IMG/VR virus record: IMGVR_UViG_2700988902_000001
Location: 11,520-75,519 of that record
DNA length: 64,000 bases
Strand: one strand, 5' to 3'
DNA from: Angelvirus px29
Lineage: Duplodnaviria > Heunggongvirae > Uroviricota > Caudoviricetes > Straboviridae
Part shown: positions 1-64,000 of the stretch, piece after piece
How positions within the stretch are numbered: the stretch's first letter is position 1
Layout: each line of letters begins with the position of its first letter
Notes under the pieces: generated by a model
What the model saw: the letters and a program-made list of their open reading frames with translations, nothing else
What the model was told of the DNA's origin: nothing
Databases searched by the model: none
Position numbers and translations under genes: made by a program

Positions 1-846
1 GGAGTAAGTGTTGATACCACCTTGGAAAGTTACTTCTAGCGGCAGCTTAGATTGTTCTTTGACGAAACGGGATTTCTCCATGTTCAGAACAAAGTTATAA
101 CCCAGCAACTCTTTACCGTCTTTCTCTTGTTGACGACCGATAATGATCACGGTGTCGGCAGAGTAAGTGATACCAGTACCACCAGAAACGACTTTTTTGG
201 AATAAAGTTCTTGTGTGTCGTAGACGTGAGCAATAGCAATAGCCGGTATATCATTCATTGTTAGATAAGGCGTCATAATTCGAGTCAAAGATTTTAGTTG
301 CTTCGCTCTCGTCATATCACTAACGGATTTCTCGTCGATAGCGTCATCAACTTCTTTCTTAGATGCAGCGTTACCAATGGAATCGATAAACACAATAACG
401 CGATCACCGCGCTCAATTGCCTCAAGCTTTTTAACGATGTCGAATTTCAGTTCTTCAATGTTTTTGAACGGGCAGTGAATAACACGACTAACATCAACAC
501 CTTGTGATTCGAAATAACCCGGAGTAGAGCCGAATTCGTTGTCAAAGAACAGACAAACGGCATCTGGATATTTGCGCATATACGCGGCAATAAACACCAG
601 ACCTAGATTTGATTTAAAGTGCTTAGACGGGCCAGCAAGTACAGTCAGACCGGGAGCAAGACCACCATCAAGTTCACCGCTCATTGCCAAGTTAAGCAAC
701 GGTACGCGAGTGCGAACACTGTCTTTATCGTTGAAGAATTTACTTTCGGATAGAACAGCACTCATTTTATTAGTTGATGTTCCCGCCAGCTTAGACATAA
801 GAGTGCCTAAGTTACCAGCTCTTGCAGTTTTAATACCTTTAGCCAT
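1..846 (-). CDS. uvsX: UvsX RecA-like recombinase, partial (N-terminal ~282 aa; C-terminus lies beyond the window start)
   Basis: Hand translation of the minus strand from ATG at ~844-846 gives MAKGIKTARAGNLGTLMSKLAGTSTNKMSAVLSESKFFNDKD...LAGPSKHFKSN...DAVCLF..DSIGN...GGTGITYSADTVIIIGR, collinear with T4 UvsX (P-loop AGPSKSFKSN). RBS GAGG ~11 nt upstream. Absent from the ORF track because it runs off the window edge. Confidence 0.8.
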   Translation of the reverse strand, partial: MAKGIKTARAGNLGTLMSKLAGTSTNKMSAVLSESKFFNDKDSVRTRVPLLNLAMSGELDGGLAPGLTVLAGPSKHFKSNLGLVFIAAYMRKYPDAVCLFFDNEFGSTPGYFESQGVDVSRVIHCPFKNIEELKFDIVKKLEAIERGDRVIVFIDSIGNAASKKEVDDAIDEKSVSDMTRAKQLKSLTRIMTPYLTMNDIPAIAIAHVYDTQELYSKKVVSGGTGITYSADTVIIIGRQQEKDGKELLGYNFVLNMEKSRFVKEQSKLPLEVTFQGGINTYS

Positions 847-951
847 TTTACAGTTTTGCCTCTATTATCAGTTTTAGTTTCTATTTCATAATCTCCATAA
901 AGTAGTCATCAACATAGGGCTATTATCTCATAGCCCTACATCATTATAAAC

Positions 952-3714
952 TTACCAATCGCCAAAAAGATCGGTAAGACTTGTTTTCTTCTCTGTATCC
1001 CAGCCAATAGCCTCGCAGATATTTTCCAGTGGTTTCAGAAAATGCTTTCCATACATCCCAGTATAGTCCAGATACTTGTTCAAATCGAGTTCGAATTCAT
1101 CTGGGATCTTCTCACCACTCGGGAACGCCAAGACGGGAGAATGTAACTGGTTCGGTTCTTTCAGCATGATAATCTGAATCTTTTCACCACTTCGAATCAT
1201 ATCAACGCGCTTTTGTTCGGCAAACTTGTTATAAGCCAATGCGCCTTTGATGTGACCCGGACAACCTTTGACAGGAACCCAGTTGTTGTGGTTCTTATCA
1301 ATATTGTTCGCGCTCGATACGGATGCAATCTCTCGATAATCTTTCGTAGGATACGCTGCCTTAACTTCTGCAACGTGCTCCTGTAGAGCAGCTTCACCCT
1401 TAGTCAGGATTAGCTTGATACTCTTCTCAAGCGATTTACCAGCGAATACCGGTGTGCTTGAACGTTGAGTTTCGATACCCATGATCTTGAGCTTGGGAAC
1501 AACTTTACCGTGTTCGTCTAGCTTGCGTTTACCTTCTGAGTCCCACACGTTAGCAGCATAACGCTTTTTACCTGTGATAAAGAAAGTATCAGCGATGATC
1601 TCTCGATCCATGAACAACTGGTGATCATATGCGTTGGTATATTCTGCCAACTCACGATAGCTTTGATCGATATACGGCTCGCATTTCTCTTTAGCGAATT
1701 TCGACAAGAAATCAACCCATCGAATTTTCTCGATGCTATCAACTTCAATACCTTTTCGAGCTGCCATTTGACTTACGAAAGTTTCGAACGTCATATAAAT
1801 GGAGTCAGTATCGCCGTAAACAACATAATCAATCTGATTGGTATTACACACAGCATTCATATATTCGTTCATCTTACGCATAATCCAACGAATAGCGAGT
1901 TGACCGGATACAGTGATTGCCTCAGCGTTTCTTGTGTCAAAGTAACGGAAATGCTGATTACCCAATGCGCCATAAAGTGAGTTGATCAATACCTTACGTG
2001 CTTGTTGGTTTACGTTTTCAAGCTTCTCCATAAAGCGACACCAAGCAACAACTTCGCTAAGTGTGGCACTCGGTAGAGAATGCAGAACAGATTTAAAATC
2101 TTCAAACTCTTGACCTTTCATAGAAAGATTAATCGAATGAATATCAAATCGCTCGGTGCTGAAATTATTTTCGTCCAGCTTACCGTCTTGACGACCGACA
2201 ATAATATCGTATGCGATTGTTGCGATCTTATCCGCTGTGAATTCGGCATTCTTTGCTGCTTTACGCTGCAAGAACACTTTATCGATCTCGGTCGGGATAA
2301 TACCACGTTTAGCGCGAGTATAACGCATCCCATTTGCTGCAAAAGTCATATCGTCTTTCGGGATCTCATATGTCTTTGCAATCATACCGGTGCCAAATAC
2401 ATCTGGTACCATGCGATCTTTCACGAAAGTTCGCGGAACATCAACCTGTCCCATAATCGTCTCTGGACTAATGTTCAGCCATTTGATGATGTGTGGATAC
2501 AGTGATGTCAAGTCGAAACTCATAATCCATTTATAGAAACCGGGGAACGGTTCTTTAACAAATGCACCAGCGAATTTCTCTTTGGTCGAACGCTTGTTTT
2601 CTGGAACAACGATGCCTTGTACGATCAGACTATTGTGAATAATCGCGTCCCAAGTTTTCAGTGGACTAAACACGTTTTGATAGTTGACTTTTGCGTAATA
2701 CGCTACACTGGTAATCAGTGCCATCAACGACAAACGAGCGTCTAGTTTAACCAACAAGTCAACGTCTCGAATCAAATAGTCAATATATCGCTGTGGATTT
2801 TTCTGACTAAATGCGAGGTATGTCTTCTCGGTCATTTCCAACTTTCTCATACCCAGTTCAACTTGACCGATGTAATCCAAACGATATGTTGGACGAGTCT
2901 TGAAAGTGAACTTCTTATAAGCTGCCATGTAATCGATACAAGCAATGCCCATAAGTTCATAGGTGATGATTTCTTCGGCATCTTCGTCATCGTCATTGTG
3001 AGCTATGCGCTCAACAATTTGCTCCCAAGGACTAAGCTTGTTTGCATAGACTTCACCGAGAACCTTGCGATATCGATTTACAATATAGCGCAAGTCGAAC
3101 ATTTCGGAGTTCCACCCGGAGAATACATCTGGTGTATTATCGCGGAAGAATTTCAGATACTTGATTAAAAGCTCTCGCTCAGACGCACAGAACGTATATT
3201 CTACGTGTTCGAGTGTGTCAACGCTCTTACCACTATCGTCTTTATCGAGAATCGATTTGGCGATGTCCCACGGTCTTGTGGTGAACAAAAAGAATTTCTT
3301 GCGCTTGGTACTATAATGACAGATACCATCAATTTCCCAATCGCAAATATGAGGTTCTGGGAAAGGTCCATCAGTCGGGACCTCAATATCGACAAACGCG
3401 ATATCCAGTTGCTCATAGTTGAATGAAATCGGACCGCTATACGTGTGATACAGATATTGAAGAATAAAGTCATCCATACCAAGCGGTTCGCGATTGATAT
3501 CGCGCATTTCTTTCATCCAACGTCTTGCATCGCCAATGCTATCATGTTGAACAGCAACAGCAGCACGACCATAGATATCTTTTAGATCTCCGTTTGCGGA
3601 GTGCTTATACATAATCGGTTTAAACGGGACTTTGCGAGTTCGAGAAAGTCCAGAGTCATCGATAAATCGTTCTAAAACCTGATTGCCTTGAATACAAATA
3701 TTCGTGTAAAACAT
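952..3714 (-). CDS. 43: DNA polymerase, family B (T4 gp43)
   Basis: 920 aa with exonuclease motifs and the polymerase motif YGDTDS. C-terminal LTDLFGDW clamp-binding tail. Synteny with regA/62/44/45. Confidence 0.95.
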   Translation of the reverse strand: MFYTNICIQGNQVLERFIDDSGLSRTRKVPFKPIMYKHSANGDLKDIYGRAAVAVQHDSIGDARRWMKEMRDINREPLGMDDFILQYLYHTYSGPISFNYEQLDIAFVDIEVPTDGPFPEPHICDWEIDGICHYSTKRKKFFLFTTRPWDIAKSILDKDDSGKSVDTLEHVEYTFCASERELLIKYLKFFRDNTPDVFSGWNSEMFDLRYIVNRYRKVLGEVYANKLSPWEQIVERIAHNDDDEDAEEIITYELMGIACIDYMAAYKKFTFKTRPTYRLDYIGQVELGMRKLEMTEKTYLAFSQKNPQRYIDYLIRDVDLLVKLDARLSLMALITSVAYYAKVNYQNVFSPLKTWDAIIHNSLIVQGIVVPENKRSTKEKFAGAFVKEPFPGFYKWIMSFDLTSLYPHIIKWLNISPETIMGQVDVPRTFVKDRMVPDVFGTGMIAKTYEIPKDDMTFAANGMRYTRAKRGIIPTEIDKVFLQRKAAKNAEFTADKIATIAYDIIVGRQDGKLDENNFSTERFDIHSINLSMKGQEFEDFKSVLHSLPSATLSEVVAWCRFMEKLENVNQQARKVLINSLYGALGNQHFRYFDTRNAEAITVSGQLAIRWIMRKMNEYMNAVCNTNQIDYVVYGDTDSIYMTFETFVSQMAARKGIEVDSIEKIRWVDFLSKFAKEKCEPYIDQSYRELAEYTNAYDHQLFMDREIIADTFFITGKKRYAANVWDSEGKRKLDEHGKVVPKLKIMGIETQRSSTPVFAGKSLEKSIKLILTKGEAALQEHVAEVKAAYPTKDYREIASVSSANNIDKNHNNWVPVKGCPGHIKGALAYNKFAEQKRVDMIRSGEKIQIIMLKEPNQLHSPVLAFPSGEKIPDEFELDLNKYLDYTGMYGKHFLKPLENICEAIGWDTEKKTSLTDLFGDW

Positions 3715-3729
3715 TCATTACCTCTTTCA

Positions 3730-3760
3730 GTGCGCCTTTCGGGGGTCGCATCTTGGGTGA
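3730..3760 (-). promoter_or_regulatory. Putative gp43 autogenous translational operator hairpin just 5' of the gene 43 SD
   Basis: Minus-strand RNA GAUGCGACCCCCGAAAGGCGCAC forms a short stem with a CCCGAAA loop ~6 nt upstream of the SD GAAAGAGG and AUG. This position and form match the T4 gene 43 operator. Confidence 0.35.
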
Positions 3761-3842
3761 AACATCCATAATATACCTCTCACAAGTTGAAAGTCTATTA
3801 TAGATGCGCTCTCGATGTTAGTCAAGAGCGCAGAACGTTTTA

Positions 3843-4211
3843 TTAAGAGCCGAACTTGTATTTGTGTACCAGAGTCCAGTTTGCTTTCTCTTTGTGAGAG
3901 ATCACGCGGAAGAAGTTGTTGCCGGGTGCGGTATGTTCGCTGATGATTTCACACATACCCCATTCTTGCAGCAGTACAGCGATATCAGAACGACGATCAA
4001 TATCTTCTTGACTGATTTCTACCACACGACCATCGAGCTGGAGCAGTTCTTTAAAGTGAACGATGTAGTATTTGCCTTGCTTTTGCAGAATGTGGCAGCT
4101 TTGATACAGGCGCTTTTCTACGTTGTTCGCGATACCGATACGGGTCAGAGTCTCACGAATTTTCAGGAAGTCTTCATCAGTTTTCAATTGGATTTGCAGC
4201 ATCATTTTCAT
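3843..4211 (-). CDS. regA: RegA translational repressor of early genes
   Basis: 122 aa, same length as T4 RegA, with strong similarity (..YQSCHILQKQGKYYIVHFKE..NFFRVISHKEK..). Lies between 62 and 43 as in T4. Confidence 0.9.
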   Translation of the reverse strand: MKMMLQIQLKTDEDFLKIRETLTRIGIANNVEKRLYQSCHILQKQGKYYIVHFKELLQLDGRVVEISQEDIDRRSDIAVLLQEWGMCEIISEHTAPGNNFFRVISHKEKANWTLVHKYKFGS

Positions 4212-4220
4212 TATTTCCTT

Positions 4221-4799
4221 TTACCAAGAACGGATAGCGCGTTGAATTTTATCACGTTCGGTTTTAGTTGGGATCATTGCCAAGCACGGTGCGTTGACAT
4301 CATTTACCATCGGAGAAAACATTTTTCTCAGCTTGGCTTTTTGTTCATCAGAGAAGCGATTGATATATTCTCTGGCTCGTTGTGTCGAGACTTCGTAAAA
4401 GTCAGAAACTAGGTATTCGAACACTCGTTCTTCCCAGTCGTCAGTGAGTTTAGCAAACTTGACTTTAGGCAGACTACACTGACGAATGGTAAAATACATG
4501 TAATCATAATGCATTTGATCAGAAATGTGACCTTCCATCGTGTTGAGTTCGAAAGCATAACCTCTCATTTCAACATGCTGGGACAAAGCATTATTCAACA
4601 TATGTTGGTCATAATCGGCAAATCGCGCAACAGACCCATGACCTAGTTTCTTGGTAACGTTGTCCAGTACCACAAACAGACTTTGTTCAGCTGGAACTTT
4701 GAACTGTTTAGCCAGTTCTTTTACAGCGTCCCAATCTCTGGAACGCCATGCAACTTCGTGCTCGTTTAAGCTTTCTTCACCAAGAAAATCTAGAGACAT
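4221..4799 (-). CDS. 62: Clamp loader small subunit (gp62)
   Basis: 192 aa (T4 gp62 is 187 aa). Position between gp44 and regA, translationally coupled to gp44. Confidence 0.8.
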   Translation of the reverse strand: MSLDFLGEESLNEHEVAWRSRDWDAVKELAKQFKVPAEQSLFVVLDNVTKKLGHGSVARFADYDQHMLNNALSQHVEMRGYAFELNTMEGHISDQMHYDYMYFTIRQCSLPKVKFAKLTDDWEERVFEYLVSDFYEVSTQRAREYINRFSDEQKAKLRKMFSPMVNDVNAPCLAMIPTKTERDKIQRAIRSW

Positions 4800-4802
4800 A
4801 AT

Positions 4803-5774
4803 TTATTTCCATGTGGTTTCGAGTTCAAACGCGAGATCTGCCAGCAGATCAAACAGGTGAATCTCCATGTTCGGAATGTCGTTTGCGTACTTCTGGTTTT
4901 CCGCAATCAGCTTGATCATAACACGCAATCCAGCCGGTTTGATTTCAGTAAACAAACGCTCATAAAGCTTGGTAACGAAGTTATCATAATCGACAGTAAA
5001 CTTCGGAATCATAGCACGAATCGCGCCGAGTTTCTTAGTTCGAAGCATTTCGATTACTTCGTTCATATCCTCAGTTGCCTGAGTCGCTTTGGTCAAAACA
5101 CCTTCATCGATCTTGCCAGACTTGGCATAGCTATCGAGAGTTGTAATGGTACCGCGCAGATCTGGGAAATTCATCTTAACCAGTGCAGCGATAGCCTTAC
5201 GAGATTCTACTACAACACCTTCGATTTCGCAAATCTTTTCGCACCGAAGAATCATTTCTTTCATCATTCGGATCTTGTCTGCATCAGTCGGATTACCAAA
5301 TTCGATCTGACGGAAACGAGACTTGAGCGGCGCCGGGATTGCTTCGACATGATTACAAGTCATGATCACAGAACAGTTGAAACTGTATGCTTCCATCCAA
5401 GAACGAAGTTCTTCGTGAACTGCTTTCATACCCTTGTTATCACCTTCATCGATGATGATAACTTTGCCACCGGGCTTTTGTGTAGTAGTACACGCAAATG
5501 CGGTCAAGCTATTACGCAAGTCATCGATACGCAGTTTACCACCAGAGATAAACATCACTTCGGCGTCAATCTCGTTACACAGAACGCGAGCCATTGTGGT
5601 CTTACCAGTGCCGGGGCTCTTAGAGTAAAGCAGAATGTGTGGAATTCGACCAGAAGCAACAATACCTTTAAAACGCTCGATATCAGATTCAGGAAGAACA
5701 CACTCAGAAATCAGATTTGGTCGGAACTTTTGTTCCCACATAAACTCATTTGGATCAGTAACAGTCACAGTCAT
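4803..5774 (-). CDS. 44: Clamp loader large subunit, AAA+ ATPase (gp44)
   Basis: 323 aa. Walker A SPGTGKTT, Walker B IIIDEGD, RFC-like sensor motifs. Synteny. Confidence 0.9.
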   Translation of the reverse strand: MTVTVTDPNEFMWEQKFRPNLISECVLPESDIERFKGIVASGRIPHILLYSKSPGTGKTTMARVLCNEIDAEVMFISGGKLRIDDLRNSLTAFACTTTQKPGGKVIIIDEGDNKGMKAVHEELRSWMEAYSFNCSVIMTCNHVEAIPAPLKSRFRQIEFGNPTDADKIRMMKEMILRCEKICEIEGVVVESRKAIAALVKMNFPDLRGTITTLDSYAKSGKIDEGVLTKATQATEDMNEVIEMLRTKKLGAIRAMIPKFTVDYDNFVTKLYERLFTEIKPAGLRVMIKLIAENQKYANDIPNMEIHLFDLLADLAFELETTWK

Positions 5775-5837
5775 TTATATTTCTCTCATTGCGGGGTAAA
5801 ACAGTTTAGAATAACTAGCATTATAAACTATTTTAAG

Positions 5838-5856
5838 TGGGGAGGTCAACCCTCCC
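5838..5856 (-). other. Intercistronic stable hairpin between gp45 and gp44
   Basis: GGGGAGG-tcaac-CCTCCCC perfect 7-bp GC-rich stem directly after the gp45 stop. Likely a partial terminator or mRNA-stability element, as in the T4 45-44 junction. Confidence 0.4.
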
Positions 5857-5864
5857 CGAACTCA

Positions 5865-6542
5865 TTAAGCGGTATATTTGGACTTGGCATCCAGCGAGAT
5901 AATGTAACTTGCGTTAGCACCTTCAAAGCAGATTGCACCTTCTTTAGCAATCATTACTTTGTATTTCGCATCGGTCATTTTCATGTTACCAAGTGCAACG
6001 ATGAAATCAAAGTTAGCGTCGTTACCTTCGTAATCGTCAGCAACCGGAATTTCAAAGGTATTGCTGTTAGCGTCGCCGCCAGTCAGTCGAGCCAGAATCT
6101 TGCGACCATCATTTACAAAGTGCAGATCAACCAGTGACATGGTAGAAGCAGATTTCATGATCTGTTTCAGTTGTTCTTCGGTCAGCTCAAACACAACGGA
6201 CGCGGTTGGGATGCTGATAGCTTTCTTCGGATGAATGATGGTACCAGCTTCTGCCATCTTGATCTTAGCCATAGACTTGCCACCGGCTGCATTCTTGATA
6301 GTGATGTATTCACCATCCTCAGTCACTTGAGCAGGCAGACCAATCATGTTGGCTACACCAATCAATTCACCAAGACTGTAGATTCGCAGTTCGCTATCAA
6401 TTTGATCTTTGATAGTAGCGGATGCATACAGAACGTTGTTGACGCTCTTGGTGTTGATAAAAGTACCCGGTTTCAGCACCACAGACGGATTGATTTTGGC
6501 GAAGTTAGACAGGATTTCTACAGTTTCTTTGCTCAGTTGCAT
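5865..6542 (-). CDS. 45: Sliding clamp (gp45)
   Basis: 225 aa, N-terminus MQLSKETVEILSNFAKINPSVVLKPG aligns with T4 gp45 MKLSKDTTALLKNFATINSGIMLKSG. The ..GNMKM.. block is also conserved. Confidence 0.9.
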   Translation of the reverse strand: MQLSKETVEILSNFAKINPSVVLKPGTFINTKSVNNVLYASATIKDQIDSELRIYSLGELIGVANMIGLPAQVTEDGEYITIKNAAGGKSMAKIKMAEAGTIIHPKKAISIPTASVVFELTEEQLKQIMKSASTMSLVDLHFVNDGRKILARLTGGDANSNTFEIPVADDYEGNDANFDFIVALGNMKMTDAKYKVMIAKEGAICFEGANASYIISLDAKSKYTA

Positions 6543-6586
6543 TTCATTTCCTCAGTTTCAGTTCAATATTCGGTTAGGTGTTTAGT

Positions 6587-6883
6587 TTAAGCTGCTTTCC
6601 ACTCAGAGTAAACAAGCAGAGCGGCTTCGGTAACAAATTCTTCCAGATCGCGTTTGCAGTTCAGATTTGCAGCGCGGAATTCTTTAGACAGACGAAGCGC
6701 GGTTTCCATTACGTCGTCGTCAAACTCTTTGTAGACGTCGAAACGAACATCACGTTCCAGACACTGCAAACGGTCGTAATCTTCTTGACTGACCAGACAA
6801 ACCCAGTTTTTACGAGCAAGGTTCTGCCAGTAGAAAGCGGCGCTAGTAGTTTTCAGAGAATCACCAGGGATAAAATCAATCAT
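6587..6883 (-). CDS. Hypothetical protein at the position of T4 rpbA (RNA-polymerase-binding protein A)
   Basis: 98 aa ORF between gp46 and gp45. Assigned by position only. Confidence 0.45.
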   Translation of the reverse strand: MIDFIPGDSLKTTSAAFYWQNLARKNWVCLVSQEDYDRLQCLERDVRFDVYKEFDDDVMETALRLSKEFRAANLNCKRDLEEFVTEAALLVYSEWKAA

Positions 6884-7064
6884 TTCGAACTCCAGTCAAG
6901 TAAGTAATATAACGTTTCAATGAGCGAGAAAGATGTTTTCGAACTTTCTCACTGTCGTCGTGCATTATACACGATTTAAGCCACAAGTAAAGCACTATCA
7001 GACAAATGATTGGAAACATCAATGTCAGAATTATACGGTTCATTATAGCTTCCATGCTATCCAA
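6876..7064 (-). CDS. Small hydrophobic protein (1 TM)
   Basis: 62 aa with hydrophobic core ILTLMFPIICLIVLYLWL. Overlaps the neighbouring stop/start. Confidence 0.35.
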   Translation of the reverse strand: MDSMEAIMNRIILTLMFPIICLIVLYLWLKSCIMHDDSEKVRKHLSRSLKRYITYLTGVRND

Positions 7065-7208
7065 TGCGGGTCAAAGTTGTTGATAACCCTTGCTAAATGC
7101 TCTTCGCCAAATCTAGCAAGTAACTGATTATAAGTCAACTTGATTTCTTGGTTAAATCTCTTGTTTGATAGTACCCAGAATTCCACATCTGGGTACACTT
7201 CATCTATA

Positions 7209-9527
7209 TTATCGAACATTCTCCACCATCGTAGTAAAGCGACCTTGCTTATGCATACGAATGTGGCGGTTAAAGCTGTCGTCTCCGGCGTCTTTGCGGT
7301 GTGAGATCACAAGAATATTTGATTTCATCTTGTCAAGCATTCGGTTGATACCGGCAATGCCTACGTCATCACAACTACCGTCAAACACTTCGTCCATACA
7401 TAGCAAGTTGATATTAACACCACTAATCATACTGCTAACGTCACGCCATGTAAACAACAAACTGAGATTAATTCGTGCTTTCTCACCTTCTGAGAAGGAA
7501 GCGTAACAGAAATCCTCTCGACCTCTTGAACGAATCGACTCGTTAAAACTCTCGTCCAGTGCAAACACATAGTCAGCACCAAGCGATTTGAGATATTCGT
7601 TGATCTTCTTGTTAAAGACAGGGATATACCGTTTGACGATATGCGCTTTCACGCCATTGTCTTTCAGCATTTCACCAACGATAGAACGATGATGCAGTTC
7701 GAGAACGATTGTAGCGATCTCTTTCTTGTAGTCATTCAGTCGTTTCGTTGCGTCTTCAACTTGAGAGCAATCATACTCTTTCGCTTTTAGTTCGTCAATC
7801 TGATTTTTCAGATTTTTTGCATTCTCTGCCGACTTGTCATAAGACTCAGTATTGCTAATGATAGCAGCGTTTAAAGCGTCTACCGCAGCGTTATAGCGAG
7901 CCAGATTCAAGTTGTGTGCAGTCTCACGCTCCGAACGTTTGCGCTCTGCCTCGTCGTCCAGCTTATCGATAAGCTGTTCCAGTTCAGAACGATGTTCCTT
8001 GTAATAATTCTCACAGTCGCGGATCTCGTTGTTAATACGATTCAGCTTGTTGTGATAGTTATTGACCTGTTGAACATGATTCAGCTTCATGGATTCGATT
8101 TCGCGATCAATACGACGAATTTCTTCGTTGTGTTCTTCGCTCAGAGTTCGACAAGCTTGCGCATAGGCAGCGGTCTGTCTCTCATATGCTATACGAATCT
8201 GTGTGTTGCTGTCAAGATCAGATCGATATTGTTTTACTGCTTCATTGTAAGCCAGCTCTTGCGCATTCAGTTCAGCAAGAATAGCTTCCTGTTCTGCAAT
8301 TTTAGCATCAATCGCGGCGATTTCAACATCAAGTTCACCAATTCTTTCATGAGAATGAGTTGAGCAATCGGTGCCACAAGTCGGACACGCGCCACCTTTC
8401 TCGAAGAACTCACGGCGAGCCATGATCTTGCTCTTGTCGATCTGCATTGCAGTTGACAGTTTAGTGGCAAACTGAATATCTTCGCGGACATCAACCTTTA
8501 CAGGCTCAACGACTTCGGCATAAACTGGTTCATCCGGAATAGGAACGAGCGCAGTCTTAGCCACAAGCTGTTCTTCGGTAGGCTTGCTGTCTTCCAGCAT
8601 CATAACATCATGATCGAGCGCACATTCATATGGCTCCATCAGATGATGTTCACCTAACTGACACTTCAACTCAGCGATGTCGTCATCGAATTTTACTCTC
8701 AGATCTTCAATCTGAGACTCCAGATTACCGCGACGTTCTGCGATTTCTGTAGAATCATCCTGTTCAATGTAAACCGGCTCGATCAGATTGTCAAGATCGG
8801 TTTTGCTTTTCGCAGCACGTTCCTTGTAATCTTTCGCTTGATCGATAATCTCGCGGAAATTGGTAGTCAACATAACGATCATCATGTTGGTTTGCTTTTG
8901 TTGTGCAGCAATCGCACCTTCGGCAGACTCTACTTCATTAGTAGCAGATTCCAACTTGACTTTCAAGAGATCTTGTTGAGATTTCAACTCCTTGATTAGA
9001 CCTTTGTTCTGCTTGTCCATTTCCCCGATAACAGAGACATCAAGCAGATCTTCAACGAGTTCGCGACGCTTACCGGCAGGCAGCTCCATGAACGGCTTAT
9101 AACCAGCAGTACCAAGAACGATGATCTGTTTGAAGCTATCATAGTTGATGCCTAACAGCTCATTCTCGAAATACGCTTGATACTCGGTCGCGCTCGCAAC
9201 CTCTTTTAAAGGCACACCATTTTTCTGAATTTTCAGAACGTTAGGCTTGATACCGCGCTCGATGTGATAGCGATCTTTACCAACGCTCAATTCACCTTCA
9301 ACAAACAGACCTTTCTTGTTCTGTGAGTTTACGAGTTGTGCCTTTGTGATGTCTCGAAACGCTTTCCCATAAAGTAGAAAAGTCAATGCTTCGATGAAAG
9401 TCGATTTACCAGCACCGTTAGTACCAGTTACCAAAGTCTTTTTGTGTTGGTCAAGAACAACTGTGATGGGCTTCGCGCCCACCGACATAATGTTTTGATA
9501 CTTGACCCAATGGAATACTACGTCCAT
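7209..9527 (-). CDS. 46: Recombination endonuclease subunit, SbcC/Rad50-like (gp46)
   Basis: 772 aa. N-terminal Walker A GTNGAGKST, long coiled coil with zinc hook CPTCG, C-terminal signature/Walker B/D-loop. Start overlaps the gp47 stop. Confidence 0.9.
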   Translation of the reverse strand: MDVVFHWVKYQNIMSVGAKPITVVLDQHKKTLVTGTNGAGKSTFIEALTFLLYGKAFRDITKAQLVNSQNKKGLFVEGELSVGKDRYHIERGIKPNVLKIQKNGVPLKEVASATEYQAYFENELLGINYDSFKQIIVLGTAGYKPFMELPAGKRRELVEDLLDVSVIGEMDKQNKGLIKELKSQQDLLKVKLESATNEVESAEGAIAAQQKQTNMMIVMLTTNFREIIDQAKDYKERAAKSKTDLDNLIEPVYIEQDDSTEIAERRGNLESQIEDLRVKFDDDIAELKCQLGEHHLMEPYECALDHDVMMLEDSKPTEEQLVAKTALVPIPDEPVYAEVVEPVKVDVREDIQFATKLSTAMQIDKSKIMARREFFEKGGACPTCGTDCSTHSHERIGELDVEIAAIDAKIAEQEAILAELNAQELAYNEAVKQYRSDLDSNTQIRIAYERQTAAYAQACRTLSEEHNEEIRRIDREIESMKLNHVQQVNNYHNKLNRINNEIRDCENYYKEHRSELEQLIDKLDDEAERKRSERETAHNLNLARYNAAVDALNAAIISNTESYDKSAENAKNLKNQIDELKAKEYDCSQVEDATKRLNDYKKEIATIVLELHHRSIVGEMLKDNGVKAHIVKRYIPVFNKKINEYLKSLGADYVFALDESFNESIRSRGREDFCYASFSEGEKARINLSLLFTWRDVSSMISGVNINLLCMDEVFDGSCDDVGIAGINRMLDKMKSNILVISHRKDAGDDSFNRHIRMHKQGRFTTMVENVR

Positions 9528-10555
9528 TAAGCTCCCTTACCTGCGGTTGCGTTCGCGTACAAATCTTGTACGTATTTTGAAACAACTGTTTTTTCGTCAG
9601 CATCGATAGGCATGTTTTTAACATAGTCTTTCATTTGCTCGATAACCTTTTTGGTTTCGGTGATGTCTTCTACATCAGACGAAAAGTTATACACTTGTTT
9701 GTGTTTGAATTCGTGACACACGTTTTCCAACTGTGCCATAACAGCGTCAAGCTTTTCATCGAATTCATAGACTACCAATTCTACCACTTTGCCTTTGCAC
9801 TTGTCAAACAGCTTTTCATCAAAATCGCCACGATAGTCAATTCTGATGTGCCACATATCTGGGTTAGCTACAAACTCGAAAGTCTCGGTGTCGGTGTCAA
9901 ACACCCAGAAACCGCGAACTTCGTTTGCGTCGCCCATAGTCAAAGTGTAAGGAGTCCCAGTATAGAACACGTTACCTTTGCGGCTCGATGTGTGATAGTG
10001 TCCACTGACAACCTGCTTGTAATCGCTCAGGAAGTCGATTGCTTCACCAGTTGACGGGATACCCTTGTAGAACTCGAAACCATCAAGCTCCCAGTGTCCA
10101 GCGCAATATTCTGACTCGGATTTCTCAACGAAGTCAAGAATTTCTTTTTCATTTTCTGAACACTTCCACGGGAACAGATCCCAAAGTGTATCGCCAAACG
10201 CTACGGTAGTCGGTTTGTCGATGATGTGAACACCGGGAACATCATGAAACATTTCAGTAACAGAGTTCGGATGAATCTTGTCTTTCACATGCATATCATG
10301 ATTGCCTACCAGCTTGTAACGTTGCTCGAAAGCTTCGGTGTAAAGCGGGTTCAGCTTCTCACGTTGAAAGTTCATAGTCGCTTGAGACAGACCAGAACGA
10401 ACGTCAAACCAGTCACCTACTTGCAATAGTACAGTGATGCCGTTCTTCTTCGCGTAGTCACACAAGAATTTGGAACCCAGATAGATAGCGTTTTCCATGT
10501 ACTCGCTATCTTTATGAGTCCCAACATGCTTATCACCTTCAATGATAATCTTCAT
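9527..10555 (-). CDS. 47: Recombination nuclease subunit, SbcD/Mre11-like (gp47)
   Basis: Phosphoesterase motifs DKHVG, GNHD, GHYH. The track ORF extends to 10630 from a GTG. The likely true start is MKIIIEGDKHVG at ~10555. Confidence 0.85.
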   Translation of the reverse strand: MKIIIEGDKHVGTHKDSEYMENAIYLGSKFLCDYAKKNGITVLLQVGDWFDVRSGLSQATMNFQREKLNPLYTEAFEQRYKLVGNHDMHVKDKIHPNSVTEMFHDVPGVHIIDKPTTVAFGDTLWDLFPWKCSENEKEILDFVEKSESEYCAGHWELDGFEFYKGIPSTGEAIDFLSDYKQVVSGHYHTSSRKGNVFYTGTPYTLTMGDANEVRGFWVFDTDTETFEFVANPDMWHIRIDYRGDFDEKLFDKCKGKVVELVVYEFDEKLDAVMAQLENVCHEFKHKQVYNFSSDVEDITETKKVIEQMKDYVKNMPIDADEKTVVSKYVQDLYANATAGKGA

Positions 10556-10617
10556 ATTGTTTCCTTTGTTGAATGATAAAGCGATCATACACACTTCGAA
10601 ACTGAATGTAAACAAGT

Positions 10618-10730
10618 TTGTGCGCAGCACTTCGCGTTAGCGAGAGAAGATAAAATGTCTTATATATCTTTAATGAGAATCTATCTTCTCTTCTTCTTAG
10701 GTTTCAATGAGTTAGCGGCAAGCCGCAGTG
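10618..10730 (-). ncRNA. Repeated structured intergenic element, copy A (possible small RNA or regulatory RNA/DNA structure)
   Basis: Contains the 10-11 bp stem GAGAGAAGATA/TATCTTCTCTC with a ~30 nt loop holding TATATA, then TTAGCGGCAAGCCGCAGTG..GCACA. Closing helix TTGTGC...GCACAA. Shares this architecture with copy B at ~27345-27485. Confidence 0.4.
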
Positions 10731-10744
10731 TAAGCACAATAGAT

Positions 10745-10769
10745 ACAAAAAAGCCACCCGAAGGTGGCT
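10745..10769 (-). terminator. Rho-independent terminator with UUCG tetraloop
   Basis: Minus-strand RNA GCCACC-UUCG-GGUGGC followed by U6. Confidence 0.75.
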
Positions 10770-10788
10770 AATTTATTAAGCTAATTCA

Positions 10789-10804
10789 GGGAGCCGAAGC
10801 TCCC
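10789..10804. terminator. UUCG/CGAA tetraloop hairpin, possibly bidirectional
   Basis: GGGAGC-CGAA-GCUCCC followed by TTTATTT on the plus strand. Sits immediately 3' of the 134-aa gene on the minus strand. Confidence 0.4.
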
Positions 10805-10809
10805 TTTAT

Positions 10810-11214
10810 TTAGATAGAACAGACTGGAACCGTAGCAGTCTCTGGTTGCTCACCAGACGCTACCTCAGTGTTTTCATTTACTTTCGCATATGCTTCCATC
10901 ACAAGTTCATCGTAACGCTGTTTTGAACTCAACCAGAGCGATTCAAGAACAGAACGTTCGATAGGTTTCTGCATGGTCAGAACACGAAGCTTTTCGATAG
11001 CGTAGATGTAACCATCTTTGTTACATACATGCAAACATTCTTCGGCGTGTTCGCGCAAACGTTTGATTTCTTTGCCATGTTTGGCCAAGTATTTCTTAGA
11101 TTTCTTCTCGACCATAGCTTTAATCAAAGCTTGTTCGCGTTCTTTCGCTTCGTTAATTTCTTTTTGATCTTGATCGATAAGTTGATCGATATTCTCGTTC
11201 ATTACATTTCCCAT
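10810..11214 (-). CDS. Hypothetical protein, charged/coiled-coil
   Basis: 134 aa, lysine/glutamate-rich N-terminus. Confidence 0.5.
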   Translation of the reverse strand: MGNVMNENIDQLIDQDQKEINEAKEREQALIKAMVEKKSKKYLAKHGKEIKRLREHAEECLHVCNKDGYIYAIEKLRVLTMQKPIERSVLESLWLSSKQRYDELVMEAYAKVNENTEVASGEQPETATVPVCSI

Positions 11215-11459
11215 TTAAACTTGTAGTGTGATTCTTCGGTATCGAGCGAAATGATTTCGCCAATTAGTTTACCATGCTTGACGCTTATGACGTTAGAACG
11301 AATTGAAAGAGGATCAATAATCACCGGGATTCCAGATTCGAGTAATTTTATTTTGAGCATATAGGGGACTAATTCGGGTTCATCATTGCACTCATGATAA
11401 TTTTCCCAGAGTGGAATAGTTACTTCAATATTATTCGTCGGCATCATCGTCATCCTCAA
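11202..11459 (-). CDS. Hypothetical protein
   Basis: 85 aa, overlaps its neighbours by a few codons. Confidence 0.45.
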   Translation of the reverse strand: MRMTMMPTNNIEVTIPLWENYHECNDEPELVPYMLKIKLLESGIPVIIDPLSIRSNVISVKHGKLIGEIISLDTEESHYKFKWEM

Positions 11460-11955
11460 GGAATGACAATCCGCCTAGTTGCTTTGGCTTTTTAGCTTTC
11501 TGATTTTTCATTGTAGCTTCAAAGTCGTTTGCTTTGGTCATCATGTCATTATAGAAAGATAGGTCAACTAATTTTGCCATATCTTCATCTTCGGCATCAT
11601 GGACGTGTTCCAAAAAATACTTATACTTTGCAGCTTCTTCTTTCTTGGAATGTCTAATTCGAGCAATGAACGAGCGAGCACATATCATGGTAATATATGC
11701 GTGTGGATTCGTATATCGTTCGGTGTCAAAGTTCTTGCAGTATTTCAAGCAAGTTTCAACAGCATCACCAACCATCAGCTCTTTCCAAGTGTCGGTATAA
11801 CGACTAAATCGCCAATAATTCGTGAACCCATAAGCGATCTTCATGATTGAAGAACCAATGAACTCGGGCATTCGCTCACTGGGGTTTTCTTTCAACTTCT
11901 CTTTCCAAGCGACAAATGCTTGATAAAGTTCCTCGTTGTTAACGTAATCTGCCAT
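11431..11955 (-). CDS. 55: Late-transcription sigma factor (gp55)
   Basis: MADYVNNEELYQAF...KNFDTERYTNPHAYITMICARSF aligns with T4 gp55 (..YVNNKELLQAI...[23 protein letters not shown]). Acidic C-terminus with an LSFL clamp-binding-like motif. The track start at 12009 is probably an over-extension; the true ATG is ~11955. Confidence 0.85.
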   Translation of the reverse strand: MADYVNNEELYQAFVAWKEKLKENPSERMPEFIGSSIMKIAYGFTNYWRFSRYTDTWKELMVGDAVETCLKYCKNFDTERYTNPHAYITMICARSFIARIRHSKKEEAAKYKYFLEHVHDAEDEDMAKLVDLSFYNDMMTKANDFEATMKNQKAKKPKQLGGLSFLEDDDDADE

Positions 11956-12011
11956 ACAGTATACTTCCTTTGTTTTTGTCAACAAAAGAAGTATACTATG
12001 TAAATGCAACT

Positions 12012-13472
12012 TTATAAACTCCGGAGCTTATTTATCCAGTCTGATACCAGTTTAACATGCTCGGGTTGTATGACGTCAAGCTTTAAATCCATTTTTGCTG
12101 ACCATCGGTAGAACTTTCCTTGTTCTGCTTTTGTAAAGTCGAACATGTTCACGAAACTAAGTTTCTTTTTGCGAGGCAGTTCTTCTTTCTTTCGCTCTTT
12201 ACGTGCTGGTCCACTAATCATGTGATTTGTGTCGATCTTAGCCTCTAACAGATATCTCGATTTCAGATACTCAGCAGCGCGTAAATCTGGGACCAACAGC
12301 GTGACTTTCCATGTTGAATGCTGATTACGAATATCGGTACGCAAGCACAATTGAAACACAGGCTCAAGATATTTCGATACCAAATAAGCATCAATCAACT
12401 TGTTTGTGTCCATGTCGTGACAGCTAGACAGACATTTCAGCAACTCGATTTGCCAAGGCATAGGATTATAGCTGAATAACGCTACCGCAGTTGTGTGGCT
12501 CATATAGCTGTTTAGCCCGTGTGGGTTATAAGCAACTCGATGTCCGACTTTCAATGCCGCACGATAACTATTTGTTGTGTAGATAAACGGCGTCATGCCA
12601 ACTAAATCATACACGTTATCCTTGACCTTGTTGTAAACACTTTCTCCGTCGATATCTTTGTCGGCAGCATATCTAGACCAGATACCATCGAATAATGGCA
12701 CGATCTCGACTCTACTCGAATTCGGATACTGAATGAAATCCAGTTTTTTCATCAACGGGCTTGTTTTGAATTTCCAACCGCAAAAGTCTTTGAGAACAAC
12801 ACCGGTGAATGTCTCTTTAAAGTTTGCACAAGCGATTGTGATCTTAGAAAAGACGTTCCACTTTTGAGTTGTACTATCATCGATAAAGTATACCACGTTA
12901 TCTTTGAGAATAACGGGGATATTTTGCAACAGAGATCTTGCTAATGAGAAAACAGAACTTGACACCACATCATGACCATATAGACCATCGGTAGCAATCT
13001 TTTCTACTTTCGAACGACACTCTTCTTTTAATGTCATTCTGCCATCAACAGTGTCGCAGTATTTCCCGATAAAGTCAAGGTTGTCAGTGAATTTCAACTG
13101 ATTTAATTGAACAAAATCAGGTACTTCATCGATATAGAGTTCATGATCTCTCATGTCTTCATAATCTGGATATGCCAGCAATGCAGCATGAGTAATGAAA
13201 ATGACTCTATTATGACCGATGCTTTCTTTTATTACCTCGGCGACGCTCTTGCTTCTACTAACATGATCTGAGTCAATGATAATACTGTCATTGTCACCAC
13301 TAATCTTGTTGTAAAAGTCAAAACTTTGTTGCGATAACTGACAACTAATTGACGCTATGATACAAGGCTTTTTGTTCTTTCGAACGTGAGTCAGAATAGC
13401 TTTTGTTTTACCAGCAGCAGGGACCGCCTGTAGAATCTCAACGCTTGATGCCATTATCCACACCAAAAGCAA
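12012..13472 (-). CDS. P-loop NTPase of unknown function
   Basis: 486 aa. N-terminal Walker A-like PAAGKTKAI and a DEVPD Walker-B-like segment. Occupies the T4 alpha-gt / 55.x position. Confidence 0.55.
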   Translation of the reverse strand: MLLVWIMASSVEILQAVPAAGKTKAILTHVRKNKKPCIIASISCQLSQQSFDFYNKISGDNDSIIIDSDHVSRSKSVAEVIKESIGHNRVIFITHAALLAYPDYEDMRDHELYIDEVPDFVQLNQLKFTDNLDFIGKYCDTVDGRMTLKEECRSKVEKIATDGLYGHDVVSSSVFSLARSLLQNIPVILKDNVVYFIDDSTTQKWNVFSKITIACANFKETFTGVVLKDFCGWKFKTSPLMKKLDFIQYPNSSRVEIVPLFDGIWSRYAADKDIDGESVYNKVKDNVYDLVGMTPFIYTTNSYRAALKVGHRVAYNPHGLNSYMSHTTAVALFSYNPMPWQIELLKCLSSCHDMDTNKLIDAYLVSKYLEPVFQLCLRTDIRNQHSTWKVTLLVPDLRAAEYLKSRYLLEAKIDTNHMISGPARKERKKEELPRKKKLSFVNMFDFTKAEQGKFYRWSAKMDLKLDVIQPEHVKLVSDWINKLRSL

Positions 13473-13686
13473 TTACATCATATTCACGTAGAATGAAAGC
13501 AACCAGATGCTCACGCAACTCGTTTTTCAACCACTGAGTATTTGCAACTACCTTGGAGACATCAGCATACATCCATTCGACTTGTTCGTCAAGCCATTTC
13601 GGATCACATGCCATACCGGTTTTCTTGCGAGCTTCAACAGCTTCAATGATACGAGTGTTACAGATATTACCAAATACAACGTTCAT
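13438..13686 (-). CDS. Hypothetical protein
   Basis: 82 aa ORF. Confidence 0.4.
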   Translation of the reverse strand: MNVVFGNICNTRIIEAVEARKKTGMACDPKWLDEQVEWMYADVSKVVANTQWLKNELREHLVAFILREYDVIAFGVDNGIKR

Positions 13687-13762
13687 TTATTCACCTCTCG
13701 TTTAATGTATGCATATTCTTGCATACTATTCAGTGTTCGTCAACAACAAAAAAGGTTCTGAC

Positions 13763-14305
13763 TTACGCCAGAACCTTGTTCCAATACTTGTATCCCATCT
13801 TTCGTGCGGTCTTATACGACTCAACAGCACTTAGCGGTTGCTTATGCAAACGTTTCGCACTCTTGACGACACCGGCACTACCATGAGAATATATATAGAT
13901 CAGTCCGACCCAAGAAGGAACTTCATCTGGCTTGACCAGTCCTTCGGGCACAGCATACCAGAAATAATTCGACATATGACCCGCTTCTAAAGCTTCCCGC
14001 TTCGACTTGCGCACCATTCTGTGAGTCCGGTATAGTGTAGGCTTCTCTAATTTTTCTGAGATTCGAACGTGTTTCTTTGCATCCACTCTGAAATCAGATC
14101 GACTCACTTTGATTTCTATTTCATCACATAACCCACTAGGACGCAAGCAAAATAAATCTGCCTCGTTGTCATATTGAGTATAGCAGTTCGGTACGATTAT
14201 ATCATACCTAAGTTGAAATTCGCGACTTCTGGCAATCGCTGCCTGTACGTCTTTTTCAGTCAAGACAACCTCCTTCAAACTTTTCGCTAAAAGTTTTGTA
14301 TCCAC
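13763..14305 (-). CDS. Hypothetical protein, possible PD-(D/E)xK nuclease fold
   Basis: 180 aa. D..(n)..DEIEIK arrangement resembles a PD-(D/E)xK core. Weak. Confidence 0.45.
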   Translation of the reverse strand: MDTKLLAKSLKEVVLTEKDVQAAIARSREFQLRYDIIVPNCYTQYDNEADLFCLRPSGLCDEIEIKVSRSDFRVDAKKHVRISEKLEKPTLYRTHRMVRKSKREALEAGHMSNYFWYAVPEGLVKPDEVPSWVGLIYIYSHGSAGVVKSAKRLHKQPLSAVESYKTARKMGYKYWNKVLA

Positions 14306-14546
14306 CTACCCATTTATCGTTGACAAAAATCTGAGGGTATGATCTTGGAGGCGTGTCTTTACCAGCTCTTACTCTACATTCTTCAATATTAGCACGATGA
14401 TACGTGAAACCAATAGATGATGAATCTTTAATAAGAATCGGTATAAATGTAAATTCTAACCCATGAGAACGACAGAAATCGACGGCAGCTTTACAACCGG
14501 GACATTGAACGAATTCTTCCGGTACGCCGTAGATTTCTATTTTCAT
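14256..14546 (-). CDS. Glutaredoxin/NrdH-like thioredoxin-fold protein
   Basis: 96 aa with CPGC redox motif near the N-terminus (MKIEIYGVPEEFVQCPGCK). Confidence 0.6.
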   Translation of the reverse strand: MKIEIYGVPEEFVQCPGCKAAVDFCRSHGLEFTFIPILIKDSSSIGFTYHRANIEECRVRAGKDTPPRSYPQIFVNDKWVGGYKTFSEKFEGGCLD

Positions 14547-14815
14547 GCGTTTTCGTTAACCCAAGCTTTGAGTTCTTCGAAACCACCGATATAATGACCG
14601 TCGATGAATGCTTGTGGCATAGATGTCACAACAACGCCATGTTCTTTAGCGCGACGAGTCAAATCGGCTTTATTGATTTTGTGTTCTTCTGTCTTGCTGA
14701 TCTTGGCGATAGGCAGAAAAACATAGTCTACCAGTCTGGTATCAAGCAGACGCTTGGCATTCAGACAAGGTTTGCATTCGAGTTCGAGAGGATCGAATCC
14801 GTATAGCTCAATCAT
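14543..14815 (-). CDS. nrdC: Thioredoxin/glutaredoxin NrdC
   Basis: 90 aa. CKPCLNAKRLL..MPQAFIDGHYIGGFEEL aligns with T4 NrdC CVYCDNAKRLL..MPQVF..GSHIGGFDQL. Confidence 0.8.
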   Translation of the reverse strand: MIELYGFDPLELECKPCLNAKRLLDTRLVDYVFLPIAKISKTEEHKINKADLTRRAKEHGVVVTSMPQAFIDGHYIGGFEELKAWVNENA

Positions 14816-14824
14816 TTATATTCC

Positions 14825-15202
14825 TTACATGCTTTGAGTAAATGTTCTGGAGATTACGTCCAGTTGTTGTTCTTGTGTCAGTGCGGCGAAACGAATAGCG
14901 TAGCCACTAACGCGAATTACCAGATTCGGATATTTCTCTGGTTGTTCCATAGCCAGAACGAGTTGTTCACGACTGAGAACATTCACGTTCAAATGTTGGC
15001 CGCTGTTATTCATAACTTCGAGTTCAACATCGCGAGTTTCGTTAAAATCAATCTCGGATTTGATAGCGTCGAATTTAAGACTACCAGCTTTGAAGACTTG
15101 ATCTTCGCCATAACCGGGAGCACAAATAACACGAACAGCGTCTTCGGTAATAATAAAGATGCCGCCTTTCAGACGACCTTTAAGAATTTGTAGAGCTTTC
15201 AT
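14825..15202 (-). CDS. grcA: Autonomous glycyl-radical cofactor (GrcA/YfiD-like; T4 Y06I family)
   Basis: 125 aa. C-terminal [51 protein letters not shown] matches the glycyl-radical domain of PflB/GrcA (RVSGYAV motif). Confidence 0.85.
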
Positions 15203-15680
15203 TTAATCTCTCTATGTGAATGATTCGTTGATTGCTTGACCCTCTGAAATTCAAATCGATGTCTTTTAATTCGGACACGAACTTTCCATCCACGAGTACG
15301 TCAATCAGTGATGTAACTATAACATGTTTTCTTGATTCAAGTAAACATTCTTCTCTTGTGAAACCAGTCCACAGCCAAACAGTTTTGTTCGGGAACTCAG
15401 CACGAAACCACTTGAGGAATGACACCAAACCGTCTAGGTTGCGTTCATAGAACGGATCGCCCCCAAGTAGTGATATCCCATCACGCTTAATACGGGAATC
15501 GCTCATATCACGTCTGACGCGCTCACGTAAATCAATTTCTTCTTCTGTCTGACCTTTCCACGCCCATGTGTGTTTGCTGAAACAGCCGGGACACTGATGA
15601 TCACAACCAGCAAGCCAGATGCTCGATCTTGTTCCTGTGCCGTTTAGCACATCCAATGATTTATAGTCAAGTATTAGCAC
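15180..15680 (-). CDS. nrdG: Anaerobic ribonucleotide reductase activating enzyme (radical SAM)
   Basis: 166 aa with CDHQCPGC (CxxxCxxC) radical-SAM cluster motif. Adjacent to nrdD. Confidence 0.85.
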
Positions 15681-15711
15681 GATTATTTTTACTCCAAACT
15701 TGAAATGTTAA

Positions 15712-15727
15712 AGGGCCCGAAGGCCCT
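15712..15727 (-). other. UUCG-tetraloop hairpin between nrdD and nrdG
   Basis: GGGCC-UUCG-GGCCC directly after the nrdD stop, with a partial U-tract. Confidence 0.5.
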
Positions 15728-15729
15728 TA

Positions 15730-17844
15730 TTACAAATGTTTAACACGTTTTTGCACTTCGTCCTGCTTGCCGGCATTAAATGCGCGAGAACCGGGGTTCC
15801 CCAAATAACCGCAGACGCGACGAATAACGTTCATTTTGGTATCATCATGATTGCCGCACTTAGGACATTCATATCCTTTAGATGTAGCAGTGAATTCGCC
15901 GTGATAACCGCATTCAAAACAAACATCAACTGGGGTATTGGTCCCATAATACGGGGTATTCCTATAAGCATAATCCCAAACATCTTCGAGAGCTTTCAGA
16001 TTATCTTTCATATTCGGATATTCACCGTATGAAATAAAACCACCAGAACTAAGCGGAATGAATTGCTTTTCAAAATCGATCTTGTCATACGGATTTGTAT
16101 TATGACGAACGTCCAGATGGAAACTGTTGGTATAATAATCCTTATCAAAGATTTTATGATTCGGATATTTTTCACTGTCAATCTTCGCGAAACGATAGCA
16201 CAGACTTTCAGACGGAGTACCGTACAAACTGAATGCTAAACCGGTTTCAGCTTTCCAAGAGTCAACAAGTTCTTTCATTCGAGCAAGAACTGCCAGCGCA
16301 AAAGTCTGCTTCTCTTTATTTTCCATGATATGTTCGCTAATGCTTGACATCATGATTTCGGTAACTTCATGCATACCGATGTAACCGATACTAACAGATG
16401 CGCGACCGTTGTCAAATGCTTTCATGATATCGTCATCTGGGTTCAGACGAACACCACAAGCACCTTCAACGTAAAGAATCGGAGCGACGCTGGCTTTAAC
16501 GCCACGCAGACGATCAACGCGAGCCATCAAAGCTTGCTTGGTGATTTCCATACGTTCTTCCAGAAGATCCCAGAAACGCATAGGATTGCCATTTGAATCA
16601 AGAGCGATTCGCGGCAAGTTCAGAGTGACCACACCCAAGTTGTTACGGCCTTCATGAACTTCAACACCGTTTTCGTCTTCCCAGCGATGCAAGAAACTAC
16701 GGCATCCCATTGGGAATTTGAAACTACCAGTCACTTCAACGATCTTATCATAGCTCAGAATGTCCGGATACATACGTTTCGCAGCGCATTCCAGAGCCAA
16801 CTGTTTGATACGATACAGCGGATCAGTCGGGTTCAAGTTGTGTCCGTCTTTCAGAGCGAATACCAGTTTCGGGAAAACAGGGGTGATACCCTCTTTACCA
16901 AGACCAGCCAAACGAACTTTCAGGATTGCTTCTTGAATCAGTTCTGACTCCCAGCTAGTACCAAGACCAAAGCCGAAGGTACAGAACGGAGTTTGACCAT
17001 TTGCGGAGTGCAGAGTGTTGACCTCATACTCCAGACCTTGCATAGCATCATATACAGCTTTGCGAGTCTTTGCAATAGCATATTGCTGTTGATCTGGAAT
17101 TTTCCAGTAACGAGCTTCATCCAAGTGCTTTTCGTGTGTCATTTTAACATACGGTGCCAGCACTTCGTCAATGCGATTGATTGTGTTACCGCCATAAATG
17201 TGACTTGCTACTTGAGCGATGATTTGAGCAATCACGGCAGCAGCGGTAGAAATGCTTTTCGGAGTCTCGATTTGAGCATTACCCATTCTGAAACCACGTT
17301 TCAACATTCCTTCAACATCTATCAACATGCAGTTAAACATTGGGAAGAACGGTGAATAATCAAGATCGTGGAAGTGAATCCAACCATTTTCGTGTGCTTG
17401 CATAACTTCAACAGGCAGATAATGCTTGGCGAAATGCTTACTAACGATACCAGCTACCAAATCGCGTTGAGTTGGAATTACCTTGGCGTCTTTGTTTGCA
17501 TTTTCATTCATGATTGATTCATCAGATTGCTTCATCAGTCCCATGATGCGTTTTGTCATGTCTGAGTTCAGGTCGCGAGCGACATCGCGATCATAGCGAT
17601 ATTCAATGTATGCGCGAGCCACAGCGGGATAGCGCGATCGCATCAGTGTATCTTCTACAACGTGTTGAATTTCGCCAATCGTCACCATAGAGCGACCAAT
17701 GAGCTTACGAACAACTGCTTCTGTAGCGTGATGTGGGAAGGTGGGATCGGTAATACCGATAGATTGCAGAGAATTAGAGATTGCTGTTTCAATAAAAGAT
17801 TGATCGAAATCAACGATTCGACCATCGCGTTTTTGTACTTGCAT
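15730..17844 (-). CDS. nrdD: Anaerobic ribonucleoside-triphosphate reductase
   Basis: 704 aa. N-terminal ATP-cone, C-terminal zinc ribbon CFECG..CPKCG and glycyl radical motif RRVCGYLG. Confidence 0.95.
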   Translation of the reverse strand: MQVQKRDGRIVDFDQSFIETAISNSLQSIGITDPTFPHHATEAVVRKLIGRSMVTIGEIQHVVEDTLMRSRYPAVARAYIEYRYDRDVARDLNSDMTKRIMGLMKQSDESIMNENANKDAKVIPTQRDLVAGIVSKHFAKHYLPVEVMQAHENGWIHFHDLDYSPFFPMFNCMLIDVEGMLKRGFRMGNAQIETPKSISTAAAVIAQIIAQVASHIYGGNTINRIDEVLAPYVKMTHEKHLDEARYWKIPDQQQYAIAKTRKAVYDAMQGLEYEVNTLHSANGQTPFCTFGFGLGTSWESELIQEAILKVRLAGLGKEGITPVFPKLVFALKDGHNLNPTDPLYRIKQLALECAAKRMYPDILSYDKIVEVTGSFKFPMGCRSFLHRWEDENGVEVHEGRNNLGVVTLNLPRIALDSNGNPMRFWDLLEERMEITKQALMARVDRLRGVKASVAPILYVEGACGVRLNPDDDIMKAFDNGRASVSIGYIGMHEVTEIMMSSISEHIMENKEKQTFALAVLARMKELVDSWKAETGLAFSLYGTPSESLCYRFAKIDSEKYPNHKIFDKDYYTNSFHLDVRHNTNPYDKIDFEKQFIPLSSGGFISYGEYPNMKDNLKALEDVWDYAYRNTPYYGTNTPVDVCFECGYHGEFTATSKGYECPKCGNHDDTKMNVIRRVCGYLGNPGSRAFNAGKQDEVQKRVKHL

Positions 17845-17933
17845 TTAGGTTTCCGTTGTGAGTGTATGGGAAAAATAAAAAACGAGTCTTTCGACTCGTT
17901 TCTATTGTACTGCTATTTAGTGTTTCGATAAAC

Positions 17934-18330
17934 TCAACCGAACAAAGAAAGTAGCTCGGTGTCTTCTTTTTTCAGATTGGCAACGATGTTAGCCAGCGCA
18001 GCATAGCGGATAGAACAACGACCTTTATTTACATCGATACCAGCTTCTTTCAGCGCAGACAACGGAATCGGACGAACGTTATCAAAAAAGATATCGTTGG
18101 TATTCAGTTCTTTGTCAGTCCAAGTGCCGGTGTAAACCTCGGTGATATCAGCGAAATAAGCTTTGTTCCCTTTGTCAACGATTGCGATGTGTTTTACCTT
18201 GTTGATGCGTTCGGCAGCACCGATAAAACCTTCGGCTTTCTTCTCTTTCAGCATACGCTCAAAGCTCAGACAGCCAGCAGTACCATCCATTTCGCGACTC
18301 GGGATTACAACGATAGTATCTTGTTTCATG
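17934..18330 (-). CDS. Hypothetical protein
   Basis: Probable true start MKQDTIVV (132 aa) with SD GAGGAAC. The track ORF is over-extended through the upstream promoter. Confidence 0.5.
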
Positions 18331-18355
18331 ATTTGTTCCTCAGCTTTGTTTCGAT

Positions 18356-18389
18356 AGAGCCATCTTATCATGATGGCTCTTTGTGTCAA
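18356..18389 (-). promoter_or_regulatory. Sigma70-like early promoter with the -10 region inside an inverted repeat
   Basis: Minus strand TTGACA-N16-TAAGAT. IR AGAGCCAT(c ttatcatg)ATGGCTCT brackets the -10. Confidence 0.55.
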
Positions 18390-18397
18390 CTAACTTT

Positions 18398-18700
18398 TCA
18401 GATTTTTTCGATTCTTGGACAACCAATCACAGACAGACCGGCGTTTTCGAGTTTCTGGATGCAACTGATAACATCATAGTGTTCTTCGATTACTGCATAT
18501 GCTTTTTTGTCTTCGAGGATCTCATTCAGATAATGATCTCGCTCGGGGTGAGTAAATCGCCGCATATGAGCACGATTCATCGCCTGTTGATTTTTCAGCT
18601 TGGTATAAGCAACGCGAGTTGTGATCCAAGCTTTCATCTGAGTTGGAGATACAAACACACATACAGTAACGGACATAATATTTTCCTCAGTTATCAACAT
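18398..18700 (-). CDS. Hypothetical protein
   Basis: 100 aa. Its start ATG overlaps the stop of the upstream prepilin-like mini-ORF (TAATG). Confidence 0.5.
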   Translation of the reverse strand: MLITEENIMSVTVCVFVSPTQMKAWITTRVAYTKLKNQQAMNRAHMRRFTHPERDHYLNEILEDKKAYAVIEEHYDVISCIQKLENAGLSVIGCPRIEKI

Positions 18701-18795
18701 TAGTGGAACAGTGCTGGGATAGATACGGATGCCAGAATTCCGATAATCGCAACAACAACCAACAGTTCAATCAGAGTAAAGCCTTTCATTTTCAT
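18700..18795 (-). CDS. Mini-ORF encoding a type IV prepilin-like N-terminal peptide (class III signal peptide + hydrophobic helix only)
   Basis: Hand translation gives MKMKGFTLIELLVVVAIIGILASVSIPALFH (31 codons, or MKGF.. from the second ATG). Canonical G|F cleavage site, E at +5, hydrophobic helix. SD GAGGA directly upstream. Stop TAA overlaps the ATG of the next gene (TAATG). Not in the ORF track (<60 aa). Confidence 0.55.
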   Translation of the reverse strand: MKMKGFTLIELLVVVAIIGILASVSIPALFH

Positions 18796-18852
18796 TCCTC
18801 GTTTGTTTTGATGTGTCCATCATAGCAGCACAAAAATCGGTGTCAAGGCACA

Positions 18853-18880
18853 AACAAAAAAAATCGCCCGAAGGCGATTT
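18853..18880 (-). terminator. Rho-independent terminator after nrdB
   Basis: Minus RNA AUCGCC-UUCG-GGCGAU followed by U8. Confidence 0.8.
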
Positions 18881-18882
18881 TC

Positions 18883-20013
18883 TTAAACTTCCAGTTCCTC
18901 AAAGAAATCTGCATCAAGTGTGGGATCAACTTGACCGATCAAATAGCTAGACAATTCTGCCTCTTGTGCAGCAACTTGAACGGAATCGGAGTTCAGCCAT
19001 TTGCGAATCCACGGCAGCGGATGTTTAATCGGTACGTTGACTTCATCCGGAACAGGCAAACCGACGGACCGCATACGACTACCAGTTAGATAATCGATGT
19101 AATCAATCATTTCGGCCAGACTCAATCCGGGAATACTTACGTTACCAAGCAAGTCTTTCGCCCATTCTTTCTCTTGTTCTGCTACCTCGATAAAAATAGA
19201 AACTGCTTTTGACTCAAGACGTCTAGCAATGTCAACCATTTCCGAGTCATCATCGCCGTTCTGCCAAGCACGAATGAGATACTGAGTCCCTTTCAAGTGC
19301 AATTGTTCGTCGCGAGCGATCAAGCGCATGATCTTGGCGTTACCTTCCATCAAACCACGCTCACCAAATGAGAATGTGCAAGCAAAGCTAACATAGAAAC
19401 GCATTGCCTCAAGAGCGTTTACGGCGTGCATTGCGAGATACATAGCTTCTTTTACATTGGTGAGCTGTGCAACTCTCAGCTCAGGAGAAAACACGGACTG
19501 ACGAAGCAGGTCGTAGGTTTTCAGCTCGCTAATCAGATCGTCGTAATACTGGGTTACAGAAGTTGCGCGAGCCATAATCTTGGCGTCAAGCAAGATCCTA
19601 TCAAAGACAGCAGACGGATCGACATACAGATTACGCATGATATGAGTATAAGAGCGACTGTGAATTGTCTCACTAAAACTCCAAGTCGTGATCCAAGTCT
19701 CAAGCGCAACATCAGAGACGATTGGCAAGAATACCAAGTTTGGTGCGCGACCTTGAACAGAGTCGAGCAGACTTTGATATTTCAGATTCTGAGTGAACAC
19801 ATATTGTTCTTGTTCGCTCAATCGAGAGTAATCAATCGCATCCTTAGACAGATCGACTTCCTCTGGTCGCCAGAAAAATGAGAGCGAACGTTCCGTTAAT
19901 TTATCAATCGCTGGGTGTTTTACTGTTTCATATCTGGCTAATCCCATTGCTTCGCCCAAGAACAACGGAGCTTTCATATGATCAACTACATTTTTATTAA
20001 ATACGGTATCCAT
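18883..20013 (-). CDS. nrdB: Ribonucleotide reductase small subunit (class Ia beta)
   Basis: 376 aa. Di-iron/tyrosyl radical R2 fold residues. Synteny with nrdA. Confidence 0.9.
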   Translation of the reverse strand: MDTVFNKNVVDHMKAPLFLGEAMGLARYETVKHPAIDKLTERSLSFFWRPEEVDLSKDAIDYSRLSEQEQYVFTQNLKYQSLLDSVQGRAPNLVFLPIVSDVALETWITTWSFSETIHSRSYTHIMRNLYVDPSAVFDRILLDAKIMARATSVTQYYDDLISELKTYDLLRQSVFSPELRVAQLTNVKEAMYLAMHAVNALEAMRFYVSFACTFSFGERGLMEGNAKIMRLIARDEQLHLKGTQYLIRAWQNGDDDSEMVDIARRLESKAVSIFIEVAEQEKEWAKDLLGNVSIPGLSLAEMIDYIDYLTGSRMRSVGLPVPDEVNVPIKHPLPWIRKWLNSDSVQVAAQEAELSSYLIGQVDPTLDADFFEELEV

Positions 20014-20039
20014 TTTTATTCCTTGTTATAGGGGCCGAA

Positions 20040-20055
20040 GCCCCTAGTGATAGAC
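20040..20055 (-). other. UUCG-tetraloop hairpin between nrdA and nrdB
   Basis: AGGGGC-UUCG-GCCCCU, no U-tract. Likely a processing/stability hairpin. Confidence 0.45.
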
Positions 20056-20061
20056 TTGATA

Positions 20062-22332
20062 TTAGACCTTGCACGTCTCGCATTCGGAAGAAGTATCTTC
20101 TGTGCCGTCTGCACCATCGCGGGTGTTTGAATAGTACATCGATTTAACACCATGTTTCTGTGCTCTTGACATATCTTTCAATACGATTTTCATCGGGATT
20201 TTCTCACCCGGATACACAGCGGGATCATAGTATGTGTTAGCACTGATCATCTGGTCTACGAACTTCTGCATGATGGCAACAATGTCAAGATATCCTTTCA
20301 TGCCACGCTTAGTCATTTTCCAAGCGGTTTCGTATTCGCTACCAAGCATATCAACCTCTGGAACGAGTTGATTAAACACGCCATCTTTCGATTGCTTTGT
20401 GCTCATTAGAGCGCGAGGTGGCTCAATTCCGTTTGTGCTGTTGGTGATCTGTGAACTACTCTCACACGGCATAAACGCGCTCAGTGTGTCATTACGAAGA
20501 CCATATTTCTTGATCTCAGCTCGCAACCATTCCCAATCCATTTTCAGATCATTCGGAACGATATTGTCAACATTCTTGTTGTACCAGTCAATCGGTAATA
20601 GACCATCAGCCCACTTAGTCTTGTGATGCCATTCATTTGCGCCACGTTCTTTAGCGAGTTCCATAGACGCAACAAGATTAGCAAATTGCATCATTTCCAT
20701 GGTACGATGAACAAGCTTGTTCGCGTTGCCGCTTGAATAGTCAACAAAGTTCTTTGCTAAGAAATAAGCAAAGTTTGTTACACCAATCCCAAGTGCGCGA
20801 CGCTTTTTGGCAGCAAGTGCTTGAACAACAGGATAATCCTGATAGTCAAGCAAGTTGTCCAGTGCTCGAACAGCAGCGCGAGCAACATTCAAAAAGTCTT
20901 CGTAACTCTCGATTGCACCAAGATTATATGCCGCAAGAGTACACAAAGCGATCTCGCCGGAACCATCACGCTTAACCGGATATGTCGGCAACGCGATCTC
21001 AATACACAAGTTGGACTGACGAATTGGCTCTTTGTACGGAGTAGCCGAGTTCACGTTATCAATAAACATCGGATAAATTCGACCTGTGCCAGTACGCTCT
21101 TGCGCAAACAGGTTGAAGATCTCAGATGCTTTGATACGCTTTTTGCGAACAAACGGTTCTTCTTCCAGCATTTCGTACAACTCTTTGAACTTAACGGGAT
21201 CTTTATAGAACAGATCGTAAAGCTCGCCATTTTGAACATCAGGACTAAACAGCGTGATATAATCATCGTTTTTCAGACGTTCCCAGAACATTTTATTGAT
21301 TTGGATACCGTAGTCCAAGTGTCTGATTCGATTTTCTTCCACACCCTTGTTGTTCTTGAGCACAAGGATTTTTTCAACTTCAAGATGCCACATCGGATAA
21401 TACAGAGTAGCAGCGCCACCACGTACACCGCCCTGTGAGCAGCTTTTTACCGCAGTCTGAAAGTATTTCCAGAATGGGATAATACCAGTATGACGAACCT
21501 CGCCAGAACGAATTCTAGAGCCTTCAGCACGAATAGCACCACCATTGATACCGATACCAGCTCTCTTGCTGATATAGTCAACGATAGAACTAGCGGTTGC
21601 GTTAATGCTATCGAGTTCATCACCACTTTCAATCTTGACGCATGAGCTAAACTGACGGGTCGGAGTACGAACACCAGCCAGAATAGGAGTCGGAAGACTC
21701 AGCTTGCCAAGAGAAGTGACGTCATAAAAGTTTTTAACTTTAGCGAGTCTATCTGTTTTTTCGTCTTGATGCAAGCACATTGCAACCAGCATATAAAGCA
21801 TTTGTGGAGTTTCGTACAACTCTCCGGTACTGCGATCTTTCGCCAAATACTTTTCTTTGAACTGCATTACACCAGCATAAGCCAGATTAAAATCGCGTTC
21901 GTGAATGATATAGTTATTCAGCTCACTGAATTCTTCATCAGTCCATTTAGTAGCAAGATCCGGATCATAGATGCCATCTTGTACCAGTTCGAGCGTATGG
22001 CGTTTCAGATGCGGAGGATCAAACTGATTATATGCTTGTTTGCGCAAGGCATACATTTGCAGACGAGCCGCAACATACTGATAATCAGGTTGTTCAATAG
22101 AAATTCTGTCTGCGGCAAACTTGATTGCCAGCTTTTGAATGTCTTTTGTGCTCATACCGTTAGTGATAGACGACATGATACCACTCATGATCTCAATCGG
22201 ATCAATTCGTGTGCCAGTGGTAGCAAACGTGATTATGCGATAAAGTTTCTGTTTGTCAAAGCTTTCTGTAATACCACTTGATTTTCTTACTAACATGTTA
22301 CCTCGTTGTGTTTGTATGGAGGAGAGATACAT
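20062..22332 (-). CDS. nrdA: Ribonucleotide reductase large subunit (class Ia alpha)
   Basis: 756 aa. N-terminal ATP cone, catalytic core, C-terminal redox cysteines (..ECETCKV). Confidence 0.95.
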   Translation of the reverse strand: MYLSSIQTQRGNMLVRKSSGITESFDKQKLYRIITFATTGTRIDPIEIMSGIMSSITNGMSTKDIQKLAIKFAADRISIEQPDYQYVAARLQMYALRKQAYNQFDPPHLKRHTLELVQDGIYDPDLATKWTDEEFSELNNYIIHERDFNLAYAGVMQFKEKYLAKDRSTGELYETPQMLYMLVAMCLHQDEKTDRLAKVKNFYDVTSLGKLSLPTPILAGVRTPTRQFSSCVKIESGDELDSINATASSIVDYISKRAGIGINGGAIRAEGSRIRSGEVRHTGIIPFWKYFQTAVKSCSQGGVRGGAATLYYPMWHLEVEKILVLKNNKGVEENRIRHLDYGIQINKMFWERLKNDDYITLFSPDVQNGELYDLFYKDPVKFKELYEMLEEEPFVRKKRIKASEIFNLFAQERTGTGRIYPMFIDNVNSATPYKEPIRQSNLCIEIALPTYPVKRDGSGEIALCTLAAYNLGAIESYEDFLNVARAAVRALDNLLDYQDYPVVQALAAKKRRALGIGVTNFAYFLAKNFVDYSSGNANKLVHRTMEMMQFANLVASMELAKERGANEWHHKTKWADGLLPIDWYNKNVDNIVPNDLKMDWEWLRAEIKKYGLRNDTLSAFMPCESSSQITNSTNGIEPPRALMSTKQSKDGVFNQLVPEVDMLGSEYETAWKMTKRGMKGYLDIVAIMQKFVDQMISANTYYDPAVYPGEKIPMKIVLKDMSRAQKHGVKSMYYSNTRDGADGTEDTSSECETCKV

Positions 22333-22409
22333 TATACATCATTCATGGTTGATGTAAACATTTTACATCTTTAGATTTTTAAAAATCCCGACTTAACGGG
22401 ATTTCTTAT

Positions 22410-22877
22410 TTACTTTTGATTGTAATGATTATCAACGAACGTCATCACATTGAGCCAATGTCTAGCTAGTTCAAGCCTAGCTTCATAGTATTTTACATTA
22501 TTCCGGTAATAACGTTCTTCTGCATACTGCATTTGAGGACTACTACCGTCTTTGATGTCAATCAGAAACAAGTCGTTACATGTTTCTTTGTCCCAGTGTG
22601 GATACATCGCCATAAGCGAATCGACTCGCAGAATACTAGCCACTTCAAATCCAACATGATAGCAGATGCCACACGCAATTGTCTTGCGCGCCAAAGTTCG
22701 ATCTGAGATCTTATACAGTGTTTCCATTGCATCGGCATATCGATCAGGCTTTTCGATTCGCATTTTCAGCAAATCATAATACTTTGTCAGATCCGAGTTG
22801 TCCAGAAATTTCAGTTTCAGACGCTCGTTCTTGCTCATGAAAATGGATTTGATTTTGGTTTGCAGTGCAGTAAACAT
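22410..22877 (-). CDS. Hypothetical protein, paralog 1 of a tandem triplet
   Basis: 155 aa. Shares the C-terminal motif Y(Y/W)xxRxELAxHWLxV with the next two ORFs. Confidence 0.55.
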   Translation of the reverse strand: MFTALQTKIKSIFMSKNERLKLKFLDNSDLTKYYDLLKMRIEKPDRYADAMETLYKISDRTLARKTIACGICYHVGFEVASILRVDSLMAMYPHWDKETCNDLFLIDIKDGSSPQMQYAEERYYRNNVKYYEARLELARHWLNVMTFVDNHYNQK

Positions 22878-23338
22878 TAATTTATTCCTCTCGATAAGAT
22901 AATGCCAGTATACGCTTTTTTCTCGTTTTGATACTGCTCAATTACTTTCAGCCAGTGATTGGCAAGTTCGACACGCTTTTTGTAGTATTCAATCTCCTCC
23001 GCCGGTTTCATCAGAAGTTGAGAGAAATCATGGTATGCATGAATACCACCTTCAATCGGATAAACGTGATCACCACTAAAATATTTATAGTCGCGATTCG
23101 CATAACGCTTGAAAGCAAGATTCGCTAGTCCATTCATACAGACACACAGACCAAACCGGAGATCTTCCATATCCTTTGTGCTAACGCTTTTAAGAAAAAG
23201 AACATCACGCTTAAATCGTTCAGTGTCCATGAAAGCATCCAAGTGTTCAGTGAATGCTACTTTTTCGTGATCAATCGGTTCCGGTTTCTTGAACCAATTT
23301 CGAATCCAATTAAGCATCATTTTTCTCCAGACTAACAA
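22877..23338 (-). CDS. Hypothetical protein, paralog 2
   Basis: 153 aa. Motif ..YYKKRVELANHWLKVIE.. Start overlaps the stop of paralog 3. Confidence 0.55.
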   Translation of the reverse strand: MLVWRKMMLNWIRNWFKKPEPIDHEKVAFTEHLDAFMDTERFKRDVLFLKSVSTKDMEDLRFGLCVCMNGLANLAFKRYANRDYKYFSGDHVYPIEGGIHAYHDFSQLLMKPAEEIEYYKKRVELANHWLKVIEQYQNEKKAYTGIILSRGIN

Positions 23339-23870
23339 TGTTACTCAGAACCAGTTCAACGAATTTCACCCAGTGACAAGCCAATGATTTACGAGCTTCC
23401 CAGTATTCCGGATTAGTGTCATCAACTTCACCGCGACAGAACCGATTCTCTTGATTGTACTCTGCGATTGCTTGATCCAAATATTCTTCATTGATACGAC
23501 CGGACTCGGTAGTCTTATCAGAGTAAAGAACATAGCCACGCTGGCCACTCCAGTATTCGAAATCTTTGTTGATTTCTTTGGCAGTCAGATTGATAGGAAG
23601 CAAATCACACAGACCTTCCCGGCAATCATAACGGGTCAATTCACCAGTGATAACTTTCTTGAGAATTTCGCGAGCATCCTTCCATAGTTGAATTTTTTCA
23701 CTGGTATAGATTTGTTCAGCGTAAACTTTTGCAATGTTTTCCATGATATATCTCTCGTTTGTTGATGTAGCTATCTTAGCAGATTCGCAATCGGTGTCAA
23801 TTAGTTTCGGAAAGAAATTTGATATCTTCTTTTGCGTCTTCAATACGAAGATATTCGCCACGCAGAACAC
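23310..23870 (-). CDS. Hypothetical protein, paralog 3
   Basis: 186 aa. ..EYWEARKSLACHWVKFVE.. True start possibly the internal MENIAKVY. Confidence 0.5.
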   Translation of the reverse strand: MFCVANIFVLKTQKKISNFFPKLIDTDCESAKIATSTNERYIMENIAKVYAEQIYTSEKIQLWKDAREILKKVITGELTRYDCREGLCDLLPINLTAKEINKDFEYWSGQRGYVLYSDKTTESGRINEEYLDQAIAEYNQENRFCRGEVDDTNPEYWEARKSLACHWVKFVELVLSNIVSLEKNDA

Positions 23871-24024
23871 TATCCATTACCATAGCGGTAGATCGTTCGG
23901 TTTTGTCTTTGCTCTTGAGCATAGCGTTAATCTTTGATCTGATTTCAAATGCTTCTTCTAGTGTCATGATATTATCCTCTAAAACAATAAAGCCAGTCTA
24001 TAGAAGACTGGCCGTTATGTCAAA

Positions 24025-24510
24025 TCAATTATGAAGTTTTTTCATCTTTTTTGGCATTTCTTTGTTGAACACTTTGCAGAGTTCAGCCTTGGTCATGCCG
24101 TCGTTGTACGCGAAACCGTTTGCTTGTAACTCGGCAATCATTGTCGGTTTGTCTTGACGAGCGAAACGCTTTTTCAAATCTGGCAACAGTTTCGGGTGAA
24201 TGTCATTTTCTTTGGTATCTTGTTCGAGATACGATATCAAGGTTTTTAGTTGTGTGATGTAATCGACATTTCTAGACGCCAGACCAGATCGCATAAACTC
24301 ATGTCTAACCATACCTTCAAACTTGTTACAAAAGCAACACAGCAAACCGCGCACACGTCCAGCTTGCGGCCCATCTAATTCGTGATCATGATCAAGATGA
24401 TTTTTGTTAATCTCTTTATCAAGCTCACGCTTACAGAGAGGGCAAATGCCGTTTTGTGCATGGTACAGTTTTTCTTTAGCGGCATCATAGGTTTTCGGTG
24501 TCAACAGCAT
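24025..24510 (-). CDS. 49: Endonuclease VII, Holliday junction resolvase (gp49)
   Basis: 161 aa. CPLCKREL..NHLDHDHELDGPQAGRVRGLLCCFCN matches T4 endo VII CLICQREL..NHLDHDHELNGPKAGKVRGLLCNLCN (zinc site + H-N-H). Confidence 0.9.
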   Translation of the reverse strand: MLLTPKTYDAAKEKLYHAQNGICPLCKRELDKEINKNHLDHDHELDGPQAGRVRGLLCCFCNKFEGMVRHEFMRSGLASRNVDYITQLKTLISYLEQDTKENDIHPKLLPDLKKRFARQDKPTMIAELQANGFAYNDGMTKAELCKVFNKEMPKKMKKLHN

Positions 24511-24546
24511 AGAGTCATTTCCATTAGTGAATATGACTCTATTTAG

Positions 24547-25452
24547 TTAGAAGTCACCGAACAGATCGGTCAACCCTTTATCTCGATTGAATTCGTCAAG
24601 AGTTTTTAGCCATTTCATCGTCTCGTTTTCTTCGAGATCTTTTATCTCGGCGTCGAAGTCAAGAGATTTTGATTTAGCTTTCGCTAGATTAGCATAGTTA
24701 TCTTCGCCTCTCCACTTGAACATCAGATAAGCTCTCGCGTACATTCTCGGCGGATAAGTGAATTCTCGATAGTCTATGCCTTTGCTATACTCGGGATAAG
24801 GCAATTTTTCTTTCTTGCACTTTACCTTTCTGTCTAGCCAATAAATGTAGCGATAAGTTTTGACATCAAACCACTTGCATTTATCATCGAGAAGCATTCT
24901 CCAACGTTCGAGCATAGAACCCGGTCGTTTTGTGTTCTCGAACGGAACATGATGAAACACTTCTCCGGTTTCGGTGTTCTCGGCAAATAGAGTTTGATCG
25001 AAACCGTAGTAATCGAAATTCGATGCTTTGTAGATTGTACCACAACCAAGTCTACCATCAGCAAAGCTTTGAATTGCTTTGATATGAGGATAACACTTGC
25101 GAATGATTTTAAATGACGCACCGAGCATAGTGGTTTCGCCATTATGCCCGATACTATCATCAATCCACAATCGATTCAACTCGATTATGTTATTTGATTC
25201 AAGTTCATCTGAAATTGATTTGTAAGAACCCGGGTTCATCAGATTCCCAAACACAGCAACCCCAAGAAGAACATCATCACGAAACACGCCAATGTTCACT
25301 ATTCCAAACGAGGTATTCCACTTTTTCGAGTAATGATTTTTCTCAATCATTTCTCTTGCAACGTCTCGGTCTACTTCCATGAATGTCAACAGACCGTTAT
25401 TTTTTGTTTGTTTGTGTATAACGTATTTCATTACTCTCCTTATGCTTCCCAC
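24547..25452 (-). CDS. Hypothetical protein with sliding-clamp-binding C-terminal tail; possible acyltransferase-like (Mom/GNAT-like) fold
   Basis: 301 aa. The C-terminal nonapeptide GLTDLFGDF is almost identical to the gp43 C-terminus SLTDLFGDW. N-terminal ..EKNHYSKKW..GV..VFGN.. and ..SFADGRLGCGTIYKASNFDYYG.. are reminiscent of acyltransferase-fold families. The fold assignment is tentative. Confidence 0.55.
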   Translation of the reverse strand: MGSIRRVMKYVIHKQTKNNGLLTFMEVDRDVAREMIEKNHYSKKWNTSFGIVNIGVFRDDVLLGVAVFGNLMNPGSYKSISDELESNNIIELNRLWIDDSIGHNGETTMLGASFKIIRKCYPHIKAIQSFADGRLGCGTIYKASNFDYYGFDQTLFAENTETGEVFHHVPFENTKRPGSMLERWRMLLDDKCKWFDVKTYRYIYWLDRKVKCKKEKLPYPEYSKGIDYREFTYPPRMYARAYLMFKWRGEDNYANLAKAKSKSLDFDAEIKDLEENETMKWLKTLDEFNRDKGLTDLFGDF

Positions 25453-26021
25453 TTCAGGATTTGATGCGTTTCGATATATTTGATGTTTGATTTCACCATT
25501 TTGTCGTTTTTATGCATATACCAGTTGCCGTTTTTGTCATAAGCATAGATTAGCCCAGTCTGACCCATAAACAGCATTGCATTCGATGATGGGTTATTAG
25601 TAAACGATGTATAACTAATGATCCCACCTTGTTCCATGAATCCCTGAACAAAGCCTATGAATCGAGTAACAACACGACTCGGCGGAATACCATTTTCTTG
25701 ACTCATGATTCGAAGTGGGAAATTGCGACCAATTGCAATCTCTTTCTGACGTTTTACATCGGCACCGACCCAGATTTTGTCGTCTTTCAGTATCAGATTA
25801 ATCGGACTCGAATACTCACTATTGATCCAGCTATCACCTTTCAGATGATAAAACTTAGCAGTGACATCCATATCACCGATTGTCATGAAAAACGTGGCTG
25901 CTTTTGCTTTCGAATCAAACTCAACAAGTCGGCAGCGTTTGCTTTTGATGATAGTATAATCACCAACACACAACTCTCGGTATTGATCTTCTGGCTTTGC
26001 GATTTCTTCAATTACAAACAT
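25440..26021 (-). CDS. Hypothetical protein
   Basis: 193 aa ORF, tightly packed. Confidence 0.5.
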   Translation of the reverse strand: MFVIEEIAKPEDQYRELCVGDYTIIKSKRCRLVEFDSKAKAATFFMTIGDMDVTAKFYHLKGDSWINSEYSSPINLILKDDKIWVGADVKRQKEIAIGRNFPLRIMSQENGIPPSRVVTRFIGFVQGFMEQGGIISYTSFTNNPSSNAMLFMGQTGLIYAYDKNGNWYMHKNDKMVKSNIKYIETHQILKWEA

Positions 26022-26542
26022 TAATCATATCTCCATGGCAAATCGAGTACATGTTCCAGACTACCGTCATTGGTAGAGTAGAGTTGAACGGCTTCATAAT
26101 CGCCAGATTCAACAGCGATAGCATAGTGCGCCATGCCTTTGTTGTCAATCAAAATCAAACAAGGATCTGCTTCTATGATGCCAATTCGCACACCCTCAAC
26201 TTTAGAGCTGATTTTATCCCATAGCAGTGTGATCCCAGTTTCGGCAACAACTTTCATTTCATCAACAAAATCACCAACATTAATCACGCTGCGATTAGTA
26301 TAGAAAAGCTCTTCGTTTTCGATTGTATAGTCGGACATATGAATTAGATACATCGGGCGACCAATCGGATCTTTTGCATTGCGCCAGCGTCCATTTTCAA
26401 ACACGAGTTCGGAATAAGCGATTTCTCCGATTGTGATCTTGATTGAGTTCGATGTTACCTCAGTCAAAACACCTTGCAGTCCTTTTACACGAACAACATT
26501 GCCGATTTCAACTTTTTTCTTGTCTTCTGAATAACGAAACAT
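26021..26542 (-). CDS. Hypothetical protein
   Basis: 173 aa ORF. Confidence 0.5.
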   Translation of the reverse strand: MFRYSEDKKKVEIGNVVRVKGLQGVLTEVTSNSIKITIGEIAYSELVFENGRWRNAKDPIGRPMYLIHMSDYTIENEELFYTNRSVINVGDFVDEMKVVAETGITLLWDKISSKVEGVRIGIIEADPCLILIDNKGMAHYAIAVESGDYEAVQLYSTNDGSLEHVLDLPWRYD

Positions 26543-26543
26543 G

Positions 26544-27116
26544 TTAACCCCGATATTGATTGACTACACAGATATGGGTATTGTTAATGAACATACGGCC
26601 TTCCGAGTCCGGTTCTACAAAGTAGAGTGTTTGTCCAGTTGCAACAATAACACGCTCTTTACCGTCTTCGGTTTTCACCACAATAGCGTTTCTTTCGGAC
26701 TTGCAGTTATGAAAAATGATCTCGTTTTTAGACATACCAAACGAGCCCACAGCCATCACCACACCCTTGTAATAGATAGACTCGACGCAGAAGTCGATAA
26801 TCTCACCAGCAGCGATTGGCTGCTTTATACCGTAATCATACAGCATACCAAGACTCATGCCATAGCGAGAGTTCACACCGCTACCAGTAATTTCGTGACC
26901 GCGTATGTCATACGTCGCGTCCGGGTGATACATTCGATAACGATATGATTTGGAAGTCAGTTGATAAAAAACAACTTCTACCTTTTCTCCCGTCTCTGAG
27001 TTAGTCAGATAAACTTTCTTGTCTTCAATTTTGTCGATAGTCAGGAGTTCGTCGCGATGCAAGCGAATCGAATCACCAACGGTCAGACGCTTTGGGTTAA
27101 CAATTTTACAAATCAT
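26544..27116 (-). CDS. Hypothetical protein
   Basis: 190 aa ORF. Confidence 0.5.
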   Translation of the reverse strand: MICKIVNPKRLTVGDSIRLHRDELLTIDKIEDKKVYLTNSETGEKVEVVFYQLTSKSYRYRMYHPDATYDIRGHEITGSGVNSRYGMSLGMLYDYGIKQPIAAGEIIDFCVESIYYKGVVMAVGSFGMSKNEIIFHNCKSERNAIVVKTEDGKERVIVATGQTLYFVEPDSEGRMFINNTHICVVNQYRG

Positions 27117-27286
27117 TTATTCATTCTCATTTCACGTTTAAGGCGTTCGATACGCTGTTTAATAGCGATACCGTCGGGAGTACACACAGAAGCACCAGAA
27201 GCGGTATGAATCTGCATAGAGTACACATTGATTTTGATCATCGGCTTGTACTTCATACGATTAAGCAGACGCTTCAAGTAATTCAT
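27113..27286 (-). CDS. Hypothetical small basic protein
   Basis: Probable start MNYLKRLLNRMKYK. The track ORF extended to 27340 would run into the structured element. Confidence 0.35.
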   Translation of the reverse strand: MNYLKRLLNRMKYKPMIKINVYSMQIHTASGASVCTPDGIAIKQRIERLKREMRMNK

Positions 27287-27344
27287 GATTATCTCCTCAG
27301 TTGAATACCAGTAGTATAGACGTTTCCGATATGATGTCAACTAA

Positions 27345-27485
27345 AAAATGTCGCGCCAGCGACTGCGGAGCTAACTCATTGTAACCTAATGAGAAGAGAA
27401 GATAGATCTTCATTAAAGGTATATAAGGAACTTTATCTTCTCTTCTTTTAACATTTAGCGGCAAAGCCGCAGTGCTACGCACATT
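27345..27485 (-). ncRNA. Repeated structured intergenic element, copy B
   Basis: 13-bp stem GAGAAGAGAAGATA/TATCTTCTCTTCT with a loop holding TATATA, then TTAGCGGCAAAGCCGCAGTG..GCACA. Closing helix AAATGT...ACATTT; GACTGCGG pairs with CCGCAGTG. Confidence 0.4.
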
Positions 27486-27943
27486 TAGTATCTTAGATTG
27501 AAGCGAGTTAACACAATGTTATTGGTACTATAATCTAATGTGATGTTATACCAGCGACCATACTCGGTACATACATTGCTATAACCGATCTTACAATTCG
27601 GACTTGCCCATTGCAGAGTGTTGGCAATGCCTTGATCTGTTCTATCTGAACTCATTTTGACCAGCACATTTTTACCAGTGTTTACTATGCAACCGCTACT
27701 AATGAAATCTTGATCGAACTCTTGTGGCTTAATCTCGATGTCAATCTTGCGAATAAAGCGCATAGGCATAGGCACCTCAGCATCCTTTAGCTTTAGCATG
27801 ACACTGTATTCAGCTAGGATATCAGCCTCCAAAACGCGATTGGTAAGCTGTGAGTGATACAGCTCGATTACTTGTTCTTTCGATAGATCTGGTTTATTTT
27901 CGAATTCATAGAAATCAACCATGTTTATAATTTGTACTCTCAT
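27485..27943 (-). CDS. Hypothetical protein
   Basis: 152 aa ORF. Confidence 0.5.
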   Translation of the reverse strand: MRVQIINMVDFYEFENKPDLSKEQVIELYHSQLTNRVLEADILAEYSVMLKLKDAEVPMPMRFIRKIDIEIKPQEFDQDFISSGCIVNTGKNVLVKMSSDRTDQGIANTLQWASPNCKIGYSNVCTEYGRWYNITLDYSTNNIVLTRFNLRY

Positions 27944-27961
27944 TTATTTCTCCAATGAAAA

Positions 27962-27977
27962 AGGGCCCGAAGGCCCT
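27962..27977. terminator. Bidirectional UUCG/CGAA-tetraloop terminator
   Basis: AGGGCC-CGAA-GGCCCU flanked by T-runs on both strands. Confidence 0.6.
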
Positions 27978-27983
27978 TTGTTT

Positions 27984-28202
27984 TTAGATTTCACTCAGAT
28001 GTATACCGTTTATTGCTTCAACTTTGGTGCCGTCTCGCAACACAACATCAAATGAGTTATAGGCGTTTGCACAAATGATTGTTACGTGTTCGCCATACAC
28101 CTGTGCTTTCAACAGCTTACCGAACACTACATCACCATAAGAGAATTCCCACTCGGATGCGTCTACCATGTCCAGTTTAACGATTTTTGCTTTTGCTTGC
28201 AT
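27984..28202 (-). CDS. Hypothetical protein
   Basis: 72 aa ORF with SD and promoter (TTGCAC-N16-TATTAT at ~28215-28245) upstream. Confidence 0.45.
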   Translation of the reverse strand: MQAKAKIVKLDMVDASEWEFSYGDVVFGKLLKAQVYGEHVTIICANAYNSFDVVLRDGTKVEAINGIHLSEI

Positions 28203-28256
28203 TATGTTTTCCTCAGTTGTTTTGCTTCAATGAGGATATAATATCAGAACCACGGA

Positions 28257-28610
28257 TCAGTGCAAGCACTTTTTCATAAATTCGTGATGTTTTTTTCGAT
28301 TGAAGGTATATCCGAACTCAGGACGAGCCACTATACCTTCAAACAAAACGTGTTTCTTTGCTACCACTGTGACATCATAGCCGATCAGTTCGCGCTCGCC
28401 ATCAATATTCGGGACTTTGATCTCACGCTCTACCTGTTCTTGAACAACAACACCGTGAATAGTCCGGAACAAATAACCGGTAACTTTTTTCTTGATCATA
28501 ACGGGAATAGTGAAAAGCTCTTTGATTCGAATTCCTTCGATGTGACCATTAGCAATCATTTGTTGATAAACAGCCAGAGACGCTTTCCAATCTTCTTTCT
28601 TGATAAACAT
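28257..28610 (-). CDS. Hypothetical protein
   Basis: 117 aa ORF. Confidence 0.45.
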   Translation of the reverse strand: MFIKKEDWKASLAVYQQMIANGHIEGIRIKELFTIPVMIKKKVTGYLFRTIHGVVVQEQVEREIKVPNIDGERELIGYDVTVVAKKHVLFEGIVARPEFGYTFNRKKHHEFMKKCLH

Positions 28611-28619
28611 AGTATTTCC

Positions 28620-28847
28620 TTAAATCAGCTCAATGAATTTTGATGGGATATCTTCAAACAAAACACAATTCAACTCAAAGCTATATCCGTTTTCCGTCTC
28701 TTCAATTTCAAACTCGGTCTTTCGTTCGGCATGATAGAAGAAAACATGAATACCGTGAATACCAATAAGTCCATACAGATAATCACTTACATCGGATGAA
28801 ACAAAGGCTTCGATGTTGATTCCAAAATCTTTGATACGTGCTTTCAT
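28620..28847 (-). CDS. Hypothetical protein
   Basis: 75 aa ORF. Confidence 0.4.
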   Translation of the reverse strand: MKARIKDFGINIEAFVSSDVSDYLYGLIGIHGIHVFFYHAERKTEFEIEETENGYSFELNCVLFEDIPSKFIELI

Positions 28848-29293
28848 TAACGACCCTCACGACAAGAAATAAAACCAAAGATACCATGAGCGGATGCTTG
28901 GCTCATTGCGGAACGCCAATCGGAAACGTTACCACGAACATACTTAGAAGCAGCTTTCCAGCCATTCGCTTTCATGATGTTACCGTTTTCCAAGTCAACA
29001 AACCACACAACACTTCTGGAGCTACCGTTGTAATCAGCGCGATAAACTCGGGCATTCTTACGACCGTATTCTACACCGTAGACATTGCGATTAAGGTTTT
29101 GCTTCATGAAACATTTAACGTGGTCTTCATCATAACGCTTTTTCATGTCAGGGATAAGAATGTTCCAGTAATGATTTTCACTGAACTCATTCATTTCACG
29201 GATCATTTGCTCGATTGCTGCTTTCATGATGTTTTCCTCAATGTTTCGTTTCGATGTGGCCATAATAACAGATACAGCCACACGCGCAAGCAC
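28847..29293 (-). CDS. Hypothetical protein
   Basis: 148 aa track ORF. Likely true start MKAAIEQMIREM (~126 aa), preceded by promoter TTGCGC-N16-TATTAT at ~29240-29275. Confidence 0.5.
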   Translation of the reverse strand: MLARVAVSVIMATSKRNIEENIMKAAIEQMIREMNEFSENHYWNILIPDMKKRYDEDHVKCFMKQNLNRNVYGVEYGRKNARVYRADYNGSSRSVVWFVDLENGNIMKANGWKAASKYVRGNVSDWRSAMSQASAHGIFGFISCREGR

Positions 29294-29301
29294 TTTCTTA
29301 A

Positions 29302-29874
29302 TTATTTTTCGATACCAGTGGTATTATAGTTGTGATCGATTTTATCGAAAAATTCGTTTACCAGTTCTTTCATTTCTTCATTATGCAACGGACAATCTCG
29401 ATTCACTCGACGGAACACATTACCCGGTATGTGTTGTGGACAAGTGCAGTGCGGCAAATTGTACTTGTGGAAAGACGAATCGATATCAAAACCCCAGAGA
29501 GATTGCAATTCGTATTCGATATCCCGTAGCCAAGCAAGATGATCAGCAATGCGTTGTTTCTGAACTACTTGACCAACAGTTCCAACATTGTAAAGTTCCT
29601 CGTTCTTTAGACGCTTTACATGCAAATCGCGATATCGTTGCAGTTGATCGATCTTGAGAATCGTTTCGTCTGATAGACCCCGAGAGATAGCCAGATCCAG
29701 ATTAACGGTAGTATGACGCTGTTTGATAGCGCGTTCCCATTGTTCGGCCATATATGCAATGATCTTTTGTGCATTCGGTCGATCTTTCGCTTCAAACGCA
29801 CCAAGCAGTTTCAGCGCGTCTTTCTGTGCGATATTGATACGAAGTTTATCCGTATCGGTAATCAGTTTTTTCAT
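29302..29874 (-). CDS. Hypothetical protein with cysteine/histidine-rich C-terminus
   Basis: 190 aa. C-terminal ..PHCTCPQH..CPLHNEE.. suggests possible metal binding. Confidence 0.5.
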   Translation of the reverse strand: MKKLITDTDKLRINIAQKDALKLLGAFEAKDRPNAQKIIAYMAEQWERAIKQRHTTVNLDLAISRGLSDETILKIDQLQRYRDLHVKRLKNEELYNVGTVGQVVQKQRIADHLAWLRDIEYELQSLWGFDIDSSFHKYNLPHCTCPQHIPGNVFRRVNRDCPLHNEEMKELVNEFFDKIDHNYNTTGIEK

Positions 29875-30098
29875 TTGACAAATTCCATCAGTTGTTGTTC
29901 GAAACCACGAGCGTTAGCATAAGAAACAACGTCTTCTCCACCCGCGATCATGTGACGACGCAGAGATTCCAAAAAGTAATCGAACTCGCTAAAACCAACA
30001 GAACTTTGCATTTTCAAATGCCAGTTGATTTTTTGATCCAGTTCGGTCAGATTGATTGTGTGATGTTTCCAATGAAATATTCGATTTTGACCTTTCAT
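29871..30098 (-). CDS. Hypothetical protein
   Basis: 75 aa ORF overlapping its neighbour by 4 nt. Confidence 0.4.
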   Translation of the reverse strand: MKGQNRIFHWKHHTINLTELDQKINWHLKMQSSVGFSEFDYFLESLRRHMIAGGEDVVSYANARGFEQQLMEFVK

Positions 30099-30152
30099 AA
30101 CAATCTCCTTTTAAGATGGGAGCATTATTACATGCTCCCGGATTTTCGTCAA

Positions 30153-31070
30153 TCACTTTTTACCAACAAACCAAGCAACTACCAGAGAGAAAGTGCGATC
30201 AGCGTTTTTGCAACCGGCAGCTTCATAAGCAGCGATGAATTCCGCTTTGGTCTTGATCCCGTTTTCCCAGATTTGAACAGCGGTCTTGGACGGTTTGTGA
30301 GCAACCAACAGACCACTCGGAGCCATGTGACGCTTCGGGGTAGCGACTGCGGTATTAGCAGCAACTGGCAGAGCTTTAGGAGCTACTACAGCAACAGGAG
30401 TAACAACCTTGGCTTTAGCAATAGCAACTTTCTTCTGAGTGTCAACCACGTTAGTTTTAACAGTGTAAGGAGCGACTTCGTTATCACGGGTCGGAACAAC
30501 ATTCATTGCAGTTTTCTGAACTTCGCCAACAAAGTGAGATTTGTCCAGACGACGGGAAACGCCGTTAACAGTGGTCAAGTAGTAATGACCTGCCATCACT
30601 TTGTTATGACGAACTTGACCGAGTTTAATAGATTTACCGTGAACATTGTATTCATATTCAGCGGTGGCCAGTTCCAGTTGGTGATAAGTGTGAGCTTGAC
30701 CACCCAGCATTTCATGCAGGAACTTCCAACGAGAGTCATGACCGCTTTTTTGACGCTGAACATAATCAACAACGTGAGCGATTTCATGGCTAACTGTTTC
30801 GTCCAGCATATGCCACCAAGCTTTTTCGTTCATGATCATCATGTTGACGTTGAAACGAATGGCATACTTGCGAGAGTCAAAACCACCAGCTTTGCGACCA
30901 GTCATAACAGCTTGACCAGCGGCACGACCTTTCAGATTGAATTCAACTTTCAGATTCTTACCGATTACCAGATTCGCGTCGAAGTGTTCGTTTGCCATTT
31001 TCAGATCGTGATTGATGCGAGCGGTCAGAGCAGCGATGGCGTTTTGTTTCATTTCGATTGTAGTCAGCAT
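30153..31070 (-). CDS. SprT-like zinc metalloprotease domain protein
   Basis: 305 aa with HEIAHVVDY (HExxH) in an SprT-like context (..WWHMLDETVSHEIAH..). The C-terminal half is basic and Ala/Val-rich. Confidence 0.65.
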   Translation of the reverse strand: MLTTIEMKQNAIAALTARINHDLKMANEHFDANLVIGKNLKVEFNLKGRAAGQAVMTGRKAGGFDSRKYAIRFNVNMMIMNEKAWWHMLDETVSHEIAHVVDYVQRQKSGHDSRWKFLHEMLGGQAHTYHQLELATAEYEYNVHGKSIKLGQVRHNKVMAGHYYLTTVNGVSRRLDKSHFVGEVQKTAMNVVPTRDNEVAPYTVKTNVVDTQKKVAIAKAKVVTPVAVVAPKALPVAANTAVATPKRHMAPSGLLVAHKPSKTAVQIWENGIKTKAEFIAAYEAAGCKNADRTFSLVVAWFVGKK

Positions 31071-31109
31071 GATGTTTTCCTCAGTTGTGTATCTCGTTTC
31101 GATGTAGCT

Positions 31110-31137
31110 ATATTAACAGAAACCGGATTCTGTGCAA
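31110..31137 (-). promoter_or_regulatory. Sigma70-like early promoter + conserved leader
   Basis: Minus strand AAAGTCC-TTGCAC-N16-TAATAT-AGCTACATCGAAACGAG..GAGGAAAACATC-ATG. Confidence 0.6.
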
Positions 31138-31155
31138 GGACTTTTCCGGATAAAA

Positions 31156-31181
31156 TAAAAAAAAACCACCCGAAGGTGGTT
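31156..31181 (-). terminator. Rho-independent terminator
   Basis: ACCACC-UUCG-GGUGGU followed by U9. Confidence 0.8.
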
Positions 31182-31477
31182 TAGACTTTCTTTGTAGCCA
31201 TTTTCAGCAAGTGCCTGAGTTGTGCGCTATCAATATTCGTTTTGATTTGTTCTGCCAAATCAGCTGGGTTTAAATCTGGCAGTGCATCGGCATACGCTTG
31301 ATAAACATCATCGGCACTGTCAAACCCACGATATCGCTTGATTCGATTCTTGGTTATTGACCGCATCAAGGACGATTCGAATTGATCTCGATAGATTCCA
31401 GATTTTACCACCATTCGATCAATAAAAGCGGCGATATGATAGAGAACATACAACAAGACAAATTGAACGTATTTCAT
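31181..31477 (-). CDS. Hypothetical protein
   Basis: 98 aa with hydrophobic N-terminus. Confidence 0.4.
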   Translation of the reverse strand: MKYVQFVLLYVLYHIAAFIDRMVVKSGIYRDQFESSLMRSITKNRIKRYRGFDSADDVYQAYADALPDLNPADLAEQIKTNIDSAQLRHLLKMATKKV

Positions 31478-31519
31478 ACTTCTCCTTAAATGAAAAGAGG
31501 GCTTTCGCCCTCTTATTGA

Positions 31520-32467
31520 TTACTGCATTTGTTTCAGAAACAGAGGAGCTTGACCGTTGCCCATCATAGTGAAGTTAGCAGGAACTTGACCATTCCAACC
31601 TTCACCAGCTTGTTTCATTTGAACTTCCAGACGCTTCAGCTCGATAATCTGCGGAGTCAGAGAAGATGCCAATTTCTGGTTACCAATCGCGGTTTGTTCA
31701 GCCATGTAACGATCTGCATCAGCTTTTTGTTTTACGCCATCAGCATATGCTTTGGCTTCCACGAATGTCTTGTAAGCTTCTGCTTCAAACTTCGCTTTGT
31801 TCGCGGCAGCGTTACCCTTAGCGGTTGCTTCGGTAGTCTGTGCGGCAGTGGTAGCGATTCGCAGTTGAGATTTCTCAGCTTCTTCTTTCTGAATTCGATC
31901 TTGAGTTTGCAGAATCTGATTCTGAATACGCGGATCGAAAGTTACGTCCTGAATCAGAATTTCTTGCAGAGTGATACCGGTTCCAGTCAATGCTTCTTGC
32001 AGGCGACGCTTGGTATTCTCTTGCATGGTGGTAACGTTGAAACTGTCAGCCAGACCACGTGAATCCGCAATTTTACGACCTTCGTCTTTGATAATGCTGG
32101 TCAGGAACTGAGACATCGCTTTATCAACAAACATTTCCATAGTACCGTAGTTCTTTTTGATGAACGGGGTCTTGGAGTTATCAACACGATACAGAACGGC
32201 AACGTTCGCGGTACTGTTGAAACGGTCTTTGGTCGGAATCAACAGATTCTCTTTAACAAACTTGTTGTTACGAGTGTCGAAAGTATCGAATCCCATCAGC
32301 GGGTTTACAAAGTGCAAACCTTCTTCCAGAGGACGATCTTGAACTTCACCCATGATGGTACCGACTTTGGTAGTACCAGCATCAACGATTGTGTAAGAGT
32401 TCATTGCCAGAATAGCAGCAAACAGACCACCAACAGCAACACCACCAAGTTTAAACATATCGTTCAT
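31520..32467 (-). CDS. SPFH (stomatin/prohibitin/flotillin/HflKC, band-7) domain protein
   Basis: 315 aa. N-terminal TM (LGGVAVGGLFAAILAM), band-7 core, long C-terminal Ala/Glu/Lys-rich coiled coil. Confidence 0.8.
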   Translation of the reverse strand: MNDMFKLGGVAVGGLFAAILAMNSYTIVDAGTTKVGTIMGEVQDRPLEEGLHFVNPLMGFDTFDTRNNKFVKENLLIPTKDRFNSTANVAVLYRVDNSKTPFIKKNYGTMEMFVDKAMSQFLTSIIKDEGRKIADSRGLADSFNVTTMQENTKRRLQEALTGTGITLQEILIQDVTFDPRIQNQILQTQDRIQKEEAEKSQLRIATTAAQTTEATAKGNAAANKAKFEAEAYKTFVEAKAYADGVKQKADADRYMAEQTAIGNQKLASSLTPQIIELKRLEVQMKQAGEGWNGQVPANFTMMGNGQAPLFLKQMQ

Positions 32468-32811
32468 TAAACAATCCTTTTATATTCTCCCATAACATCT
32501 TGATAATTTTCGACGTTAAAAGCTGGGAGAGAGCAGCTTAGATTAGAATCACAAAAGTGATTCACCAGTTGATCGATAACAGCATCATTAAGACGGAAGT
32601 TATCGGCTTCGTAAGTTTCCCAGGCATCACGTATCATTTGTTCGGTGACTGAGAAACAGAAATTGTTAACACCATACACTCTGATTTCGATTTCTTTGTT
32701 ATCAAACAAAGCAATCAGATTTTGAACATTCGGGCTAGTAACCATGTTTGCGCGAGTTGCATTGTAGATACCACGAGCATTGATTTTAGCTTTTACAGTA
32801 ACAAAGTGCAT
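32467..32811 (-). CDS. Hypothetical protein
   Basis: 114 aa. Promoter with AGAGCCAT/ATGGCTCT IR upstream. Confidence 0.45.
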   Translation of the reverse strand: MHFVTVKAKINARGIYNATRANMVTSPNVQNLIALFDNKEIEIRVYGVNNFCFSVTEQMIRDAWETYEADNFRLNDAVIDQLVNHFCDSNLSCSLPAFNVENYQDVMGEYKRIV

Positions 32812-32824
32812 AATGTATTCCTCA

Positions 32825-32859
32825 TTCGTTATTTGATAGAGCCATTATTGCATGGCTCT
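32825..32859 (-). promoter_or_regulatory. Early promoter with -10 inside an 8-bp-stem/6-nt-loop inverted repeat
   Basis: TTGACT-N17-AATAAT. IR AGAGCCAT-GCAATA-ATGGCTCT. Confidence 0.55.
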
Positions 32860-32879
32860 GTGCGTTAGTCAACAACTTT

Positions 32880-33167
32880 TTATTCGGCTTTACAAATCAT
32901 TGTGAGTTGCATAACCTTTTCAGAATCACCAGCACCAGACAACCAAGCGGTGTGATCCCATTGCTCAGTGATAGAAGCATTGGTGAACATCTTAGAACGA
33001 GACAGGTCGCGCTCGATTGCTTGCAGTGTGCCAACGTAGTCGGAAGTAACAACAATCATGTTATTGCCTTCACATTTACCATCGAAGTTAACGATGATTT
33101 GCACATTACGAACAGAGTATTTGCGAGTTGCGAACAGTGCTTTGAATTCGGCGGCTACGTTTTTCAT
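32880..33167 (-). CDS. Hypothetical protein
   Basis: 95 aa. Confidence 0.45.
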   Translation of the reverse strand: MKNVAAEFKALFATRKYSVRNVQIIVNFDGKCEGNNMIVVTSDYVGTLQAIERDLSRSKMFTNASITEQWDHTAWLSGAGDSEKVMQLTMICKAE

Positions 33168-33196
33168 GATGTATTCCTCAGTTGTCTTGATTTGAT

Positions 33197-33231
33197 AGAG
33201 ACATTATCGCATGTCTCTTGGCGTTCGTCAA
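33197..33231 (-). promoter_or_regulatory. Early promoter with -10 inside an inverted repeat
   Basis: TTGACG-N17-GATAAT. IR AGAGACAT-GCGATA-ATGTCTCT (centre covaries relative to 32825). Confidence 0.55.
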
Positions 33232-33254
33232 CAACTTTCAAAAAACTTTTTCAA

Positions 33255-33656
33255 TTAACTGCGATCATCATCCAGTGATGGTTCATCCCAGTAATCATCC
33301 ATTTCAAGAGGATAATCCCAAGAGCCAGAATCGGTATTTCGTTGCTTGATAATATCGAGTTCTTTGCACATTTTCACATAACGATCCGCAGCTTTCTTTT
33401 TGAAGAACAACCGGTGATAGTTATAATTGTTGATTTCGCCAACGTTGCAATCACCAAGGCTGAAATCGCTATCGAATTTACCGATAGTACCATCAGAGAA
33501 TACAAACCCAGCTCGAACAAAGATGTATCCAGTTCTTGGACTCACATACGGACGCGAACGAACAATGTATTTGGTAACGAATGAGTGTTCACCAAGAGCG
33601 TGAGCATAGTAAACAGTCTGACCAGCTTTGATATTCTTTGCTTTCATCTTTTTCAT
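33255..33656 (-). CDS. Hypothetical protein
   Basis: 133 aa. Confidence 0.45.
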   Translation of the reverse strand: MKKMKAKNIKAGQTVYYAHALGEHSFVTKYIVRSRPYVSPRTGYIFVRAGFVFSDGTIGKFDSDFSLGDCNVGEINNYNYHRLFFKKKAADRYVKMCKELDIIKQRNTDSGSWDYPLEMDDYWDEPSLDDDRS

Positions 33657-33659
33657 GAT

Positions 33660-33968
33660 TTATTCCTCATAGCTTTTGATTGAATTGATAATGCTTTCGA
33701 TGAATTCTAGATCCGCATCTTCGAAGATAGTTGGTTCCAGATTATCGGTAACGTCATTATAATAATAAACAGTATATCCGAAAATCTTTGGATAAACAAC
33801 TAACATCTTAGAGACTGGCATTCTGATGTAGACAGAATTCCCCGGAAACGCTATCGATCTATAACCATTGTATCCCAGCATTTTAAAGAAAGCAATGAGT
33901 TTTTCGCATTTTCTTTCTTTGATGAACTCAAACATTATTTGGCCCAACCCGGTTTGTAACATTCCCAA
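33660..33968 (-). CDS. Hypothetical protein
   Basis: 102 aa. Confidence 0.4.
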   Translation of the reverse strand: MGMLQTGLGQIMFEFIKERKCEKLIAFFKMLGYNGYRSIAFPGNSVYIRMPVSKMLVVYPKIFGYTVYYYNDVTDNLEPTIFEDADLEFIESIINSIKSYEE

Positions 33969-34198
33969 GTGATTTCGATGTCACATTCATCAGCGATTTG
34001 TTGCGCGGTTTCGTGTGCATCGACCAAACTATCTTCGAAATCTTCGAAAATCTCTTGACCAAAAACATCTTCGGCAGCACCAGTTGCTTTAACACCGTAA
34101 TGCTCTTCCAAAACATCTTCATCTTGATCAACAACAGCTTCATAAGAATAGATGATAACTTGAGTGATTTCTTTGGTCATGATACTTTCTTCTGTCTT
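33935..34198 (-). CDS. Hypothetical acidic protein
   Basis: Likely start MTKEITQVIIYSYEAV, Asp/Glu-rich. Promoter TTGACG-N16-TATAAT at 34202-34236. Confidence 0.4.
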   Translation of the reverse strand, partial: KTEESIMTKEITQVIIYSYEAVVDQDEDVLEEHYGVKATGAAEDVFGQEIFEDFEDSLVDAHETAQQIADECDIEITWECYKPGWAK

Positions 34199-34201
34199 GA
34201 T

Positions 34202-34236
34202 ATGGCTCATTATACAGTAACGAGCCATACCGTCAA
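34202..34236 (-). promoter_or_regulatory. Early promoter with a perfect TATAAT in the loop of an inverted repeat
   Basis: IR ATGGCTC(..TATAAT..)GAGCCAT. The arms are in everted order relative to the 32825 class. Confidence 0.55.
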
Positions 34237-34239
34237 GCA

Positions 34240-35169
34240 TTAAGAAAAGATAATTCGAACTTTTTTCTTAAAAATTTTCCACTTCAAATCGCTGATAATC
34301 GCATTCATGATAGGCATGATCTGCTTGTAACGATCTGCGCTTTCTGTGCTAGTACCATGAGCGTTTCTGATTCGCTCTTTAAACTTCTTATAGGTAATGC
34401 CATTCTGACAACCAGCACTCACACAAACCTCATTTTCATGAGTAAAGAACAACACGTTGCGACCGTACTTTCCACACCCAGCAAGCATGAAATGATCACC
34501 GAGATTCAATTCAGCGCGATCCGGCAGCTTAGTATTAGACAGTTTGACACTCTCGCCAATCTTAGCCGAACCAGCTTGAACGGAATGCAAATCAACACAT
34601 TGATCGATAACACTATAATCACCAATCGATGATTTGTCAATAGACACAGAACGTTTGATCTCGCTATCTCGTCCGATATTAGAACGACTAATATTAACTC
34701 CATCCCATAGATGCGTATTGTAACCGATTTTGGTACCGGTACCTAATGTGCAACTCGAACCGATTCTAGCACCACTACAAATACAACATCTTTCATAAAT
34801 CGATGTATTGTAACCGATTCTGACGCTGTTTTGAATAAGAGTATTCGACATAATCAAAACGTTCATGCCGATTTGAACTCCATCTGAAATCATTACATCG
34901 TCTTTGATTCGAGCGCGACCTTCGATCACGCAATTCTCACCGATATAACAGCTTCCGAGTTTGGAACTCATTATATGAGGATAGAAAGTGGTACCTTTAC
35001 CTACCCACAATCTTTCTGTGGTTTTAGGCAACTTGACAAAACTTTCAATCTTGGCACCAACATCGCCAGCTTTAACAAATTTGTCGCGACTAGCGGCAGG
35101 ATGATAAAAGTTGTAATCTACTAACGCTTCGATGCAACCATCTTCATTGATTTTCCAGAGTTCAGTCAT
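34240..35169 (-). CDS. Hexapeptide-repeat (left-handed beta-helix) acyl/acetyltransferase-like protein
   Basis: 309 aa with >10 consecutive [LIV]-G-x-x-x-x hexapeptide repeats (..VRIGYNTSIYERCCICSGARIGSSCTLGTGTKIGYNTHLWDGVNISRSNIGRDSEI..). Confidence 0.7.
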   Translation of the reverse strand: MTELWKINEDGCIEALVDYNFYHPAASRDKFVKAGDVGAKIESFVKLPKTTERLWVGKGTTFYPHIMSSKLGSCYIGENCVIEGRARIKDDVMISDGVQIGMNVLIMSNTLIQNSVRIGYNTSIYERCCICSGARIGSSCTLGTGTKIGYNTHLWDGVNISRSNIGRDSEIKRSVSIDKSSIGDYSVIDQCVDLHSVQAGSAKIGESVKLSNTKLPDRAELNLGDHFMLAGCGKYGRNVLFFTHENEVCVSAGCQNGITYKKFKERIRNAHGTSTESADRYKQIMPIMNAIISDLKWKIFKKKVRIIFS

Positions 35170-35450
35170 AGATCTTTGTCCAGTTTGATTAGAGTCTTAA
35201 CAAAAGCAATTGCACCTTTGATATGATTGATTTCAACCACTTCTGGTGTGCAATCATTTGTAATCTTGTATTGCATTAGACCGGGAGTAACCCAAAGCTT
35301 CATGCACTCCAACGAGACAACACAGCAATCACGATACCGTTCGAATGCAATATTTTCTTTCTTGAGTCGCTTTGCTAGTTCATCAACTCGCCGCTTCATA
35401 ATCATTTTCTTGATATCTGCGATCAACATACGGTTACCTTTGCATTCCAC
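35166..35450 (-). CDS. Hypothetical protein
   Basis: 94 aa. Confidence 0.45.
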   Translation of the reverse strand: MECKGNRMLIADIKKMIMKRRVDELAKRLKKENIAFERYRDCCVVSLECMKLWVTPGLMQYKITNDCTPEVVEINHIKGAIAFVKTLIKLDKDL

Positions 35451-35728
35451 GCTTGAATCGCTTGAATCATTTCAACATCCGAACCAAAGATAGTCGATAC
35501 TTTATCACACATACGCTTCTTATAGCTTGCAGTAGAGATACAACGGAAGTTTGTTTGCTTCACAAAGATATCAGCGATTGCTTGTGCCTGAACGTGATCT
35601 GAAATCCATACTTCCAGCTTAAAGCGATTACCGAATTCAGTAGAACTAACTACAACGTTGTGATAACTGTAACTCAGCTTCTCTAACAGTTGCTTTACAA
35701 CAATTTGAAGTTCTTGCTTGGTAGTCAT
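35423..35728 (-). CDS. Hypothetical protein
   Basis: 101 aa. Confidence 0.45.
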   Translation of the reverse strand: MTTKQELQIVVKQLLEKLSYSYHNVVVSSTEFGNRFKLEVWISDHVQAQAIADIFVKQTNFRCISTASYKKRMCDKVSTIFGSDVEMIQAIQAWNAKVTVC

Positions 35729-35911
35729 ACGTTAGTCTCCAGAACATAGATGGAATGCAAAATGCTTTCGATTTCTTTTTCCCATACATCACGCTTATCT
35801 GCGCCTTCGGGTGTCCACACTTCATCATAAGATGATTCGATTTGATTTTGCAGATACTTGATTTGTGAACTCAGGACTTCGATTGCTACTTTGTTTTGCA
35901 TGATTATTTCC

Positions 35912-36143
35912 TCAGAATTTTTCGATGTTAGATTTTACAAACTCAACAACCTGTGCAGTCAGCTTTTTACCAAGCTTCTTGCTAGAACCCGGACGACCAG
36001 TGTTAGCATAAACAGTGGCAGTGCCGTTAACGTCAAACACTCGAACATAGATACCGTTGACCCATACCGCAACTTCGATCTTACCATTCATTTCTTGCTT
36101 AGAGAATTGAGCAACACTGATAGTTTCGATTTGCTTGATCATG
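35912..36143 (-). CDS. Hypothetical protein
   Basis: True start probably MIKQIETI with SD CAGAGGAAAAT. The upstream part of the track ORF covers promoter TTGCGT-N16-TATTAT and an 11-bp IR CTTGCGTCTTG/CAAGACGCAAG at ~36170-36217. Confidence 0.45.
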
Positions 36144-36232
36144 ATATTTTCCTCTGTTCGTGTGTTTGACGTCTTGCGTCTTGATGTAGGTATAATATCA
36201 AACCGGTACCAAGACGCAAGCTCTTTTTTCAC

Positions 36233-36466
36233 TTAATCCAAATAAACTTTTGGACCATAGTGTTCATAACCTTCGCGAATCAAGAATTCGCATTCTTGAC
36301 CTTCTCGTTCTTCGTCATGAACATAGGTACCAGTCCACTCCCAAGCACCATCTTCACTGCGAACCGGCTTGGTCTTACACACAAATCGAGCAACATGAAA
36401 GCCATAACACTCAACAAACGGAGTACCAACTTCCAGTTTCTTCACACATTCTTCAATTTTACTCAC
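36233..36466 (-). CDS. Hypothetical protein
   Basis: 77 aa, GTG start per the track. Confidence 0.45.
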   Translation of the reverse strand: MSKIEECVKKLEVGTPFVECYGFHVARFVCKTKPVRSEDGAWEWTGTYVHDEEREGQECEFLIREGYEHYGPKVYLD

Positions 36467-36713
36467 TCAAAAACCCCTTAGTATCAAGAACTTTACACGC
36501 TTCGCGAACTGCTTCGATGCTTTCGCTAATGCTTTCATCGTGACCGTATACAGCAATATGACGCATCACCTTGTCCATTGCACCCGGCAGATTGTTGTTG
36601 TAGATCGCAGACACCGGATCTTTCAGCGGACGATGCTTAAAGAAAGTCGCCAGCATGATCTTGTTTACGTGATCTTTAGTCTCTTGCCAATAACTCATTA
36701 GATAATCCCACAA
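36459..36713 (-). CDS. Hypothetical protein
   Basis: 84 aa. Confidence 0.45.
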   Translation of the reverse strand: MWDYLMSYWQETKDHVNKIMLATFFKHRPLKDPVSAIYNNNLPGAMDKVMRHIAVYGHDESISESIEAVREACKVLDTKGFLSE

Positions 36714-36886
36714 TAGTTAAACAGAAAATAAGACAGACTAATGAACGGAATCATGGTAGTCAAGCCAACGATATAACGTTTCATCGTTTGACCTTCATCC
36801 CAGACTTCCAAGAAACATACTACACCAAGTCCATATACAACGTTTATCAGTGTCAGACAAAGTGCGATGATTTCTTGATTGTTCAT
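36698..36886 (-). CDS. Small membrane protein (2 TM)
   Basis: 62 aa, two hydrophobic segments. Confidence 0.45.
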   Translation of the reverse strand: MNNQEIIALCLTLINVVYGLGVVCFLEVWDEGQTMKRYIVGLTTMIPFISLSYFLFNYCGII

Positions 36887-36910
36887 GATTATCTCCTCGT
36901 TTCGATAGAG

Positions 36911-37522
36911 CTATATTAACAGAACAAAAATCAGATTGCAAGCACCAAAAACGAAAAAACCACCCGAAGGTGGTTTTATTTTTACCAAGATAACATCAGT
37001 CAGACTTTCGCCCATAATGCTCTCTGCTTCTTCAATCCAATCGGACGTATCCGGTGAATCATAGAATTGTTCAACGCTTTCGAAAATAGCTTGCTTTTGT
37101 CCCATTTCGGTACGTTTCTTGGATTGAAATCCAGCAGTTCCCTTTGGGTACACAGTAGCAATTTCGATCTGTCTGTTCTTCACACGACCAGCAACGCTAA
37201 TATCCATTGACTTCGAATGAAACATGAACTGACCATTTCGAATCTTTTCATCTTCGACATAATGCGCAATCTTACGATAAAACGCTTTCCAGTCTTCTGC
37301 GGATACATCATTGCGACGTTGTGCGGCGCGAGCCTGTGCATGAATAGAACTCATGAAATCATAAACACCAACTTTCATTTTGGTATTCAGTTTAGATTTC
37401 TTTGATAGTTCAAACTCCTGCTCTTTTGTCAGCTCGACAACTTGATTTTTACTTTTGTATACTTGCTTTGGTTCTGGAGCTTCTTTCACACTCTCAGCAA
37501 GAAAATTACTTAATGTCTTCAC
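36911..37522 (-). CDS. Hypothetical protein
   Basis: 203 aa track ORF. The N-terminal limit is uncertain: it overlaps a terminator hairpin, so the true start may be internal. Confidence 0.45.
   Translation of the reverse strand: MKTLSNFLAESVKEAPEPKQVYKSKNQVVELTKEQEFELSKKSKLNTKMKVGVYDFMSSIHAQARAAQRRNDVSAEDWKAFYRKIAHYVEDEKIRNGQFMFHSKSMDISVAGRVKNRQIEIATVYPKGTAGFQSKKRTEMGQKQAIFESVEQFYDSPDTSDWIEEAESIMGESLTDVILVKIKPPSGGFFVFGACNLIFVLLI
36913..36940 (-). promoter_or_regulatory. Sigma70-like early promoter + conserved leader
   Basis: TTGCAA-N16-TAATAT-AGCTCTATCGAAACGAGGAGAT-ATG. Confidence 0.6.
36958..36975. terminator. Bidirectional UUCG/CGAA-tetraloop terminator
   Basis: AACCACC-CGAA-GGUGGUU with T-runs on both sides. 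Confidence 0.7.
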
Positions 37523-37766
37523 TCTTTGTCTCCTTACGAATCTTTGCGCGTAGCATCAAATCAGCAACAGCAAAAACAACAATAACACCAGAGAAATAGA
37601 GCGCAAACGGACCATCACTCTCAACGAATGTATCCGTAATCCACGCTTGTCCAGCAGCGAATGCCATAGAACCTAGCAACAGTTGCCAAAGTGTGCAACA
37701 CAGTTTTTGAAAGAATTTGACATCAAACCCGGCCAATACTTTTTTCAGTTCTTCTTCATCGGTCAT
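37506..37766 (-). CDS. Small membrane protein (2 TM)
   Basis: Likely start MTDEEELKKVLAGF.. (~86 aa) with two hydrophobic helices. Confidence 0.45.
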   Translation of the reverse strand: MTDEEELKKVLAGFDVKFFQKLCCTLWQLLLGSMAFAAGQAWITDTFVESDGPFALYFSGVIVVFAVADLMLRAKIRKETKSEDIK

Positions 37767-37788
37767 TTTTATTCTCCTAAAACTGTAT

Positions 37789-37977
37789 TTAGTGAGAAAT
37801 GAACATAACCGACTTGGCACCAAATTGAGCCAACACAATCAGCCATATGAATGCAACAAAAAAGTAAAACGAGTTCTTTCGTTTTTGTAATGTATCGGCA
37901 AACAACGCGCCATGAAGTGATATTACAATCGAGATTGTATACATCATATTCAACAAAAGAATGCCAAGTCCGGTCAT
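37789..37977 (-). CDS. Small membrane protein (2 TM)
   Basis: 62 aa, strongly hydrophobic. Confidence 0.45.
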   Translation of the reverse strand: MTGLGILLLNMMYTISIVISLHGALFADTLQKRKNSFYFFVAFIWLIVLAQFGAKSVMFISH

Positions 37978-38108
37978 TTTATTAGTCCATTAGTGAGTAA
38001 GTAAAAAGCTACACCGAATCCAATAATGGCACCGCGAGTTATATTGTTGCCAACTATTAACAAAAACACAGCCGCAGATAGCAACAAATTGGATTCGATA
38101 AACATCAG
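37977..38108 (-). CDS. Tiny membrane peptide (unannotated, ~43 aa)
   Basis: Hand translation gives MFIESNLLLSAAVFLLIVGNNITRGAIIGFGVAFYLLTNGLIK. Its stop overlaps the ATG of the next gene (AAAATGA). Confidence 0.35.
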
Positions 38109-38389
38109 ATTACCCCGAGTTCGATCAGTTCATAGTCATCGGCAGTCTTACGCTTGATATCATAATCAGTCAGAGACGGATCATCAATGCCAGAGTTAAA
38201 CCACTTAGTAACTTGATTGTGATGAATCACGTTTTCGAAGATACCACGATCTGATGAAATAAACGGGACAGAACACATGAAATCGAAATCAGCGGTCACC
38301 GAATTGCAGAACTCAGCATTTTCGTTTGCGGTAGTTGAGATACCAAGCCACAGATCTTTCTTCTCTTTATGACGCATTGCATAGAACAT
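38105..38389 (-). CDS. Hypothetical protein
   Basis: 94 aa. Confidence 0.45.
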   Translation of the reverse strand: MFYAMRHKEKKDLWLGISTTANENAEFCNSVTADFDFMCSVPFISSDRGIFENVIHHNQVTKWFNSGIDDPSLTDYDIKRKTADDYELIELGVI

Positions 38390-38446
38390 GATATATTCCT
38401 CTTGATAAGATAGGTCCTATTCTACATGAACAGGACCTGATGTCAA

Positions 38447-38776
38447 CTAGATTAAGCCAAGAATTTTCTTTTCTTCGTCACTCAGTTTAGCAAGTGCCGC
38501 GGCTTTCTTCTCGTTGTTGATTTTTGTTTCGTAATCTTCGCGTTTGCGAATAACGGTAATGCGATTTTTAACTAGGAAGCTGAATTCTTCGCCGTCGATA
38601 TCAAAAGTCATTACATCTTTTGCACCAGAGTAGCAAGCACCATTACCACCATACCAACCTTTACCCTTAGACAATTCCAGCCCCAGAGATTCGTTGGTTG
38701 AGTAACAGAACACACCGGATTGACGCTCGTCGGTAGCAACCGAGATTTCATAAACTTTTTCGCGTTTCAGATTCAT
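38447..38776 (-). CDS. Hypothetical protein
   Basis: 109 aa. Confidence 0.45.
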   Translation of the reverse strand: MNLKREKVYEISVATDERQSGVFCYSTNESLGLELSKGKGWYGGNGACYSGAKDVMTFDIDGEEFSFLVKNRITVIRKREDYETKINNEKKAAALAKLSDEEKKILGLI

Positions 38777-38970
38777 TACAGATACTCCGTTGAAGAACTG
38801 ATTTCTTTACCGTTCAGAGTGATCGACACTTTCAAAGTGACATCATTATAATAACCATGACGACGGTTAATATTGATGCTCAGATGTTGTTCCAGATATT
38901 CCTGAATTTTCTCTTCAAACCAGCCATTGTCATGACGGCAGCGTTCTTTGTCTTTATCGCTCATTACCAT
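38776..38970 (-). CDS. Hypothetical protein, tandem paralog a
   Basis: 64 aa. Shares I(Q/K)xYL(E/K)..L..(I/V)..(8-10)..(I/V)SSS(T/S)EY with the next ORF. Confidence 0.4.
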   Translation of the reverse strand: MVMSDKDKERCRHDNGWFEEKIQEYLEQHLSININRRHGYYNDVTLKVSITLNGKEISSSTEYL

Positions 38971-39197
38971 TCATCCTTTTGATTGATCATGTCACAAATG
39001 TATTCGGAACTGCTTGAAATCGTTTCGTCTCCGATGTTTATATCAACGCGGATTCGACCGCATTGTGTATAAAGCGATACATTCAGATTTTCTTTCAGAT
39101 AAGCTTTTATCTGTTCGTTGAGATTAAGTTTACTGGATTCTGCCTCGGTGTCAACATCTTTTTTCAGATCCGACCCATGTTCTTGTGTTCCTGACAT
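38964..39197 (-). CDS. Hypothetical protein, tandem paralog b
   Basis: 77 aa paralog of the previous ORF. Confidence 0.4.
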   Translation of the reverse strand: MSGTQEHGSDLKKDVDTEAESSKLNLNEQIKAYLKENLNVSLYTQCGRIRVDINIGDETISSSSEYICDMINQKDEW

Positions 39198-39652
39198 TGC
39201 GTAGTCCTATAACCATCAAATACACTTCTGGCACGATAATAGTCCTTGACTGTAAAGCCATTAGCACTATCAACGTGAATGAAATTTTCTTTTTGTGATT
39301 CCAACATATCGTCATCATCGTCAATGATAACATACTTTTTACAATCGAGGTGTTTGTCTAACCATTCTTTGATTAGCTCTCCGCGATGTTCACCAACGAG
39401 ATCCCGAGTCTTGAAATCTTCATGCAGACATCCGGGAGGAAATCCAGCTAGTGCTAGATGATCTCTCACCATCTGAACATCACAGCCAAGTCTCCAAGTG
39501 CTACTGTATACCACTTTCAAATTGTAGTCAACGATAAGTTTTGATAGGAGCTTTACAGCCCCTATATCTACCATTTGTCCATATTTCAGATAGCTAGAAT
39601 CAGAATGATAAACGCCATCAACATCGAGAAACAATACTCTCAGTTCTTTCAT
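39164..39652 (-). CDS. HAD-superfamily phosphatase (nucleotidase/polynucleotide phosphatase-like)
   Basis: 162 aa. Motif I FLDVDGV and motif IV VIIDDDDD. Confidence 0.7.
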   Translation of the reverse strand: MKELRVLFLDVDGVYHSDSSYLKYGQMVDIGAVKLLSKLIVDYNLKVVYSSTWRLGCDVQMVRDHLALAGFPPGCLHEDFKTRDLVGEHRGELIKEWLDKHLDCKKYVIIDDDDDMLESQKENFIHVDSANGFTVKDYYRARSVFDGYRTTQCQEHKNMGRI

Positions 39653-40896
39653 ATGTCAAGCGTCCACATTGTATCTTTCAGCCAAGACGGATATTCTCTA
39701 CCTTCGCTGGTATCAGTTTCGTCTAGTGTGTTGCAATAAGCAATACAAAATTCTAACTGCGAACGTTGTTCTTCGCCGAGTAACGCAACCAAACGCTCTA
39801 TGGCAGCGTTTCTATTGTCCAGCATATACTCGCAAGCGTAGATACGAGAAACGATTCTGGTAGCACCCTGACCAGCGTTGAGCATACGCTTTACAATACC
39901 TTCGAGTATGTTACCGTCACCGCACGATGGCTCAAAGAAAGTCGAACCTGAATTCAGATCATCGATGTCCGTATAATCTAACATCTGATTAACGATTTCA
40001 ATCGGAGTAAAGAATTCTGCCGTTTTCTTTTGACGTTCTCGCTCGATTGTGCTAGTGAAGTTTCTGGTTTCATCAACAACTTTCGTTTTGTGTCTGATAC
40101 CAGAATAGTAATCTTCGATTACTTCCGGCACTTTATGTCTGATATGAGTTAATTCAAATTTCTCAAATAGTTCATCATCAGTCCAGCGTCTGGTCATATC
40201 TAACCATGGTATCGCATTCAGTTCTCCGCTGTCAAGATGAATGTTCATCTTATACAAAGAAAGCATGAATCTAGCGAAATCTGTTTTCAGATAAGCAACA
40301 AAGTTCTCTGCCTCTTCTAACGTTTTGAATGCAAAGTTTTGACCACGCTTAGGCATTTCAGTTGTCGGAACGTAGTCGGTCGGAAACATGGTAAAGAAAT
40401 CAGAATTAAAGCGTTTGCCAGCTTCTGGTGGGTGTCCTCTAACACTCGCTATAGTGACGTAATGACTTGCGCCAATAACCTCACCGGAGCATTCCATATG
40501 CGCTACGCTAGGATATTTCATCTTGTCATAGACATCAGAACACCAATCGCCAAGCATATTGATTTTGTCTAAAGGCAATTTAGCAGTGTAATATCCAGAG
40601 ACATCGATTAGATCTGATTTCTTTGTGGTATCAATAACAGTTATACTAAGCGGAGTCAGAAACCCAGCTTTGAAAACGGCGTTACCGTCGAACAAATGAA
40701 TACTCGTTTTGTGCGCTTTCATGTTGCCAAGAAGTTCAGCAACGCGCTTTGTTTGTCGGGTCGGCTTTCTGTTTACAAAGGGGCCAGACGGATGCACAGC
40801 GATTGTGACATCACATTTCTTTACCCCTAAGTTAACAAAGTCAACGTGCAAACCCGCACTATATGGCGGGTTTGCGATCATATAATCAAAGCGCAT
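39649..40896 (-). CDS. DNA N6-adenine methyltransferase, beta-class
   Basis: 415 aa. Motif IV NPPY at residues 9-12, motif I EPSCGDGNIL ~300 aa downstream. Confidence 0.8.
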   Translation of the reverse strand: MRFDYMIANPPYSAGLHVDFVNLGVKKCDVTIAVHPSGPFVNRKPTRQTKRVAELLGNMKAHKTSIHLFDGNAVFKAGFLTPLSITVIDTTKKSDLIDVSGYYTAKLPLDKINMLGDWCSDVYDKMKYPSVAHMECSGEVIGASHYVTIASVRGHPPEAGKRFNSDFFTMFPTDYVPTTEMPKRGQNFAFKTLEEAENFVAYLKTDFARFMLSLYKMNIHLDSGELNAIPWLDMTRRWTDDELFEKFELTHIRHKVPEVIEDYYSGIRHKTKVVDETRNFTSTIERERQKKTAEFFTPIEIVNQMLDYTDIDDLNSGSTFFEPSCGDGNILEGIVKRMLNAGQGATRIVSRIYACEYMLDNRNAAIERLVALLGEEQRSQLEFCIAYCNTLDETDTSEGREYPSWLKDTMWTLDI

Positions 40897-41581
40897 GAGT
40901 GCTCAATCGCTCGCTGTATTCGCGCTCCATGCCGAACTCTTTCGCAATCTTCATAATAGCGATGTTCATTTTTACCAGCTTATCACGTTCGACGATATAA
41001 TCATTCATCATTACATCGAGTTCGAGTGCATGACGTCGCTTGATTTCAGCTTCAATTTGTTTGATTTGAAGTTTCAAAATGTCGGTAGAAACTTCTTTGA
41101 TGTCCTTTTCCACTTTAGCGATGATCTCCGGTTTCGGTTGCTTAGGAGCTTTTTGTAGCAAATCGATTTTGCGTTCGGGTATACGAACGTTCATTTTGAA
41201 TCCATAATCGGTGCGCTTTGCCGCGAAAGGAGAAAATGCTTTCATTCGAATGAAAATCTCGTCAATGATAGACTGACTACCACGACTGAATTCAAACTCA
41301 ACGATGTTAACAATTATGCCTTCGCCGAGTTTCGTTACATTAACACCCATCAACTCCGGGAACTGACCGTCTTCAATATACGCGCCAAACAGTTCGCTTA
41401 GATGCGCTTTGTTGAACGGACGACTACCAATCATCGATTCTGTATAGCGTCTGATGTTTTTGCGGAACTTCGCTGGGTCGATATCGACTTTAGTTCCAGC
41501 TGGCTTGGTATGAGTTTCACACGCAATATTCAGGAATTTGTACCACTGATTACGCGCAACCAACTTTCGTTTTTCGTTCAT
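40886..41581 (-). CDS. Hypothetical protein
   Basis: 231 aa, coiled-coil C-terminus. Confidence 0.5.
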   Translation of the reverse strand: MNEKRKLVARNQWYKFLNIACETHTKPAGTKVDIDPAKFRKNIRRYTESMIGSRPFNKAHLSELFGAYIEDGQFPELMGVNVTKLGEGIIVNIVEFEFSRGSQSIIDEIFIRMKAFSPFAAKRTDYGFKMNVRIPERKIDLLQKAPKQPKPEIIAKVEKDIKEVSTDILKLQIKQIEAEIKRRHALELDVMMNDYIVERDKLVKMNIAIMKIAKEFGMEREYSERLSTHAL

Positions 41582-41620
41582 AATTTCTCCAATGAGAGGG
41601 CTTTTAACCCTCTCACTATA

Positions 41621-42799
41621 TTAGATACCAAACATAAAATCAAGCCCAGATTTAGCATTTTCTTTATCGTGTGCTTCGATTGCTTTCTTATACGCTTCGA
41701 GTTCAGACGGAACACCAATAAACTCATGAGAATAGCTAACGCGATCTTTCACAAACTTGGGATCGACCGAGTGTTTCATCATTTTGTTTGGTGTAACTGG
41801 TGTTCTATTGCTGGACGTCGCTTTCCACTTGATAGAACGTTCGTGGTACTCTCCGAGCTTAGGGTTAGTGGTACGAGTATAGAATCTCTTACCTCTCGCC
41901 AGAAGCTGGTAGGCGACGGCCTCGGTCATCTTCGGACCAATCCCCATTCCCTGAAAGTCTGGAAGCACAACAAGACGATGTGCAATCCACGCATCTTTGA
42001 CTGTGCCAGATGGCAACGGGAGAATACTAACGAATCCAACCGGTACATCACCCCATTTCATCAAGTAACAATGGCTTGCCACGTTGATTTCGCGAGAGAG
42101 GTAGTGATGGTCGGCAAACCCAAGATCTGAGTAGGCTTTTGCTGATACAGGTGTGATGTCGAGCGCAATCGCTGGAAACCGCCTTTCTGACCCCCGAATA
42201 ATTAGTTGCTCATTCGATACGTCAAACACCCAATCCGGTTGCAGCCACTCGATGATATCATAGTGACAAGACGCAAACACAAGACCTTTGATGCCAGTAC
42301 GATCAACGTATTTTCTAATACTCTTTGAGCAAGAAATAGCAACGTTACGGTCAACAACCGATGTAAACTCGTCAATAACGGTATTATCAACCAGACTACG
42401 GGCCAAGTTAGCGCGGAACTGTTGACCATTAGAAAGAGAATGAAACGGTTTTGCCCAGTGTGGGACAGAGTTGAAACCAACGGCACCAAGTCGTTCTTGC
42501 GCATCTTCAACACTATCAAAGTGTGAAGCAATCGCTTTGTTGTGTTCCCACTTTACTTCTTTTTCGATACCGAAATTACGAAGAATGGTTGACTTACCAC
42601 TACCACTTGGACCAACAATCAAACCAATGCCGTATTCTTTCGGTACTTCATGTGGCATCAGATTCTTGATCTTGGTAGTGGTAGTTCCATCAAACTCAAA
42701 ATCCATTTGCTTGGTTACTTCAACGACAATAGCGTCGAGTTCAACTTTGGTTTCGCGAGTGATATATCCACTTTCGTCGGTAAATTGTTCGAGACTCAT
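41621..42799 (-). CDS. ABC-type ATPase fused to a GNAT N-acyltransferase domain; clamp-binding-like C-terminal tail
   Basis: 392 aa. Walker A GPSGSGKST, ABC signature LSNGQQ, Walker B VIDEFTSVVD, H-loop CH. C-terminal GNAT motif A ..LPDFQGMGIGPKM... Extreme C-terminus SGLDFMFGI resembles the T4 gp45-binding motif (LDFLF/Y). Confidence 0.75.
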   Translation of the reverse strand: MSLEQFTDESGYITRETKVELDAIVVEVTKQMDFEFDGTTTTKIKNLMPHEVPKEYGIGLIVGPSGSGKSTILRNFGIEKEVKWEHNKAIASHFDSVEDAQERLGAVGFNSVPHWAKPFHSLSNGQQFRANLARSLVDNTVIDEFTSVVDRNVAISCSKSIRKYVDRTGIKGLVFASCHYDIIEWLQPDWVFDVSNEQLIIRGSERRFPAIALDITPVSAKAYSDLGFADHHYLSREINVASHCYLMKWGDVPVGFVSILPLPSGTVKDAWIAHRLVVLPDFQGMGIGPKMTEAVAYQLLARGKRFYTRTTNPKLGEYHERSIKWKATSSNRTPVTPNKMMKHSVDPKFVKDRVSYSHEFIGVPSELEAYKKAIEAHDKENAKSGLDFMFGI

Positions 42800-42860
42800 T
42801 AAATTCCTCCAATAAAAAGCGCGTGACTGTAATTTACCACAATGTCACGCGCTTGTAAAC

Positions 42861-43652
42861 TTAGAATGTCAGAAGATTTGAACGAGCTTTGTTGATTTCT
42901 TCGATGATTGCTTGTTCTTCTTTTGCCATTTCGACTCGCTCTTTACGAAGACGCTCAATTTCAGCGTCGTGCAGTCGCATCTTCTCATTCAGCAAACGAA
43001 TACGGTCAAACTTCTCACCGTGATTCAGTTCGATGAAACGATTCACGCTTACCAGATACTGACGCTTGATTTCATTCTCACTGACCGGCGGCAGAGAAGA
43101 AGTGATGGTCGGTTCATCCAGTTGTACTACTTCCACAGTTTCTTCCTTTTTGTATGGTTTCACCAGATCGGCAGCAACCAATTCTTTGTTTTCTTGTTTA
43201 AGATACGGCATCATTTTCAGCGGTTTCAGTGTTTTCAGATCCGGAGACATAAAGATGTGAGCATCCAGTTGAATAACACCGTTCACAATCTTGGCATACC
43301 CCAACTTAACCATGTTGGAGTTTTCCATATGATTCACGTATTTGGAACGAATGACCATACGAATACAGTGAAACGATGCAAACTGATTGATAGCGCGAAC
43401 AACAGACGCAGTATCCCACACCACAGCTTCATCACCAAATGCACGATAGAACTTACGTTTCATGTTGAGATTGGTTTCAAGACGATCAGCTTTCTTTACG
43501 TGTTCGGCGGTATAATCGTTATACACGCGAATGGTTTGACCTTTTACGGTAACATTCTTGAAAAAGATGTGATTCAGAATCGCACGACAAGCGTTATGAT
43601 TCTTGATTGATTCTTTCATCTTATTCCGATTTGATTTTACTTGACTGCTCAT
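42861..43652 (-). CDS. Hypothetical protein
   Basis: 263 aa, C-terminal coiled coil. Confidence 0.5.
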   Translation of the reverse strand: MSSQVKSNRNKMKESIKNHNACRAILNHIFFKNVTVKGQTIRVYNDYTAEHVKKADRLETNLNMKRKFYRAFGDEAVVWDTASVVRAINQFASFHCIRMVIRSKYVNHMENSNMVKLGYAKIVNGVIQLDAHIFMSPDLKTLKPLKMMPYLKQENKELVAADLVKPYKKEETVEVVQLDEPTITSSLPPVSENEIKRQYLVSVNRFIELNHGEKFDRIRLLNEKMRLHDAEIERLRKERVEMAKEEQAIIEEINKARSNLLTF

Positions 43653-44530
43653 TACGCTTCCTTAAAGCTGTATTTGTCGAGAATTTGAGTCATGATAGTG
43701 ATTTTCGGTTGCAAAGTCAACATCACCTCATGATATTCTGCATATGCTTGTTGTTGTTCTGCAACAGCCTGATCAAGCTGTGCTTGTGCTTGTGCCAACA
43801 GTTGCTTGAACTGTTTCACATTGACACTCTTAGATTCAACAACGCGCTCCAGTTCTTGAAGTTGAGCGAAACCAGGCAGAACTTTTTCGAAATCGATATT
43901 AAAAACATCTTGACTTTGAACTTCTTTCTTGCTCATTTCTTCCAGAGTTCGGACGTTCTCGGTTCTGGTGTTTTTATAGCAGATATCAAAGCCTATTGAA
44001 TTTTTATCCGTGCGAACATCAAACAGTTTGTTTTCACCAAACACAGGAACAGTGATAACAACACGACTCTTATATTGTGTTGGGTCACAGTGCCAGACAC
44101 GCATACCGGTTTCGCCGTCTTTGAATCCCCAGTTCTCCATAGAGAAGTGTTTGCCGAGATTTGAATTAAGCAGCTTCTCAGGAACTTGTGATTTGAAATA
44201 CAATGCGATTTGCGTAGGAGAAATCACACGATATTGCCAAATGCTCGTTTGAAGACTAGGCCAAATCGGGCGCAATTTTTCGTATTGGTCATATTCCGCA
44301 TTGACGTTGTTATACAACGATTTGCTAAAGAAACTATCGGTACCAAACATTGCCACGAATGCGGATGCAATGCGAACCAGATTGGTACTGGAAAACATAT
44401 TACCGTCAAACGCACGGGTCTGAGTCTTACCGTCGATAGTCACGTTTTCACAGAACAGGATCTGATTCATACGAACAACGAAGTTTTTGAATTTCTTGTC
44501 CTTGAATACCTGCTTACGTTCTTTTTTCAT
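43652..44530 (-). CDS. Hypothetical protein
   Basis: 292 aa. Confidence 0.5.
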   Translation of the reverse strand: MKKERKQVFKDKKFKNFVVRMNQILFCENVTIDGKTQTRAFDGNMFSSTNLVRIASAFVAMFGTDSFFSKSLYNNVNAEYDQYEKLRPIWPSLQTSIWQYRVISPTQIALYFKSQVPEKLLNSNLGKHFSMENWGFKDGETGMRVWHCDPTQYKSRVVITVPVFGENKLFDVRTDKNSIGFDICYKNTRTENVRTLEEMSKKEVQSQDVFNIDFEKVLPGFAQLQELERVVESKSVNVKQFKQLLAQAQAQLDQAVAEQQQAYAEYHEVMLTLQPKITIMTQILDKYSFKEA

Positions 44531-44532
44531 TA

Positions 44533-44757
44533 TTAAGCCTCCGCTTTGATATAATCAACGATGTCGTCAAAGTTAGCAGATTCCACGCCAACACCAGATT
44601 CATCATTGACACTAAACACCGTGCCGTAATCTTCATCTTCGCGTTGTGCTACAGTAAAAACTCGACCGTTCTTCATGTGGACATTCATTTCATTTTGATT
44701 GTCCAGATCCAGATTGATGTATTTCACGGTTTCGATAGCGGAGATTTGAGCCAACAT
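44533..44757 (-). CDS. Hypothetical protein
   Basis: 74 aa. Confidence 0.45.
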   Translation of the reverse strand: MLAQISAIETVKYINLDLDNQNEMNVHMKNGRVFTVAQREDEDYGTVFSVNDESGVGVESANFDDIVDYIKAEA

Positions 44758-44787
44758 GATGTATTCCTCTTTTGTTTTGATGTAGCT

Positions 44788-44815
44788 ATCTTAACAGATC
44801 AGTATTCTACGTCAA
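44788..44815 (-). promoter_or_regulatory. Sigma70-like early promoter
   Basis: AAAGTCC-TTGACG-N16-TAAGAT-AGCTACATCAAAAC..GAGGAATACATC-ATG. Confidence 0.55.
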
Positions 44816-45332
44816 GGACTTTTCTCGCATAATCCACGTTTTTTACACATTGAATTAGCTCACCAAGTTTTTCTTTCTTGATAGTCAACGTGGTAAAATC
44901 ACCGTCGCTATTCATATCAAAAATCACGTTCTCTTTTGACGTTCTAACACCAAGTCTTGAATCATTGATTTTCATTCGACCGACTTGAATGTCTTTAGAT
45001 TTGAACACGGATTCGGTTACGATAGAATTCGATCTCTCGATAAACCTAACAAACTTGTCGTGGTCCGCTCGTTTCGGCAACTGAAACAAAACCTTTTTAT
45101 TAAAGTTCTCAGTTACCTCCATCACAGTAGTATGATCTTTGATATAAAATGAAATAGTGTAAAACTGATTGACACCAACACCAGAACAAGCAACCGCTTC
45201 CTTATTGTTGGCAATCAACTGATTATAGAAATCCGACTGATCTACAATAGCGGCGTTTGCAGAACAAACCACAAACGCCATTGCTATCTTAGTTGCCAGA
45301 TTCTTCACATTCTTCGGGAAGAACGGAATCAT
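44799..45332 (-). CDS. Secreted protein (signal peptide)
   Basis: Signal peptide ..KNLATKIAMAFVVCSANA|AIV. Start taken as MIPFF; the track ORF is longer. Confidence 0.5.
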   Translation of the reverse strand: MIPFFPKNVKNLATKIAMAFVVCSANAAIVDQSDFYNQLIANNKEAVACSGVGVNQFYTISFYIKDHTTVMEVTENFNKKVLFQLPKRADHDKFVRFIERSNSIVTESVFKSKDIQVGRMKINDSRLGVRTSKENVIFDMNSDGDFTTLTIKKEKLGELIQCVKNVDYARKVLDVEY

Positions 45333-45612
45333 CACACAGCACCTCTTCTTCGTTAGTACCATTATCGACTTGTTGATCGTTACCATTCTGCATAGCATTC
45401 ATAAGCATCATGGTAGTTACCACGTTTGCGGCAGTGTTGGTATGAACTGCGGCATTGCTCACTGTAGTAGCAGGGCGAACCGGTGCGCTAACTGAGACTG
45501 GACGCGATACGGTCATCGGGCGGCTGATAGTCATTGGACGACTCATGCTAATAGCAGCGTTAGCAGAACCGATCATAGAAAACAGAGCGATAGCCAGAAT
45601 TGATTTTTTCAT
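45289..45612 (-). CDS. Secreted acidic protein with (S/T)RP(M/V) repeats
   Basis: Start MKKSILAIALFSMIGSANA|AI. Repeats MSRPMTISRPMTVSRPVSVSAPVRP. Acidic Cys-containing C-terminus. Confidence 0.5.
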   Translation of the reverse strand: MKKSILAIALFSMIGSANAAISMSRPMTISRPMTVSRPVSVSAPVRPATTVSNAAVHTNTAANVVTTMMLMNAMQNGNDQQVDNGTNEEEVLCDDSVLPEECEESGN

Positions 45613-45726
45613 TTGTACCTCAAACAGAATAGGCATAATGCCATGATAAGTATTGTTGTCAGTGTTTCCACTTTCTTAACCCTCTTGTAAAAGTTTTAAG
45701 AAAGTGGGGAACAAGTCCCCGACTTT

Positions 45727-45960
45727 TTAATCTACTTTTCTGATTACAACGTGAAACCCGTTGTTTTTCAGTTTTGTTTCAAGACGACAAGCTTTCTTAA
45801 AATCTTCAATCGTTGTTGTTGCGTTAAAACCGATTACATCACCAGCTTTAGAGCGAACAGCTACAGCTTTCATCACAGTATCAACCAACAGAATTTCGTT
45901 GTTGTTGGTGATGGAGATATAACGCTCGGTCGGTACAACTACAGTGAAAACATATTTCAT
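45727..45960 (-). CDS. Hypothetical protein
   Basis: 77 aa. Confidence 0.45.
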   Translation of the reverse strand: MKYVFTVVVPTERYISITNNNEILLVDTVMKAVAVRSKAGDVIGFNATTTIEDFKKACRLETKLKNNGFHVVIRKVD

Positions 45961-46005
45961 GATAAGCTCCTCTCAGAAAGTAGAGCTATCTTACACTCGC
46001 ACGAA

Positions 46006-46335
46006 TCAGATGTCAAACATTTTCATCAAAGAAGATTTTTCTTTTTTCTCGACGTTTGTGGCAATAATCTCATGATCGCTTTTCGTCTTTGAACCACCGG
46101 TATATGTAACCGCAAAATCAACAATGCGATCAATTCCAAACGTTTCATCAAACAGTTGATGTTTTTTGTTGCAGAAAATGACCTTATGTTTATTCATAAG
46201 ATTCAAAGCATAACGCGATGATTCTTCTTGCAACTTATAGCCAAACGAGTTTCTATCGTCATATCTGGTAAAGCTATTGATGTATGGCGGGTCCATAAAC
46301 ACCAACGAGTTTACGGGAAACCCGGTACTGCTCAT
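46006..46335 (-). CDS. Hypothetical protein
   Basis: 109 aa. Confidence 0.45.
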   Translation of the reverse strand: MSSTGFPVNSLVFMDPPYINSFTRYDDRNSFGYKLQEESSRYALNLMNKHKVIFCNKKHQLFDETFGIDRIVDFAVTYTGGSKTKSDHEIIATNVEKKEKSSLMKMFDI

Positions 46336-46397
46336 TTATCTCTACTTTGTTACGATGAAGATATCATACTCGATACATACACCGTGGTCAATCATTT

Positions 46398-46940
46398 TTA
46401 TTGAAAATCGGAAACTTTTGTATGATTCACGCTTACATCGCTTTCAACCGCCGCATTCATCTGAGTACAGCCTTGAAGCATCATGTATGGGTTGGTGTGC
46501 ATCAACTGAGAACCAATCACAACGCCTTGTTCGAAACCGGCTTGAACCTTAGCGGCATCATAGTTCGGATTAGATTTCGCATCTTTCAGAACTTTGGTCT
46601 TAAAGTGATTGTAGTAGCTGGAATTTGACATCCGAGCTTGAGCACACTTACTGGTGATACCAAGTCCACGACCCAGATTGAAAGAGAAGTTCTTGGCTTC
46701 ATCTTCTGCGATTCGTTGATCGATCTTGGCGTCGTTCTGGCGAGACCATTCTTTCTGCTCTGCTTCGATAGCGTTACGCGCTTCGCGTTCTTCCAGATTG
46801 ATTGTAAGCTGTTTGGCTTGTTCTTCCATGTTGTTCAGAAAGTTGATCTGACTATGACGCGCACCGATGTCGTATTCATCGGACGGGATAGAAGCACAAC
46901 CACCAAGCAGTAAACCAGCAATCAGAATAAGACGTTTCAT
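46398..46940 (-). CDS. Lipoprotein
   Basis: 180 aa. Signal peptide + lipobox MKRLILIAGLLLGGC|AS. Confidence 0.6.
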   Translation of the reverse strand: MKRLILIAGLLLGGCASIPSDEYDIGARHSQINFLNNMEEQAKQLTINLEEREARNAIEAEQKEWSRQNDAKIDQRIAEDEAKNFSFNLGRGLGITSKCAQARMSNSSYYNHFKTKVLKDAKSNPNYDAAKVQAGFEQGVVIGSQLMHTNPYMMLQGCTQMNAAVESDVSVNHTKVSDFQ

Positions 46941-47266
46941 TTGGCACCTACACAGTTAACAAAAATACGGAAATCGGACGGCGTGAGATTGATTTCAACG
47001 CGATCATTTTTTAACACAGGATTGTTGATGTTGTCAACCAGTTCCTGTTTGCTCATTTCAAAAAAGAAATGAGACGGGTCGGTTGGATTAAACGGGTCGG
47101 CAGTGTAGCTAGTGAACACAACACCGGTTTTTTGTCCAACGTGAGCGAAAGACATCAGAGAGCGATCATAACCACCTTCTTTGGTGAAAGTTTCGCACTC
47201 GGTAGTGGCAGCGGTAGCGCCGAAAGAAAACAGGGTAGCAACAAGAAACAGATTTTTCATTTTCAT
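46937..47266 (-). CDS. Secreted protein (signal peptide)
   Basis: Likely start MKMKNLFLVATLFSFGATA|ATTE. The track ORF extends further upstream into an inverted repeat. Confidence 0.5.
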   Translation of the reverse strand: MKMKNLFLVATLFSFGATAATTECETFTKEGGYDRSLMSFAHVGQKTGVVFTSYTADPFNPTDPSHFFFEMSKQELVDNINNPVLKNDRVEINLTPSDFRIFVNCVGAK

Positions 47267-47274
47267 TTTATTTT

Positions 47275-47392
47275 CGCGACCCACTAACGATAGCTCTAAG
47301 AATGCCCCCATTCACCTAGCACAAACAATTAAGTTAAGTTAAAAGTTAGTGTAAGAAAAGAGCTACCGTTAGTGGGTCCCGTCTCCAATTTG
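47275..47392. repeat. 20-bp near-perfect inverted repeat flanking a ~55-nt AT-rich spacer that contains a promoter-like sequence
   Basis: Left arm GACCCACTAACGATAGCTCT, right arm AGAGCTACCGTTAGTGGGTC (1 mismatch, G:U-compatible). Spacer holds TTGTGC on the minus strand. Confidence 0.6.
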
Positions 47393-47932
47393 TTATTTCA
47401 GATAAGAAGTAGCGGATTCAACACAACCGGAAATCATGTCTGCCGATCCGTTGATATCAACAGCATAACCACCAACGAGGGAAGAATCATCTTGAACACC
47501 GAGATAAACTTCGCCGGTTGCATACTTATCGACGTCAACCTTTACCTCATTGAAAGAAACGTATTCATACTGGAAGAATTCGTCATCAACCAATTCTTTA
47601 ACATCGGAGTTTGCAACCAGTTTGATTTGACGGGCAAACTCAGTTGCATTTGCTTTGCTCATTGCGCCAAACATCGGAGAAAGAGCTTGATTACCTTCCA
47701 GCATGTAGCCGATAACAACAACGGTATTGGATTTCAGATTCACACCGATACCGAGTTGTTCGGGACCAACTTCGCCTGTAAAGTCGATGGTACACACGTT
47801 AGCACTTCGTTTTGCTGCCAGTTGTGCTTGAACTTCGTCCATAGTCAGTTGAACAAAGTTTTCGACGGTAGCGGCATTCGCTACACAGGAAAAGCCGAAC
47901 AGCATTGCAAATACAGATTTCTTGAAATTCAT
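47393..47932 (-). CDS. Secreted protein (signal peptide)
   Basis: 179 aa. MNFKKSVFAMLFGFSCVANA|ATVEN. Confidence 0.55.
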   Translation of the reverse strand: MNFKKSVFAMLFGFSCVANAATVENFVQLTMDEVQAQLAAKRSANVCTIDFTGEVGPEQLGIGVNLKSNTVVVIGYMLEGNQALSPMFGAMSKANATEFARQIKLVANSDVKELVDDEFFQYEYVSFNEVKVDVDKYATGEVYLGVQDDSSLVGGYAVDINGSADMISGCVESATSYLK

Positions 47933-47955
47933 GATTAAGTCTCTTTGTTGTTTCG

Positions 47956-48270
47956 TTATGAAGCTATAGTAATCTCTTTAGCGACTGAGGTCAAGGTGTT
48001 TTTGAAATTTTTTGCGATTTCGAGTTCAGTTTCACCAAATACTTGCACGATTTGCCACATGTAAATGTTATCAAAGTCTGATGTTTCGTGAGAATAAACA
48101 CTTCTCAGAACTACCCAGTGATCTGAATATTTGTATTCAGATACTCCCCACCCACGACTAACTCGTTCTTTTTTGGTAGCGAATGCAACAGCATAAGCAC
48201 CACGAGGGACCGGACCATCATAGGTACTATCGCTAATATCGTATTGCTTTTCCTGAAAATAATACTTCAT
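47956..48270 (-). CDS. Hypothetical protein
   Basis: 104 aa. Confidence 0.45.
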   Translation of the reverse strand: MKYYFQEKQYDISDSTYDGPVPRGAYAVAFATKKERVSRGWGVSEYKYSDHWVVLRSVYSHETSDFDNIYMWQIVQVFGETELEIAKNFKNTLTSVAKEITIAS

Positions 48271-48272
48271 GA

Positions 48273-48734
48273 TTATTCCTCAAATGTAAGTAATGTAATA
48301 ACACGGTCTTCGCGTCGAATAATGCGAACATCATTAGGTGGATTTTTAACATACTCACGAATTTCGTTTTGTAGCTTTTCCGTGAACATTCCGTGTCTAT
48401 TACCCCATCTGATTTTCATCATATCAGAGTCAACAACAGGATACAAGCCATATTCCAGTTTTATTTGTTCTTCGTCAAACTTATAATCTCGAACTCGTTC
48501 CATATAGCGAACTAAAAAGTGGTCTGACAGATTCAGACAACCAACAGTTCGCCAAGTGTTATAACAAAAGTGATCTTGAATTCGTCCATTCTTCCAGTCG
48601 CCCGGCAATACAGTTCGTTCAACACCATTCAAAATACGATTGCTTTCAGCAATGCAATCGTTAATCTCTTGAAGTTGTTGATTGAGTTTTAGAACCTTCG
48701 ACGGACGAACTCGTCTAAGTCTACGACCTTGCAT
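48273..48734 (-). CDS. Hypothetical protein
   Basis: 153 aa. Confidence 0.45.
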   Translation of the reverse strand: MQGRRLRRVRPSKVLKLNQQLQEINDCIAESNRILNGVERTVLPGDWKNGRIQDHFCYNTWRTVGCLNLSDHFLVRYMERVRDYKFDEEQIKLEYGLYPVVDSDMMKIRWGNRHGMFTEKLQNEIREYVKNPPNDVRIIRREDRVITLLTFEE

Positions 48735-48736
48735 AC

Positions 48737-49324
48737 TTATTTCCCCAGATAAAAATCAATTGCCTTGTGTGGATCAACGAAGATCTTAACAAGCAGATCG
48801 GAAACATCACACTGACCACCGCCATCAACTTTAGTAAAGGTGTGTCGAGTCTCGGTATTATCGCAATACCAGGTCTTTCCGTCAATCTCTTTTGTTTCTC
48901 GATGATTATGACTATGCACTTTATGATTTCTGATTTCAATAGGCATCAGACGAATTTCGTTCTTAATAAACACCACATATTTGATCTCAATCATGTTTGT
49001 CATGCCAAGCATACGGCATTCGATCTGAGTCAAATCCATATTGTTGATGCGATTCACATATGCAGTAGCTTCATGAACAGTGGTAAACACACGATTGACC
49101 GTGTATGCGTCGTGATGCAGATCGTCATTAATGATGTTGTAATCATTATAATCAATCTCTTTGAATTGACCACTACCAACAATTTGAATAACAGCTTTGT
49201 TGTCATTGATACTAACAACTTTACCGGTAAACATCAATGCGGTAACTTTATTATCGGTCTTGCGAACAATCACAGCGGACAAGTTATTATCGTATTTGAT
49301 TTGATTTTTGGATGAAACTAACAT
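48737..49324 (-). CDS. Hypothetical protein
   Basis: 195 aa. Confidence 0.45.
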   Translation of the reverse strand: MLVSSKNQIKYDNNLSAVIVRKTDNKVTALMFTGKVVSINDNKAVIQIVGSGQFKEIDYNDYNIINDDLHHDAYTVNRVFTTVHEATAYVNRINNMDLTQIECRMLGMTNMIEIKYVVFIKNEIRLMPIEIRNHKVHSHNHRETKEIDGKTWYCDNTETRHTFTKVDGGGQCDVSDLLVKIFVDPHKAIDFYLGK

Positions 49325-49378
49325 GATGATCTCCTATGTGTTTTCGACAATGAGCACTCGAAAGTGCTCATTAGCAAA

Positions 49379-49801
49379 TTACGCAGTAACGAAATCGGCG
49401 ATGATTCGCGGATTGGCAATGTGACCACTCAGTTTCCAGATAGAAACGGTGTCGGTCGTGTTCTTGATCTTGTGTTCGCGAGCAACTTCCATCGCTTGTT
49501 TATCAGTCATAGGACTCATAAACACGCTTTGACCGTCTGCATTAGTAATTTGAACGATAGAGGTCAGTTTGCCTTGTTTGACACCAACACCAATATCACT
49601 CATGATCTTCTTGGCTTCGGTATCGTTGATCTCATCCAGAGACTTGATACTCAGATAAACACGTTTGCCGTCAATGCGCAGAACACCAGAACAAACACCA
49701 TCACGCCAAGTATAATCTTCCATCTTAGCAACAGCGCCGTGATGCTTAGATTTTACGTTGTTTACACGAACCATACCACGATAAGAAGTTTTTACAGCCA
49801 T
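49379..49801 (-). CDS. Hypothetical protein
   Basis: 140 aa. Confidence 0.45.
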   Translation of the reverse strand: MAVKTSYRGMVRVNNVKSKHHGAVAKMEDYTWRDGVCSGVLRIDGKRVYLSIKSLDEINDTEAKKIMSDIGVGVKQGKLTSIVQITNADGQSVFMSPMTDKQAMEVAREHKIKNTTDTVSIWKLSGHIANPRIIADFVTA

Positions 49802-49809
49802 TTTTCACC

Positions 49810-50370
49810 TCAGATAAATTTGAATGTTTGTAGTGCTTCTTGACTAAGTTGCACTACCAGGTCTTTTTCGATACAGAGCTTTGAATACAGGTCCAGCTTA
49901 TCAGCTTTCACCAGTATGTCAACGATTTTATCGAACTTTTCTTTTGCTTCCCAATCGCCGTCAGCAACGATTGTAAATTCAGCAGTCGCAACAACAAACT
50001 CGCCTTCTATACCACGCGCTTTGGTCAAGCTGTAGGCATAGAAATCAAAGCTTTCACGCTTTGCAACTGCGGCATATTTTCGCACTTCCTCGATGCTATG
50101 CATGACCGCATCAAGAGGGAACATTGTGTTGAAATTGTATTTCCACTTGCCATGATAGTCGAATGCGCCACAATGACGTTGCAGATCAACAAACAGGTTT
50201 TCATGACTGTCTTCATACATCGGACGATGTGCGCGATGATTCCATCCACAATGAGTATGGCCCATCTTACCAGCTTGTTGACAGTTCACGCGCTCCAGAT
50301 CATCTTGGATTGGTTTGCGTCCAGTGAACTTTTTAAACAGTTTGGCATCCATTTCGGTTTTAAGACGCAT
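49810..50370 (-). CDS. Hypothetical protein, His/Cys-rich segment (possible metal site)
   Basis: 186 aa. ..CQQAGKMGHTHCGWNHRAHRP..HENLFVDLQRHCGAFDYHGKW.. Confidence 0.45.
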   Translation of the reverse strand: MRLKTEMDAKLFKKFTGRKPIQDDLERVNCQQAGKMGHTHCGWNHRAHRPMYEDSHENLFVDLQRHCGAFDYHGKWKYNFNTMFPLDAVMHSIEEVRKYAAVAKRESFDFYAYSLTKARGIEGEFVVATAEFTIVADGDWEAKEKFDKIVDILVKADKLDLYSKLCIEKDLVVQLSQEALQTFKFI

Positions 50371-50532
50371 ATGAGATCTCCAAAATACCGTATATGAAGA
50401 TGATGAACATCACGATTACCCCATTTTTGAGACAGTCGATCATTTGCATCGGTGTGAACTTTGAATTAAACGTCATGTAAATCATACGAGCTATGAACAT
50501 CGCAACAAATACAATCAGAATATAATAACGCA

Positions 50533-50796
50533 TTACATGTCCTCCAGAATAACGATCTCACGGTCTTTCGGGTTTGCGTCATAGTCAAAGAAAGACATCA
50601 CGCCATCTTTGCGAGCGGTCAAATAACCAAGATGATTATCAACTTGCTCGATTGTGTAGCCGTTTTCTTTCAGAAACATAACAACTTCTTGATGCGCGTG
50701 AGTGCGACCACACCCAGTCCAGTCAATCACAGCGGCTTTAGCACCAGCGTTGTTAGAAACAAACAGAGCATTGCGAACGTTATTCGGATTAAACAT
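50533..50796 (-). CDS. Hypothetical protein
   Basis: 87 aa. Promoter with IR ATGGTTCATT/AATGAACCAT upstream at 50821-50855. Confidence 0.45.
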   Translation of the reverse strand: MFNPNNVRNALFVSNNAGAKAAVIDWTGCGRTHAHQEVVMFLKENGYTIEQVDNHLGYLTARKDGVMSFFDYDANPKDREIVILEDM

Positions 50797-50820
50797 GGTG
50801 TATTCCTCTTGTCTTGATAT

Positions 50821-50855
50821 GGTTCATTATACGCTAATGAACCATGGCGTCAATC
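50821..50855 (-). promoter_or_regulatory. Early promoter with TATAAT flanked by a 10-bp inverted repeat
   Basis: TTGACG-N16-TATAAT. IR ATGGTTCATT(a gcgtat a)AATGAACCAT, a covariant of the ATGGCTC/GAGCCAT class. Confidence 0.55.
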
Positions 50856-51204
50856 ACTTTTTCAAAGCTTTTGGATCAAAATGCCAGAATCGAACTTTTT
50901 TACCGTTGTGCATGTATTGATCAAACACGATACCATGAGTCTTGCGCATATGCTCGATGTTTTCTTCGGACTGTTTGAATGCATTGCGAACGTCGCGCTC
51001 CCAAGTCTCAACCCAGCGAGTTTTAACAAACTCGTTGATCTTGTCGTCTTTTCGATTATACATGTCCAGATGTTTGTTGAAATCTGAGTTTTCGCGCAGA
51101 TAATCAACGATATCATTGTTACTGAATTTCACAAACGGAACACTTTTGATAGCCGGAATAGCATACATCAGAACGGCAGCACGTACACTCAGTTTCTTTT
51201 TCAT
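50854..51204 (-). CDS. Hypothetical protein with N-terminal signal/TM segment
   Basis: 116 aa. MKKKLSVRAAVLMYAIPAIKS.. Confidence 0.45.
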   Translation of the reverse strand: MKKKLSVRAAVLMYAIPAIKSVPFVKFSNNDIVDYLRENSDFNKHLDMYNRKDDKINEFVKTRWVETWERDVRNAFKQSEENIEHMRKTHGIVFDQYMHNGKKVRFWHFDPKALKK

Positions 51205-51372
51205 ATATTAACCTCTTACGTTTTTAATTACGGATGAACCAATATCAGCGATTGTACCAACTGCGGCAATAAGCAGCACGATAACAACCACACAGAAACC
51301 AAGTGCGACACTGGCAATATAAACCCAGTTTTCGATAATCCACGAAAACACACTAACAATTGAATCAAGCAT
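51205..51372 (-). CDS. Tiny membrane peptide (unannotated, ~56 aa)
   Basis: Hand translation gives MLDSIVSVFSWIIENWVYIASVALGFCVVVIVLLIAAVGTIADIGSSVIKNVRG. Its ATG overlaps the stop of the upstream 113-aa gene (AATGCTTGA). Confidence 0.35.
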
Positions 51373-51706
51373 TCAAGTGATCCTTTAATACTCGAAGATG
51401 ATCGGCACTCAGACCGCGAAGTTGTTTCTTCGCTTCTTCCAACAGATTGTGATCTCGATTCTGCTTTTCATCAACAACAACACGAAAAGAATCACCGAAA
51501 GATTTTGTGACTTTCACACCGTTTGCTTCATTCAGATGATTTGCATTCAGAACCTCAACTGGCTGAAAATTGTAGCCATAGTATGGGTTCTTTCCCTGCA
51601 ACAGCAGAAGACTTACAATCTTTTTGATCTCACCAGAGTAAACACCAAGGTGACGAATTGAGCGACCTTCACAATCGCCCTCAGTTGTTACGCTATAAGT
51701 TGCCAT
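51365..51706 (-). CDS. Hypothetical protein
   Basis: 113 aa. Confidence 0.45.
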   Translation of the reverse strand: MATYSVTTEGDCEGRSIRHLGVYSGEIKKIVSLLLLQGKNPYYGYNFQPVEVLNANHLNEANGVKVTKSFGDSFRVVVDEKQNRDHNLLEEAKKQLRGLSADHLRVLKDHLNA

Positions 51707-51714
51707 GATTTGCC

Positions 51715-51906
51715 TCAGATTTTAAATTTAACGATTTCGCTTTTGTGGATAACGATCACGGTTTGACGCTTACGCCAGAACTGATACCACTTAACTCGAA
51801 CGTAATCAGCCATTTGCATTACTTGCTCGACCGATGCGGTAGTAACAGAGATCTCACCATTAGGCAGTGACATCATAACTTGGTCATTCACGATTTGCAG
51901 ATTCAT
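51715..51906 (-). CDS. Hypothetical protein
   Basis: 63 aa. Confidence 0.4.
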   Translation of the reverse strand: MNLQIVNDQVMMSLPNGEISVTTASVEQVMQMADYVRVKWYQFWRKRQTVIVIHKSEIVKFKI

Positions 51907-52043
51907 AATATTTTACTCAGTTGAGTTGATTCAGTAAACTAGACAGTGCTTCGGCATATGCGAGTGCCAATCCTAAAAGGATTACAACAACAATCTTACC
52001 GAATAGTTGATCTGACATAATGATTCCTCGTTTCGATGTAGCT

Positions 52044-52072
52044 ATATTAACAGAACCAATTAGGTACACAAG
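52044..52072 (-). promoter_or_regulatory. Sigma70-like early promoter + conserved leader
   Basis: AAAGTCC-TTGTGT-N17-TAATAT-AGCTACATCGAAACGAGGAATC-ATG. The 30-nt leader block is identical to the one at 31090. Confidence 0.55.
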
Positions 52073-52127
52073 GACTTTAGGTGATTTTTTAACCAATTAT
52101 TTTTCGAGACATTAAAAAACCCGCCGA

Positions 52128-52146
52128 AGCGGGTTTAGTCTTTCTT
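52128..52146 (-). terminator. Rho-independent terminator
   Basis: ACCCGC-UUCG-GCGGGU followed by U6. Confidence 0.75.
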
Positions 52147-52356
52147 TGATGCTAACATAGCAGCCATCATTAGATCGTGTCGTCTTTGTTCTTCTTTCTC
52201 TTTGCGCAGATTCGGAAGAATCAACAGCAGAATGATAGAGAAAAGCGGGGTCAGAAACACAGTGATGATAAACCAACCCAGCACAGATCGACCGCGAGAG
52301 TTAGCCAACACCAAAGTTACGATCAGAAATACAAGCCACCCAATTGCGATTGTCAT
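52135..52356 (-). CDS. Small membrane protein (2 TM)
   Basis: 73 aa hydrophobic. The 3' end overlaps the terminator stem, so the ends are uncertain. Confidence 0.4.
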   Translation of the reverse strand: MTIAIGWLVFLIVTLVLANSRGRSVLGWFIITVFLTPLFSIILLLILPNLRKEKEEQRRHDLMMAAMLASKKD

Positions 52357-52809
52357 TTAATTACCATTATGATAGTTGATAGCGTATTCTTTCAGCTCTT
52401 GATAGAATGCTTGATACTCGATTGTTCGAATGATGTCCTTCGGACCAATGCCCTTCAAACGTCGAATATCGCTATTAGTCCGAAGATCGCTCATTTTGAT
52501 ATAAACAGAACGAATGTCCAGTTTAACCCGAGCTTTGTAATCTTCTTTACTTTCGCCCGGACGCTTGCTCACGTTTTCAACGAGTTGAATCGCGTCAAGA
52601 CTCATGCCGTTAGAGATCAACAGATCTCGACCGTTTTCGATGTCTTCGATGATATCGTGAGCCAATGCAGCTTGTTTGGTAGCTTCATCAGCACACTCAG
52701 GAAGTCCCTTCAAAACTGCTAGACAGTGTTCGAAATACGGGTGACCACCTTTGTCATTGACATCGGCAAATGCAGTTGCTACCAGTGCATAAAGTTTAGA
52801 TAGAGTCAT
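52357..52809 (-). CDS. HD-domain phosphohydrolase (YfbR/5'-deoxynucleotidase-like)
   Basis: 150 aa. H..(x)..ALAHDIIED arrangement (..GGHPYFEHCLAV...AALAHDIIEDIENG..). Confidence 0.6.
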   Translation of the reverse strand: MTLSKLYALVATAFADVNDKGGHPYFEHCLAVLKGLPECADEATKQAALAHDIIEDIENGRDLLISNGMSLDAIQLVENVSKRPGESKEDYKARVKLDIRSVYIKMSDLRTNSDIRRLKGIGPKDIIRTIEYQAFYQELKEYAINYHNGN

Positions 52810-52874
52810 GATTTATTCCTCAGTTGATTAAGTGCGACCATTATAGATCGCACTGTTTTGGACTACAAGCTATT

Positions 52875-53297
52875 TTAGAACTCTGGGTTCATTTTGCTAT
52901 GAGTACCGGAAACAAGAGCAAAGGTCTTGGAGTACAGCCACTGACCAGTCAGCTTTTTGCGCCAGAACACACGACCGTTAGAGGTCTTGATAGTTTTCAG
53001 ACTCTCGGAGATTTTCACGATGGTACCACACGGGTAGTAATCACCATTGAAAGTCATGCTCACTTCATCACCAACTTTCGGCATTTCGATTACATCAAAG
53101 CGCGGGCTTACCCATTCGCCTTTGTCGATTGCCAGCAGGTTTTTACCTTCGAATTCATCAACGATAGCTTGAGCATTCTCCAGTGATTTGAAGTCCCAGC
53201 GAGAAACGATGTAGTGAGTACGATCAGCTTCGCGAGCTTTCATTGCGTCGGTAGCGTTGGTGTAGATTTCTTTGGTGTTCATATTGAAGTGCAGCAT
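52875..53297 (-). CDS. Hypothetical protein
   Basis: 140 aa. Promoter TTGACC-N16-GATAAT with IR GTGGCTAT/ATAGTCAC at 53341-53374. Confidence 0.45.
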   Translation of the reverse strand: MLHFNMNTKEIYTNATDAMKAREADRTHYIVSRWDFKSLENAQAIVDEFEGKNLLAIDKGEWVSPRFDVIEMPKVGDEVSMTFNGDYYPCGTIVKISESLKTIKTSNGRVFWRKKLTGQWLYSKTFALVSGTHSKMNPEF

Positions 53298-53390
53298 GAT
53301 GTAATCCTCAGAGTTTTCGTTGAGACTGTTTCGTCTTGATGTGACTATATTATCATAGCCACGCCGACGGTCAACTACTTTTTTCGAAAA

Positions 53391-53762
53391 TTAGTAATCT
53401 TTTCCATTTCGACCGGCACTATATACCATTTCTCGATATATCTTGATGCTCTTTTCATATGGATCTGAGATGTTATCCATATCTCGATAGAATTCTCGAT
53501 TGTTCTTACTATCTCTGATATACTTACCGAGATAGCAACCGATACCGGTCAGATAGGTACGCATGGATTGCGTATTAAGCATTTCAGACGGAATAGTTTG
53601 AAGTAGTGCTTTCAGTTCGTTGAAACGTTCTACCACTTTCTGGTATTGTTCATCGAACTTAGAAAACTCAGCCAGATTCATACGAAGTCGATTCATATGT
53701 CGGAGTTCGAACGCAAGTTCGCGAGATATTACTCCGAATTTACTTGCAAAATCAGGATTCAT
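53391..53762 (-). CDS. Hypothetical protein
   Basis: 123 aa. Confidence 0.45.
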   Translation of the reverse strand: MNPDFASKFGVISRELAFELRHMNRLRMNLAEFSKFDEQYQKVVERFNELKALLQTIPSEMLNTQSMRTYLTGIGCYLGKYIRDSKNNREFYRDMDNISDPYEKSIKIYREMVYSAGRNGKDY

Positions 53763-54039
53763 TTGATCTCCCTTTTAAGATTCGCATTTCCATTTCAGCA
53801 CAAGCGGCGTTATAGAAATCACGTTTGGCTTGTGCCAGTTCTGGAACAATCACGTTCATCCGATGCATATACAGATCATCAAGACGATTCAAAATCTTGA
53901 CACCATCGCGAGACAACTTACCGTTTTCGGTTTGTGCTTGCTTCTCAAGCTCGATTGCTCGAATGCAGTTCAACTGATAATCAGCCGACAATTGTCGCTC
54001 TTGCAACCGCTTGTATATTTCCAAAATATCAATTTGCAT
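53752..54039 (-). CDS. Hypothetical protein
   Basis: 95 aa. Confidence 0.45.
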   Translation of the reverse strand: MQIDILEIYKRLQERQLSADYQLNCIRAIELEKQAQTENGKLSRDGVKILNRLDDLYMHRMNVIVPELAQAKRDFYNAACAEMEMRILKGRSNES

Positions 54040-54301
54040 TTTTCAGTCCTATATACCACAGTTTACCAACACTGGTATGTTGATACCGTTCTTTATCCCA
54101 CATACGGCGTCTAACGGCACTTGTGTGTTCATTACCACCGCTCGTTTTGTCTAGCCAGCGCATCATGATACGGAAACAGAGTCCCACGTCCATTCTGAAT
54201 TCGCAAGCCATTTCATCATAAAGCTTGTCATTGACATAAAGCCGACAATGATACTTGTTGTTGATCCTTGTCAGCTTAGTCTTGGTTTTTAGTTCGCTCA
54301 A
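54029..54301 (-). CDS. Hypothetical protein
   Basis: 90 aa. Confidence 0.45.
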   Translation of the reverse strand: MSELKTKTKLTRINNKYHCRLYVNDKLYDEMACEFRMDVGLCFRIMMRWLDKTSGGNEHTSAVRRRMWDKERYQHTSVGKLWYIGLKNAN

Positions 54302-54483
54302 ATAAGACGCTCCCCGGTTACAACAGTTTTACCACTTGAATAGTAGCCATACTGTTTCCACTTGCGATGATTGCCAATCATGATATTCTTTGCCGCTTGT
54401 TCCGCTTTCTCCGCAGTATCATAAGAAACAGTATAATCAACACGGGAAATACCTACAGCACATACGAACGGATAAAATTTCAT
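54298..54483 (-). CDS. Hypothetical protein
   Basis: 61 aa. Confidence 0.4.
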   Translation of the reverse strand: MKFYPFVCAVGISRVDYTVSYDTAEKAEQAAKNIMIGNHRKWKQYGYYSSGKTVVTGERLI

Positions 54484-54541
54484 GATTAGCTCCTCGATTT
54501 GATAAAGTGATTGTATCAGATTCTATCAACAACAAGCAAGT

Positions 54542-54712
54542 GTTATTTGATAAGAAATTCGATTGTCGGATTGGTGATGATCTGATAGACACCAACTGAT
54601 GTCAGACAAAACAAAAACATCTTGATAACACAATCAAGAAACCCTCTTGTGCTCCACCACAAGGTGATAACACCAAGAACAAAAACACTCAACAGCATAT
54701 AGATAGTCAACA
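54542..54712 (-). CDS. Tiny membrane protein (unannotated, ~56 aa)
   Basis: Hand translation gives MLTIYMLLSVFVLGVITLWWSTRGFLDCVIKMFLFCLTSVGVYQIITNPTIEFLIK, with SD AAGGAGA upstream. Confidence 0.4.
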
Positions 54713-54723
54713 TAATTTTCTCC

Positions 54724-55038
54724 TTAGTTTAAACAATCAATTTCTTGTTTCCAATGATAGAGATCAACATAACCTTTTGCCTTGATCTTTTTCATAAAAG
54801 CAGTTGCCACAGAGAAAGCATTCATATAATAGCTATCATCTTCGGCATTAACAATCTTACCACGAAAAACGTGCTTCAACCGATAACGAACCGGAGAATC
54901 AATTCCTTCCAGAATGATAGTACAGCAAAAATCATCACTCAGACCTTCTGGAGTCATACACGCAACAATGTCACCACGCTCAACAGCGAGAGCATAACGG
55001 GATTCACCAGTGCTAGTCTTTTCGTTGATGTTGATCAT
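54724..55038 (-). CDS. Hypothetical protein
   Basis: 104 aa. Preceded by promoter TTGACA-N16-TAATAT at 55079-55106. Confidence 0.45.
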   Translation of the reverse strand: MININEKTSTGESRYALAVERGDIVACMTPEGLSDDFCCTIILEGIDSPVRYRLKHVFRGKIVNAEDDSYYMNAFSVATAFMKKIKAKGYVDLYHWKQEIDCLN

Positions 55039-55078
55039 TTTGATTCACTCAGTTCGTTTCGATGTAGCTATATTATCA

Positions 55079-55106
55079 TGTTCACATTTGATGTCAACAA
55101 AAAAGC
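55079..55106 (-). promoter_or_regulatory. Sigma70-like early promoter + conserved leader
   Basis: TTGACA-N16-TAATAT-AGCTACATCGAAACGAAC.. Confidence 0.6.
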
Positions 55107-55112
55107 CACCCG

Positions 55113-55130
55113 AAGGTGGCTTTTATTTTT
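55113..55130 (-). terminator. Rho-independent terminator after nadV
   Basis: GCCACC-UUCG-GGUGGC followed by U6. Same hairpin sequence as at 10752 and 61809. Confidence 0.8.
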
Positions 55131-56625
55131 ACGCTTGTTCGTCGCTACGTGCGCGAGCTTCGTCAAACAACTCTTTGGTGTATTGATGGGAGCAAGTCCC
55201 GTCCATCAGATAAGTAACAAACTCGTTGCTGTGCTCATACTGAGCAAAACGCGGGTCAAGAACGTTTACAGTCTTATATTGACCGTCAATCTTGACGAGA
55301 CGCATACGACCAGCTTTAGAAGCTTTCCATGCAGCGTCTTTCGGATTCTTACGAACACCACGCCATTTGCCATTTACGCGAATTGCAGAGCATTTGTAAG
55401 CCCACTTCTGGGTGTCGCGGTCGCATTTCTGCAACAGTCCACCACCCATACCGAAAGCAACGTTTTCGACACTGAAACCCAGTTCTTTGATGAACTTCAG
55501 GCAAGCTTCGATGTCCTTATCAGAACTCAGACCGTCGCCTTGAATCACACGATAGCTACCATGCAGAACTTTATAGCCTTTGCTGTTCACAGTGAAACCA
55601 ACGTTTTTCGCGATAGTCTCCAGAGCATATCCGATATTATCAAACATGTCGCCAGAGTCAGGACGAATCACGCAAGTACCGCCGCGAGCCAGAATCTCTT
55701 TCTTGAATTCACCAGTGGTCAGACGATCAACCGCTGCTTTGTAGTCGATAGAGTCAGCAACAATCGCATAAACACCGTCGCCCCAGTTGCGAATGCTGTT
55801 CCAGAATGCTTCGTCTTCTTGTTCAGGAGTCAGCAAACCTTCATCACCATAGCAAATGGTAGTGCTATGCTCACGCGCTGGGATACTGATACCAACAGCG
55901 ATATCATGAGCCATGTTATAGATGTCTTGTGCAAGAATCAGAGCTTCAACGGTATCAGTACCCATGAAGTTGATCAGATGCGCCAGACCACCCAGTTTCG
56001 CCGCTTGTTCGCAAGTCGCACCGCGAGCACCGAAGTCGTGCAGGCGAGTTTTCAGAACAAAGTCAAGATCAGCACCTTCCAGATCTGAGGTTTCTTTCAG
56101 ATACTTTTTGCAAAGCTTCTTGATTTTGAAACTCAGAGTTGCAACAGAGCTGGGATACCAGTGACCGCGCAACACGAAAGTTTCGAGGTGACCACCGATG
56201 CTGAAAGCAGAACCGAAAGTCTCCAGAACCATAGTTGCATTACGACCCGGAATAACTTGACCGTCTTTTGCACCGTACATATTAACCGGCAGTTTACCAC
56301 CACGTTCAGTTGCAATTTTCATCCACATGTCATACGCGAAGATATCGCGGCCGAAGTGAGATTTGTAAAGCAAGTTTGCGCGAGTTACGTCAGCGACAGT
56401 AATACCCTGCTCCAGGACACGCGCAAGAAAGTGAAGACCAGACAACATCACAGGATCATCGATTCGCGGTTCGGCGTAGAAACTAGCGGCATCGCTACCT
56501 TCTGGGAACTGCCAAGGATGGCTGATTTTGTAAGAGTCAGTGGAAACACACAGATTGGATTTAAATACGTTCATTTGAAGGCTCCCTTCATTGATTGATG
56601 TTTTTGTTTTGTGATTTCTTATCAC
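55129..56625 (-). CDS. nadV: Nicotinamide phosphoribosyltransferase (NAMPT)
   Basis: 498 aa. Conserved ..STDSYKISHPWQ.. and full-length similarity to NadV/PBEF of KVP40-type phages. Confidence 0.9.
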   Translation of the reverse strand: MIRNHKTKTSINEGSLQMNVFKSNLCVSTDSYKISHPWQFPEGSDAASFYAEPRIDDPVMLSGLHFLARVLEQGITVADVTRANLLYKSHFGRDIFAYDMWMKIATERGGKLPVNMYGAKDGQVIPGRNATMVLETFGSAFSIGGHLETFVLRGHWYPSSVATLSFKIKKLCKKYLKETSDLEGADLDFVLKTRLHDFGARGATCEQAAKLGGLAHLINFMGTDTVEALILAQDIYNMAHDIAVGISIPAREHSTTICYGDEGLLTPEQEDEAFWNSIRNWGDGVYAIVADSIDYKAAVDRLTTGEFKKEILARGGTCVIRPDSGDMFDNIGYALETIAKNVGFTVNSKGYKVLHGSYRVIQGDGLSSDKDIEACLKFIKELGFSVENVAFGMGGGLLQKCDRDTQKWAYKCSAIRVNGKWRGVRKNPKDAAWKASKAGRMRLVKIDGQYKTVNVLDPRFAQYEHSNEFVTYLMDGTCSHQYTKELFDEARARSDEQA

Positions 56626-56697
56626 AAAAAGATTGTCTCATATCTTTAGACACAAAACAAGCTTTTTGTGAGGGGTATTTTCTACCCCTTCACGTTA

Positions 56698-57375
56698 TCA
56701 GAATACCAGTGCAGCGCCGAGAACTGCGGAGTTGTCATAACCAACGCCAGTGGTGACGGTGTGACGCATCTTGACATACGGCTGAATCATATGACCGGTG
56801 AAAGTCATTGCAACTTCATGCTCATTTGAGGTCGGAGTGTTCAGATCGAAATCGGTACGCTCATGGAAACCTTTGCGAGTGTAGTTGTAACCAACAGTCA
56901 TTTCCGGATGCAGTTCATAACTAACGCCAGCTTTCACTTTGCTGTAGTCTTGACCTTCGTTCATGAAGCTATAACCGGCACCAGCGTAGGTATACAGTTT
57001 AGCGAACGGCATATATTCAACAATGCCCTGAACGTAGGTTTCGTGATCGGTGTTGTCGCCTTCGAAAATGCCGTATTCGACACTCGGAACAAAGGTGAAA
57101 TCATCGGACACTTGCAGGCTCTTACCCAGAACACCAGCGGTGTGTTTGTTGGTTTCGTGCTTTACTTCCATGAAGTAGTCAGCTGGCAGAGCAACACCCA
57201 TACCGTATTCGGTTACATCGGTGTTAGTGTTACGCTCGATATAAACCTTTTCCAGTTGTACCTGAGCCAGTGTTTCGGTGATTTCAGACGCTTGAACGCG
57301 CTGAGTACAACCAAAAGCGGCAGCAGCCACAGCCAAACCTACGATTACGGAGTGAACAAAATTCTTAGACATCAA
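56698..57375 (-). CDS. Outer-membrane beta-barrel-like protein (signal peptide, C-terminal Phe)
   Basis: 225 aa. Signal peptide ..VGLAVAAAAFGCTQRVQA|SE. Alternating amphipathic beta-strand pattern rich in Y/G/T. C-terminal ..AALVF ends in Phe, as in OMP barrels. Confidence 0.6.
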   Translation of the reverse strand: MMSKNFVHSVIVGLAVAAAAFGCTQRVQASEITETLAQVQLEKVYIERNTNTDVTEYGMGVALPADYFMEVKHETNKHTAGVLGKSLQVSDDFTFVPSVEYGIFEGDNTDHETYVQGIVEYMPFAKLYTYAGAGYSFMNEGQDYSKVKAGVSYELHPEMTVGYNYTRKGFHERTDFDLNTPTSNEHEVAMTFTGHMIQPYVKMRHTVTTGVGYDNSAVLGAALVF

Positions 57376-57643
57376 GGTATTACCTCTTTAGTTAGTTGAA
57401 ATTAAAGCAACAACAAGAATCAACATTATGATTAGTACCTTGTTGTTACTATGTTTGCTTAACGTCTCTAGTATACGATGTTCTATTGCTATTTTTTGCG
57501 ATTGCTAACGGAACTATCAAAAACGTTAAGCTCAAGAACTTATGTTGATTATACATTAGTTCCAGTATATTGCAAACAATATCGTACAAGCCCATATTGC
57601 TACGATGGTTGACGGTCGGTGAAGAAAATCAAACCAATCGTCC

Positions 57644-57940
57644 TTACAGTAACTCCGTCATATATCGACTATACGCGATTGTATAATCGGAGTCAAATCC
57701 AGTAATGTCGTCCCAATCTTGATTAGGGTCTACCTTGATGATAAACCCATAACCGAGAAAAGGAATTTCACTGTTTGTTGCTACGCCAACAACGGTAGCT
57801 TTATACTTGCCAACGTTGCCGACTTTCTTGGAGACAAGTTCAACTTCAACTCGATCTCCGTTTTCAAACGGTCGCATCAAATAATCCTTGTTGTTTTGCT
57901 TGCTCGAATAGCGGGTGATTATCCGAAATCGATATATCAA
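57644..57940 (-). CDS. Hypothetical protein
   Basis: 98 aa. Confidence 0.45.
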   Translation of the reverse strand: MIYRFRIITRYSSKQNNKDYLMRPFENGDRVEVELVSKKVGNVGKYKATVVGVATNSEIPFLGYGFIIKVDPNQDWDDITGFDSDYTIAYSRYMTELL

Positions 57941-58103
57941 GAGCTTTTATGATAAGACTAATGTCTTGTAATGTCAACTCTTTTTTCACGATTTTGTGTG
58001 TTTTCGGAATATAGATTGAACCAACCAAACTATTTCCACCGCGACGATACCAGTTTTCTCGTTGCTCGATCAATTCGTGTTGATGAAGTGCATCTTGACT
58101 CAC
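57864..58103 (-). CDS. Hypothetical protein
   Basis: 79 aa. Overlaps its neighbour, so the start may be internal. Confidence 0.4.
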   Translation of the reverse strand: MSQDALHQHELIEQRENWYRRGGNSLVGSIYIPKTHKIVKKELTLQDISLIIKALDISISDNHPLFEQAKQQGLFDATV

Positions 58104-59074
58104 AGCAGATTACTCCTGTCACCATAGTTTACTTCTTCAACGTACATTTCGTAAAGGAAATTATCCCAGAACTCGGTATCCACTTTTTCACGCATACCGT
58201 TTTTCTTGGCGATAACAATCTCTTTCTCGACGTCATTCATGAGCTGTTCGAGATACGGGTTAACTTCATCGACAAGACTACGCTTTCCTAGCTTGATGTC
58301 AAGGATAAATTCGCGATGTTTCAGTGGGAATTTCAGATCACCAGTTCGATAGATCTCAAGCAGTTGCTCACCTCCGCGCACGGCATGAGACAGTGCTTTC
58401 CAGTCAACACCGACCTCTTCTTTGGCTTTCTTAGCACGATCACCGTATTCTTCCCAGATCTTTGTGATCTGATGCTCAAATTCAGTAAACTTGATGCCAT
58501 AAAGATACTTGCGACCCAACACTTCATAGAATTGAACAACTTCACCGGTTCGACTAATTTCAGCACCCGGGAACGTGAATTCATCGGTAGGCAGTCGTCC
58601 AACGAAGCTGGACAGACGGTAGCCACGTTCGTCTTGTGGTACTGCTTTGACTACTGCCATAACTCGTTCCAGAGCGGCCAATCGCGTACCTTTCACACCG
58701 TACTTTGTTGCTTGTTTGCGACAGTAACCCAAGAAAGCGTCCATCTTGGTAGTGTAGAACATCGAGCGTTTTTGATGAATGTAATCCCAATATTTCGTGG
58801 TTTCGATCAGTTGATTACTATGCAACATATCAATGCACATAGTTTCGCCTTTGCTTGCGAGTCGCAAGAACTGACGCAAGGACATCATTTCGGTATCGAT
58901 ATCATCAACGGTATTTTTACCTTTACCGCCAGTCGATTCGTTGTAGACCTCACGTCCACCAAGAATGATTTCGCGAGCAGTAGGGATAAAGATCCCTTTA
59001 TAATCTCGGTCGGATGTTGGCGTACTCAGCCCATACAAATGCGAGCCGAACACGGTTTTCATTAGAGTTTTCAT
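58100..59074 (-). CDS. Pol-beta-superfamily nucleotidyltransferase domain protein
   Basis: 324 aa. N-terminal FGSHLYGLSTPTSDRDYKGIF (GS-x10-DxD minimal NTase motif) plus a helical C-terminal domain. Confidence 0.6.
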   Translation of the reverse strand: MKTLMKTVFGSHLYGLSTPTSDRDYKGIFIPTAREIILGGREVYNESTGGKGKNTVDDIDTEMMSLRQFLRLASKGETMCIDMLHSNQLIETTKYWDYIHQKRSMFYTTKMDAFLGYCRKQATKYGVKGTRLAALERVMAVVKAVPQDERGYRLSSFVGRLPTDEFTFPGAEISRTGEVVQFYEVLGRKYLYGIKFTEFEHQITKIWEEYGDRAKKAKEEVGVDWKALSHAVRGGEQLLEIYRTGDLKFPLKHREFILDIKLGKRSLVDEVNPYLEQLMNDVEKEIVIAKKNGMREKVDTEFWDNFLYEMYVEEVNYGDRSNLL

Positions 59075-59418
59075 TTAGTTTCCTCGAAGAAGTCAACAGA
59101 TTTTGTGATTTGACTTGAACTTTCTTTGAAATAATCAACCACGGTTTGTTCGTTTCGACCCATAGCACTCATGAACATTTTTGCTTGGCTTATCGTCATT
59201 GGACCGGTAGTCCGATTCCAACCCAGAAAAACGAAATACTTCTCTTGTTCTTGAATCTGAATCCCATATCGAAGCAGATTCTTATTCAGAACCGGCAGCT
59301 TGCTCAAGAATTTATCGCGATCCAGATAGTTCATGATCTTGACGTAGACAAGACGACAAACGAGCAGGAACACGAAAAGAATAATAACTTCTTTCAGACC
59401 AATTTCAATAACGTTCAT
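59071..59418 (-). CDS. Membrane-anchored hypothetical protein
   Basis: 115 aa. N-terminal TM VIILFVFLLVCRLVYV. Confidence 0.45.
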   Translation of the reverse strand: MNVIEIGLKEVIILFVFLLVCRLVYVKIMNYLDRDKFLSKLPVLNKNLLRYGIQIQEQEKYFVFLGWNRTTGPMTISQAKMFMSAMGRNEQTVVDYFKESSSQITKSVDFFEETK

Positions 59419-59744
59419 TACTGCATCGCCTTTTGTTGATAGAGTTCAGCCAAGTTTTTGTTCAGTCGCTCGATAGCTTGATCCATAGTCTCAGCATTCG
59501 AATCATAATTATCAGCGGTCGAATCATAATGTGATGTCGATTTGCCATGATTCACAGACCAATGAGTCGAAGTTGTATCTGGGCAACGAGTCACATACAG
59601 ATTTTGATCTGATTTGGATCGTAGATAAAACACTTTACAGCCAGTTAGACCTTCCGGCATTTGATATGCGTTCGTGGTCTCAGTTGTTACAGTATCGCAT
59701 CCCATTAGAGCAAATGCAAGAGCAATTACAGCAAATTTTTTCAT
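59418..59744 (-). CDS. Lipoprotein
   Basis: 108 aa. MKKFAVIALAFALMGC|DT lipobox. Confidence 0.55.
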   Translation of the reverse strand: MKKFAVIALAFALMGCDTVTTETTNAYQMPEGLTGCKVFYLRSKSDQNLYVTRCPDTTSTHWSVNHGKSTSHYDSTADNYDSNAETMDQAIERLNKNLAELYQQKAMQ

Positions 59745-59862
59745 ATTTCAAGCCACTCCAGTATAGGTAAAATCGCTTTGAGAACCATGATCATGAAGTC
59801 GTTACTCCCGATCATGGCCCAGATTATCACGTTCAGAACTAACGCAATATCACATATTACAT

Positions 59863-60117
59863 TTAATCCTTTCGCCACCATTTGTCGTCGTCTCTCATGT
59901 CATTTGATGTATTAGATCTTATCACAACGGGAGAGGAAGTTACAAGTGGTTTTTCCATTATTTTTGTTTCGAGAGTAGCATATACAGGGATGTATTTCTG
60001 ACTGAAATCTTGACCTTGTAACATTTTCTCGAAATTGCGCAACACAATATCTTTATTCGGTCCGCTAATGTCTTGATACTTACTTGACATTAAACTGACG
60101 ATACAGATACTTGCCAA
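59863..60117 (-). CDS. Hypothetical protein
   Basis: 84 aa. Confidence 0.4.
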   Translation of the reverse strand: MASICIVSLMSSKYQDISGPNKDIVLRNFEKMLQGQDFSQKYIPVYATLETKIMEKPLVTSSPVVIRSNTSNDMRDDDKWWRKD

Positions 60118-60454
60118 AGATCAGCTTGTTCAGATCTTTGGCATTCTCCGCCTTTCGAAGCAGATTATAGGTTTCGTCAATCGACAGAACCCGAGTTTGT
60201 TGACCAGCGTCACTAATAAAAGAATATCCGTTAGTGGTATCGGTCGGAATTTTCGGGATACCATACGAATCGTGAATTCGAACGGTGATACTCTTGCTTT
60301 GCATTGCGGCAAAGATCTCGTTCCAGTGTTCGCGAATCCAAGAACGGCGCATATTGAATTGAGTTTGCGAACGTTCTTTGAAATAGCTGGCAACAAAGTA
60401 AACGATGGCAGCAAAAGCAATGAAAAGAGTTGTCATCATAGCGGCAGCGTAAGC
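60080..60454 (-). CDS. Membrane-anchored hypothetical protein
   Basis: Likely start MAYAAAMMTTLFIAFAAIVYFV (N-terminal TM). The track ORF extends further upstream. Confidence 0.45.
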   Translation of the reverse strand, partial: AYAAAMMTTLFIAFAAIVYFVASYFKERSQTQFNMRRSWIREHWNEIFAAMQSKSITVRIHDSYGIPKIPTDTTNGYSFISDAGQQTRVLSIDETYNLLRKAENAKDLNKLIFGKYLYRQFNVK

Positions 60455-60458
60455 CATT

Positions 60459-60758
60459 TTATTCTCCAGTTTCGTTTTTTGGAAGAGTATGAGTATCGAG
60501 ATCGTCGGCGCACTGTACCCAGAAGTCAAACACTTCCGATGGATAAAGCTCACGACTCATTCGAGTTTCGGACTCAAAATAGAACGTTAGAATATTCTTT
60601 TGTTTGAGTTCATACCCTTGTTTTTTGGAATTGTGCTGAATGATATCCCAGTTTTTCTTGATTCGCCGAGAGCTATAGAACTCAATGAACATAGTCATCA
60701 GCGAAACAACAGCAAGAATAACACCAGCGACAATACCGATTACATCAATCGACGTCAA
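60459..60758 (-). CDS. Membrane-anchored hypothetical protein
   Basis: 99 aa. N-terminal TM IGIVAGVILAVVSLMTMFI. Confidence 0.45.
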   Translation of the reverse strand: MTSIDVIGIVAGVILAVVSLMTMFIEFYSSRRIKKNWDIIQHNSKKQGYELKQKNILTFYFESETRMSRELYPSEVFDFWVQCADDLDTHTLPKNETGE

Positions 60759-61112
60759 TTATACCTCCAGTTTGTAGCAGTCAATGAAAGCCTGAGCGTT
60801 TTTGTTGATGAACTCAACAATTTTATCACAAGCCAGTTCTCTGGTTTTCTGTTTCCGCAGAACTGGAAACTTCACACCGGATTTCCACTTGCAATCACCA
60901 CAGATAGCTTCAAACTTGGTTTCACCAGCATGAAGCATGAAGTGAGCCCAACGATTGTTGAAATACTCAAGATCAGAACAACCAATCTTAGCACCAACCA
61001 TGATCACTTCCATTGTCTCTTCGCCGAGTGACTTGCGAGACTTAACGCGCACGTATTCTACCAGACGAGAATCGATTTTGGACTTTACTTGTTCAACAAG
61101 AGCTTGATTCAT
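60759..61112 (-). CDS. Hypothetical protein
   Basis: 117 aa. Confidence 0.45.
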   Translation of the reverse strand: MNQALVEQVKSKIDSRLVEYVRVKSRKSLGEETMEVIMVGAKIGCSDLEYFNNRWAHFMLHAGETKFEAICGDCKWKSGVKFPVLRKQKTRELACDKIVEFINKNAQAFIDCYKLEV

Positions 61113-61122
61113 GATTTTCTCC

Positions 61123-61353
61123 TTACGCTGCTTTTTTCGGGTTATTGTAAACGTAGGTTTTGCGACGTTGTACTTTACCGGCGAACTGAGCTTCCAGTTT
61201 AGCAGCGACTTGATCGCGAACCATTTCCACAGTCTTGTCGATGTAACGACCGATGGTACGCGGGGAAACGTTCAGTTCGCGAGCTACTTGAGCTTTGGTT
61301 TTCTTAGCAGCAGTTACAGCGAAGTAGGCTTTGATTTCGATGTTGTTCATGAT
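61123..61353 (-). CDS. Small DNA-binding (HTH-like) protein
   Basis: Likely start MNNIEIKAYF. Contains ..KAQVARELNVSPRTIGRYIDK.. (helix-turn-helix-like). Confidence 0.5.
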   Translation of the reverse strand: MMNNIEIKAYFAVTAAKKTKAQVARELNVSPRTIGRYIDKTVEMVRDQVAAKLEAQFAGKVQRRKTYVYNNPKKAA

Positions 61354-61377
61354 GTTTTCCTCAGAGTGATTGTTTCG

Positions 61378-61412
61378 TTTCAATGAGGCCATTATTACAT
61401 GGCCTCTTAGTC
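61378..61412 (-). promoter_or_regulatory. Early promoter with -10 inside an inverted repeat
   Basis: TTGACA-N16-TAATAA. IR GAGGCCAT-GTAATA-ATGGCCTC. Confidence 0.55.
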
Positions 61413-61421
61413 GTGTCAAAC

Positions 61422-61724
61422 TTATTTTTGAACTTTTTTCTGATTTTTCTGGATTTCTTTCCAGACTTGCTTTTGCAGCTTTTCGCGACAACCATTACGA
61501 TTCATCAGATAATCGTTGGTGATCTTTTGTTGAGCGTGAAACCAGTGAGCAACAGCTTCACTCAGAATAACACGCTGTTCAGCTTCCGGGAGTTTCTTGA
61601 ACTTCTCGATACCGAAGTATTTGATACGAGACACAACACCATTTGCCATACGCTCAAGCGCGTCACGATTAACATTGAACTGCTTTGCGATTGCGTCGAA
61701 CTGTGCTTGAATTGCCATATCCAT
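61422..61724 (-). CDS. Hypothetical protein
   Basis: Likely start MDMAIQAQFDAI (~101 aa). Promoter TTGCGT-N17-TACTAT (IR TGTGT/ACACA) at 61764-61792. Confidence 0.45.
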   Translation of the reverse strand: MDMAIQAQFDAIAKQFNVNRDALERMANGVVSRIKYFGIEKFKKLPEAEQRVILSEAVAHWFHAQQKITNDYLMNRNGCREKLQKQVWKEIQKNQKKVQK

Positions 61725-61808
61725 GATGTTTTCCTCAGTTGTGTATTTCGTTTCGATGTGTGTATAGTAACACAACGGCAGATCGACGCAAGGACTTTTA
61801 CACAAAAA

Positions 61809-61826
61809 AGCCACCCGAAGGTGGCT
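61809..61826 (-). terminator. Rho-independent terminator
   Basis: GCCACC-UUCG-GGUGGC followed by U6. Confidence 0.8.
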
Positions 61827-61831
61827 TTAGT

Positions 61832-63967
61832 TTACTTACAGGCTCTGGACAAGAATTTCTCCAAGTCTTTTCCTTTAAGTTTCTTACACATAGAATATCT
61901 ATTGTATTCTGTTGACTTCGATGGAATATACACAGAAACATATGAGTCTTCGCCATACTCAAGTTCTACGCCGTTAGCCGGAACGAACTCTTTCGGGTCA
62001 ACATACTCAAGAATTCCGTTCTTGCGCATCGGGATCATACCGTCATAGAAAGTATAAATCGCATAATCGCTAGTCTTGGCCATCTTGGCTTCGGTCAGCA
62101 TTTCACTGAACTTCATTGTTTTGCTTTCGTTCATGCTTCCCTTCATTTTGATTTGATGCTCTTTGTATTTGCTGAAAGTGTTCAGCTCAACTTCATAGCA
62201 TTTCAAGATCTTGACTTGCTTCTTCGGATCAAACACGGCCCATTCTGGTGAACGAACTGCATGATGATCGGTTGGATTCGGACAACCAGCAGAACGATAA
62301 TCTTTTCTGCGCTCACCAAGAATGGTTTCCATTTCGAACACATAACCACGAGTCCCAGCATGACGACCATAACCATCGTTACTCACGTATTGCAAAATCT
62401 TATCGATTTTGTTACTAAAGTAAAGACCATCGCCAAGCATACGACCAACAACCGATTTATCCTTACTCGGGATGATCTTGAAACCATAGCGAAGAACCAT
62501 GTTAGCAGCGATACCACCAGTACCGTGGAAAGCTGGCACAATTTGTTCCAGTTTGCCAATAGATTCTTGAGCTTTCAAGAACTCGTTATATTCTGGATAA
62601 GACAAGTTAACAGTGAAAGACTTGTGAATCAATGGGTAAGTGTTACCGTGTTTGCCTGCATAGTAGGTATCAACCAGATGCTTACCAATCAAATATTTCT
62701 GTTCGTCGCTGATATTGTCATCGCTAACAGCACAAGGCGGAACAACTGTGCTTGAATCAGCAGCAGATTCAACACGACGAATATAATCACTAAAGTTTTC
62801 GCCTTTCTTAGCGCGAATCTTAGCAGCTTTTACCAGTTCGTCTGGGTCAATCTCGTTAAACTCGAACATCTTCTTAACGCGACGCATATCAGGGGTATCA
62901 AACATGTTGATCGGACCACCAGATACTTGGTTATAGATGAACTTAACACCAGTCAAAGTATTGCGAACTTTGGTCTTGTAATAAGTTTCCAGTTCTTCAA
63001 AGAATGCGTTAGCAACCACTTCATCTTCTTTCATACCATTATAAATGATATCAACCAGAGTTTGTTGTGCTTTCGCTTTATCATCACGACGTCTAATACC
63101 GGTCAGATTTTCTTTGTTCATGAACTTAAATCCGAATTCGACCTCAAGAGCCATAAACTTAGCTGATGATTTTTCATCGAAATCAATCTTGTTGATGAAG
63201 TCATATGTAAAGTCACCAACATACTGTGCGTCCATGTCATCGCCAAAGTGCTCATATGCTGCAAGCAACATCGGAACACGAACGTGTGGTTCACATTGAC
63301 CAATACGAGACACAAAGCGTCTAACGCCATCTTTTGTTTTGATGTTATTAAGCAAGAAATTAACACGCTCTTCTACCTGAGTTTCTGTTGTAGCAGAGTC
63401 AAGATAGGTCGGCATCAGTTGCATAGCGTAATGCACTTCGGCAGGATTATCAATCTTCTGCAAAATCATTTCTTGAATTTCTTTGGTCACTTCTGGGAAC
63501 TTAGTCATTGACAGTTTCAGCGCCTCAAGCGGCGGATAATTCACGCTGTTCAGTTTTGTATAACGAACAACTGCCTTGGCCAATTGAGCAACTGCAATAG
63601 ACGGCATGAAACGCAATGGAATATGCGTCATTTCATTTGGTTTTGCGCCTGCGGTCATCTTGTATTCATAAACGAATTCGGTATCATCAAGATACATTTT
63701 CTTGAGCCAATATTCGGAAATGAAATCAAAGTTAGCACCGGTAATATAATCGCGAGTCAGATAAACAACCATATTGCGGAACTTGTTAATCGGCTCGGTA
63801 CCCTTGCCCCATGTCGGCAGACCCGGGATTGTTGGGTAAATCTTGGCAATCTCTTCGTTACAGACTTTAACCAATGTGGCTTGTGCCTTGGTATTGGTGA
63901 AAATATCAAACTCAGAACCAAACAGTGGGTTCTGTTTCATGTCCGTGCCTTGATGTCCCATAAGCAC
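61832..63967 (-). CDS. Large protein with C-terminal PARP-like (H-Y-E class) ADP-ribosyltransferase domain
   Basis: 711 aa. Near the C-terminus ..VPAFHGTGGIAANMVLRYGFKIIP..MLGDGLYFSNKIDKILQYVS..RGYVFEMETILGE matches PARP motifs H-G-S/T, G-x-G-h-Y-F, S..Y and a catalytic Glu. Confidence 0.55.
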   Translation of the reverse strand: MLMGHQGTDMKQNPLFGSEFDIFTNTKAQATLVKVCNEEIAKIYPTIPGLPTWGKGTEPINKFRNMVVYLTRDYITGANFDFISEYWLKKMYLDDTEFVYEYKMTAGAKPNEMTHIPLRFMPSIAVAQLAKAVVRYTKLNSVNYPPLEALKLSMTKFPEVTKEIQEMILQKIDNPAEVHYAMQLMPTYLDSATTETQVEERVNFLLNNIKTKDGVRRFVSRIGQCEPHVRVPMLLAAYEHFGDDMDAQYVGDFTYDFINKIDFDEKSSAKFMALEVEFGFKFMNKENLTGIRRRDDKAKAQQTLVDIIYNGMKEDEVVANAFFEELETYYKTKVRNTLTGVKFIYNQVSGGPINMFDTPDMRRVKKMFEFNEIDPDELVKAAKIRAKKGENFSDYIRRVESAADSSTVVPPCAVSDDNISDEQKYLIGKHLVDTYYAGKHGNTYPLIHKSFTVNLSYPEYNEFLKAQESIGKLEQIVPAFHGTGGIAANMVLRYGFKIIPSKDKSVVGRMLGDGLYFSNKIDKILQYVSNDGYGRHAGTRGYVFEMETILGERRKDYRSAGCPNPTDHHAVRSPEWAVFDPKKQVKILKCYEVELNTFSKYKEHQIKMKGSMNESKTMKFSEMLTEAKMAKTSDYAIYTFYDGMIPMRKNGILEYVDPKEFVPANGVELEYGEDSYVSVYIPSKSTEYNRYSMCKKLKGKDLEKFLSRACK

Positions 63968-64000
63968 AGTTGAAACTGTGATGAAACTAACAGCAAATTG

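Follow-up and report, generated by a model that had tools for sequence, protein, structure and literature searches.

Early promoters of Aeromonas phage PX29 that embed the -10 element in an inverted repeat resemble the PeSL cassettes of T4-type phages

Promoter-early stem-loops (PeSLs) were described in the coliphages RB49 and phi1 by Arbiol et al. 2010 (PMC2839356), where the stem-loop is usually found between the -35 and -10 elements or overlapping the -10. In the same study one RB49 stem-loop, from the 211/210 intergenic region, cut lacZ read-through as strongly as the rrnB T1 terminator, and recombination between adjacent PeSLs was found to yield mini-circles; the only mention there of the Aeh1 group of phages concerns "PeSL-like sequences" near gene 43 (PMC2839356). 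PeSLs were later extended to the T4/PST and KVP40/nt-1 phages by Comeau et al. 2014 (PMC4122927). For Aeh1 itself, Nolan et al. 2006 derived an early-promoter logo and mentioned no repeat.

The DNA analysed here (the window, a whole stretch of 64,000 nucleotides) is 100% identical, over its region 31500-35500, to Aeromonas phage PX29 (GU396103 / NC_023688), a T4-like myovirus of 222 kb; positions in the PX29 record are obtained by adding 11519 to window positions. All annotated genes of the window are on the minus strand, on which the promoter sites are also read, and they run from uvsX through gene 43 and the nrd genes into a long series of small hypothetical genes. T4-like phages use the host polymerase, and no virion RNA polymerase is found among the annotations of the window. 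Strict promoter criteria gave 28 matches on the minus strand of the window versus 4 on the plus strand, and the promoters discussed below, which carry hairpins, rank among the top hits of an independent promoter scan.

These promoters sit in compact intergenic cassettes of ~55-90 nt, in which the stop codon of the upstream gene is followed by an A/T-rich tract, a strong sigma70-type early promoter, a conserved leader, a Shine-Dalgarno sequence and the ATG. The A/T-rich tract 5′ of the -35 contains or abuts the upstream stop codon (for example TAAAAAGTTGTTGACT, TGATTGACG and TAGTTGACA), and a GAGG or GGAG motif was seen 5-9 nt 5′ of the ATG in every cassette examined. Nearly all of the downstream genes (gp036, 044, 057, 061, 062, 065, 070, 078, 102, 109 and 128) are annotated as hypothetical. 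In the focal cassette, between gp062 and gp061, the promoter comprises a -35 TTGACT at 32872-32867, a 17-nt spacer and a TG-extended -10 AATAAT (TG-C-AATAAT) at 32849-32844, with a predicted +1 at ~32837, a Shine-Dalgarno GAGG and the ATG at 32811. Its hairpin pairs positions -22..-15 with -8..-1 and leaves -14..-9 as the loop, the 3′ arm ending one base 5′ of the predicted +1 A, which lies in a conserved ATC. Shuffled sequences gave an expectation of 0 matches to the focal pattern, and the focal cassette is the top match (53.8 bits) of the covariance model introduced below.

At least 13 sigma70-type early promoters in the window carry an inverted repeat that links spacer to discriminator and holds the -10 in its loop or at the loop edge (Table 1). 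This enlarges the list of at least nine in the earlier note, all of whose quoted strings are present on the minus strand, some of them displaced by a few bases: the repeats at 34201-34229, 50819-50845 and 36173-36220 are as it described, while its GTAATA site lies at 61385-61406 rather than at 61378. It had missed the sites at 30118-30139, 23992-24012, 52831-52854, 13707-13726 and 915-938, and what it took for a second copy of the focal sequence at 18356 is a related repeat with a 9-bp stem and a 7-nt loop. Its TGTGT-TACTAT-ACACA member is not counted here, since the TGTGT/ACACA arms at 61759-61774 are only 5 bp long and at chance level. An intragenic GGTATT-gcgat-AATACC with a promoter-like match (-35 at 48885) was also dropped, being without supporting context. 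When hairpins in the window were listed without reference to promoters (perfect stem of at least 7 bp, loop of 3-16 nt), 107 were found on the minus strand versus 50 +/- 7 in shuffles. An Rfam search of the window matched no family anywhere.

Table 1. Positions in the window of the focal and neighbouring cassettes and of the promoter hairpins (all on the minus strand)
Feature	Position	Strand	Evidence or detail
Focal PeSL cassette	32812..32879	-	Entire intergenic region, gp062 stop to gp061 ATG
Focal class A hairpin AGAGCCAT-gcaata-ATGGCTCT	32838..32859	-	RNA fold -12.9 kcal/mol, z = -4.9
gp062, small gene between two PeSL repeats	32880..33167	-	Comparison with Ah1, Aeh1, phiAS5
Second PeSL cassette, direct repeat of the focal cassette, upstream of gp062	33168..33254	-	Promoter at 33231
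Hairpin AGAGACAT-gcgata-ATGTCTCT of the second cassette	33197-33218	-	Pattern match and RNA fold
Class A hairpin GAGGCCAT-gtaata-ATGGCCTC	61385..61406	-	-35 at 61419; RNA fold -15.3 kcal/mol
Class A hairpin GTGGCTAT-gataat-ATAGTCAC, one G.T pair	53341..53362	-	RNA fold -11.1 kcal/mol
Hairpin AGTGCGA(TC)-tataat-(GG)TCGCACT, TATAAT in loop	52831..52854	-	-14.3 kcal/mol, z = -6.3
Class B hairpin ATGGTTCATTA-gcgta-TAATGAACCAT, 11-bp stem, 5-nt loop	50819..50845	-	Last four -10 bases in stem
Class B hairpin AGGTCCT(GTTC)-atgta-(GAAT)AGGACCT	38412..38438	-	7 perfect pairs; 11 counting one G.U
11-bp arms CTTGCGTCTTG / CAAGACGCAAG enclosing whole promoter	36173..36220	-	RNA fold -22.5 kcal/mol
Class B hairpin GGTATGGCTCGTTA-ctgta-TAATGAGCCATATC	34199..34231	-	-35 at 34236; RNA fold -19.5 kcal/mol
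Class A hairpin GGGAGCAT-gtaata-ATGCTCCC, upstream of gp057	30118..30139	-	RNA fold and covariance model
Hairpin GCCAGTCT-tctat-AGACTGGC	23992..24012	-	-10 TAGACT mostly in 3′ arm
Hairpin AGAGCCATC-atgataa-GATGGCTCT, 9-bp stem, 7-nt loop	18356..18380	-	-35 at 18389
Hairpin GTATGCA-agaata-TGCATAC	13707..13726	-	-35 at 13743
Class-A-like hairpin TAGGGCTAT-gagata-ATAGCCCTA, upstream of gene 43	915..938	-	Covariance model 44.9 bits

Two main registers are seen among the hairpins. In class A, where TG precedes the -10, a stem of 8 bp closes a 6-nt loop; in class B the stem is 10-14 bp long, often with a G.U pair, and its 5-nt loop contains the TA of the -10, whose remaining bases lie in the stem. 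The class B hairpin at 34199..34231 has 8 perfect pairs at 34201-34229 and 14 pairs when G.U is counted, and it falls within the annotated 5′ end of gp065. Other placements occur: hairpins surround the -35 at 3805-3832 and 5839-5857, and the whole promoter at 36173-36220, where the 5′ arm overlaps a -35-like CTTGCG and the 3′ arm lies at ~+3..+13. Loop lengths across the promoter hairpins range from 5 to 13 nt, and the arms have a polarity, the 5′ arm being G-rich and the 3′ arm C-rich. The promoter upstream of gene 43 has a poor -35, with a hairpin that is conserved in Ah1, and the promoter at 13707..13726 has a canonical terminator directly upstream of it, at 13752-13777.

The repeat uses positions that the promoter leaves free, the 5′ arm lying in the spacer and the 3′ arm in the semi-conserved discriminator, with the -10 in or beside the loop. 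In class A the extended -10 consensus itself dictates the two innermost pairs (A-16:T-7 and T-15:A-8), and the other six of the eight are free; the covariation falls in those six. The discriminator has a family look (ATG-N-N-C-N-C, then ATC) which is present even in promoters that have no hairpin, and the spacer appears to have come under selection to pair with it.

Selection on pairing could be measured in promoters that had been predicted blind to the repeats, by a -35 with at most one mismatch, fixed A-11 and T-7, and a Shine-Dalgarno sequence and start codon downstream. Of 110 such promoters, from the PX29 window and the syntenic regions of Aeh1, Ah1 and phiAS5, 39 (35%) bridge the -10 with a perfect stem of 7 bp or more; among chimeras, which fuse the upstream half of a promoter with the downstream half of a different one, the figure is 2.0%. 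For 57 unique promoters selected solely by TG at -15/-14, the fraction of class-A positions that pair was 0.627, versus 0.527 +/- 0.016 after permuting the 3′ halves (z = 6.2; the maximum of 2000 permutations was 0.592), and sliding the register gave only 0.32-0.46. Around half of the otherwise similar promoters are without a hairpin; the repeat is thus an optional addition and no part of promoter recognition.

Comparison between phages tells the same story of pairing kept while sequence changes. When the upstream region of the orthologous gene was read in other phages for 13 PX29 hairpin promoters, an automatic criterion found a hairpin in 22/23 regions; discounting two that do not span a -10, some 20 of the 23 orthologous promoters keep a -10-spanning hairpin, mostly with different arms. 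Upstream of gp057, for instance, the arms are GGGAGCAT/ATGCTCCC in PX29, TATCTGGGACCA/TGGTCCCAGATA in Aeh1 and GAGGGCAT/ATGCCCTC in phiAS5, and upstream of gp078 the arms among orthologues are AGGTCCT, TAGGCTC and TAATGCCC. The arms of the 38412..38438 hairpin likewise differ in Aeh1 and phiAS5, the Aeh1 orthologue of the 53341 site is a perfect 12-bp stem, and the 33197 site has AGAGACAT in PX29 versus AGAGCCAT in Ah1, a double compensatory change from C:G to A:T. An alignment of 13 class-A sites from five phages has 6/8 pairs changing on both sides, in 24 cells; its 100% pairing is by construction and, since the sites were chosen for pairing, only the diversity of their arms is informative. 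A covariance model built from these 13 sites, two of them from RB49, recovers the training sites together with further minus-strand matches in every phage, and finds a third RB49 PeSL outside the training set (L007 31688, E = 0.0008) as well as weaker ones. The pattern is genuine, and what is selected in the repeats is complementarity, not a fixed operator sequence, as the earlier note had supposed from arms that differ but stay complementary; the hairpins at orthologous promoters and the diversity of the class-A arms bear this out.

Which nucleic acid folds is a separate matter. Folds of the sense RNA reach -11 to -22 kcal/mol (z -2.8 to -6.5) and those of the sense-strand DNA -3.7 to -11.7 kcal/mol; a G.T pair, which becomes an A.C mismatch on the other (template) strand, always goes with a weaker antisense DNA fold. 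The antisense DNA of the 53341 site folds at -1.6 kcal/mol, which is no improvement on shuffles, versus -11.1 for the sense RNA. In hairpins that have 8 or more Watson-Crick pairs interrupted once or twice, 8/16 stem interruptions are G.T, versus 12% in chimeras, and 4/16 are A.C, versus 21%; the ratio of 8:4 differs from the chimera baseline of 461:800 at p = 0.04, a value that includes several cases which are orthologues of one another. A looser first test compared how far stems extend when either wobble is allowed; its outcome, 22:22, was made up mostly of chance hits and uninformative. Taken alone the over-representation of G.T is weak and suggestive only. Together, the G.T pairs and the variable position of the hairpin favour a fold of the sense strand, most simply in read-through RNA from upstream, and this too is suggestive, not decisive.

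The promoter hairpins are not followed by a U-tract (their tails read ATCAAAT, ATCTTAA and ATATCAAG), and a scan that calls the canonical terminators of the phage, which have UUCG or GAAA loops and T-tracts (for example 31163-31182 and 36956-36977), called no sense-strand intrinsic terminator at any of them. Termination proper is therefore doubtful, as there is no U-tract and separate canonical terminators exist. Promoters with a terminator upstream were not significantly poorer in hairpins than the others (4/16 versus 35/94, p = 0.41). Antisense terminators were considered as a general explanation and rejected, because the plus-strand scan flags 30117-30140 only and the other sites are without an adjacent T-tract.

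The focal cassette also bears on gene gain and loss. The promoters at 32872 and 33231 are direct repeats either side of gp062; Ah1 shares this gene and its two PeSLs with PX29, and in Aeh1 and phiAS5 gp062 is missing and there is one PeSL at this position. The two PX29 alignments have 70-74 nt of that lone copy in common, the signature of exchange between repeats. PX29 and Ah1 are 95-100% identical over a patch of ~500 bp (32747-33242), versus 57-93% beside it, and their homology stops just upstream of the distal PeSL. The gp062 indel is thus a PeSL-type cassette indel and, in this one case, repeated cassettes are seen to act as homology patches for gene gain or loss. Across the window, 15/116 homology endpoints are within 45 nt of a hairpin, 7-fold over the 1.8% expected by length; compared with other intergenic gaps, however, there is no significant excess of breakpoints at hairpin promoters (6/10 versus 12/33, p = 0.28).

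We propose that these are PeSL-type cassettes in which, probably, a hairpin in the read-through RNA attenuates or ends transcription arriving from upstream and/or shields the upstream message at its 3′ end; the small early genes would then depend mainly on their own promoters. Because the hairpin ends at -1/+1, the promoter's own transcript is without it, and only RNA from upstream has it. We take the shortness of the gap, in which the -35 often directly adjoins the upstream stop codon, to be the reason why the hairpin lies within the promoter: a separate one would have no room. A flexible position is what would be expected if all that matters is the presence of a hairpin somewhere between the stop codon and the +1.

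This proposal has to be weighed against others that place the hairpin in DNA. The repeat might be selected mainly as a signal for recombination, with its effect on transcription secondary: structure-specific phage enzymes, for instance endonuclease VII or the gp46/47 palindrome nuclease, would cut or bind a hairpin or cruciform that arises in replication or recombination, and the cassettes would thereby be mobile. That genes 49, 46 and 47 are all encoded within the window, and that the gp062 indel is bounded by two PeSLs in a patch nearly identical in Ah1, would fit, but direct-repeat homology of 45-70 nt already suffices for T4-type recombination without a hairpin, the breakpoints at hairpin promoters are not significantly enriched over those in other gaps, G.T pairs weaken the structure of the other strand and the arms have no common sequence for an enzyme to recognise; we consider this unlikely. 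A role in initiation, in which a supercoil-driven cruciform or non-template hairpin presents an unpaired A-11 to sigma70 or alters open-complex lifetime, is very unlikely. It draws on the presence of A-11 in the loop of classes A and B, on sense-strand DNA hairpins that reach -7 to -12 kcal/mol, and on the fact that short hairpins can extrude in vivo, as the early promoters of N4 show. Against this, the geometry is not fixed (A-11 is paired at 23992 and in the Aeh1 and phiAS5 orthologues of that promoter, and hairpins elsewhere enclose the -35 or an entire promoter), many RB49 stem-loops lie wholly between -35 and -10, closely similar promoters do without any repeat, arms of 8 bp with 6-nt loops form cruciforms poorly, and G.T pairs put A.C mismatches on the template strand. 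The cruciform or pre-melted -10 that the earlier note had raised is weakened by these same points and by the antisense fold at 53341, and of the alternatives it offered an RNA hairpin in read-through, coupling termination to re-initiation, fits best. The evidence here also weakens, and makes quite unlikely, a reading in which the hairpin, besides being an RNA signal, is a structure-specific site when the DNA is single-stranded or supercoiled, serving either to excise and integrate cassettes or to pre-melt the -10 for sigma70; PeSLs would then compare with integron attC sites, as mobile promoter cassettes with a structure of their own. Roles at the DNA level are altogether the less probable ones.

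The repeats might also have no function and be kept perfect by mutation, through template-switch correction of quasi-palindromes or gene conversion among cassettes. The cassettes are indeed repeated and clearly exchange sequence, and arm families recur, GAGCCAT/ATGGCTC being found in both orientations, at 32838 and 34202; but gene conversion would copy arms and not make new complementary ones, the same design is found in the distant coliphage RB49, and hairpins are kept at ~20/23 orthologous promoters, with unrelated arms, across phages whose adjacent proteins share only 50-90% identity. We regard such an origin as highly improbable. As an operator, the palindrome would serve to switch off early promoters by binding a dimeric repressor of the phage or the host, and it is well placed for this, being centred on the -10, where a repressor would block RNA polymerase; yet each of the six free pairs shows 2-4 pair types, both the register and the length of the arms vary, no palindrome is present in the loops, and a symmetric operator does not require a G-rich 5′ and a C-rich 3′ arm. 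Such an operator is scarcely credible, and close to refuted.

Read-through RNA is the likeliest setting for the hairpin, and the defined set of sites makes a clean test system for the role of the PeSL hairpin, be it attenuation, RNA protection or recombination. PeSL cassettes are now extended to the Aeh1/PX29 group of Aeromonas phages, and what is new with respect to the original PeSL papers is that selection for pairing is quantified, that compensatory changes are found between orthologous promoters, and that the 3′ arm is recognised as the promoter discriminator, with the hairpin ending at the transcription start. In practical terms the motif locates the true start codons of genes whose starts the PX29 record misannotates, and it marks likely boundaries of gene cassettes.

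Several known systems share part of this design. Intrinsic (Rho-independent) terminators, like the promoter hairpins, are stable hairpins just past a stop codon; the UUCG-loop terminators of PX29, however, have an A/C-rich 5′ arm and a G/T-rich 3′ arm, whereas the promoter hairpins have the reverse (G-rich 5′, C-rich 3′) and no U-tract. REP-type elements and the intergenic hairpins of T4 are, as in PX29, U-tract-free hairpins after a coding region, and once the A/U-rich leader is cleaved such a hairpin could stop 3′ exonucleases, but these intercistronic stabilisers are not built into a promoter. The promoters of the N4 virion RNA polymerase also have key promoter bases in a hairpin loop. They have stems of 5-7 bp, 3-nt loops and no -35/-10 consensus, and require the virion RNA polymerase; PX29, in contrast, is a T4-like phage in which loops of 5-13 nt accompany strong sigma70 promoters with a near-consensus -35 and a TG-extended -10, so that the earlier note rightly kept the two apart.

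The closest match is with the PeSLs, and so the suggestion that this might be a new class of promoter gives way to one described for T4-type phages in 2010 and 2014 (PMC2839356, PMC4122927). The PeSLs of T4/PST and KVP40/nt-1 are, like the PX29 elements, composite promoter-terminator motifs of hyperplastic regions with indels between close relatives, but in PST the stem-loop is just upstream of the promoter instead of around the -10, and the promoter consensus is different (TTTACW / TTGYVH) (PMC4122927). With RB49 and phi1 the likeness runs through the whole cassette: a sigma70-consensus early promoter, an A/T-rich upstream tract holding the upstream stop codon, a stem-loop inside the promoter that often overlaps the -10, a conserved leader, Shine-Dalgarno sequence and ATG, and many copies amid small genes of unknown function, flanking genes that are present or absent between relatives. 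Several RB49 sites, read directly, share the class-A geometry exactly, among them TTGACA-TAACAGA-GGGTGTAT-atcata-ATACACCC-ATACCGAAACG and GGGGATAT-agcata-ATATCCCC-ATCGAAACG; the 8-bp stem, 6-nt loop and register are identical to those of PX29, and the AAAGTTGTTGAC upstream tract and ATCGAAAC leader are common to both phages. RB49 stems are mostly GGGG...CCCC, whereas the PX29 arms are mixed (for example AGAGCC, GTGGCT and ATGGTTCATT), some of them reaching 11-14 bp and including G.U pairs. The 211/210 stem-loop, which we located at L007 23308 of RB49, is without a U-tract, as are the PX29 hairpins. Terminator activity (of that one RB49 stem-loop) and mini-circles have been demonstrated for RB49/phi1 only, and on this comparison the PX29 hairpin promoters can be assigned to the PeSLs, as members of the subclass in which the stem-loop overlaps the -10.

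The hairpin promoters, whose -10 elements lie within inverted repeats, are followed by a leader whose first transcribed bases are ATC(A/G)A(A/G)AC(G/A)A, and this sequence is common to unrelated genes and to both the Aeromonas phage and coliphage RB49. Conservation between unrelated genes, and between the two phages, suggests that the leader has a function of its own, in initiation, processing or translation. The annotated start codons of gp036, gp065 and gp128 fall within or upstream of the promoter/hairpin; as the pattern of promoter, leader and Shine-Dalgarno sequence fits ATGs further downstream, these three annotations are probably too long.

Coordinates of the sequence features discussed
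Feature	Position	Strand
11-bp hairpin	42817-42854	minus
Annotated starts	gp036 18371; gp065 34240; gp128 61392	
Downstream ATGs	gp036 ~18329; gp065 ~34180; gp128 ~61350	
Leaders 3' of hairpin promoters	e.g. 32837-32812; also RB49 intergenic regions	
Canonical terminators	61807-61828, 55101-55124, 52117-52136, 36956-36977, 31163-31182, 27960-27979, 18860-18881, 15711-15728, 10752-10769	
Two long intergenic regions that share the ~90-nt element	27287-27484 and 10589-10809	minus
Hairpin-free promoter class	31101-31143 and 52035-52077	minus
Sites related to hairpin-free class	gaps ending at 55128, 44798, 23796	
PX29/Ah1 patch	32747-33242	

The phage's canonical terminators form a highly uniform family, with a 5′ arm that is A-rich and then C-rich, a TTCG tetraloop, a G-rich 3′ arm and a T-tract; their arm polarity is opposite to that of the promoter hairpins. 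One 11-bp hairpin (AAGCGCGTGAC...GTCACGCGCTT) has TTTTATT 3′ of it and a promoter-like site, TTTACA-N17-TAAATT, inside it, and could be terminator and promoter in one.

A second promoter class in the window has no hairpin. It reads AAGTCCTTG(C/T)(A/G), then ~20 nt, then TAATAT-AGCTAC-ATCGAAAC, with a CCTTGC box in place of TTGACA and a nearly invariant AGCTAC discriminator, and a canonical terminator usually lies directly upstream. They may represent another temporal class of promoter, such as the middle type. Separately, a ~90-nt element (CACTGCGGCTT(T)GCCGCT ... AAGAAGAGAAGATA, ~30 nt, TATCTTCTCT) has a layout giving a small hairpin and a long inverted repeat; both copies have a sigma70-like promoter downstream, and a comparison with Rfam returned no match for the element.

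Compared with Ah1, a phage of a different genus, PX29 carries a patch of ~500 bp that is 95-100% identical, against 57-93% in the DNA alongside. The patch holds the small gene gp062, both of the PeSL promoter/stem-loop cassettes that flank it and the start of gp061, and this difference in identity suggests that Aeromonas phages of two separate genera exchanged DNA recently.

Follow-up and report, generated by a model that had tools for sequence, protein, structure and literature searches.

gp085 of Aeromonas phage PX29 as a predicted clamp-tethered DNA-base acylation enzyme in an exchanged cassette

The gene encoding gp085 is located in a stretch of 64,000 nucleotides (the window) of the T4-like Aeromonas phage PX29 (NC_023688.1). 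We propose, with a probability of about 0.6, that gp085 is an exchanged cassette encoding a clamp-tethered enzyme of DNA-base acylation, and that its neighbours gp082-gp084 are not steps of its reaction. An earlier sequence-only reading had placed the four genes in a single modification pathway of a T4-like vibriophage. The present analysis upheld its DNA modifier, its clamp-type tail and its pairing of gp085 with a second putative acyltransferase, but neither the four-gene pathway nor the host, since PX29 infects Aeromonas and not Vibrio.

The gp085 family

The four ORFs and their domain motifs proved real: coordinates and Pfam matches were confirmed, and the ORFs are 100% identical to the annotated gp082-gp085, all on the minus strand. 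The features of gp085 are:

41621..42799, minus strand: gp085, ABC-ATPase-GNAT fusion, 392 aa (Pfam ABC_tran and Acetyltransf_1), member of a widespread phage family with predicted DNA-base acylation
42200..42652, minus strand: compact ABC ATPase domain, aa ~50-200
42587-42613, minus strand: Walker A, GPSGSGKST
42419-42436, minus strand: ABC signature, LSNGQQ
42365-42379, minus strand: Walker B, VIDEF
42257-42271, minus strand: H-loop, SCHYD
41714..42187, minus strand: GNAT domain, aa ~205-362 (Pfam Acetyltransf_1, 1.3e-8)
42098-42109, minus strand: GNAT motif HHYL
41936-41956, minus strand: acyl-CoA motif FQGMGIG
41714-41734, minus strand: YSHEFIG, end of the family core

All ABC and GNAT motifs lie at positions conserved across 50 homologs. 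Invariant among these 50 sequences are G63, S65, G66, G68, K69, S123, G125, D143, E144 and H179 in the ABC domain and H231, H232, Y233, L234, R275, Q283, G284, G286, G288, H358 and E359 in the GNAT domain. In the same comparison, two cysteines that are almost invariant in the family proved to be replaced in PX29 gp085 (C218V, C355S). The fusion had been taken for an unusual architecture; it is in fact widespread, gp085 having more than 7,296 homologs at ~50% identity and ABC-GNAT proteins occurring in 63 phage records. The family corresponds to phrog_11143.

DNA-base acylation was predicted for ABC-ATPase-GNAT proteins by Iyer, Zhang, Burroughs and Aravind (2013, NAR), as relayed in PMC7824862 and PMC8056088, and PX29p085 itself is listed among presumed DNA modifiers in a paper of 2021. 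gp085 thus belongs to a known family and is predicted from its sequence to be a DNA-modification enzyme, a prediction that predates the present analysis. Our literature search found no biochemical or genetic work on any member of the family or on PX29 DNA. Fold searches with gp085 returned only generic matches, namely transporter-type ABC nucleotide-binding domains and GNATs acting on proteins or small molecules, and gave no nucleic-acid-specific match. ABC ATPases drive conformational cycles and, to our knowledge, do not activate acyl groups, which speaks against the four-gene pathway. In small phages the neighbours of ABC-GNAT genes are DNA-related (ParB_N, ASCH, HNH/terminase, formyltransferase, and PanD with a CoA-transferase); PX29 has no ParB_N, ASCH, formyltransferase or PanD partner. 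ParB homologs activate phage DNA dioxygenases (PMC13229309).

Exchange of the gp085 cassette

The neighbours of gp085 and the boundaries of its cassette are:

39164..39652, minus strand: gp082, small HAD-superfamily phosphatase, 162 aa (Pfam HAD_SAK_2, E=1.7e-22)
39649..40896, minus strand: gp083, circularly permuted (beta-topology) N6-adenine DNA methyltransferase, 415 aa
40861-40872, minus strand: gp083 NPPY, aa 9-12
40003-40017, minus strand: gp083 motif X, EFFTP, aa 294-298
39910-39933, minus strand: gp083 motif I, EPSCGDGN, aa 322-329
40886..41581, minus strand: gp084, lineage-restricted orphan, 231 aa, its stop overlapping the methyltransferase start by 11 nt
41582..41620, minus strand: downstream boundary, hairpin GAGAGGG-TTAAAAG-CCCTCTC, then the gp084 RBS
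42800..42860, minus strand: upstream boundary, T4-early-like promoter GTTTACA, 17 nt, TAAATT

The promoter-like site upstream of gp085 overlaps an inverted repeat, AGCGCGTGAC/GTCACGCGCT, which is followed by a T-run and the RBS GGAGG. Homology between PX29 and its sister phage Aeh1 ends at this boundary (window 42853) and restarts inside the 3' arm of the downstream hairpin, CCCTCTCAT.GGAGAAATTATG. Between flanks that are 77-78% identical, window 41602-42852 is replaced in Aeh1 by a TAGT glycosyltransferase and a 66-aa protein ending in GLASLFDI. The slot holds this TET-associated DNA glycosyltransferase (PF20691) in Aeh1, Ah1 and phiAS5, exactly between the gp086 and gp084 homologs; the arrangement of glycosyltransferase plus small tail protein recurs in Ah1, phiAS5 and the contigs L024 and L025, and the two cassettes are mutually exclusive. 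The TAGT protein resembles gp085 in that modification of a DNA base is predicted for it and a clamp-type tail goes with it, but its chemistry is glycosylation and the tail is carried by a separate protein of 61-66 aa directly downstream. In Porphyromonas phages, Mom was swapped for an ABC-GNAT plus formyltransferase between 90%-identical flanks. Linkage of ABC-GNAT to the methyltransferase and HAD genes is limited to the PX29/AsFcp clade and arose through cassette replacement. The two replacement cases and the gene neighbourhoods, added to the published prediction, support a DNA-modifying role of gp085.

These results bear on the proposal that gp082-gp085 form one replication-coupled hypermodification pathway, in which the ATPase activates, the GNAT transfers, HAD dephosphorylates, and the methyltransferase and gp084 participate. 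The tight packing invoked for it holds for gp082/gp083 and gp083/gp084, which overlap by 4 nt and 11 nt, but gp085 is set off by 39-nt and 61-nt spacers containing hairpins and its own promoter-like site. The genes are co-directional as claimed; this carries no information, since over approximately the initial 108 kb of the record, the whole window included, all annotated genes lie on the same strand, and tight co-directional packing is a property of the entire early region. HAD, methyltransferase and gp084 are kept together in PX29, Aeh1 and phiAS5, and in this phage group a recognised DNA-modification gene always lies directly upstream of gp084 and the methyltransferase, as one pathway would have it. 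That upstream slot is, however, interchangeable between a glycosyltransferase and a chemically unrelated ABC-GNAT, and ABC-GNAT genes occur in marine T4-like, KVP40-like and small temperate phages without methyltransferase, HAD or gp084 as neighbours.

The neighbours likewise behave as separate genes. gp082 retains intact LDVDGV, SSTW and DDDDD motifs. Its HAD family is spread over 310 phage records from many genera, independently of the other three genes, against 48 for the methyltransferase and the 63 for ABC-GNAT; HAD is broken into two ORFs in Ah1 and, among more distantly related phages, has its position taken by a P-loop kinase-like ORF in L024 and is absent from L025. gp082 is an independent stand-alone gene, and any link to DNA modification is hypothetical. 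In gp083 the motif order IV...X-I indicates beta-type topology, and the permutation is directly visible in the alignment to the adenine methyltransferase 7vru. In Klebsiella phage KpV477 and in Shigella phage PSD9, gp083 homologs split into 2-3 ORFs occupy the gene 61-to-dCTPase/soc interval, the place of dam in T4; in phage 65 the methyltransferase stands alone. On its sequence gp083 is an independent N6-adenine DNA methylase. gp084, for which a Pfam search gave no match, has an alpha/beta domain at its N-terminus, joined by a disordered basic linker to a long helix at its C-terminus, and is an orphan travelling with gp083. Comparative genomics has thus largely refuted the single pathway, which we consider very improbable.

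Clamp-type C-terminal tails

The features relevant to the gp085 tail are:

41624..41713, minus strand: lineage-specific C-terminal extension of gp085 beyond the conserved core, helix aa 364-384, then disordered tail
41624-41650, minus strand: SGLDFMFGI, putative gp45 sliding-clamp-binding epitope of gp085
952..3714, minus strand: gp43 DNA polymerase, within-phage reference for the tail motif
955-981, minus strand: gp43 C-terminal clamp-binding epitope, SLTDLFGDW
5865..6542, minus strand: gp45 sliding clamp (annotation), proposed docking partner
24547..25431, minus strand: gp046, Mom-family GNAT DNA-modification enzyme (Pfam Mom, 4.6e-57)
24550-24576, minus strand: end of the gp046 C-terminal extension, GLTDLFGDF

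gp085 is a full-length family member with the conserved C-terminal HE(Y/F)IG, which in PX29 and a handful of close relatives is prolonged by ~30 aa that terminate in a motif of the clamp-binding type; the last residues of gp085, aa 389-392, have pLDDT values below 50. Such a tail is missing in 114 of the 119 other gp085 homologs listed, including those of marine and small phages. The remaining five, all close homologs (P0002, P0003, P0004, P0006 and P0017), have independent extensions ending in TLDFLF, SLDFLFG, TLDFLL, NLNFLF and TLDDFF, respectively; their linkers differ and each tail is the only one of its kind within its locus. The gp085 tail matches the end of T4 gp43, SLDFLFG, and the P0003 tail, SSLDFLFG, is nearly identical to it. 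Within PX29, L-x-x-[LM]-F-G is common to the tails of gp085, gp43 and gp046. A regular expression for the tail matched 4 of the 2,296 stop-to-stop ORFs of the whole PX29 genome, gp43 among them, against 0.16 expected, and all four are annotated, transcribed leftward and located in the replication/nucleotide-metabolism and hyperplastic portion of the genome.

The pairing of gp085 with the protein at 24547-25452 was borne out: gp046 is a true homolog of Mom, with 34.5% identity to the phage Mu protein, and its tail is almost the same as that of PX29 gp43. Mom is a GNAT that post-replicatively modifies N6-adenine in double-stranded DNA (PMC13219725). In the metagenomic phage contig L018 a Tet_JBP protein, a family-1 glycosyltransferase, a TAGT, a methyltransferase-like protein and an ABC-GNAT have the C-terminal pattern L(E/D/S)(E/D)F(F/M) in common.

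The T4 clamp gp45 serves as a 'toolbelt' for C-terminal epitopes, and those of gp43, gp55 and gp33 are short, hydrophobic-acidic, interchangeable ligands on divergent linkers (PMC2988020). The gp085 motif (SGLDFMFGI, against SLDFLFG in T4 gp43 and SLDFLYEAND in T4 gp55) is likewise short, hydrophobic-acidic and placed at the extreme C-terminus, on a divergent flexible linker; unlike the T4 epitopes, the motif here sits on predicted DNA-modification enzymes rather than on a polymerase or transcription factors, and binding is putative. The tail could instead resemble clamp ligands by chance, or dock on another shared partner or scaffold. It differs from the PX29 gp43 tail at several positions and is nearer to that of T4 gp43, so that its fit to PX29 gp45 is an assumption; moreover, a proposed interaction of T4 alpha-GT with gp45 failed to reproduce in a 2025 preprint, and clamp coupling of phage DNA modification therefore lacks an established precedent. 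Against such a coincidence stand the genome-wide rarity of the motif, the near-identity of the gp046 and gp43 tails and of P0003 to T4 gp43, the repeated independent gain on divergent linkers, the tailless marine- and small-phage homologs and the character of the known epitopes. We regard this alternative as improbable; sequence comparison strongly supports the gp085 tail as a sliding-clamp-binding motif. Since the tail is of the kind that holds T4-type DNA polymerases on the sliding clamp, the replication fork is the probable site of DNA modification by gp085.

Proposed mechanism and related systems

We propose gp085 to be a self-contained, horizontally exchanged cassette whose product would be recruited by the gp45 clamp remaining on newly replicated DNA, as its sequence suggests. 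ATP binding and hydrolysis by the ABC domains, probably dimerised head-to-head as in ABC ATPases generally, would then drive DNA engagement or base access. Finally, an activated donor would give up an acyl or aminoacyl group, which the GNAT domain would attach to an exocyclic amine on a base of the double-stranded phage DNA. Acyl-CoA is a candidate donor; a charged tRNA is also possible, given Mom. DNA modified in this way would withstand host nucleases.

The TmcA/NAT10 enzymes, ATP-dependent RNA acetyltransferases that form N4-acetylcytidine in RNA, offer a mechanistic analogy: an NTPase module would serve ATP-driven substrate delivery to a GNAT that acylates a nucleobase exocyclic amine. Their ATPase, however, is of helicase type, their substrate is RNA and homology is confined to the GNAT fold. 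In eukaryotes, DNMT1 couples DNA methylation to replication through a PIP-box that binds PCNA; there too a short clamp-binding peptide recruits a DNA-modifying enzyme to nascent DNA, but the proteins are unrelated, the motif is another one, and maintenance methylation differs from the proposed protective modification. Phage Mu Mom, a GNAT-fold protein, glycylates N6-adenine of double-stranded DNA with Gly-tRNA as donor (PMC13219725). Mom and gp085 both have a catalytic domain of the GNAT superfamily, and for both an action on an exocyclic amine of DNA after replication is proposed; it is from the Mom locus that ABC-GNAT displaced Mom in Porphyromonas phages; yet there is no detectable sequence relationship, gp085 matches Acetyltransf_1/7 with an acyl-CoA-type Q-x-x-G-x-G, and Mom has no ABC ATPase, which is obligatory in gp085.

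A clamp-tethered gp085 might also act on something other than DNA, either a protein at the clamp site (RNA polymerase, gp33/gp55, the replisome or host proteins) or RNA. phiKMV Rac, which acetylates RNAP alpha, is a model for the former and TmcA, which acetylates tRNA, for the latter. The T4-type clamp also activates late transcription via gp33 and gp55 (PMC2988020), and modification of RNA polymerase has been proposed for jumbo-phage GNATs (PMC7824862). Nevertheless, ABC-GNAT alternates with a DNA glycosyltransferase at the gp085 locus and with Mom in other phages, the L018 tail is common to TET/JBP, TAGT and glycosyltransferases, all DNA-acting, and in clamp-less phages the partners of ABC-GNAT are ParB_N, ASCH and terminase-proximal genes. 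We hold a non-DNA substrate to be unlikely and retain DNA-base acylation.

In our view the gp085 locus, together with gp046, belongs to a group of putatively clamp-tethered DNA-modification enzymes, each acting on its own. Predicted tethering to the sliding clamp would be a new feature, common to several phage DNA-modification enzymes.

Identity of the four genes and the ABC-GNAT family

The sequence-only reading had joined four ORFs of Aeromonas phage PX29 (NC_023688.1; Straboviridae, Angelvirus; record position = window position + 11,519) into one DNA hypermodification pathway. All four are real and correspond to the annotated genes gp082-gp085, each labelled 'hypothetical' in the PX29 record. 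The vibriophage premise of that reading was wrong, the host being Aeromonas, and the tight co-directional packing is not special to these genes: it describes the entire early region.

Genes gp082-gp085 of PX29 (window positions)
39164-39652, minus strand: gp082, HAD-superfamily phosphatase (Pfam HAD_SAK_2, 1.7e-22, 138/139 profile positions)
39649-40896, minus strand: gp083, permuted N6-adenine DNA methyltransferase (MTase; NPPY at aa 9-12, EFFTP at 294-298, EPSCGDGN at 322-329)
40886-41581, minus strand: gp084, orphan (no family in a Pfam search)
41621-42799, minus strand: gp085, compact ABC ATPase plus GNAT (Pfam and a 50-sequence family alignment)

The HAD motif set of gp082 is complete (LDVDGV nucleophile, SSTW motif II and acidic DDDDD motif IV), and the protein is predicted to be a generic small HAD phosphatase. 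Alignment with the adenine methylase 7vru matched residues 287-343 of gp083 to 163-217 of the chain and residues 3-14 to 270-281. The segments pair in swapped order, which makes gp083 a clean circular permutation with the beta-class motif order (IV ... X-I) and upholds the earlier assignment to the beta-class N6-adenine MTases; its predicted role is most likely independent adenine methylation of DNA. The gp084 protein has an N-terminal alpha/beta domain followed by a long helix, and a search for its structural relatives returned none. Its reading frame overlaps the start of the MTase gene, and it always lies between that gene and the modification cassette, which suggests a link to one of the two. 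PADLOC matches of gp085 to mad3 (6.5e-9, P-loop region only) and, weakly, of the gp083 MTase to mad2 were judged generic ATPase and MTase similarity, respectively, and not MADS. An NCBIfam search gave ABC transporter matches only, all sub-threshold.

In gp085, the N-terminal ABC part carries Walker A, signature, Walker B and H-loop, and the C-terminal GNAT part (Pfam Acetyltransf_1, 1.3e-8) conserves FQGMGIG, HHYL and YSHEFIG. Each motif named in the sequence-only reading falls on an invariant column of the 50-sequence alignment, and residues 12-367 match phrog_11143 with E=2.5e-142. The architecture, which had been called unusual, is not: over 7,296 homologs came up in a protein search, with ~50% identity across ~355 residues. 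Cultured carriers include T4-like Aeromonas and Vibrio phages, the Tenacibaculum jumbo phage pT24, Streptococcus pyogenes prophages, Lactococcus P335, Gordonia and Arthrobacter phages, the Mu-like Burkholderia phage phiE255, and Leptospira and Porphyromonas phages. PX29 gp085 has V and S in place of two near-invariant cysteines of the family, C218 and C355. The loss of both together points to a structural pairing (disulfide or metal site), not a catalytic role.

A role for gp085 in DNA modification had already been predicted: Iyer et al. 2013, as relayed in PMC7824862 and PMC8056088, predicted that ABC-GNAT proteins acylate a DNA base. We found in the literature neither an experimental study of gp085 or its family nor a report on DNA modification or restriction sensitivity of PX29.

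Gene content and cassette replacement at the gp085 locus

The proposal of a single four-gene pathway did not hold, as co-occurrence of its components is not conserved across divergent genomes. Homologs of gp085 are found in marine T4-like contigs with no MTase, HAD or gp084 neighbour, and we rejected the module. The closest homologs, in KVP40-like contigs, adjoin tk, and the other three genes are not their neighbours; small-phage ABC-GNAT loci likewise lack all three. The families also differ in the number of phage records (HAD 310, MTase 48, ABC-GNAT 63). In phage Ah1 the HAD gene is divided (gp075 and gp076; locus L028, 4468-4958) into a 38-aa N-terminal ORF with DVDG and a 96-aa C-terminal ORF, and is apparently a split gene or pseudogene next to an intact MTase and glycosyltransferase. 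The metagenomic phage L024 has a P-loop kinase-like ORF in place of HAD, L025 has no HAD, and in phage 65 the MTase stands on its own. Homologs of gp083 are broken into two to three consecutive ORFs in Klebsiella phage KpV477 (L022 2005-3938) and Shigella phage PSD9 (L023 2823-4788), the catalytic/TRD part coming before the AdoMet-binding part. Both sets of split genes are flanked by primase gene 61 on one side and dCTPase/soc on the other, the interval that holds dam in T4. In PX29 itself, spacers part gp085 from both neighbours.

The spacers bound a replaceable cassette. PX29 and its sister phage Aeh1 share 77-78% identity over window positions 38006-41601 and 42853-45985 and are unrelated between them, where PX29 has gp085 and Aeh1 has a TET-associated glycosyltransferase (TAGT; Pfam, 3.6e-44) plus a 66-aa ORF. 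In the 5' spacer of gp085 a T4-early-like promoter and a stem-loop overlap; the 3' spacer contains a hairpin. Homology between the two phages ends at the GTTTACA promoter box, and on the downstream side it restarts within the hairpin, in its 3' arm. Our promoter and terminator scan was mostly noise, and these two boundary elements alone were kept, after reading of the sequence.

Cassette boundaries
PX29 window 42800-42860; Aeh1 (L020) 8832-8893: early promoter plus stem-loop
PX29 window 41582-41620; Aeh1 (L020) 7403-7431: hairpin

These boundaries presumably recall PeSL (promoter-early stem-loop) shuffling modules, reportedly described in T4-type phages by Arbiol et al. in 2010. Searches of PX29 for TAGT or small-ORF homologs found none, and Aeh1 has no ABC-GNAT; between these two phages the cassettes are mutually exclusive. 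The Aeh1-type arrangement recurs in Ah1, phiAS5, L024 and L025, the last two with MTases just 47-52% identical to gp083.

A second swap, independent of the first, was found between Porphyromonas gingivalis phages with 90% identical flanks: 011a carries ABC-GNAT and a formyltransferase (L035 2745-4681, 1.9 kb) and 012a a Mom-family enzyme (L036 2921-3733, 0.8 kb). The site follows the tail genes at the right genome end, as mom does in phage Mu. The exchange of ABC-GNAT with two classes of DNA base modifier at fixed loci is the strongest contextual evidence here for a DNA substrate, and both cases of locus replacement are newly described.

Other ABC-GNAT neighbourhoods also hold genes of DNA modification. 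In the metagenomic phage L018, ABC-GNAT clusters with DnaB, Tet_JBP, a family-1 glycosyltransferase and TAGT. By Pfam or annotation, ParB_N lies 5' of ABC-GNAT, or of a split ABC and GNAT pair, in Streptococcus 315.4, Lactococcus P335 and Gordonia phage Jace, and in AnClar it is linked across the genome end; in 315.4 an ASCH protein follows ABC-GNAT. No ParB_N partner was seen in PX29, whose neighbours gp084, gp086 and gp087 have no Pfam match, or beside the marine and KVP40-like homologs. ParB homologs activate phage DNA thymine dioxygenases (PMC13229309). Three times independently, a formyltransferase (Formyl_trans_N) lies 3' of ABC-GNAT, and Jace has two further enzymes in that position.

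Enzymes encoded 3' of ABC-GNAT
phiE255 gp30, L010 6029-6643: formyltransferase
AnClar gp3, L011 2312-2962: formyltransferase
Porphyromonas 011a, L035 4131-4604: formyltransferase
Jace gp87-88, L033 3598-4709: aspartate decarboxylase (PanD) and family III CoA-transferase

These associations, newly described here, suggest that a non-acetyl group (e.g. beta-alanyl or formylated) is used or elaborated in some systems, and hint that some ABC-GNAT systems may make their own non-acetyl donor, such as beta-alanyl-CoA.

Clamp-type tails on gp085 and other DNA-modification genes

The conserved core of ABC-GNAT proteins terminates at R-x-C-Y-S-H-E-(Y/F)-I-G. PX29 gp085 continues for 30 residues past the core, as a predicted helix and a low-confidence (AF2) tail, SGLDFMFGI (C-terminal sequence ...NAKSGLDFMFGI). 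This tail has the features of T4-type clamp epitopes: it is a short stretch at the very C-terminus, both hydrophobic and acidic, and similar to polymerase tails. In T4 these tails are EKASLDFLFG for the DNA polymerase gp43 and SPSLDFLYEAND for the transcription protein gp55; PX29 gp43 has the C-terminal sequence KKTSLTDLFGDW, with the tail SLTDLFGDW. We searched the 2,296 stop-to-stop ORFs of the 222-kb PX29 genome for the pattern L..[LM]FG at most 3 residues from the C-terminus, and 4 of them matched: gp43, gp046, gp085 and gp036. Shuffled controls gave 0.16 expected matches and a maximum of 2 in any of 300 trials. The clamp-binding-like tail had been correctly spotted.

Among the best 120 of more than 7,296 homologs, extensions past the core occur in PX29 and five of its closest relatives, which end in PTLDFLF, SSLDFLFG, FTLDFLL, PNLNFLF and ATLDDFF. 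The linkers of PX29 and of homologs P0002, P0003, P0004, P0006 and P0017 cannot be aligned and span 8-22 aa, and in each of the five relatives' loci such a tail is on ABC-GNAT alone. Tails of the gp085 type thus resemble the epitopes of T4 gp43, gp55 and gp33 in placing a short hydrophobic-acidic C-terminus on a divergent linker; in T4 these epitopes are interchangeable among the three proteins (PMC2988020). In PX29, gp33 (record 195806-196036) ends in TSTLEQFF and gp55 (window 11431-11955) in GGLSFLEDDDDADE. Both differ noticeably from the gp43 tail, so the consensus that the PX29 clamp tolerates seems fairly loose: L-x-x-(L/F)-(F/L).

Further PX29 genes with clamp-type tails (window positions)
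24547-25431: gp046, Mom homolog (Pfam Mom 4.6e-57, aa 15-213; 34.5% identity to Mu Mom, E=2e-23), ends DKGLTDLFGDF
46006-46296: gp092, 96 aa (phrog_56, phrog_1996), starts MDPPY (Dam motif IV), ends SSLMKMFDI
17934-18371: gp036, unannotated 145 aa between nrdD and nrdB (phrog_23814), ends ELLSLFG

The suggestion of a second tailed putative acyltransferase at gp046 is borne out by sequence comparison: it is a Mom homolog, with a tail that is nearly a copy of that of PX29 gp43. Aeh1 has no Mom homolog at the corresponding position. gp092 resembles the C-terminal portion of a Dam-like methylase; gp093, the ORF upstream, had no Pfam match, nor did gp036. A second C-terminal motif, LLGI/ILGLI, present in some L024 and L025 neighbours and in PX29 gp079, was set aside; it is not enriched in PX29 (7 against 4.9 expected).

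In the Aeh1-type cassette a protein of 61-66 aa (phrog_22103) is encoded right after the TAGT gene, the coding regions abutting or overlapping.

TAGT-linked small ORFs and their tails
Aeh1p092, L020 7432-7632: GLASLFDI
Ah1, L028 6916-7116: GLASLFDI
phiAS5, L026 3074-3274: GLASIFEI
metagenomic phage L024 5085-5273: GLSDIFDI
metagenomic phage L025 4754-4939: GLSDLFDI

These tails resemble that of the cognate gp43 (ASLSDLFGDM in Aeh1), and the small protein may serve as a clamp adaptor for the tail-less TAGT glycosyltransferase. In L018, five DNA-modification genes (2902-11119) share the ending L(E/D/S)(E/D)F(F/M): Tet_JBP (GLEEFFG), GT1 (DLSDFF), TAGT (ASLDEFF), a 418-aa MTase-like protein (GLEEFME) and ABC-GNAT (ATLDDFF). 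Within this 21-kb locus no further called gene has that ending, the other match being an uncalled 50-aa antisense ORF.

No paper on clamp-binding tails of phage DNA-modification enzymes was found in the literature. The putative clamp-binding-type tail of gp085 is new, its status as a predicted DNA modifier is not. Also newly described here is the recurrence of such tails, which are present on Mom and TET/JBP, on glycosyltransferases or an adaptor of these, and on a Dam fragment.

Proposed mechanism and meaning

ABC ATPases generally convert nucleotide binding into conformational work, and the idea that the ATPase activates the acyl group finds no support in their known behaviour. We propose that the sliding clamp gp45 would draw gp085 to nascent DNA, that an ATP-dependent dimerisation cycle of the ABC domain would engage DNA or expose a base, and that the GNAT domain would move an acyl group onto an exocyclic amine. 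The Q-x-x-G-x-G motif of gp085 favours acyl-CoA as a candidate donor. However, Mom, a GNAT long assumed to depend on acyl-CoA, in fact draws on Gly-tRNA(Gly) and works on dsDNA after replication (PMC13219725). For gp085 we have established family membership, intact catalytic motifs, a portable clamp-type peptide, cassette behaviour and DNA-modification neighbourhoods; all its functions we infer.

To the overall reading we give roughly two chances in five: the portable C-terminal clamp peptide would be a general, newly recognised coupling of DNA hypermodification to the replication fork in T4-like and other large phages, shared by Mom, ABC-GNAT, TET/JBP, glycosyltransferases (directly or via the 66-aa adaptor) and Dam-like methylases, with gp085 adding a previously undescribed ATP-dependent N-acyl base modification. 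The tails touch a live dispute over a physical link between phage DNA modification and the replisome. Binding of T4 alpha-glucosyltransferase to gp45, claimed in 2004, was not reproduced in a 2025 preprint using C-terminally tagged proteins. PX29 offers cleaner test cases, because the tail of its Mom homolog is a near-copy of the clamp-binding peptide of the polymerase.

ABC-GNAT, with over 7,000 homologs in genomes as different as those of marine T4-like phages and Streptococcus prophages, is among the largest predicted phage DNA-modification families without an assigned chemistry. PX29 is cultured, and sisters such as Aeh1, with a glycosyltransferase in the same slot, provide a natural control, so that comparative nucleoside mass spectrometry could identify the modification. 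If the reading is true, C-terminal clamp motifs would be a portable tag directing enzymes to nascent DNA, and a cheap sequence marker for new phage DNA-modifying enzymes.

Follow-up and report, generated by a model that had tools for sequence, protein, structure and literature searches.

The 64,000 nt of DNA analysed here, referred to below as the window, are from Aeromonas phage PX29, and positions 46400–48300 match 57919–59819 of the PX29 record (GU396103) with 100% identity. All genes in this region are on the minus strand, and the element described below is presented 5′ to 3′ on that strand, the sense strand. The upstream gene, PX29p095 (47393–47932; ORF list and GenBank annotation), encodes a protein of 179 aa with a signal peptide and ends with a TAA stop codon at 47393–47395. 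The downstream gene, PX29p094 (46937–47266), starts from a conserved ATG at 47264–47266 and encodes a protein of 109 aa, also with a signal peptide. The GenBank start of p094, a GTG at 47284, is not conserved among relatives and is probably misplaced. The translation of the next gene, p093, is a lipoprotein-like sequence with a signal peptide. A preliminary description of this DNA, made from the letters alone, had placed the repeat in a cluster of secreted-protein genes, and these translations agree with it, as do the signal peptides predicted for the Aeh1 orthologues ORF096c, ORF095c and ORF094c (Nolan et al. 2006). Pfam and PHROGs searches assigned no function to p095, p094 or p093; p095 falls into PHROG 21751, a family without a function, and its protein sequence matched only four clusters among 5.8 billion proteins. 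A PX29-specific gene insertion was also noted in the window.

The gap between p095 and p094 contains a long inverted repeat. A repeat search returned arms of 23 nt (47275–47297 and 47359–47381) that are 91% complementary and have 61 nt between them, rather than the ~55 nt first reported. The 20 nt cores of the arms, 47278–47297 and 47359–47378, form 20/20 pairs in the sense RNA, including one G·U pair. Beyond the cores, the helix is extended by a 1×1 internal loop and then 2 bp, contained in 47275–47277 on one side and 47379–47381 on the other, and the whole repeat spans 47275–47381. The core, GACCCACTAACG[A/G]TAGCTCT, is found exactly twice in the 64 kb window, once on each strand, with 0 occurrences expected (100 shuffles). 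The repeat search and the shuffles thus confirm a genuine, non-chance repeat in an intercistronic position. The single A/G difference between the arms was correctly identified as RNA-compatible, as it is a G·U pair in minus-strand RNA and an A·C mismatch on the plus strand. The 5′ arm had been said to abut the stop codon of the upstream gene; it starts 14 nt past the TAA. The placement of the 3′ arm ahead of p094 stands, as it ends 11 nt before the ATG, or 8 nt when the 2 bp extension is counted. The stem is also, as claimed, much longer than the terminator-like stems of the region, which are only 5–7 bp. The spacer has a G+C content of 33%, compared with 41.7% for the whole window. Pattern matching, blastn-short and a covariance model of the element all failed to reveal a second copy in the window.

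The early promoters of PX29 are a tight family consisting of TTGnnn, 16 nt and then TAATATAGCTACATCGAAACGAGG. An nhmmer profile built from eight sites recovered 14 sites in the window at E<0.02, and no match was returned in 47260–47400 even at E≤100. A consensus scan found no sigma-70-like sites scoring at least 9/12 in the element, with a best score of 7/12 in a relaxed scan, and TATAAATA is absent from the element, its sole occurrence in the window being at 23082. In Aeh1, the element is at 68722–68845 and the nearest published early promoters, Pe:71455 and Pe:67873, lie either side of the operon (Nolan et al. 2006). No early promoter is predicted at the orthologous Aeh1 position, and no terminator is listed between ORF096c and ORF095c (Nolan et al. 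2006). The spacer had been described as containing a promoter, which is not supported by the profile, the sigma-70 scan, the TATAAATA search or the Aeh1 lists. A proposed resemblance of the arm to the conserved early-leader block also failed, as aligning TAGAGCTATCG with TATAGCTACATCG requires a 2 nt gap and the profile misses the arm. As there is no detectable promoter or terminator in the element and the Aeh1 promoters are on either side, we conclude that the element most probably lies inside an early polycistronic transcript.

Three other transcriptional signals were considered and rejected. An intrinsic terminator would need a U-tract, and none follows the helix on the sense strand; no terminator was predicted in the gap. 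A MotA-type middle promoter is contradicted by TGTGCTAGG matching only 5/9 of the Mot box, and by the lack of both MotA and recognisable middle promoters in Aeh1-type phages. The sequence GCUCUUU (47357–47363) matches the 7 nt boxA core, but it is buried in the helix with nothing further to suggest a boxA/nut-like antiterminator, and we judged it to be a coincidence.

The sense RNA of the element has a minimum free energy (MFE) of −51.2 kcal/mol, with a z-score of −7.67 relative to dinucleotide shuffles. The predicted fold is a three-way junction of roughly 105 bases (105–108 nt among relatives), in which the inverted repeat forms the closing helix, P1 (5′ strand 47359–47381; 3′ strand 47275–47297). 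P2 (47315–47355) is an A/U-rich hairpin present in both the MFE and the centroid folds, and the CUUA/UAGG pairing at its base takes in part of an internal AGGUGA motif. P3 (47300–47313) is the hairpin GAAUG-GGGG-CAUUC, which is invariant in all sequences and carries the AUG of a possible upstream ORF. The three-way junction architecture was predicted for every homologue, and a hairpin is still predicted for P2 in Aeh1 and phiAS5, where its apex contains indels. The pairing probability of P1 is ~1 in contexts of 446–465 nt. Counted over cells, the fold was 99% paired, compared with 29–41% in slid controls. No Rfam 15 family was matched at the gathering threshold; the best matches were microRNA precursor models (20.5 and 15.6 bits versus 83), which reflect generic hairpin shape alone. 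No tRNA or tmRNA was found in the element. The fold adopted in the cell may well match this prediction.

The locus was found in 13 phage records, from PX29, three AsFcp isolates, Aeh1, Ah1, avDM12-TAAL, phiAS5 and phiWae14, and in each genome the element is present once, between the same two orthologous genes. Absence of the repeat from related phages, which the preliminary description had named as evidence against it, was thus not observed; the repeat is kept at every orthologous locus. The 146 bp intergenic block shares 93.7–96.8% nucleotide identity with Ah1, avDM12 and Aeh1, while the surrounding 1.9 kb shares only 74–76%, and the p095 and p094 proteins share 71–72% and 52–54% amino acid identity, respectively. 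The block is 89% identical in phiAS5 and phiWae14, where megablast finds the element alone in the 1.9 kb, and the p095 and p094 proteins are only 53% and 30% identical. In an alignment of six genomes over ~6 kb, identity to all five relatives exceeded 85% only in the 60 nt windows 47360–47302 and 47331–47272. The conserved block extends from the GAG just 5′ of the helix to the AUGAAA of p094, and the bases between the upstream stop codon and the GAG are variable and include indels. This conservation of the element beyond that of its genes had been missed in the preliminary description. The sequence comparisons suggest that the constraint on the element is much stronger than that on the neighbouring genes, the alternative being recent exchange between phages. 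Such exchange could account for part of the high identity, and the number of independent lineages is just four or five.

Beyond these phages, no further homologues were found in IMG/VR, JGI metagenomes or 185,579 species genomes (one per species), and the search of 5.8 billion proteins with p095 led to no others. The only match in the species genomes, in Neobacillus, is a chance one with flanks that are 40% identical. Logan added two contig types, one with a new single-base variant. The clade that carries the element is small. Within the element, Aeh1 combines arms of the Ah1 type with a P2 apex of the phiAS5 type.

Among the seven distinct sequences, covariation amounted to one compensatory pair (A-U to G-C) and one G·U to A-U change, and there were three disruptive events, C·A and C·C in phiAS5 and C·A in the Logan L016 variant. 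The observed covariation score was reached by 71/500 shuffles, and covariation is too sparse to prove the fold. The substitutions are confined to P1 and the P2 apex, with P3, the base of P2 and the junctions invariant. This pattern, a variable P1 and invariant loops, is the opposite of what is expected for a helix that is needed only for its shape. PX29-type sequences form 20/20 pairs on the sense strand versus 19/20 on the other strand, and phiAS5 forms 18/20 and 19/20, respectively. Thus, the strand evidence for a role at the RNA level is mixed. However, because pairing is perfect on the sense strand alone in 4/5 lineages, we read the element as acting at the RNA level, in read-through mRNA.

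A second feature that had been overlooked is an orphan Shine–Dalgarno (SD)-like GGAG at 47383–47386, which is separated from the upstream stop codon by 6 nt and from the helix by 1 nt and is not followed by a start codon in the linear sequence. The motif at the 5′ foot of P1 is UUGGAGA in PX29, GGGAGA in Ah1, GGGAGG in Aeh1 and avDM12, and UGAGG in phiAS5. An SD core (GGAG, GGGAG, GGGAGG or GAGG) is therefore kept in all relatives, and the bases 5′ of the core vary. Only 1.2% of minus-strand positions have GGAG or GAGG within the 7 nt on their 5′ side. On the other side of the element, an A-rich single-stranded spacer, AAAAUAAA (47267–47274; 7 nt in relatives), connects the foot of the helix to the p094 start codon. 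Most neighbouring genes have GAGG, GGAG or AGGA 6–8 nt before their ATG. In the −20 to −1 region of p094, the sole SD candidate is GUGGG, which is paired in P1. The linear distance from the orphan SD to the p094 AUG is 112–116 nt. With P1 closed in silico, this distance becomes 7–9 nt in each of the seven distinct sequences, which overlaps or slightly exceeds the 6–8 nt of ordinary PX29 genes, and SD:anti-SD pairing has a virtual energy of −6.2 to −10.2 kcal/mol. When the element was excised in silico, an ordinary junction was left, with the stop codon followed by 2–6 nt, the SD, 7–9 nt and the AUG.

The repeat can be understood as P1, the closing helix (20 bp plus the 2 bp extension) of a 105–108 nt three-way-junction RNA. 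This RNA would occupy the untranslated sequence separating two early genes that are co-transcribed in Aeh1-like Aeromonas phages, and would act in cis on the expression of p094. That a cis-acting structure in the sense-strand RNA governs p094 expression is, in our view, probable. For the mechanism, we tentatively favour a translation-initiation region that is split across P1, the best supported of the possibilities considered, though it depends on a modelled fold. Formation of P1 would bring the SD at its 5′ foot to 7–9 nt from the AUG, and a 30S subunit, or a ribosome terminating on p095, could then start on p094. The SD motif would in this way be used across the helix. The invariant bases of P2, P3 and the junction may have an added function, such as repressor binding or sensitivity to processing.

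There is precedent in T4, where a hairpin brings the SD of gene 38 to 5 nt from the AUG rather than 22 nt, and that of gene 25 to 11 nt rather than 27 nt, and destabilizing the hairpin lowers translation (PMC3014915; work of Nivinskas et al. 1999 and Malys and Nivinskas 2009). As in genes 38 and 25, the linear SD–AUG gap in PX29 is too long and a stable structure is predicted to close it, to 7–9 nt compared with the 5 and 11 nt of T4. In both cases, a clade of related phages keeps the arrangement, and its position is intercistronic, just past the upstream stop codon. In contrast to the T4 hairpins, which occupy gaps of 22 and 27 nt, the PX29 insert is a three-way junction of 105–108 nt closed by 20–22 bp. 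It also has invariant internal loops and is associated with early genes that lack an assigned function, and its fold is a predicted one. Thus, while the linear SD–AUG distance is non-functional and closure to within 5–11 nt is predicted, as in a split initiation region, the insert is not a small, simple hairpin. As it is too large for that, we have filed it as a variant of the split initiation region rather than as a member. No described element with the same sequence or architecture was found, and the T4 split initiation region is the nearest known mechanism.

T4-type phages serve as the classic model for the control of translation by mRNA structure. If a split initiation region is confirmed, structured inserts exceeding 100 nt would be shown to be compatible with ribosome assembly across them. 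A new, sharply conserved cis-regulatory RNA would also be added, one shared by three genera of phages of Aeromonas, Angelvirus, Cinqassovirus and Chrysonvirus, which would control an early gene for an exported protein with no assigned function.

Several observations argue against a split initiation region. The intervening structure is 5–7 times larger than in the T4 precedents, and a helix of 20–22 bp far exceeds what juxtaposition of the SD and AUG needs. The invariance of the loops and junction, when P1 takes substitutions, is left unexplained, and the covariation is weak. About a quarter of neighbouring genes also do not have a strong SD, and an SD is thus not obligatory. When longer contexts are folded, the GGAG pairs partly with coding sequence upstream of it. 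Finally, a perfect 20 bp duplex is likely to be a substrate for RNase III, and cleavage would part the SD from the AUG.

This last point leads to the strongest alternative, that P1 is a site for RNase III processing or mRNA stability, at which cleavage by the host enzyme would uncouple the upstream and downstream cistrons and could also free the P2–P3 domain as a small, stable RNA. We consider this rather unlikely, though it is a reading to be taken seriously. Approximately 20 bp of dsRNA is the canonical minimum substrate of RNase III, as known for the Escherichia coli enzyme and the early sites of phage T7. P1 reaches this length with largely uninterrupted pairing (20 contiguous pairs, the 1×1 loop and 2 further pairs; 18/20 in phiAS5), and exceeds the length that any translational role needs. 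The site falls between cistrons of what is predicted to be an early operon, and neither a promoter nor a terminator was detected there. It resembles the RNase III sites of T7 early mRNAs and rRNA operons in placing about two turns of dsRNA between cistrons and in being conserved among relatives. However, the T7 sites are hairpins of ~60 nt with an internal bubble and no strongly conserved apex, while P1 is topped by a structured, invariant domain of 61 nt. Release of a structured RNA would account for the invariance of P2, P3 and the junction, but RNase III recognizes shape and not sequence, and processing by itself leaves the near-identity of the loops unexplained. The mismatches in P1, two in phiAS5 and one in the Logan L016 variant, are also unfavourable, and this reading leaves the orphan SD at the base of P1 unexplained. 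RNase III has not been reported as a major factor for early mRNAs of T4-type phages, and the term is absent from the review PMC3014915. Were the element merely an RNase III site or a stabilizer, it would be an ordinary feature with unusually strong conservation.

The invariant P2–P3 junction domain might itself be a functional RNA. It could be an operator or sensor, for a phage or host protein or a small molecule, that switches the split ribosome binding site, or RNase III could excise it from the early mRNA as a stable, trans-acting RNA of ~85 nt. We think either of these unlikely. A riboregulator of this kind would, if confirmed, be a first for T4-type phages, as none have been characterized functionally in this group (PMC3014915). 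Its invariance singles out the junction as a concrete candidate for an RNA that responds to a protein or ligand.

Another way of starting p094 would be via the possible upstream ORF of 15 codons (MGAFLELSLVGRE.K; 47267–47311), which has its AUG at 47309–47311 in P3 and runs through the 3′ arm. Ribosomes would start in P3, melt P1, terminate at a UGA and reinitiate at the p094 AUG. The frame is open in all lineages. In all except PX29 its UGA overlaps the p094 AUG (AUGA), and in PX29 a 7 nt indel fuses the frame to p094, such that ribosomes would read straight into it. The 3′ arm has undergone three substitution events (TCG to TCC, TCG to TCA and GGT to GGC), all at synonymous third positions of this frame, but they fall at two sites and p is only roughly 0.04–0.12. 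In addition, 10/12 third positions (start codon excluded) never vary, indicating that RNA or DNA constraint dominates, and regions 5′ of the AUG that are non-coding are equally invariant. An open frame of 15 codons arises by chance about half the time. In favour of coupling, p094 has no nearby SD of its own, the upstream AUG is preceded by AGGUGA, and AGGUG is the SD of the neighbouring p093. However, this SD would be just 1–3 nt from its start codon (1 nt for AGGUGA), and pairing involves both, the AUG within P3 and half of the SD within P2. On balance, coupling through this ORF appears distinctly unlikely.

Two further ways of joining the genes were rejected. In each lineage, the last sense codon of p095 (AAA, AAC or CUG) recurs in frame near the p094 AUG. 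Translational bypass of the T4 gene 60 type was rejected, as the take-off codon lies in no hairpin, the gap would be ~125 nt and p094 has its own conserved AUG and signal peptide. Extension of p095 by read-through was rejected because a stop codon closes the frame after 7 codons, in sequence that is not conserved.

It is very unlikely that the element works at the DNA level, as a protein-binding site, an origin or a linker for recombination between mosaic modules, or that it is a relic, such as an old MITE-like insertion that came between the SD and its AUG. The element-less junction does look ordinary, as it would after an insertion. The genomes are mosaic around the element, the arms and P2 apex of Aeh1 are themselves of mixed type, and the strand evidence is not uniform, with phiAS5 pairing better on the plus strand (19/20 versus 18/20). 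However, the element is single-copy in each genome and no direct repeats were seen flanking the arms, and we rejected a repeated or mobile element on these grounds. It is confined to these phages in all of the collections searched, and decay would be expected of a relic, whereas no other stretch of the locus is conserved as well. The preliminary description had also raised a cruciform or the target of a DNA enzyme. A spacer of 61 bp disfavours cruciform extrusion, and the loop is invariant, the copy single, and no recombinase or nuclease gene was seen nearby, leaving that suggestion unsupported.

The least probable explanation, to which we give little weight, is the model of the preliminary description, an inhibitory hairpin with an internal promoter, which would silence p094 on read-through RNA and leave a shorter, promoter-borne RNA without the 5′ arm translatable. 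The arms, which enclose an A/T-rich spacer ahead of a gene, superficially match this arrangement, which is documented in T4, and for mobE in Aeh1, a phage already known for translational control by RNA hairpins (PMC3014915). The PX29 helix is like the hairpins of T4 e, soc, 49 and I-TevI and of Aeh1 mobE in being a long-range helix beside a start site in the read-through RNA of a T4-type phage. However, those helices bury the SD and/or AUG and have an internal late promoter that yields an open transcript, and the PX29 helix buries neither and has no detectable promoter. It has no TATAAATA, no match to the early-promoter profile and no sigma-70-like site better than 7/12, no promoter is predicted there in Aeh1, and both MotA and middle promoters are lacking in Aeh1-type phages. 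A transcript that began in the spacer would also lose the only SD. The idea that the helix sequesters the downstream leader is not supported: it ends 8–11 nt before the AUG, no SD or start codon falls within its 3′ arm, and the fold predicts an open AUG region.

Conserved intergenic regulatory DNA is also found in the variable early regions of other T4-type genomes. The PeSL promoter-stem-loop cassettes of RB49 and phi1, reportedly described by Arbiol et al. in 2010, are said to carry an early promoter and to number more than 60 copies per genome. The PX29 element is similar in its setting but differs in being single-copy and without a detectable early promoter. Terminator-plus-promoter cassettes are present in the window. 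One other repeat in the window has comparable arm length and complementarity (36030–36172; 21 nt, 90%), and it runs from a leader into coding sequence.

The GenBank start of PX29p094 is the GTG at window position 47284 (minus strand), which lies within the 3' arm of the P1 helix. Because of a 7-nt indel, the frame from this GTG is open in the PX29 lineage only. As the ATG at 47264–47266 is the p094 start that has been retained in all of the relatives, the deposited start is probably wrong.

Alignment of the element (A2) revealed a mixed combination in Aeh1: its P1 arms are of the type seen in Ah1 and avDM12, but its P2 apex, CTT--ATTAAACG, is identical to those of phiAS5 and phiWae14. The apex corresponds to window positions 47325–47345 and to approximately 3070–3085 in the comparison sequence L002. 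The combination of arms and apex in Aeh1 suggests either that the element has recombined internally or that the polymorphism is old. The locus itself is mosaic, as it includes an insertion of approximately 360 nt (window 46006–46395) that is specific to PX29 relative to Aeh1, Ah1, avDM12 and phiAS5, and further lineage-specific indels at approximately 49361 and 49770–50400. Within the insertion are gene p092 and, at 46391–46363, a promoter-like site of the insertion's own (TTGACC-17-TATGAT).

In every lineage, the final sense codon of p095 is repeated in frame beside the p094 start (window 47396–47398 and 47267–47269, with orthologous sites in comparison sequences L002 and L001). The codon is AAA in PX29, AAC in Aeh1, Ah1 and avDM12, and CUG in phiAS5. 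Translational bypass from p095 to p094 would be expected to show this pattern, with one copy as the take-off codon and the other as the landing codon. Given that p094 starts with an AUG and encodes a signal peptide of its own, the recurrence was judged to be coincidence. At its 3' end, the 5' arm carries GCUCUUU (window 47357–47363, minus strand), which is identical to the 7-nt boxA core. boxA is the NusB/NusE site of the nut and rrn antiterminators; as this copy lies in the P1 pairing and no other feature fits, an antiterminator reading was also set aside as coincidence. Among 185,579 species genomes, the 20-nt core is matched exactly only once, in Neobacillus mesonae (NZ_KV440949.1; positions 3186–3205 of comparison sequence L012); this is a chance match, as the flanks are unrelated (49/123 positions identical, including the 20-mer).

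A single early-promoter cassette is present in approximately 14 copies on the minus strand of the window, for example at 52081–52024, 31149–31090, 44827–44768, 29301–29242, 36942–36893 and 55105–51051, and its initial transcribed region, TAATATAGCTACATCGAAACGAGG, is strongly conserved. Directly 5' of several copies (31112, 36915 and 55072) is the same terminator hairpin, AAACCACCTTCGGGTGGTTTTTT, in each case. These terminator-plus-promoter cassettes are reminiscent of the PeSL cassettes of RB49 and phi1.

A second long inverted repeat, also on the minus strand, has 21 nt arms (36030–36050 and 36152–36172) that are 90% complementary and separated by 101 nt. The 5' arm is leader that includes the Shine-Dalgarno sequence and is transcribed from the early promoter at approximately 36231–36171. 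The small gene to which this leader belongs (35912..36142) contains the 3' arm, approximately 100 nt into its coding sequence. Pairing of the arms could sequester the ribosome-binding site of this gene, which is confined to PX29 and AsFcp_2.
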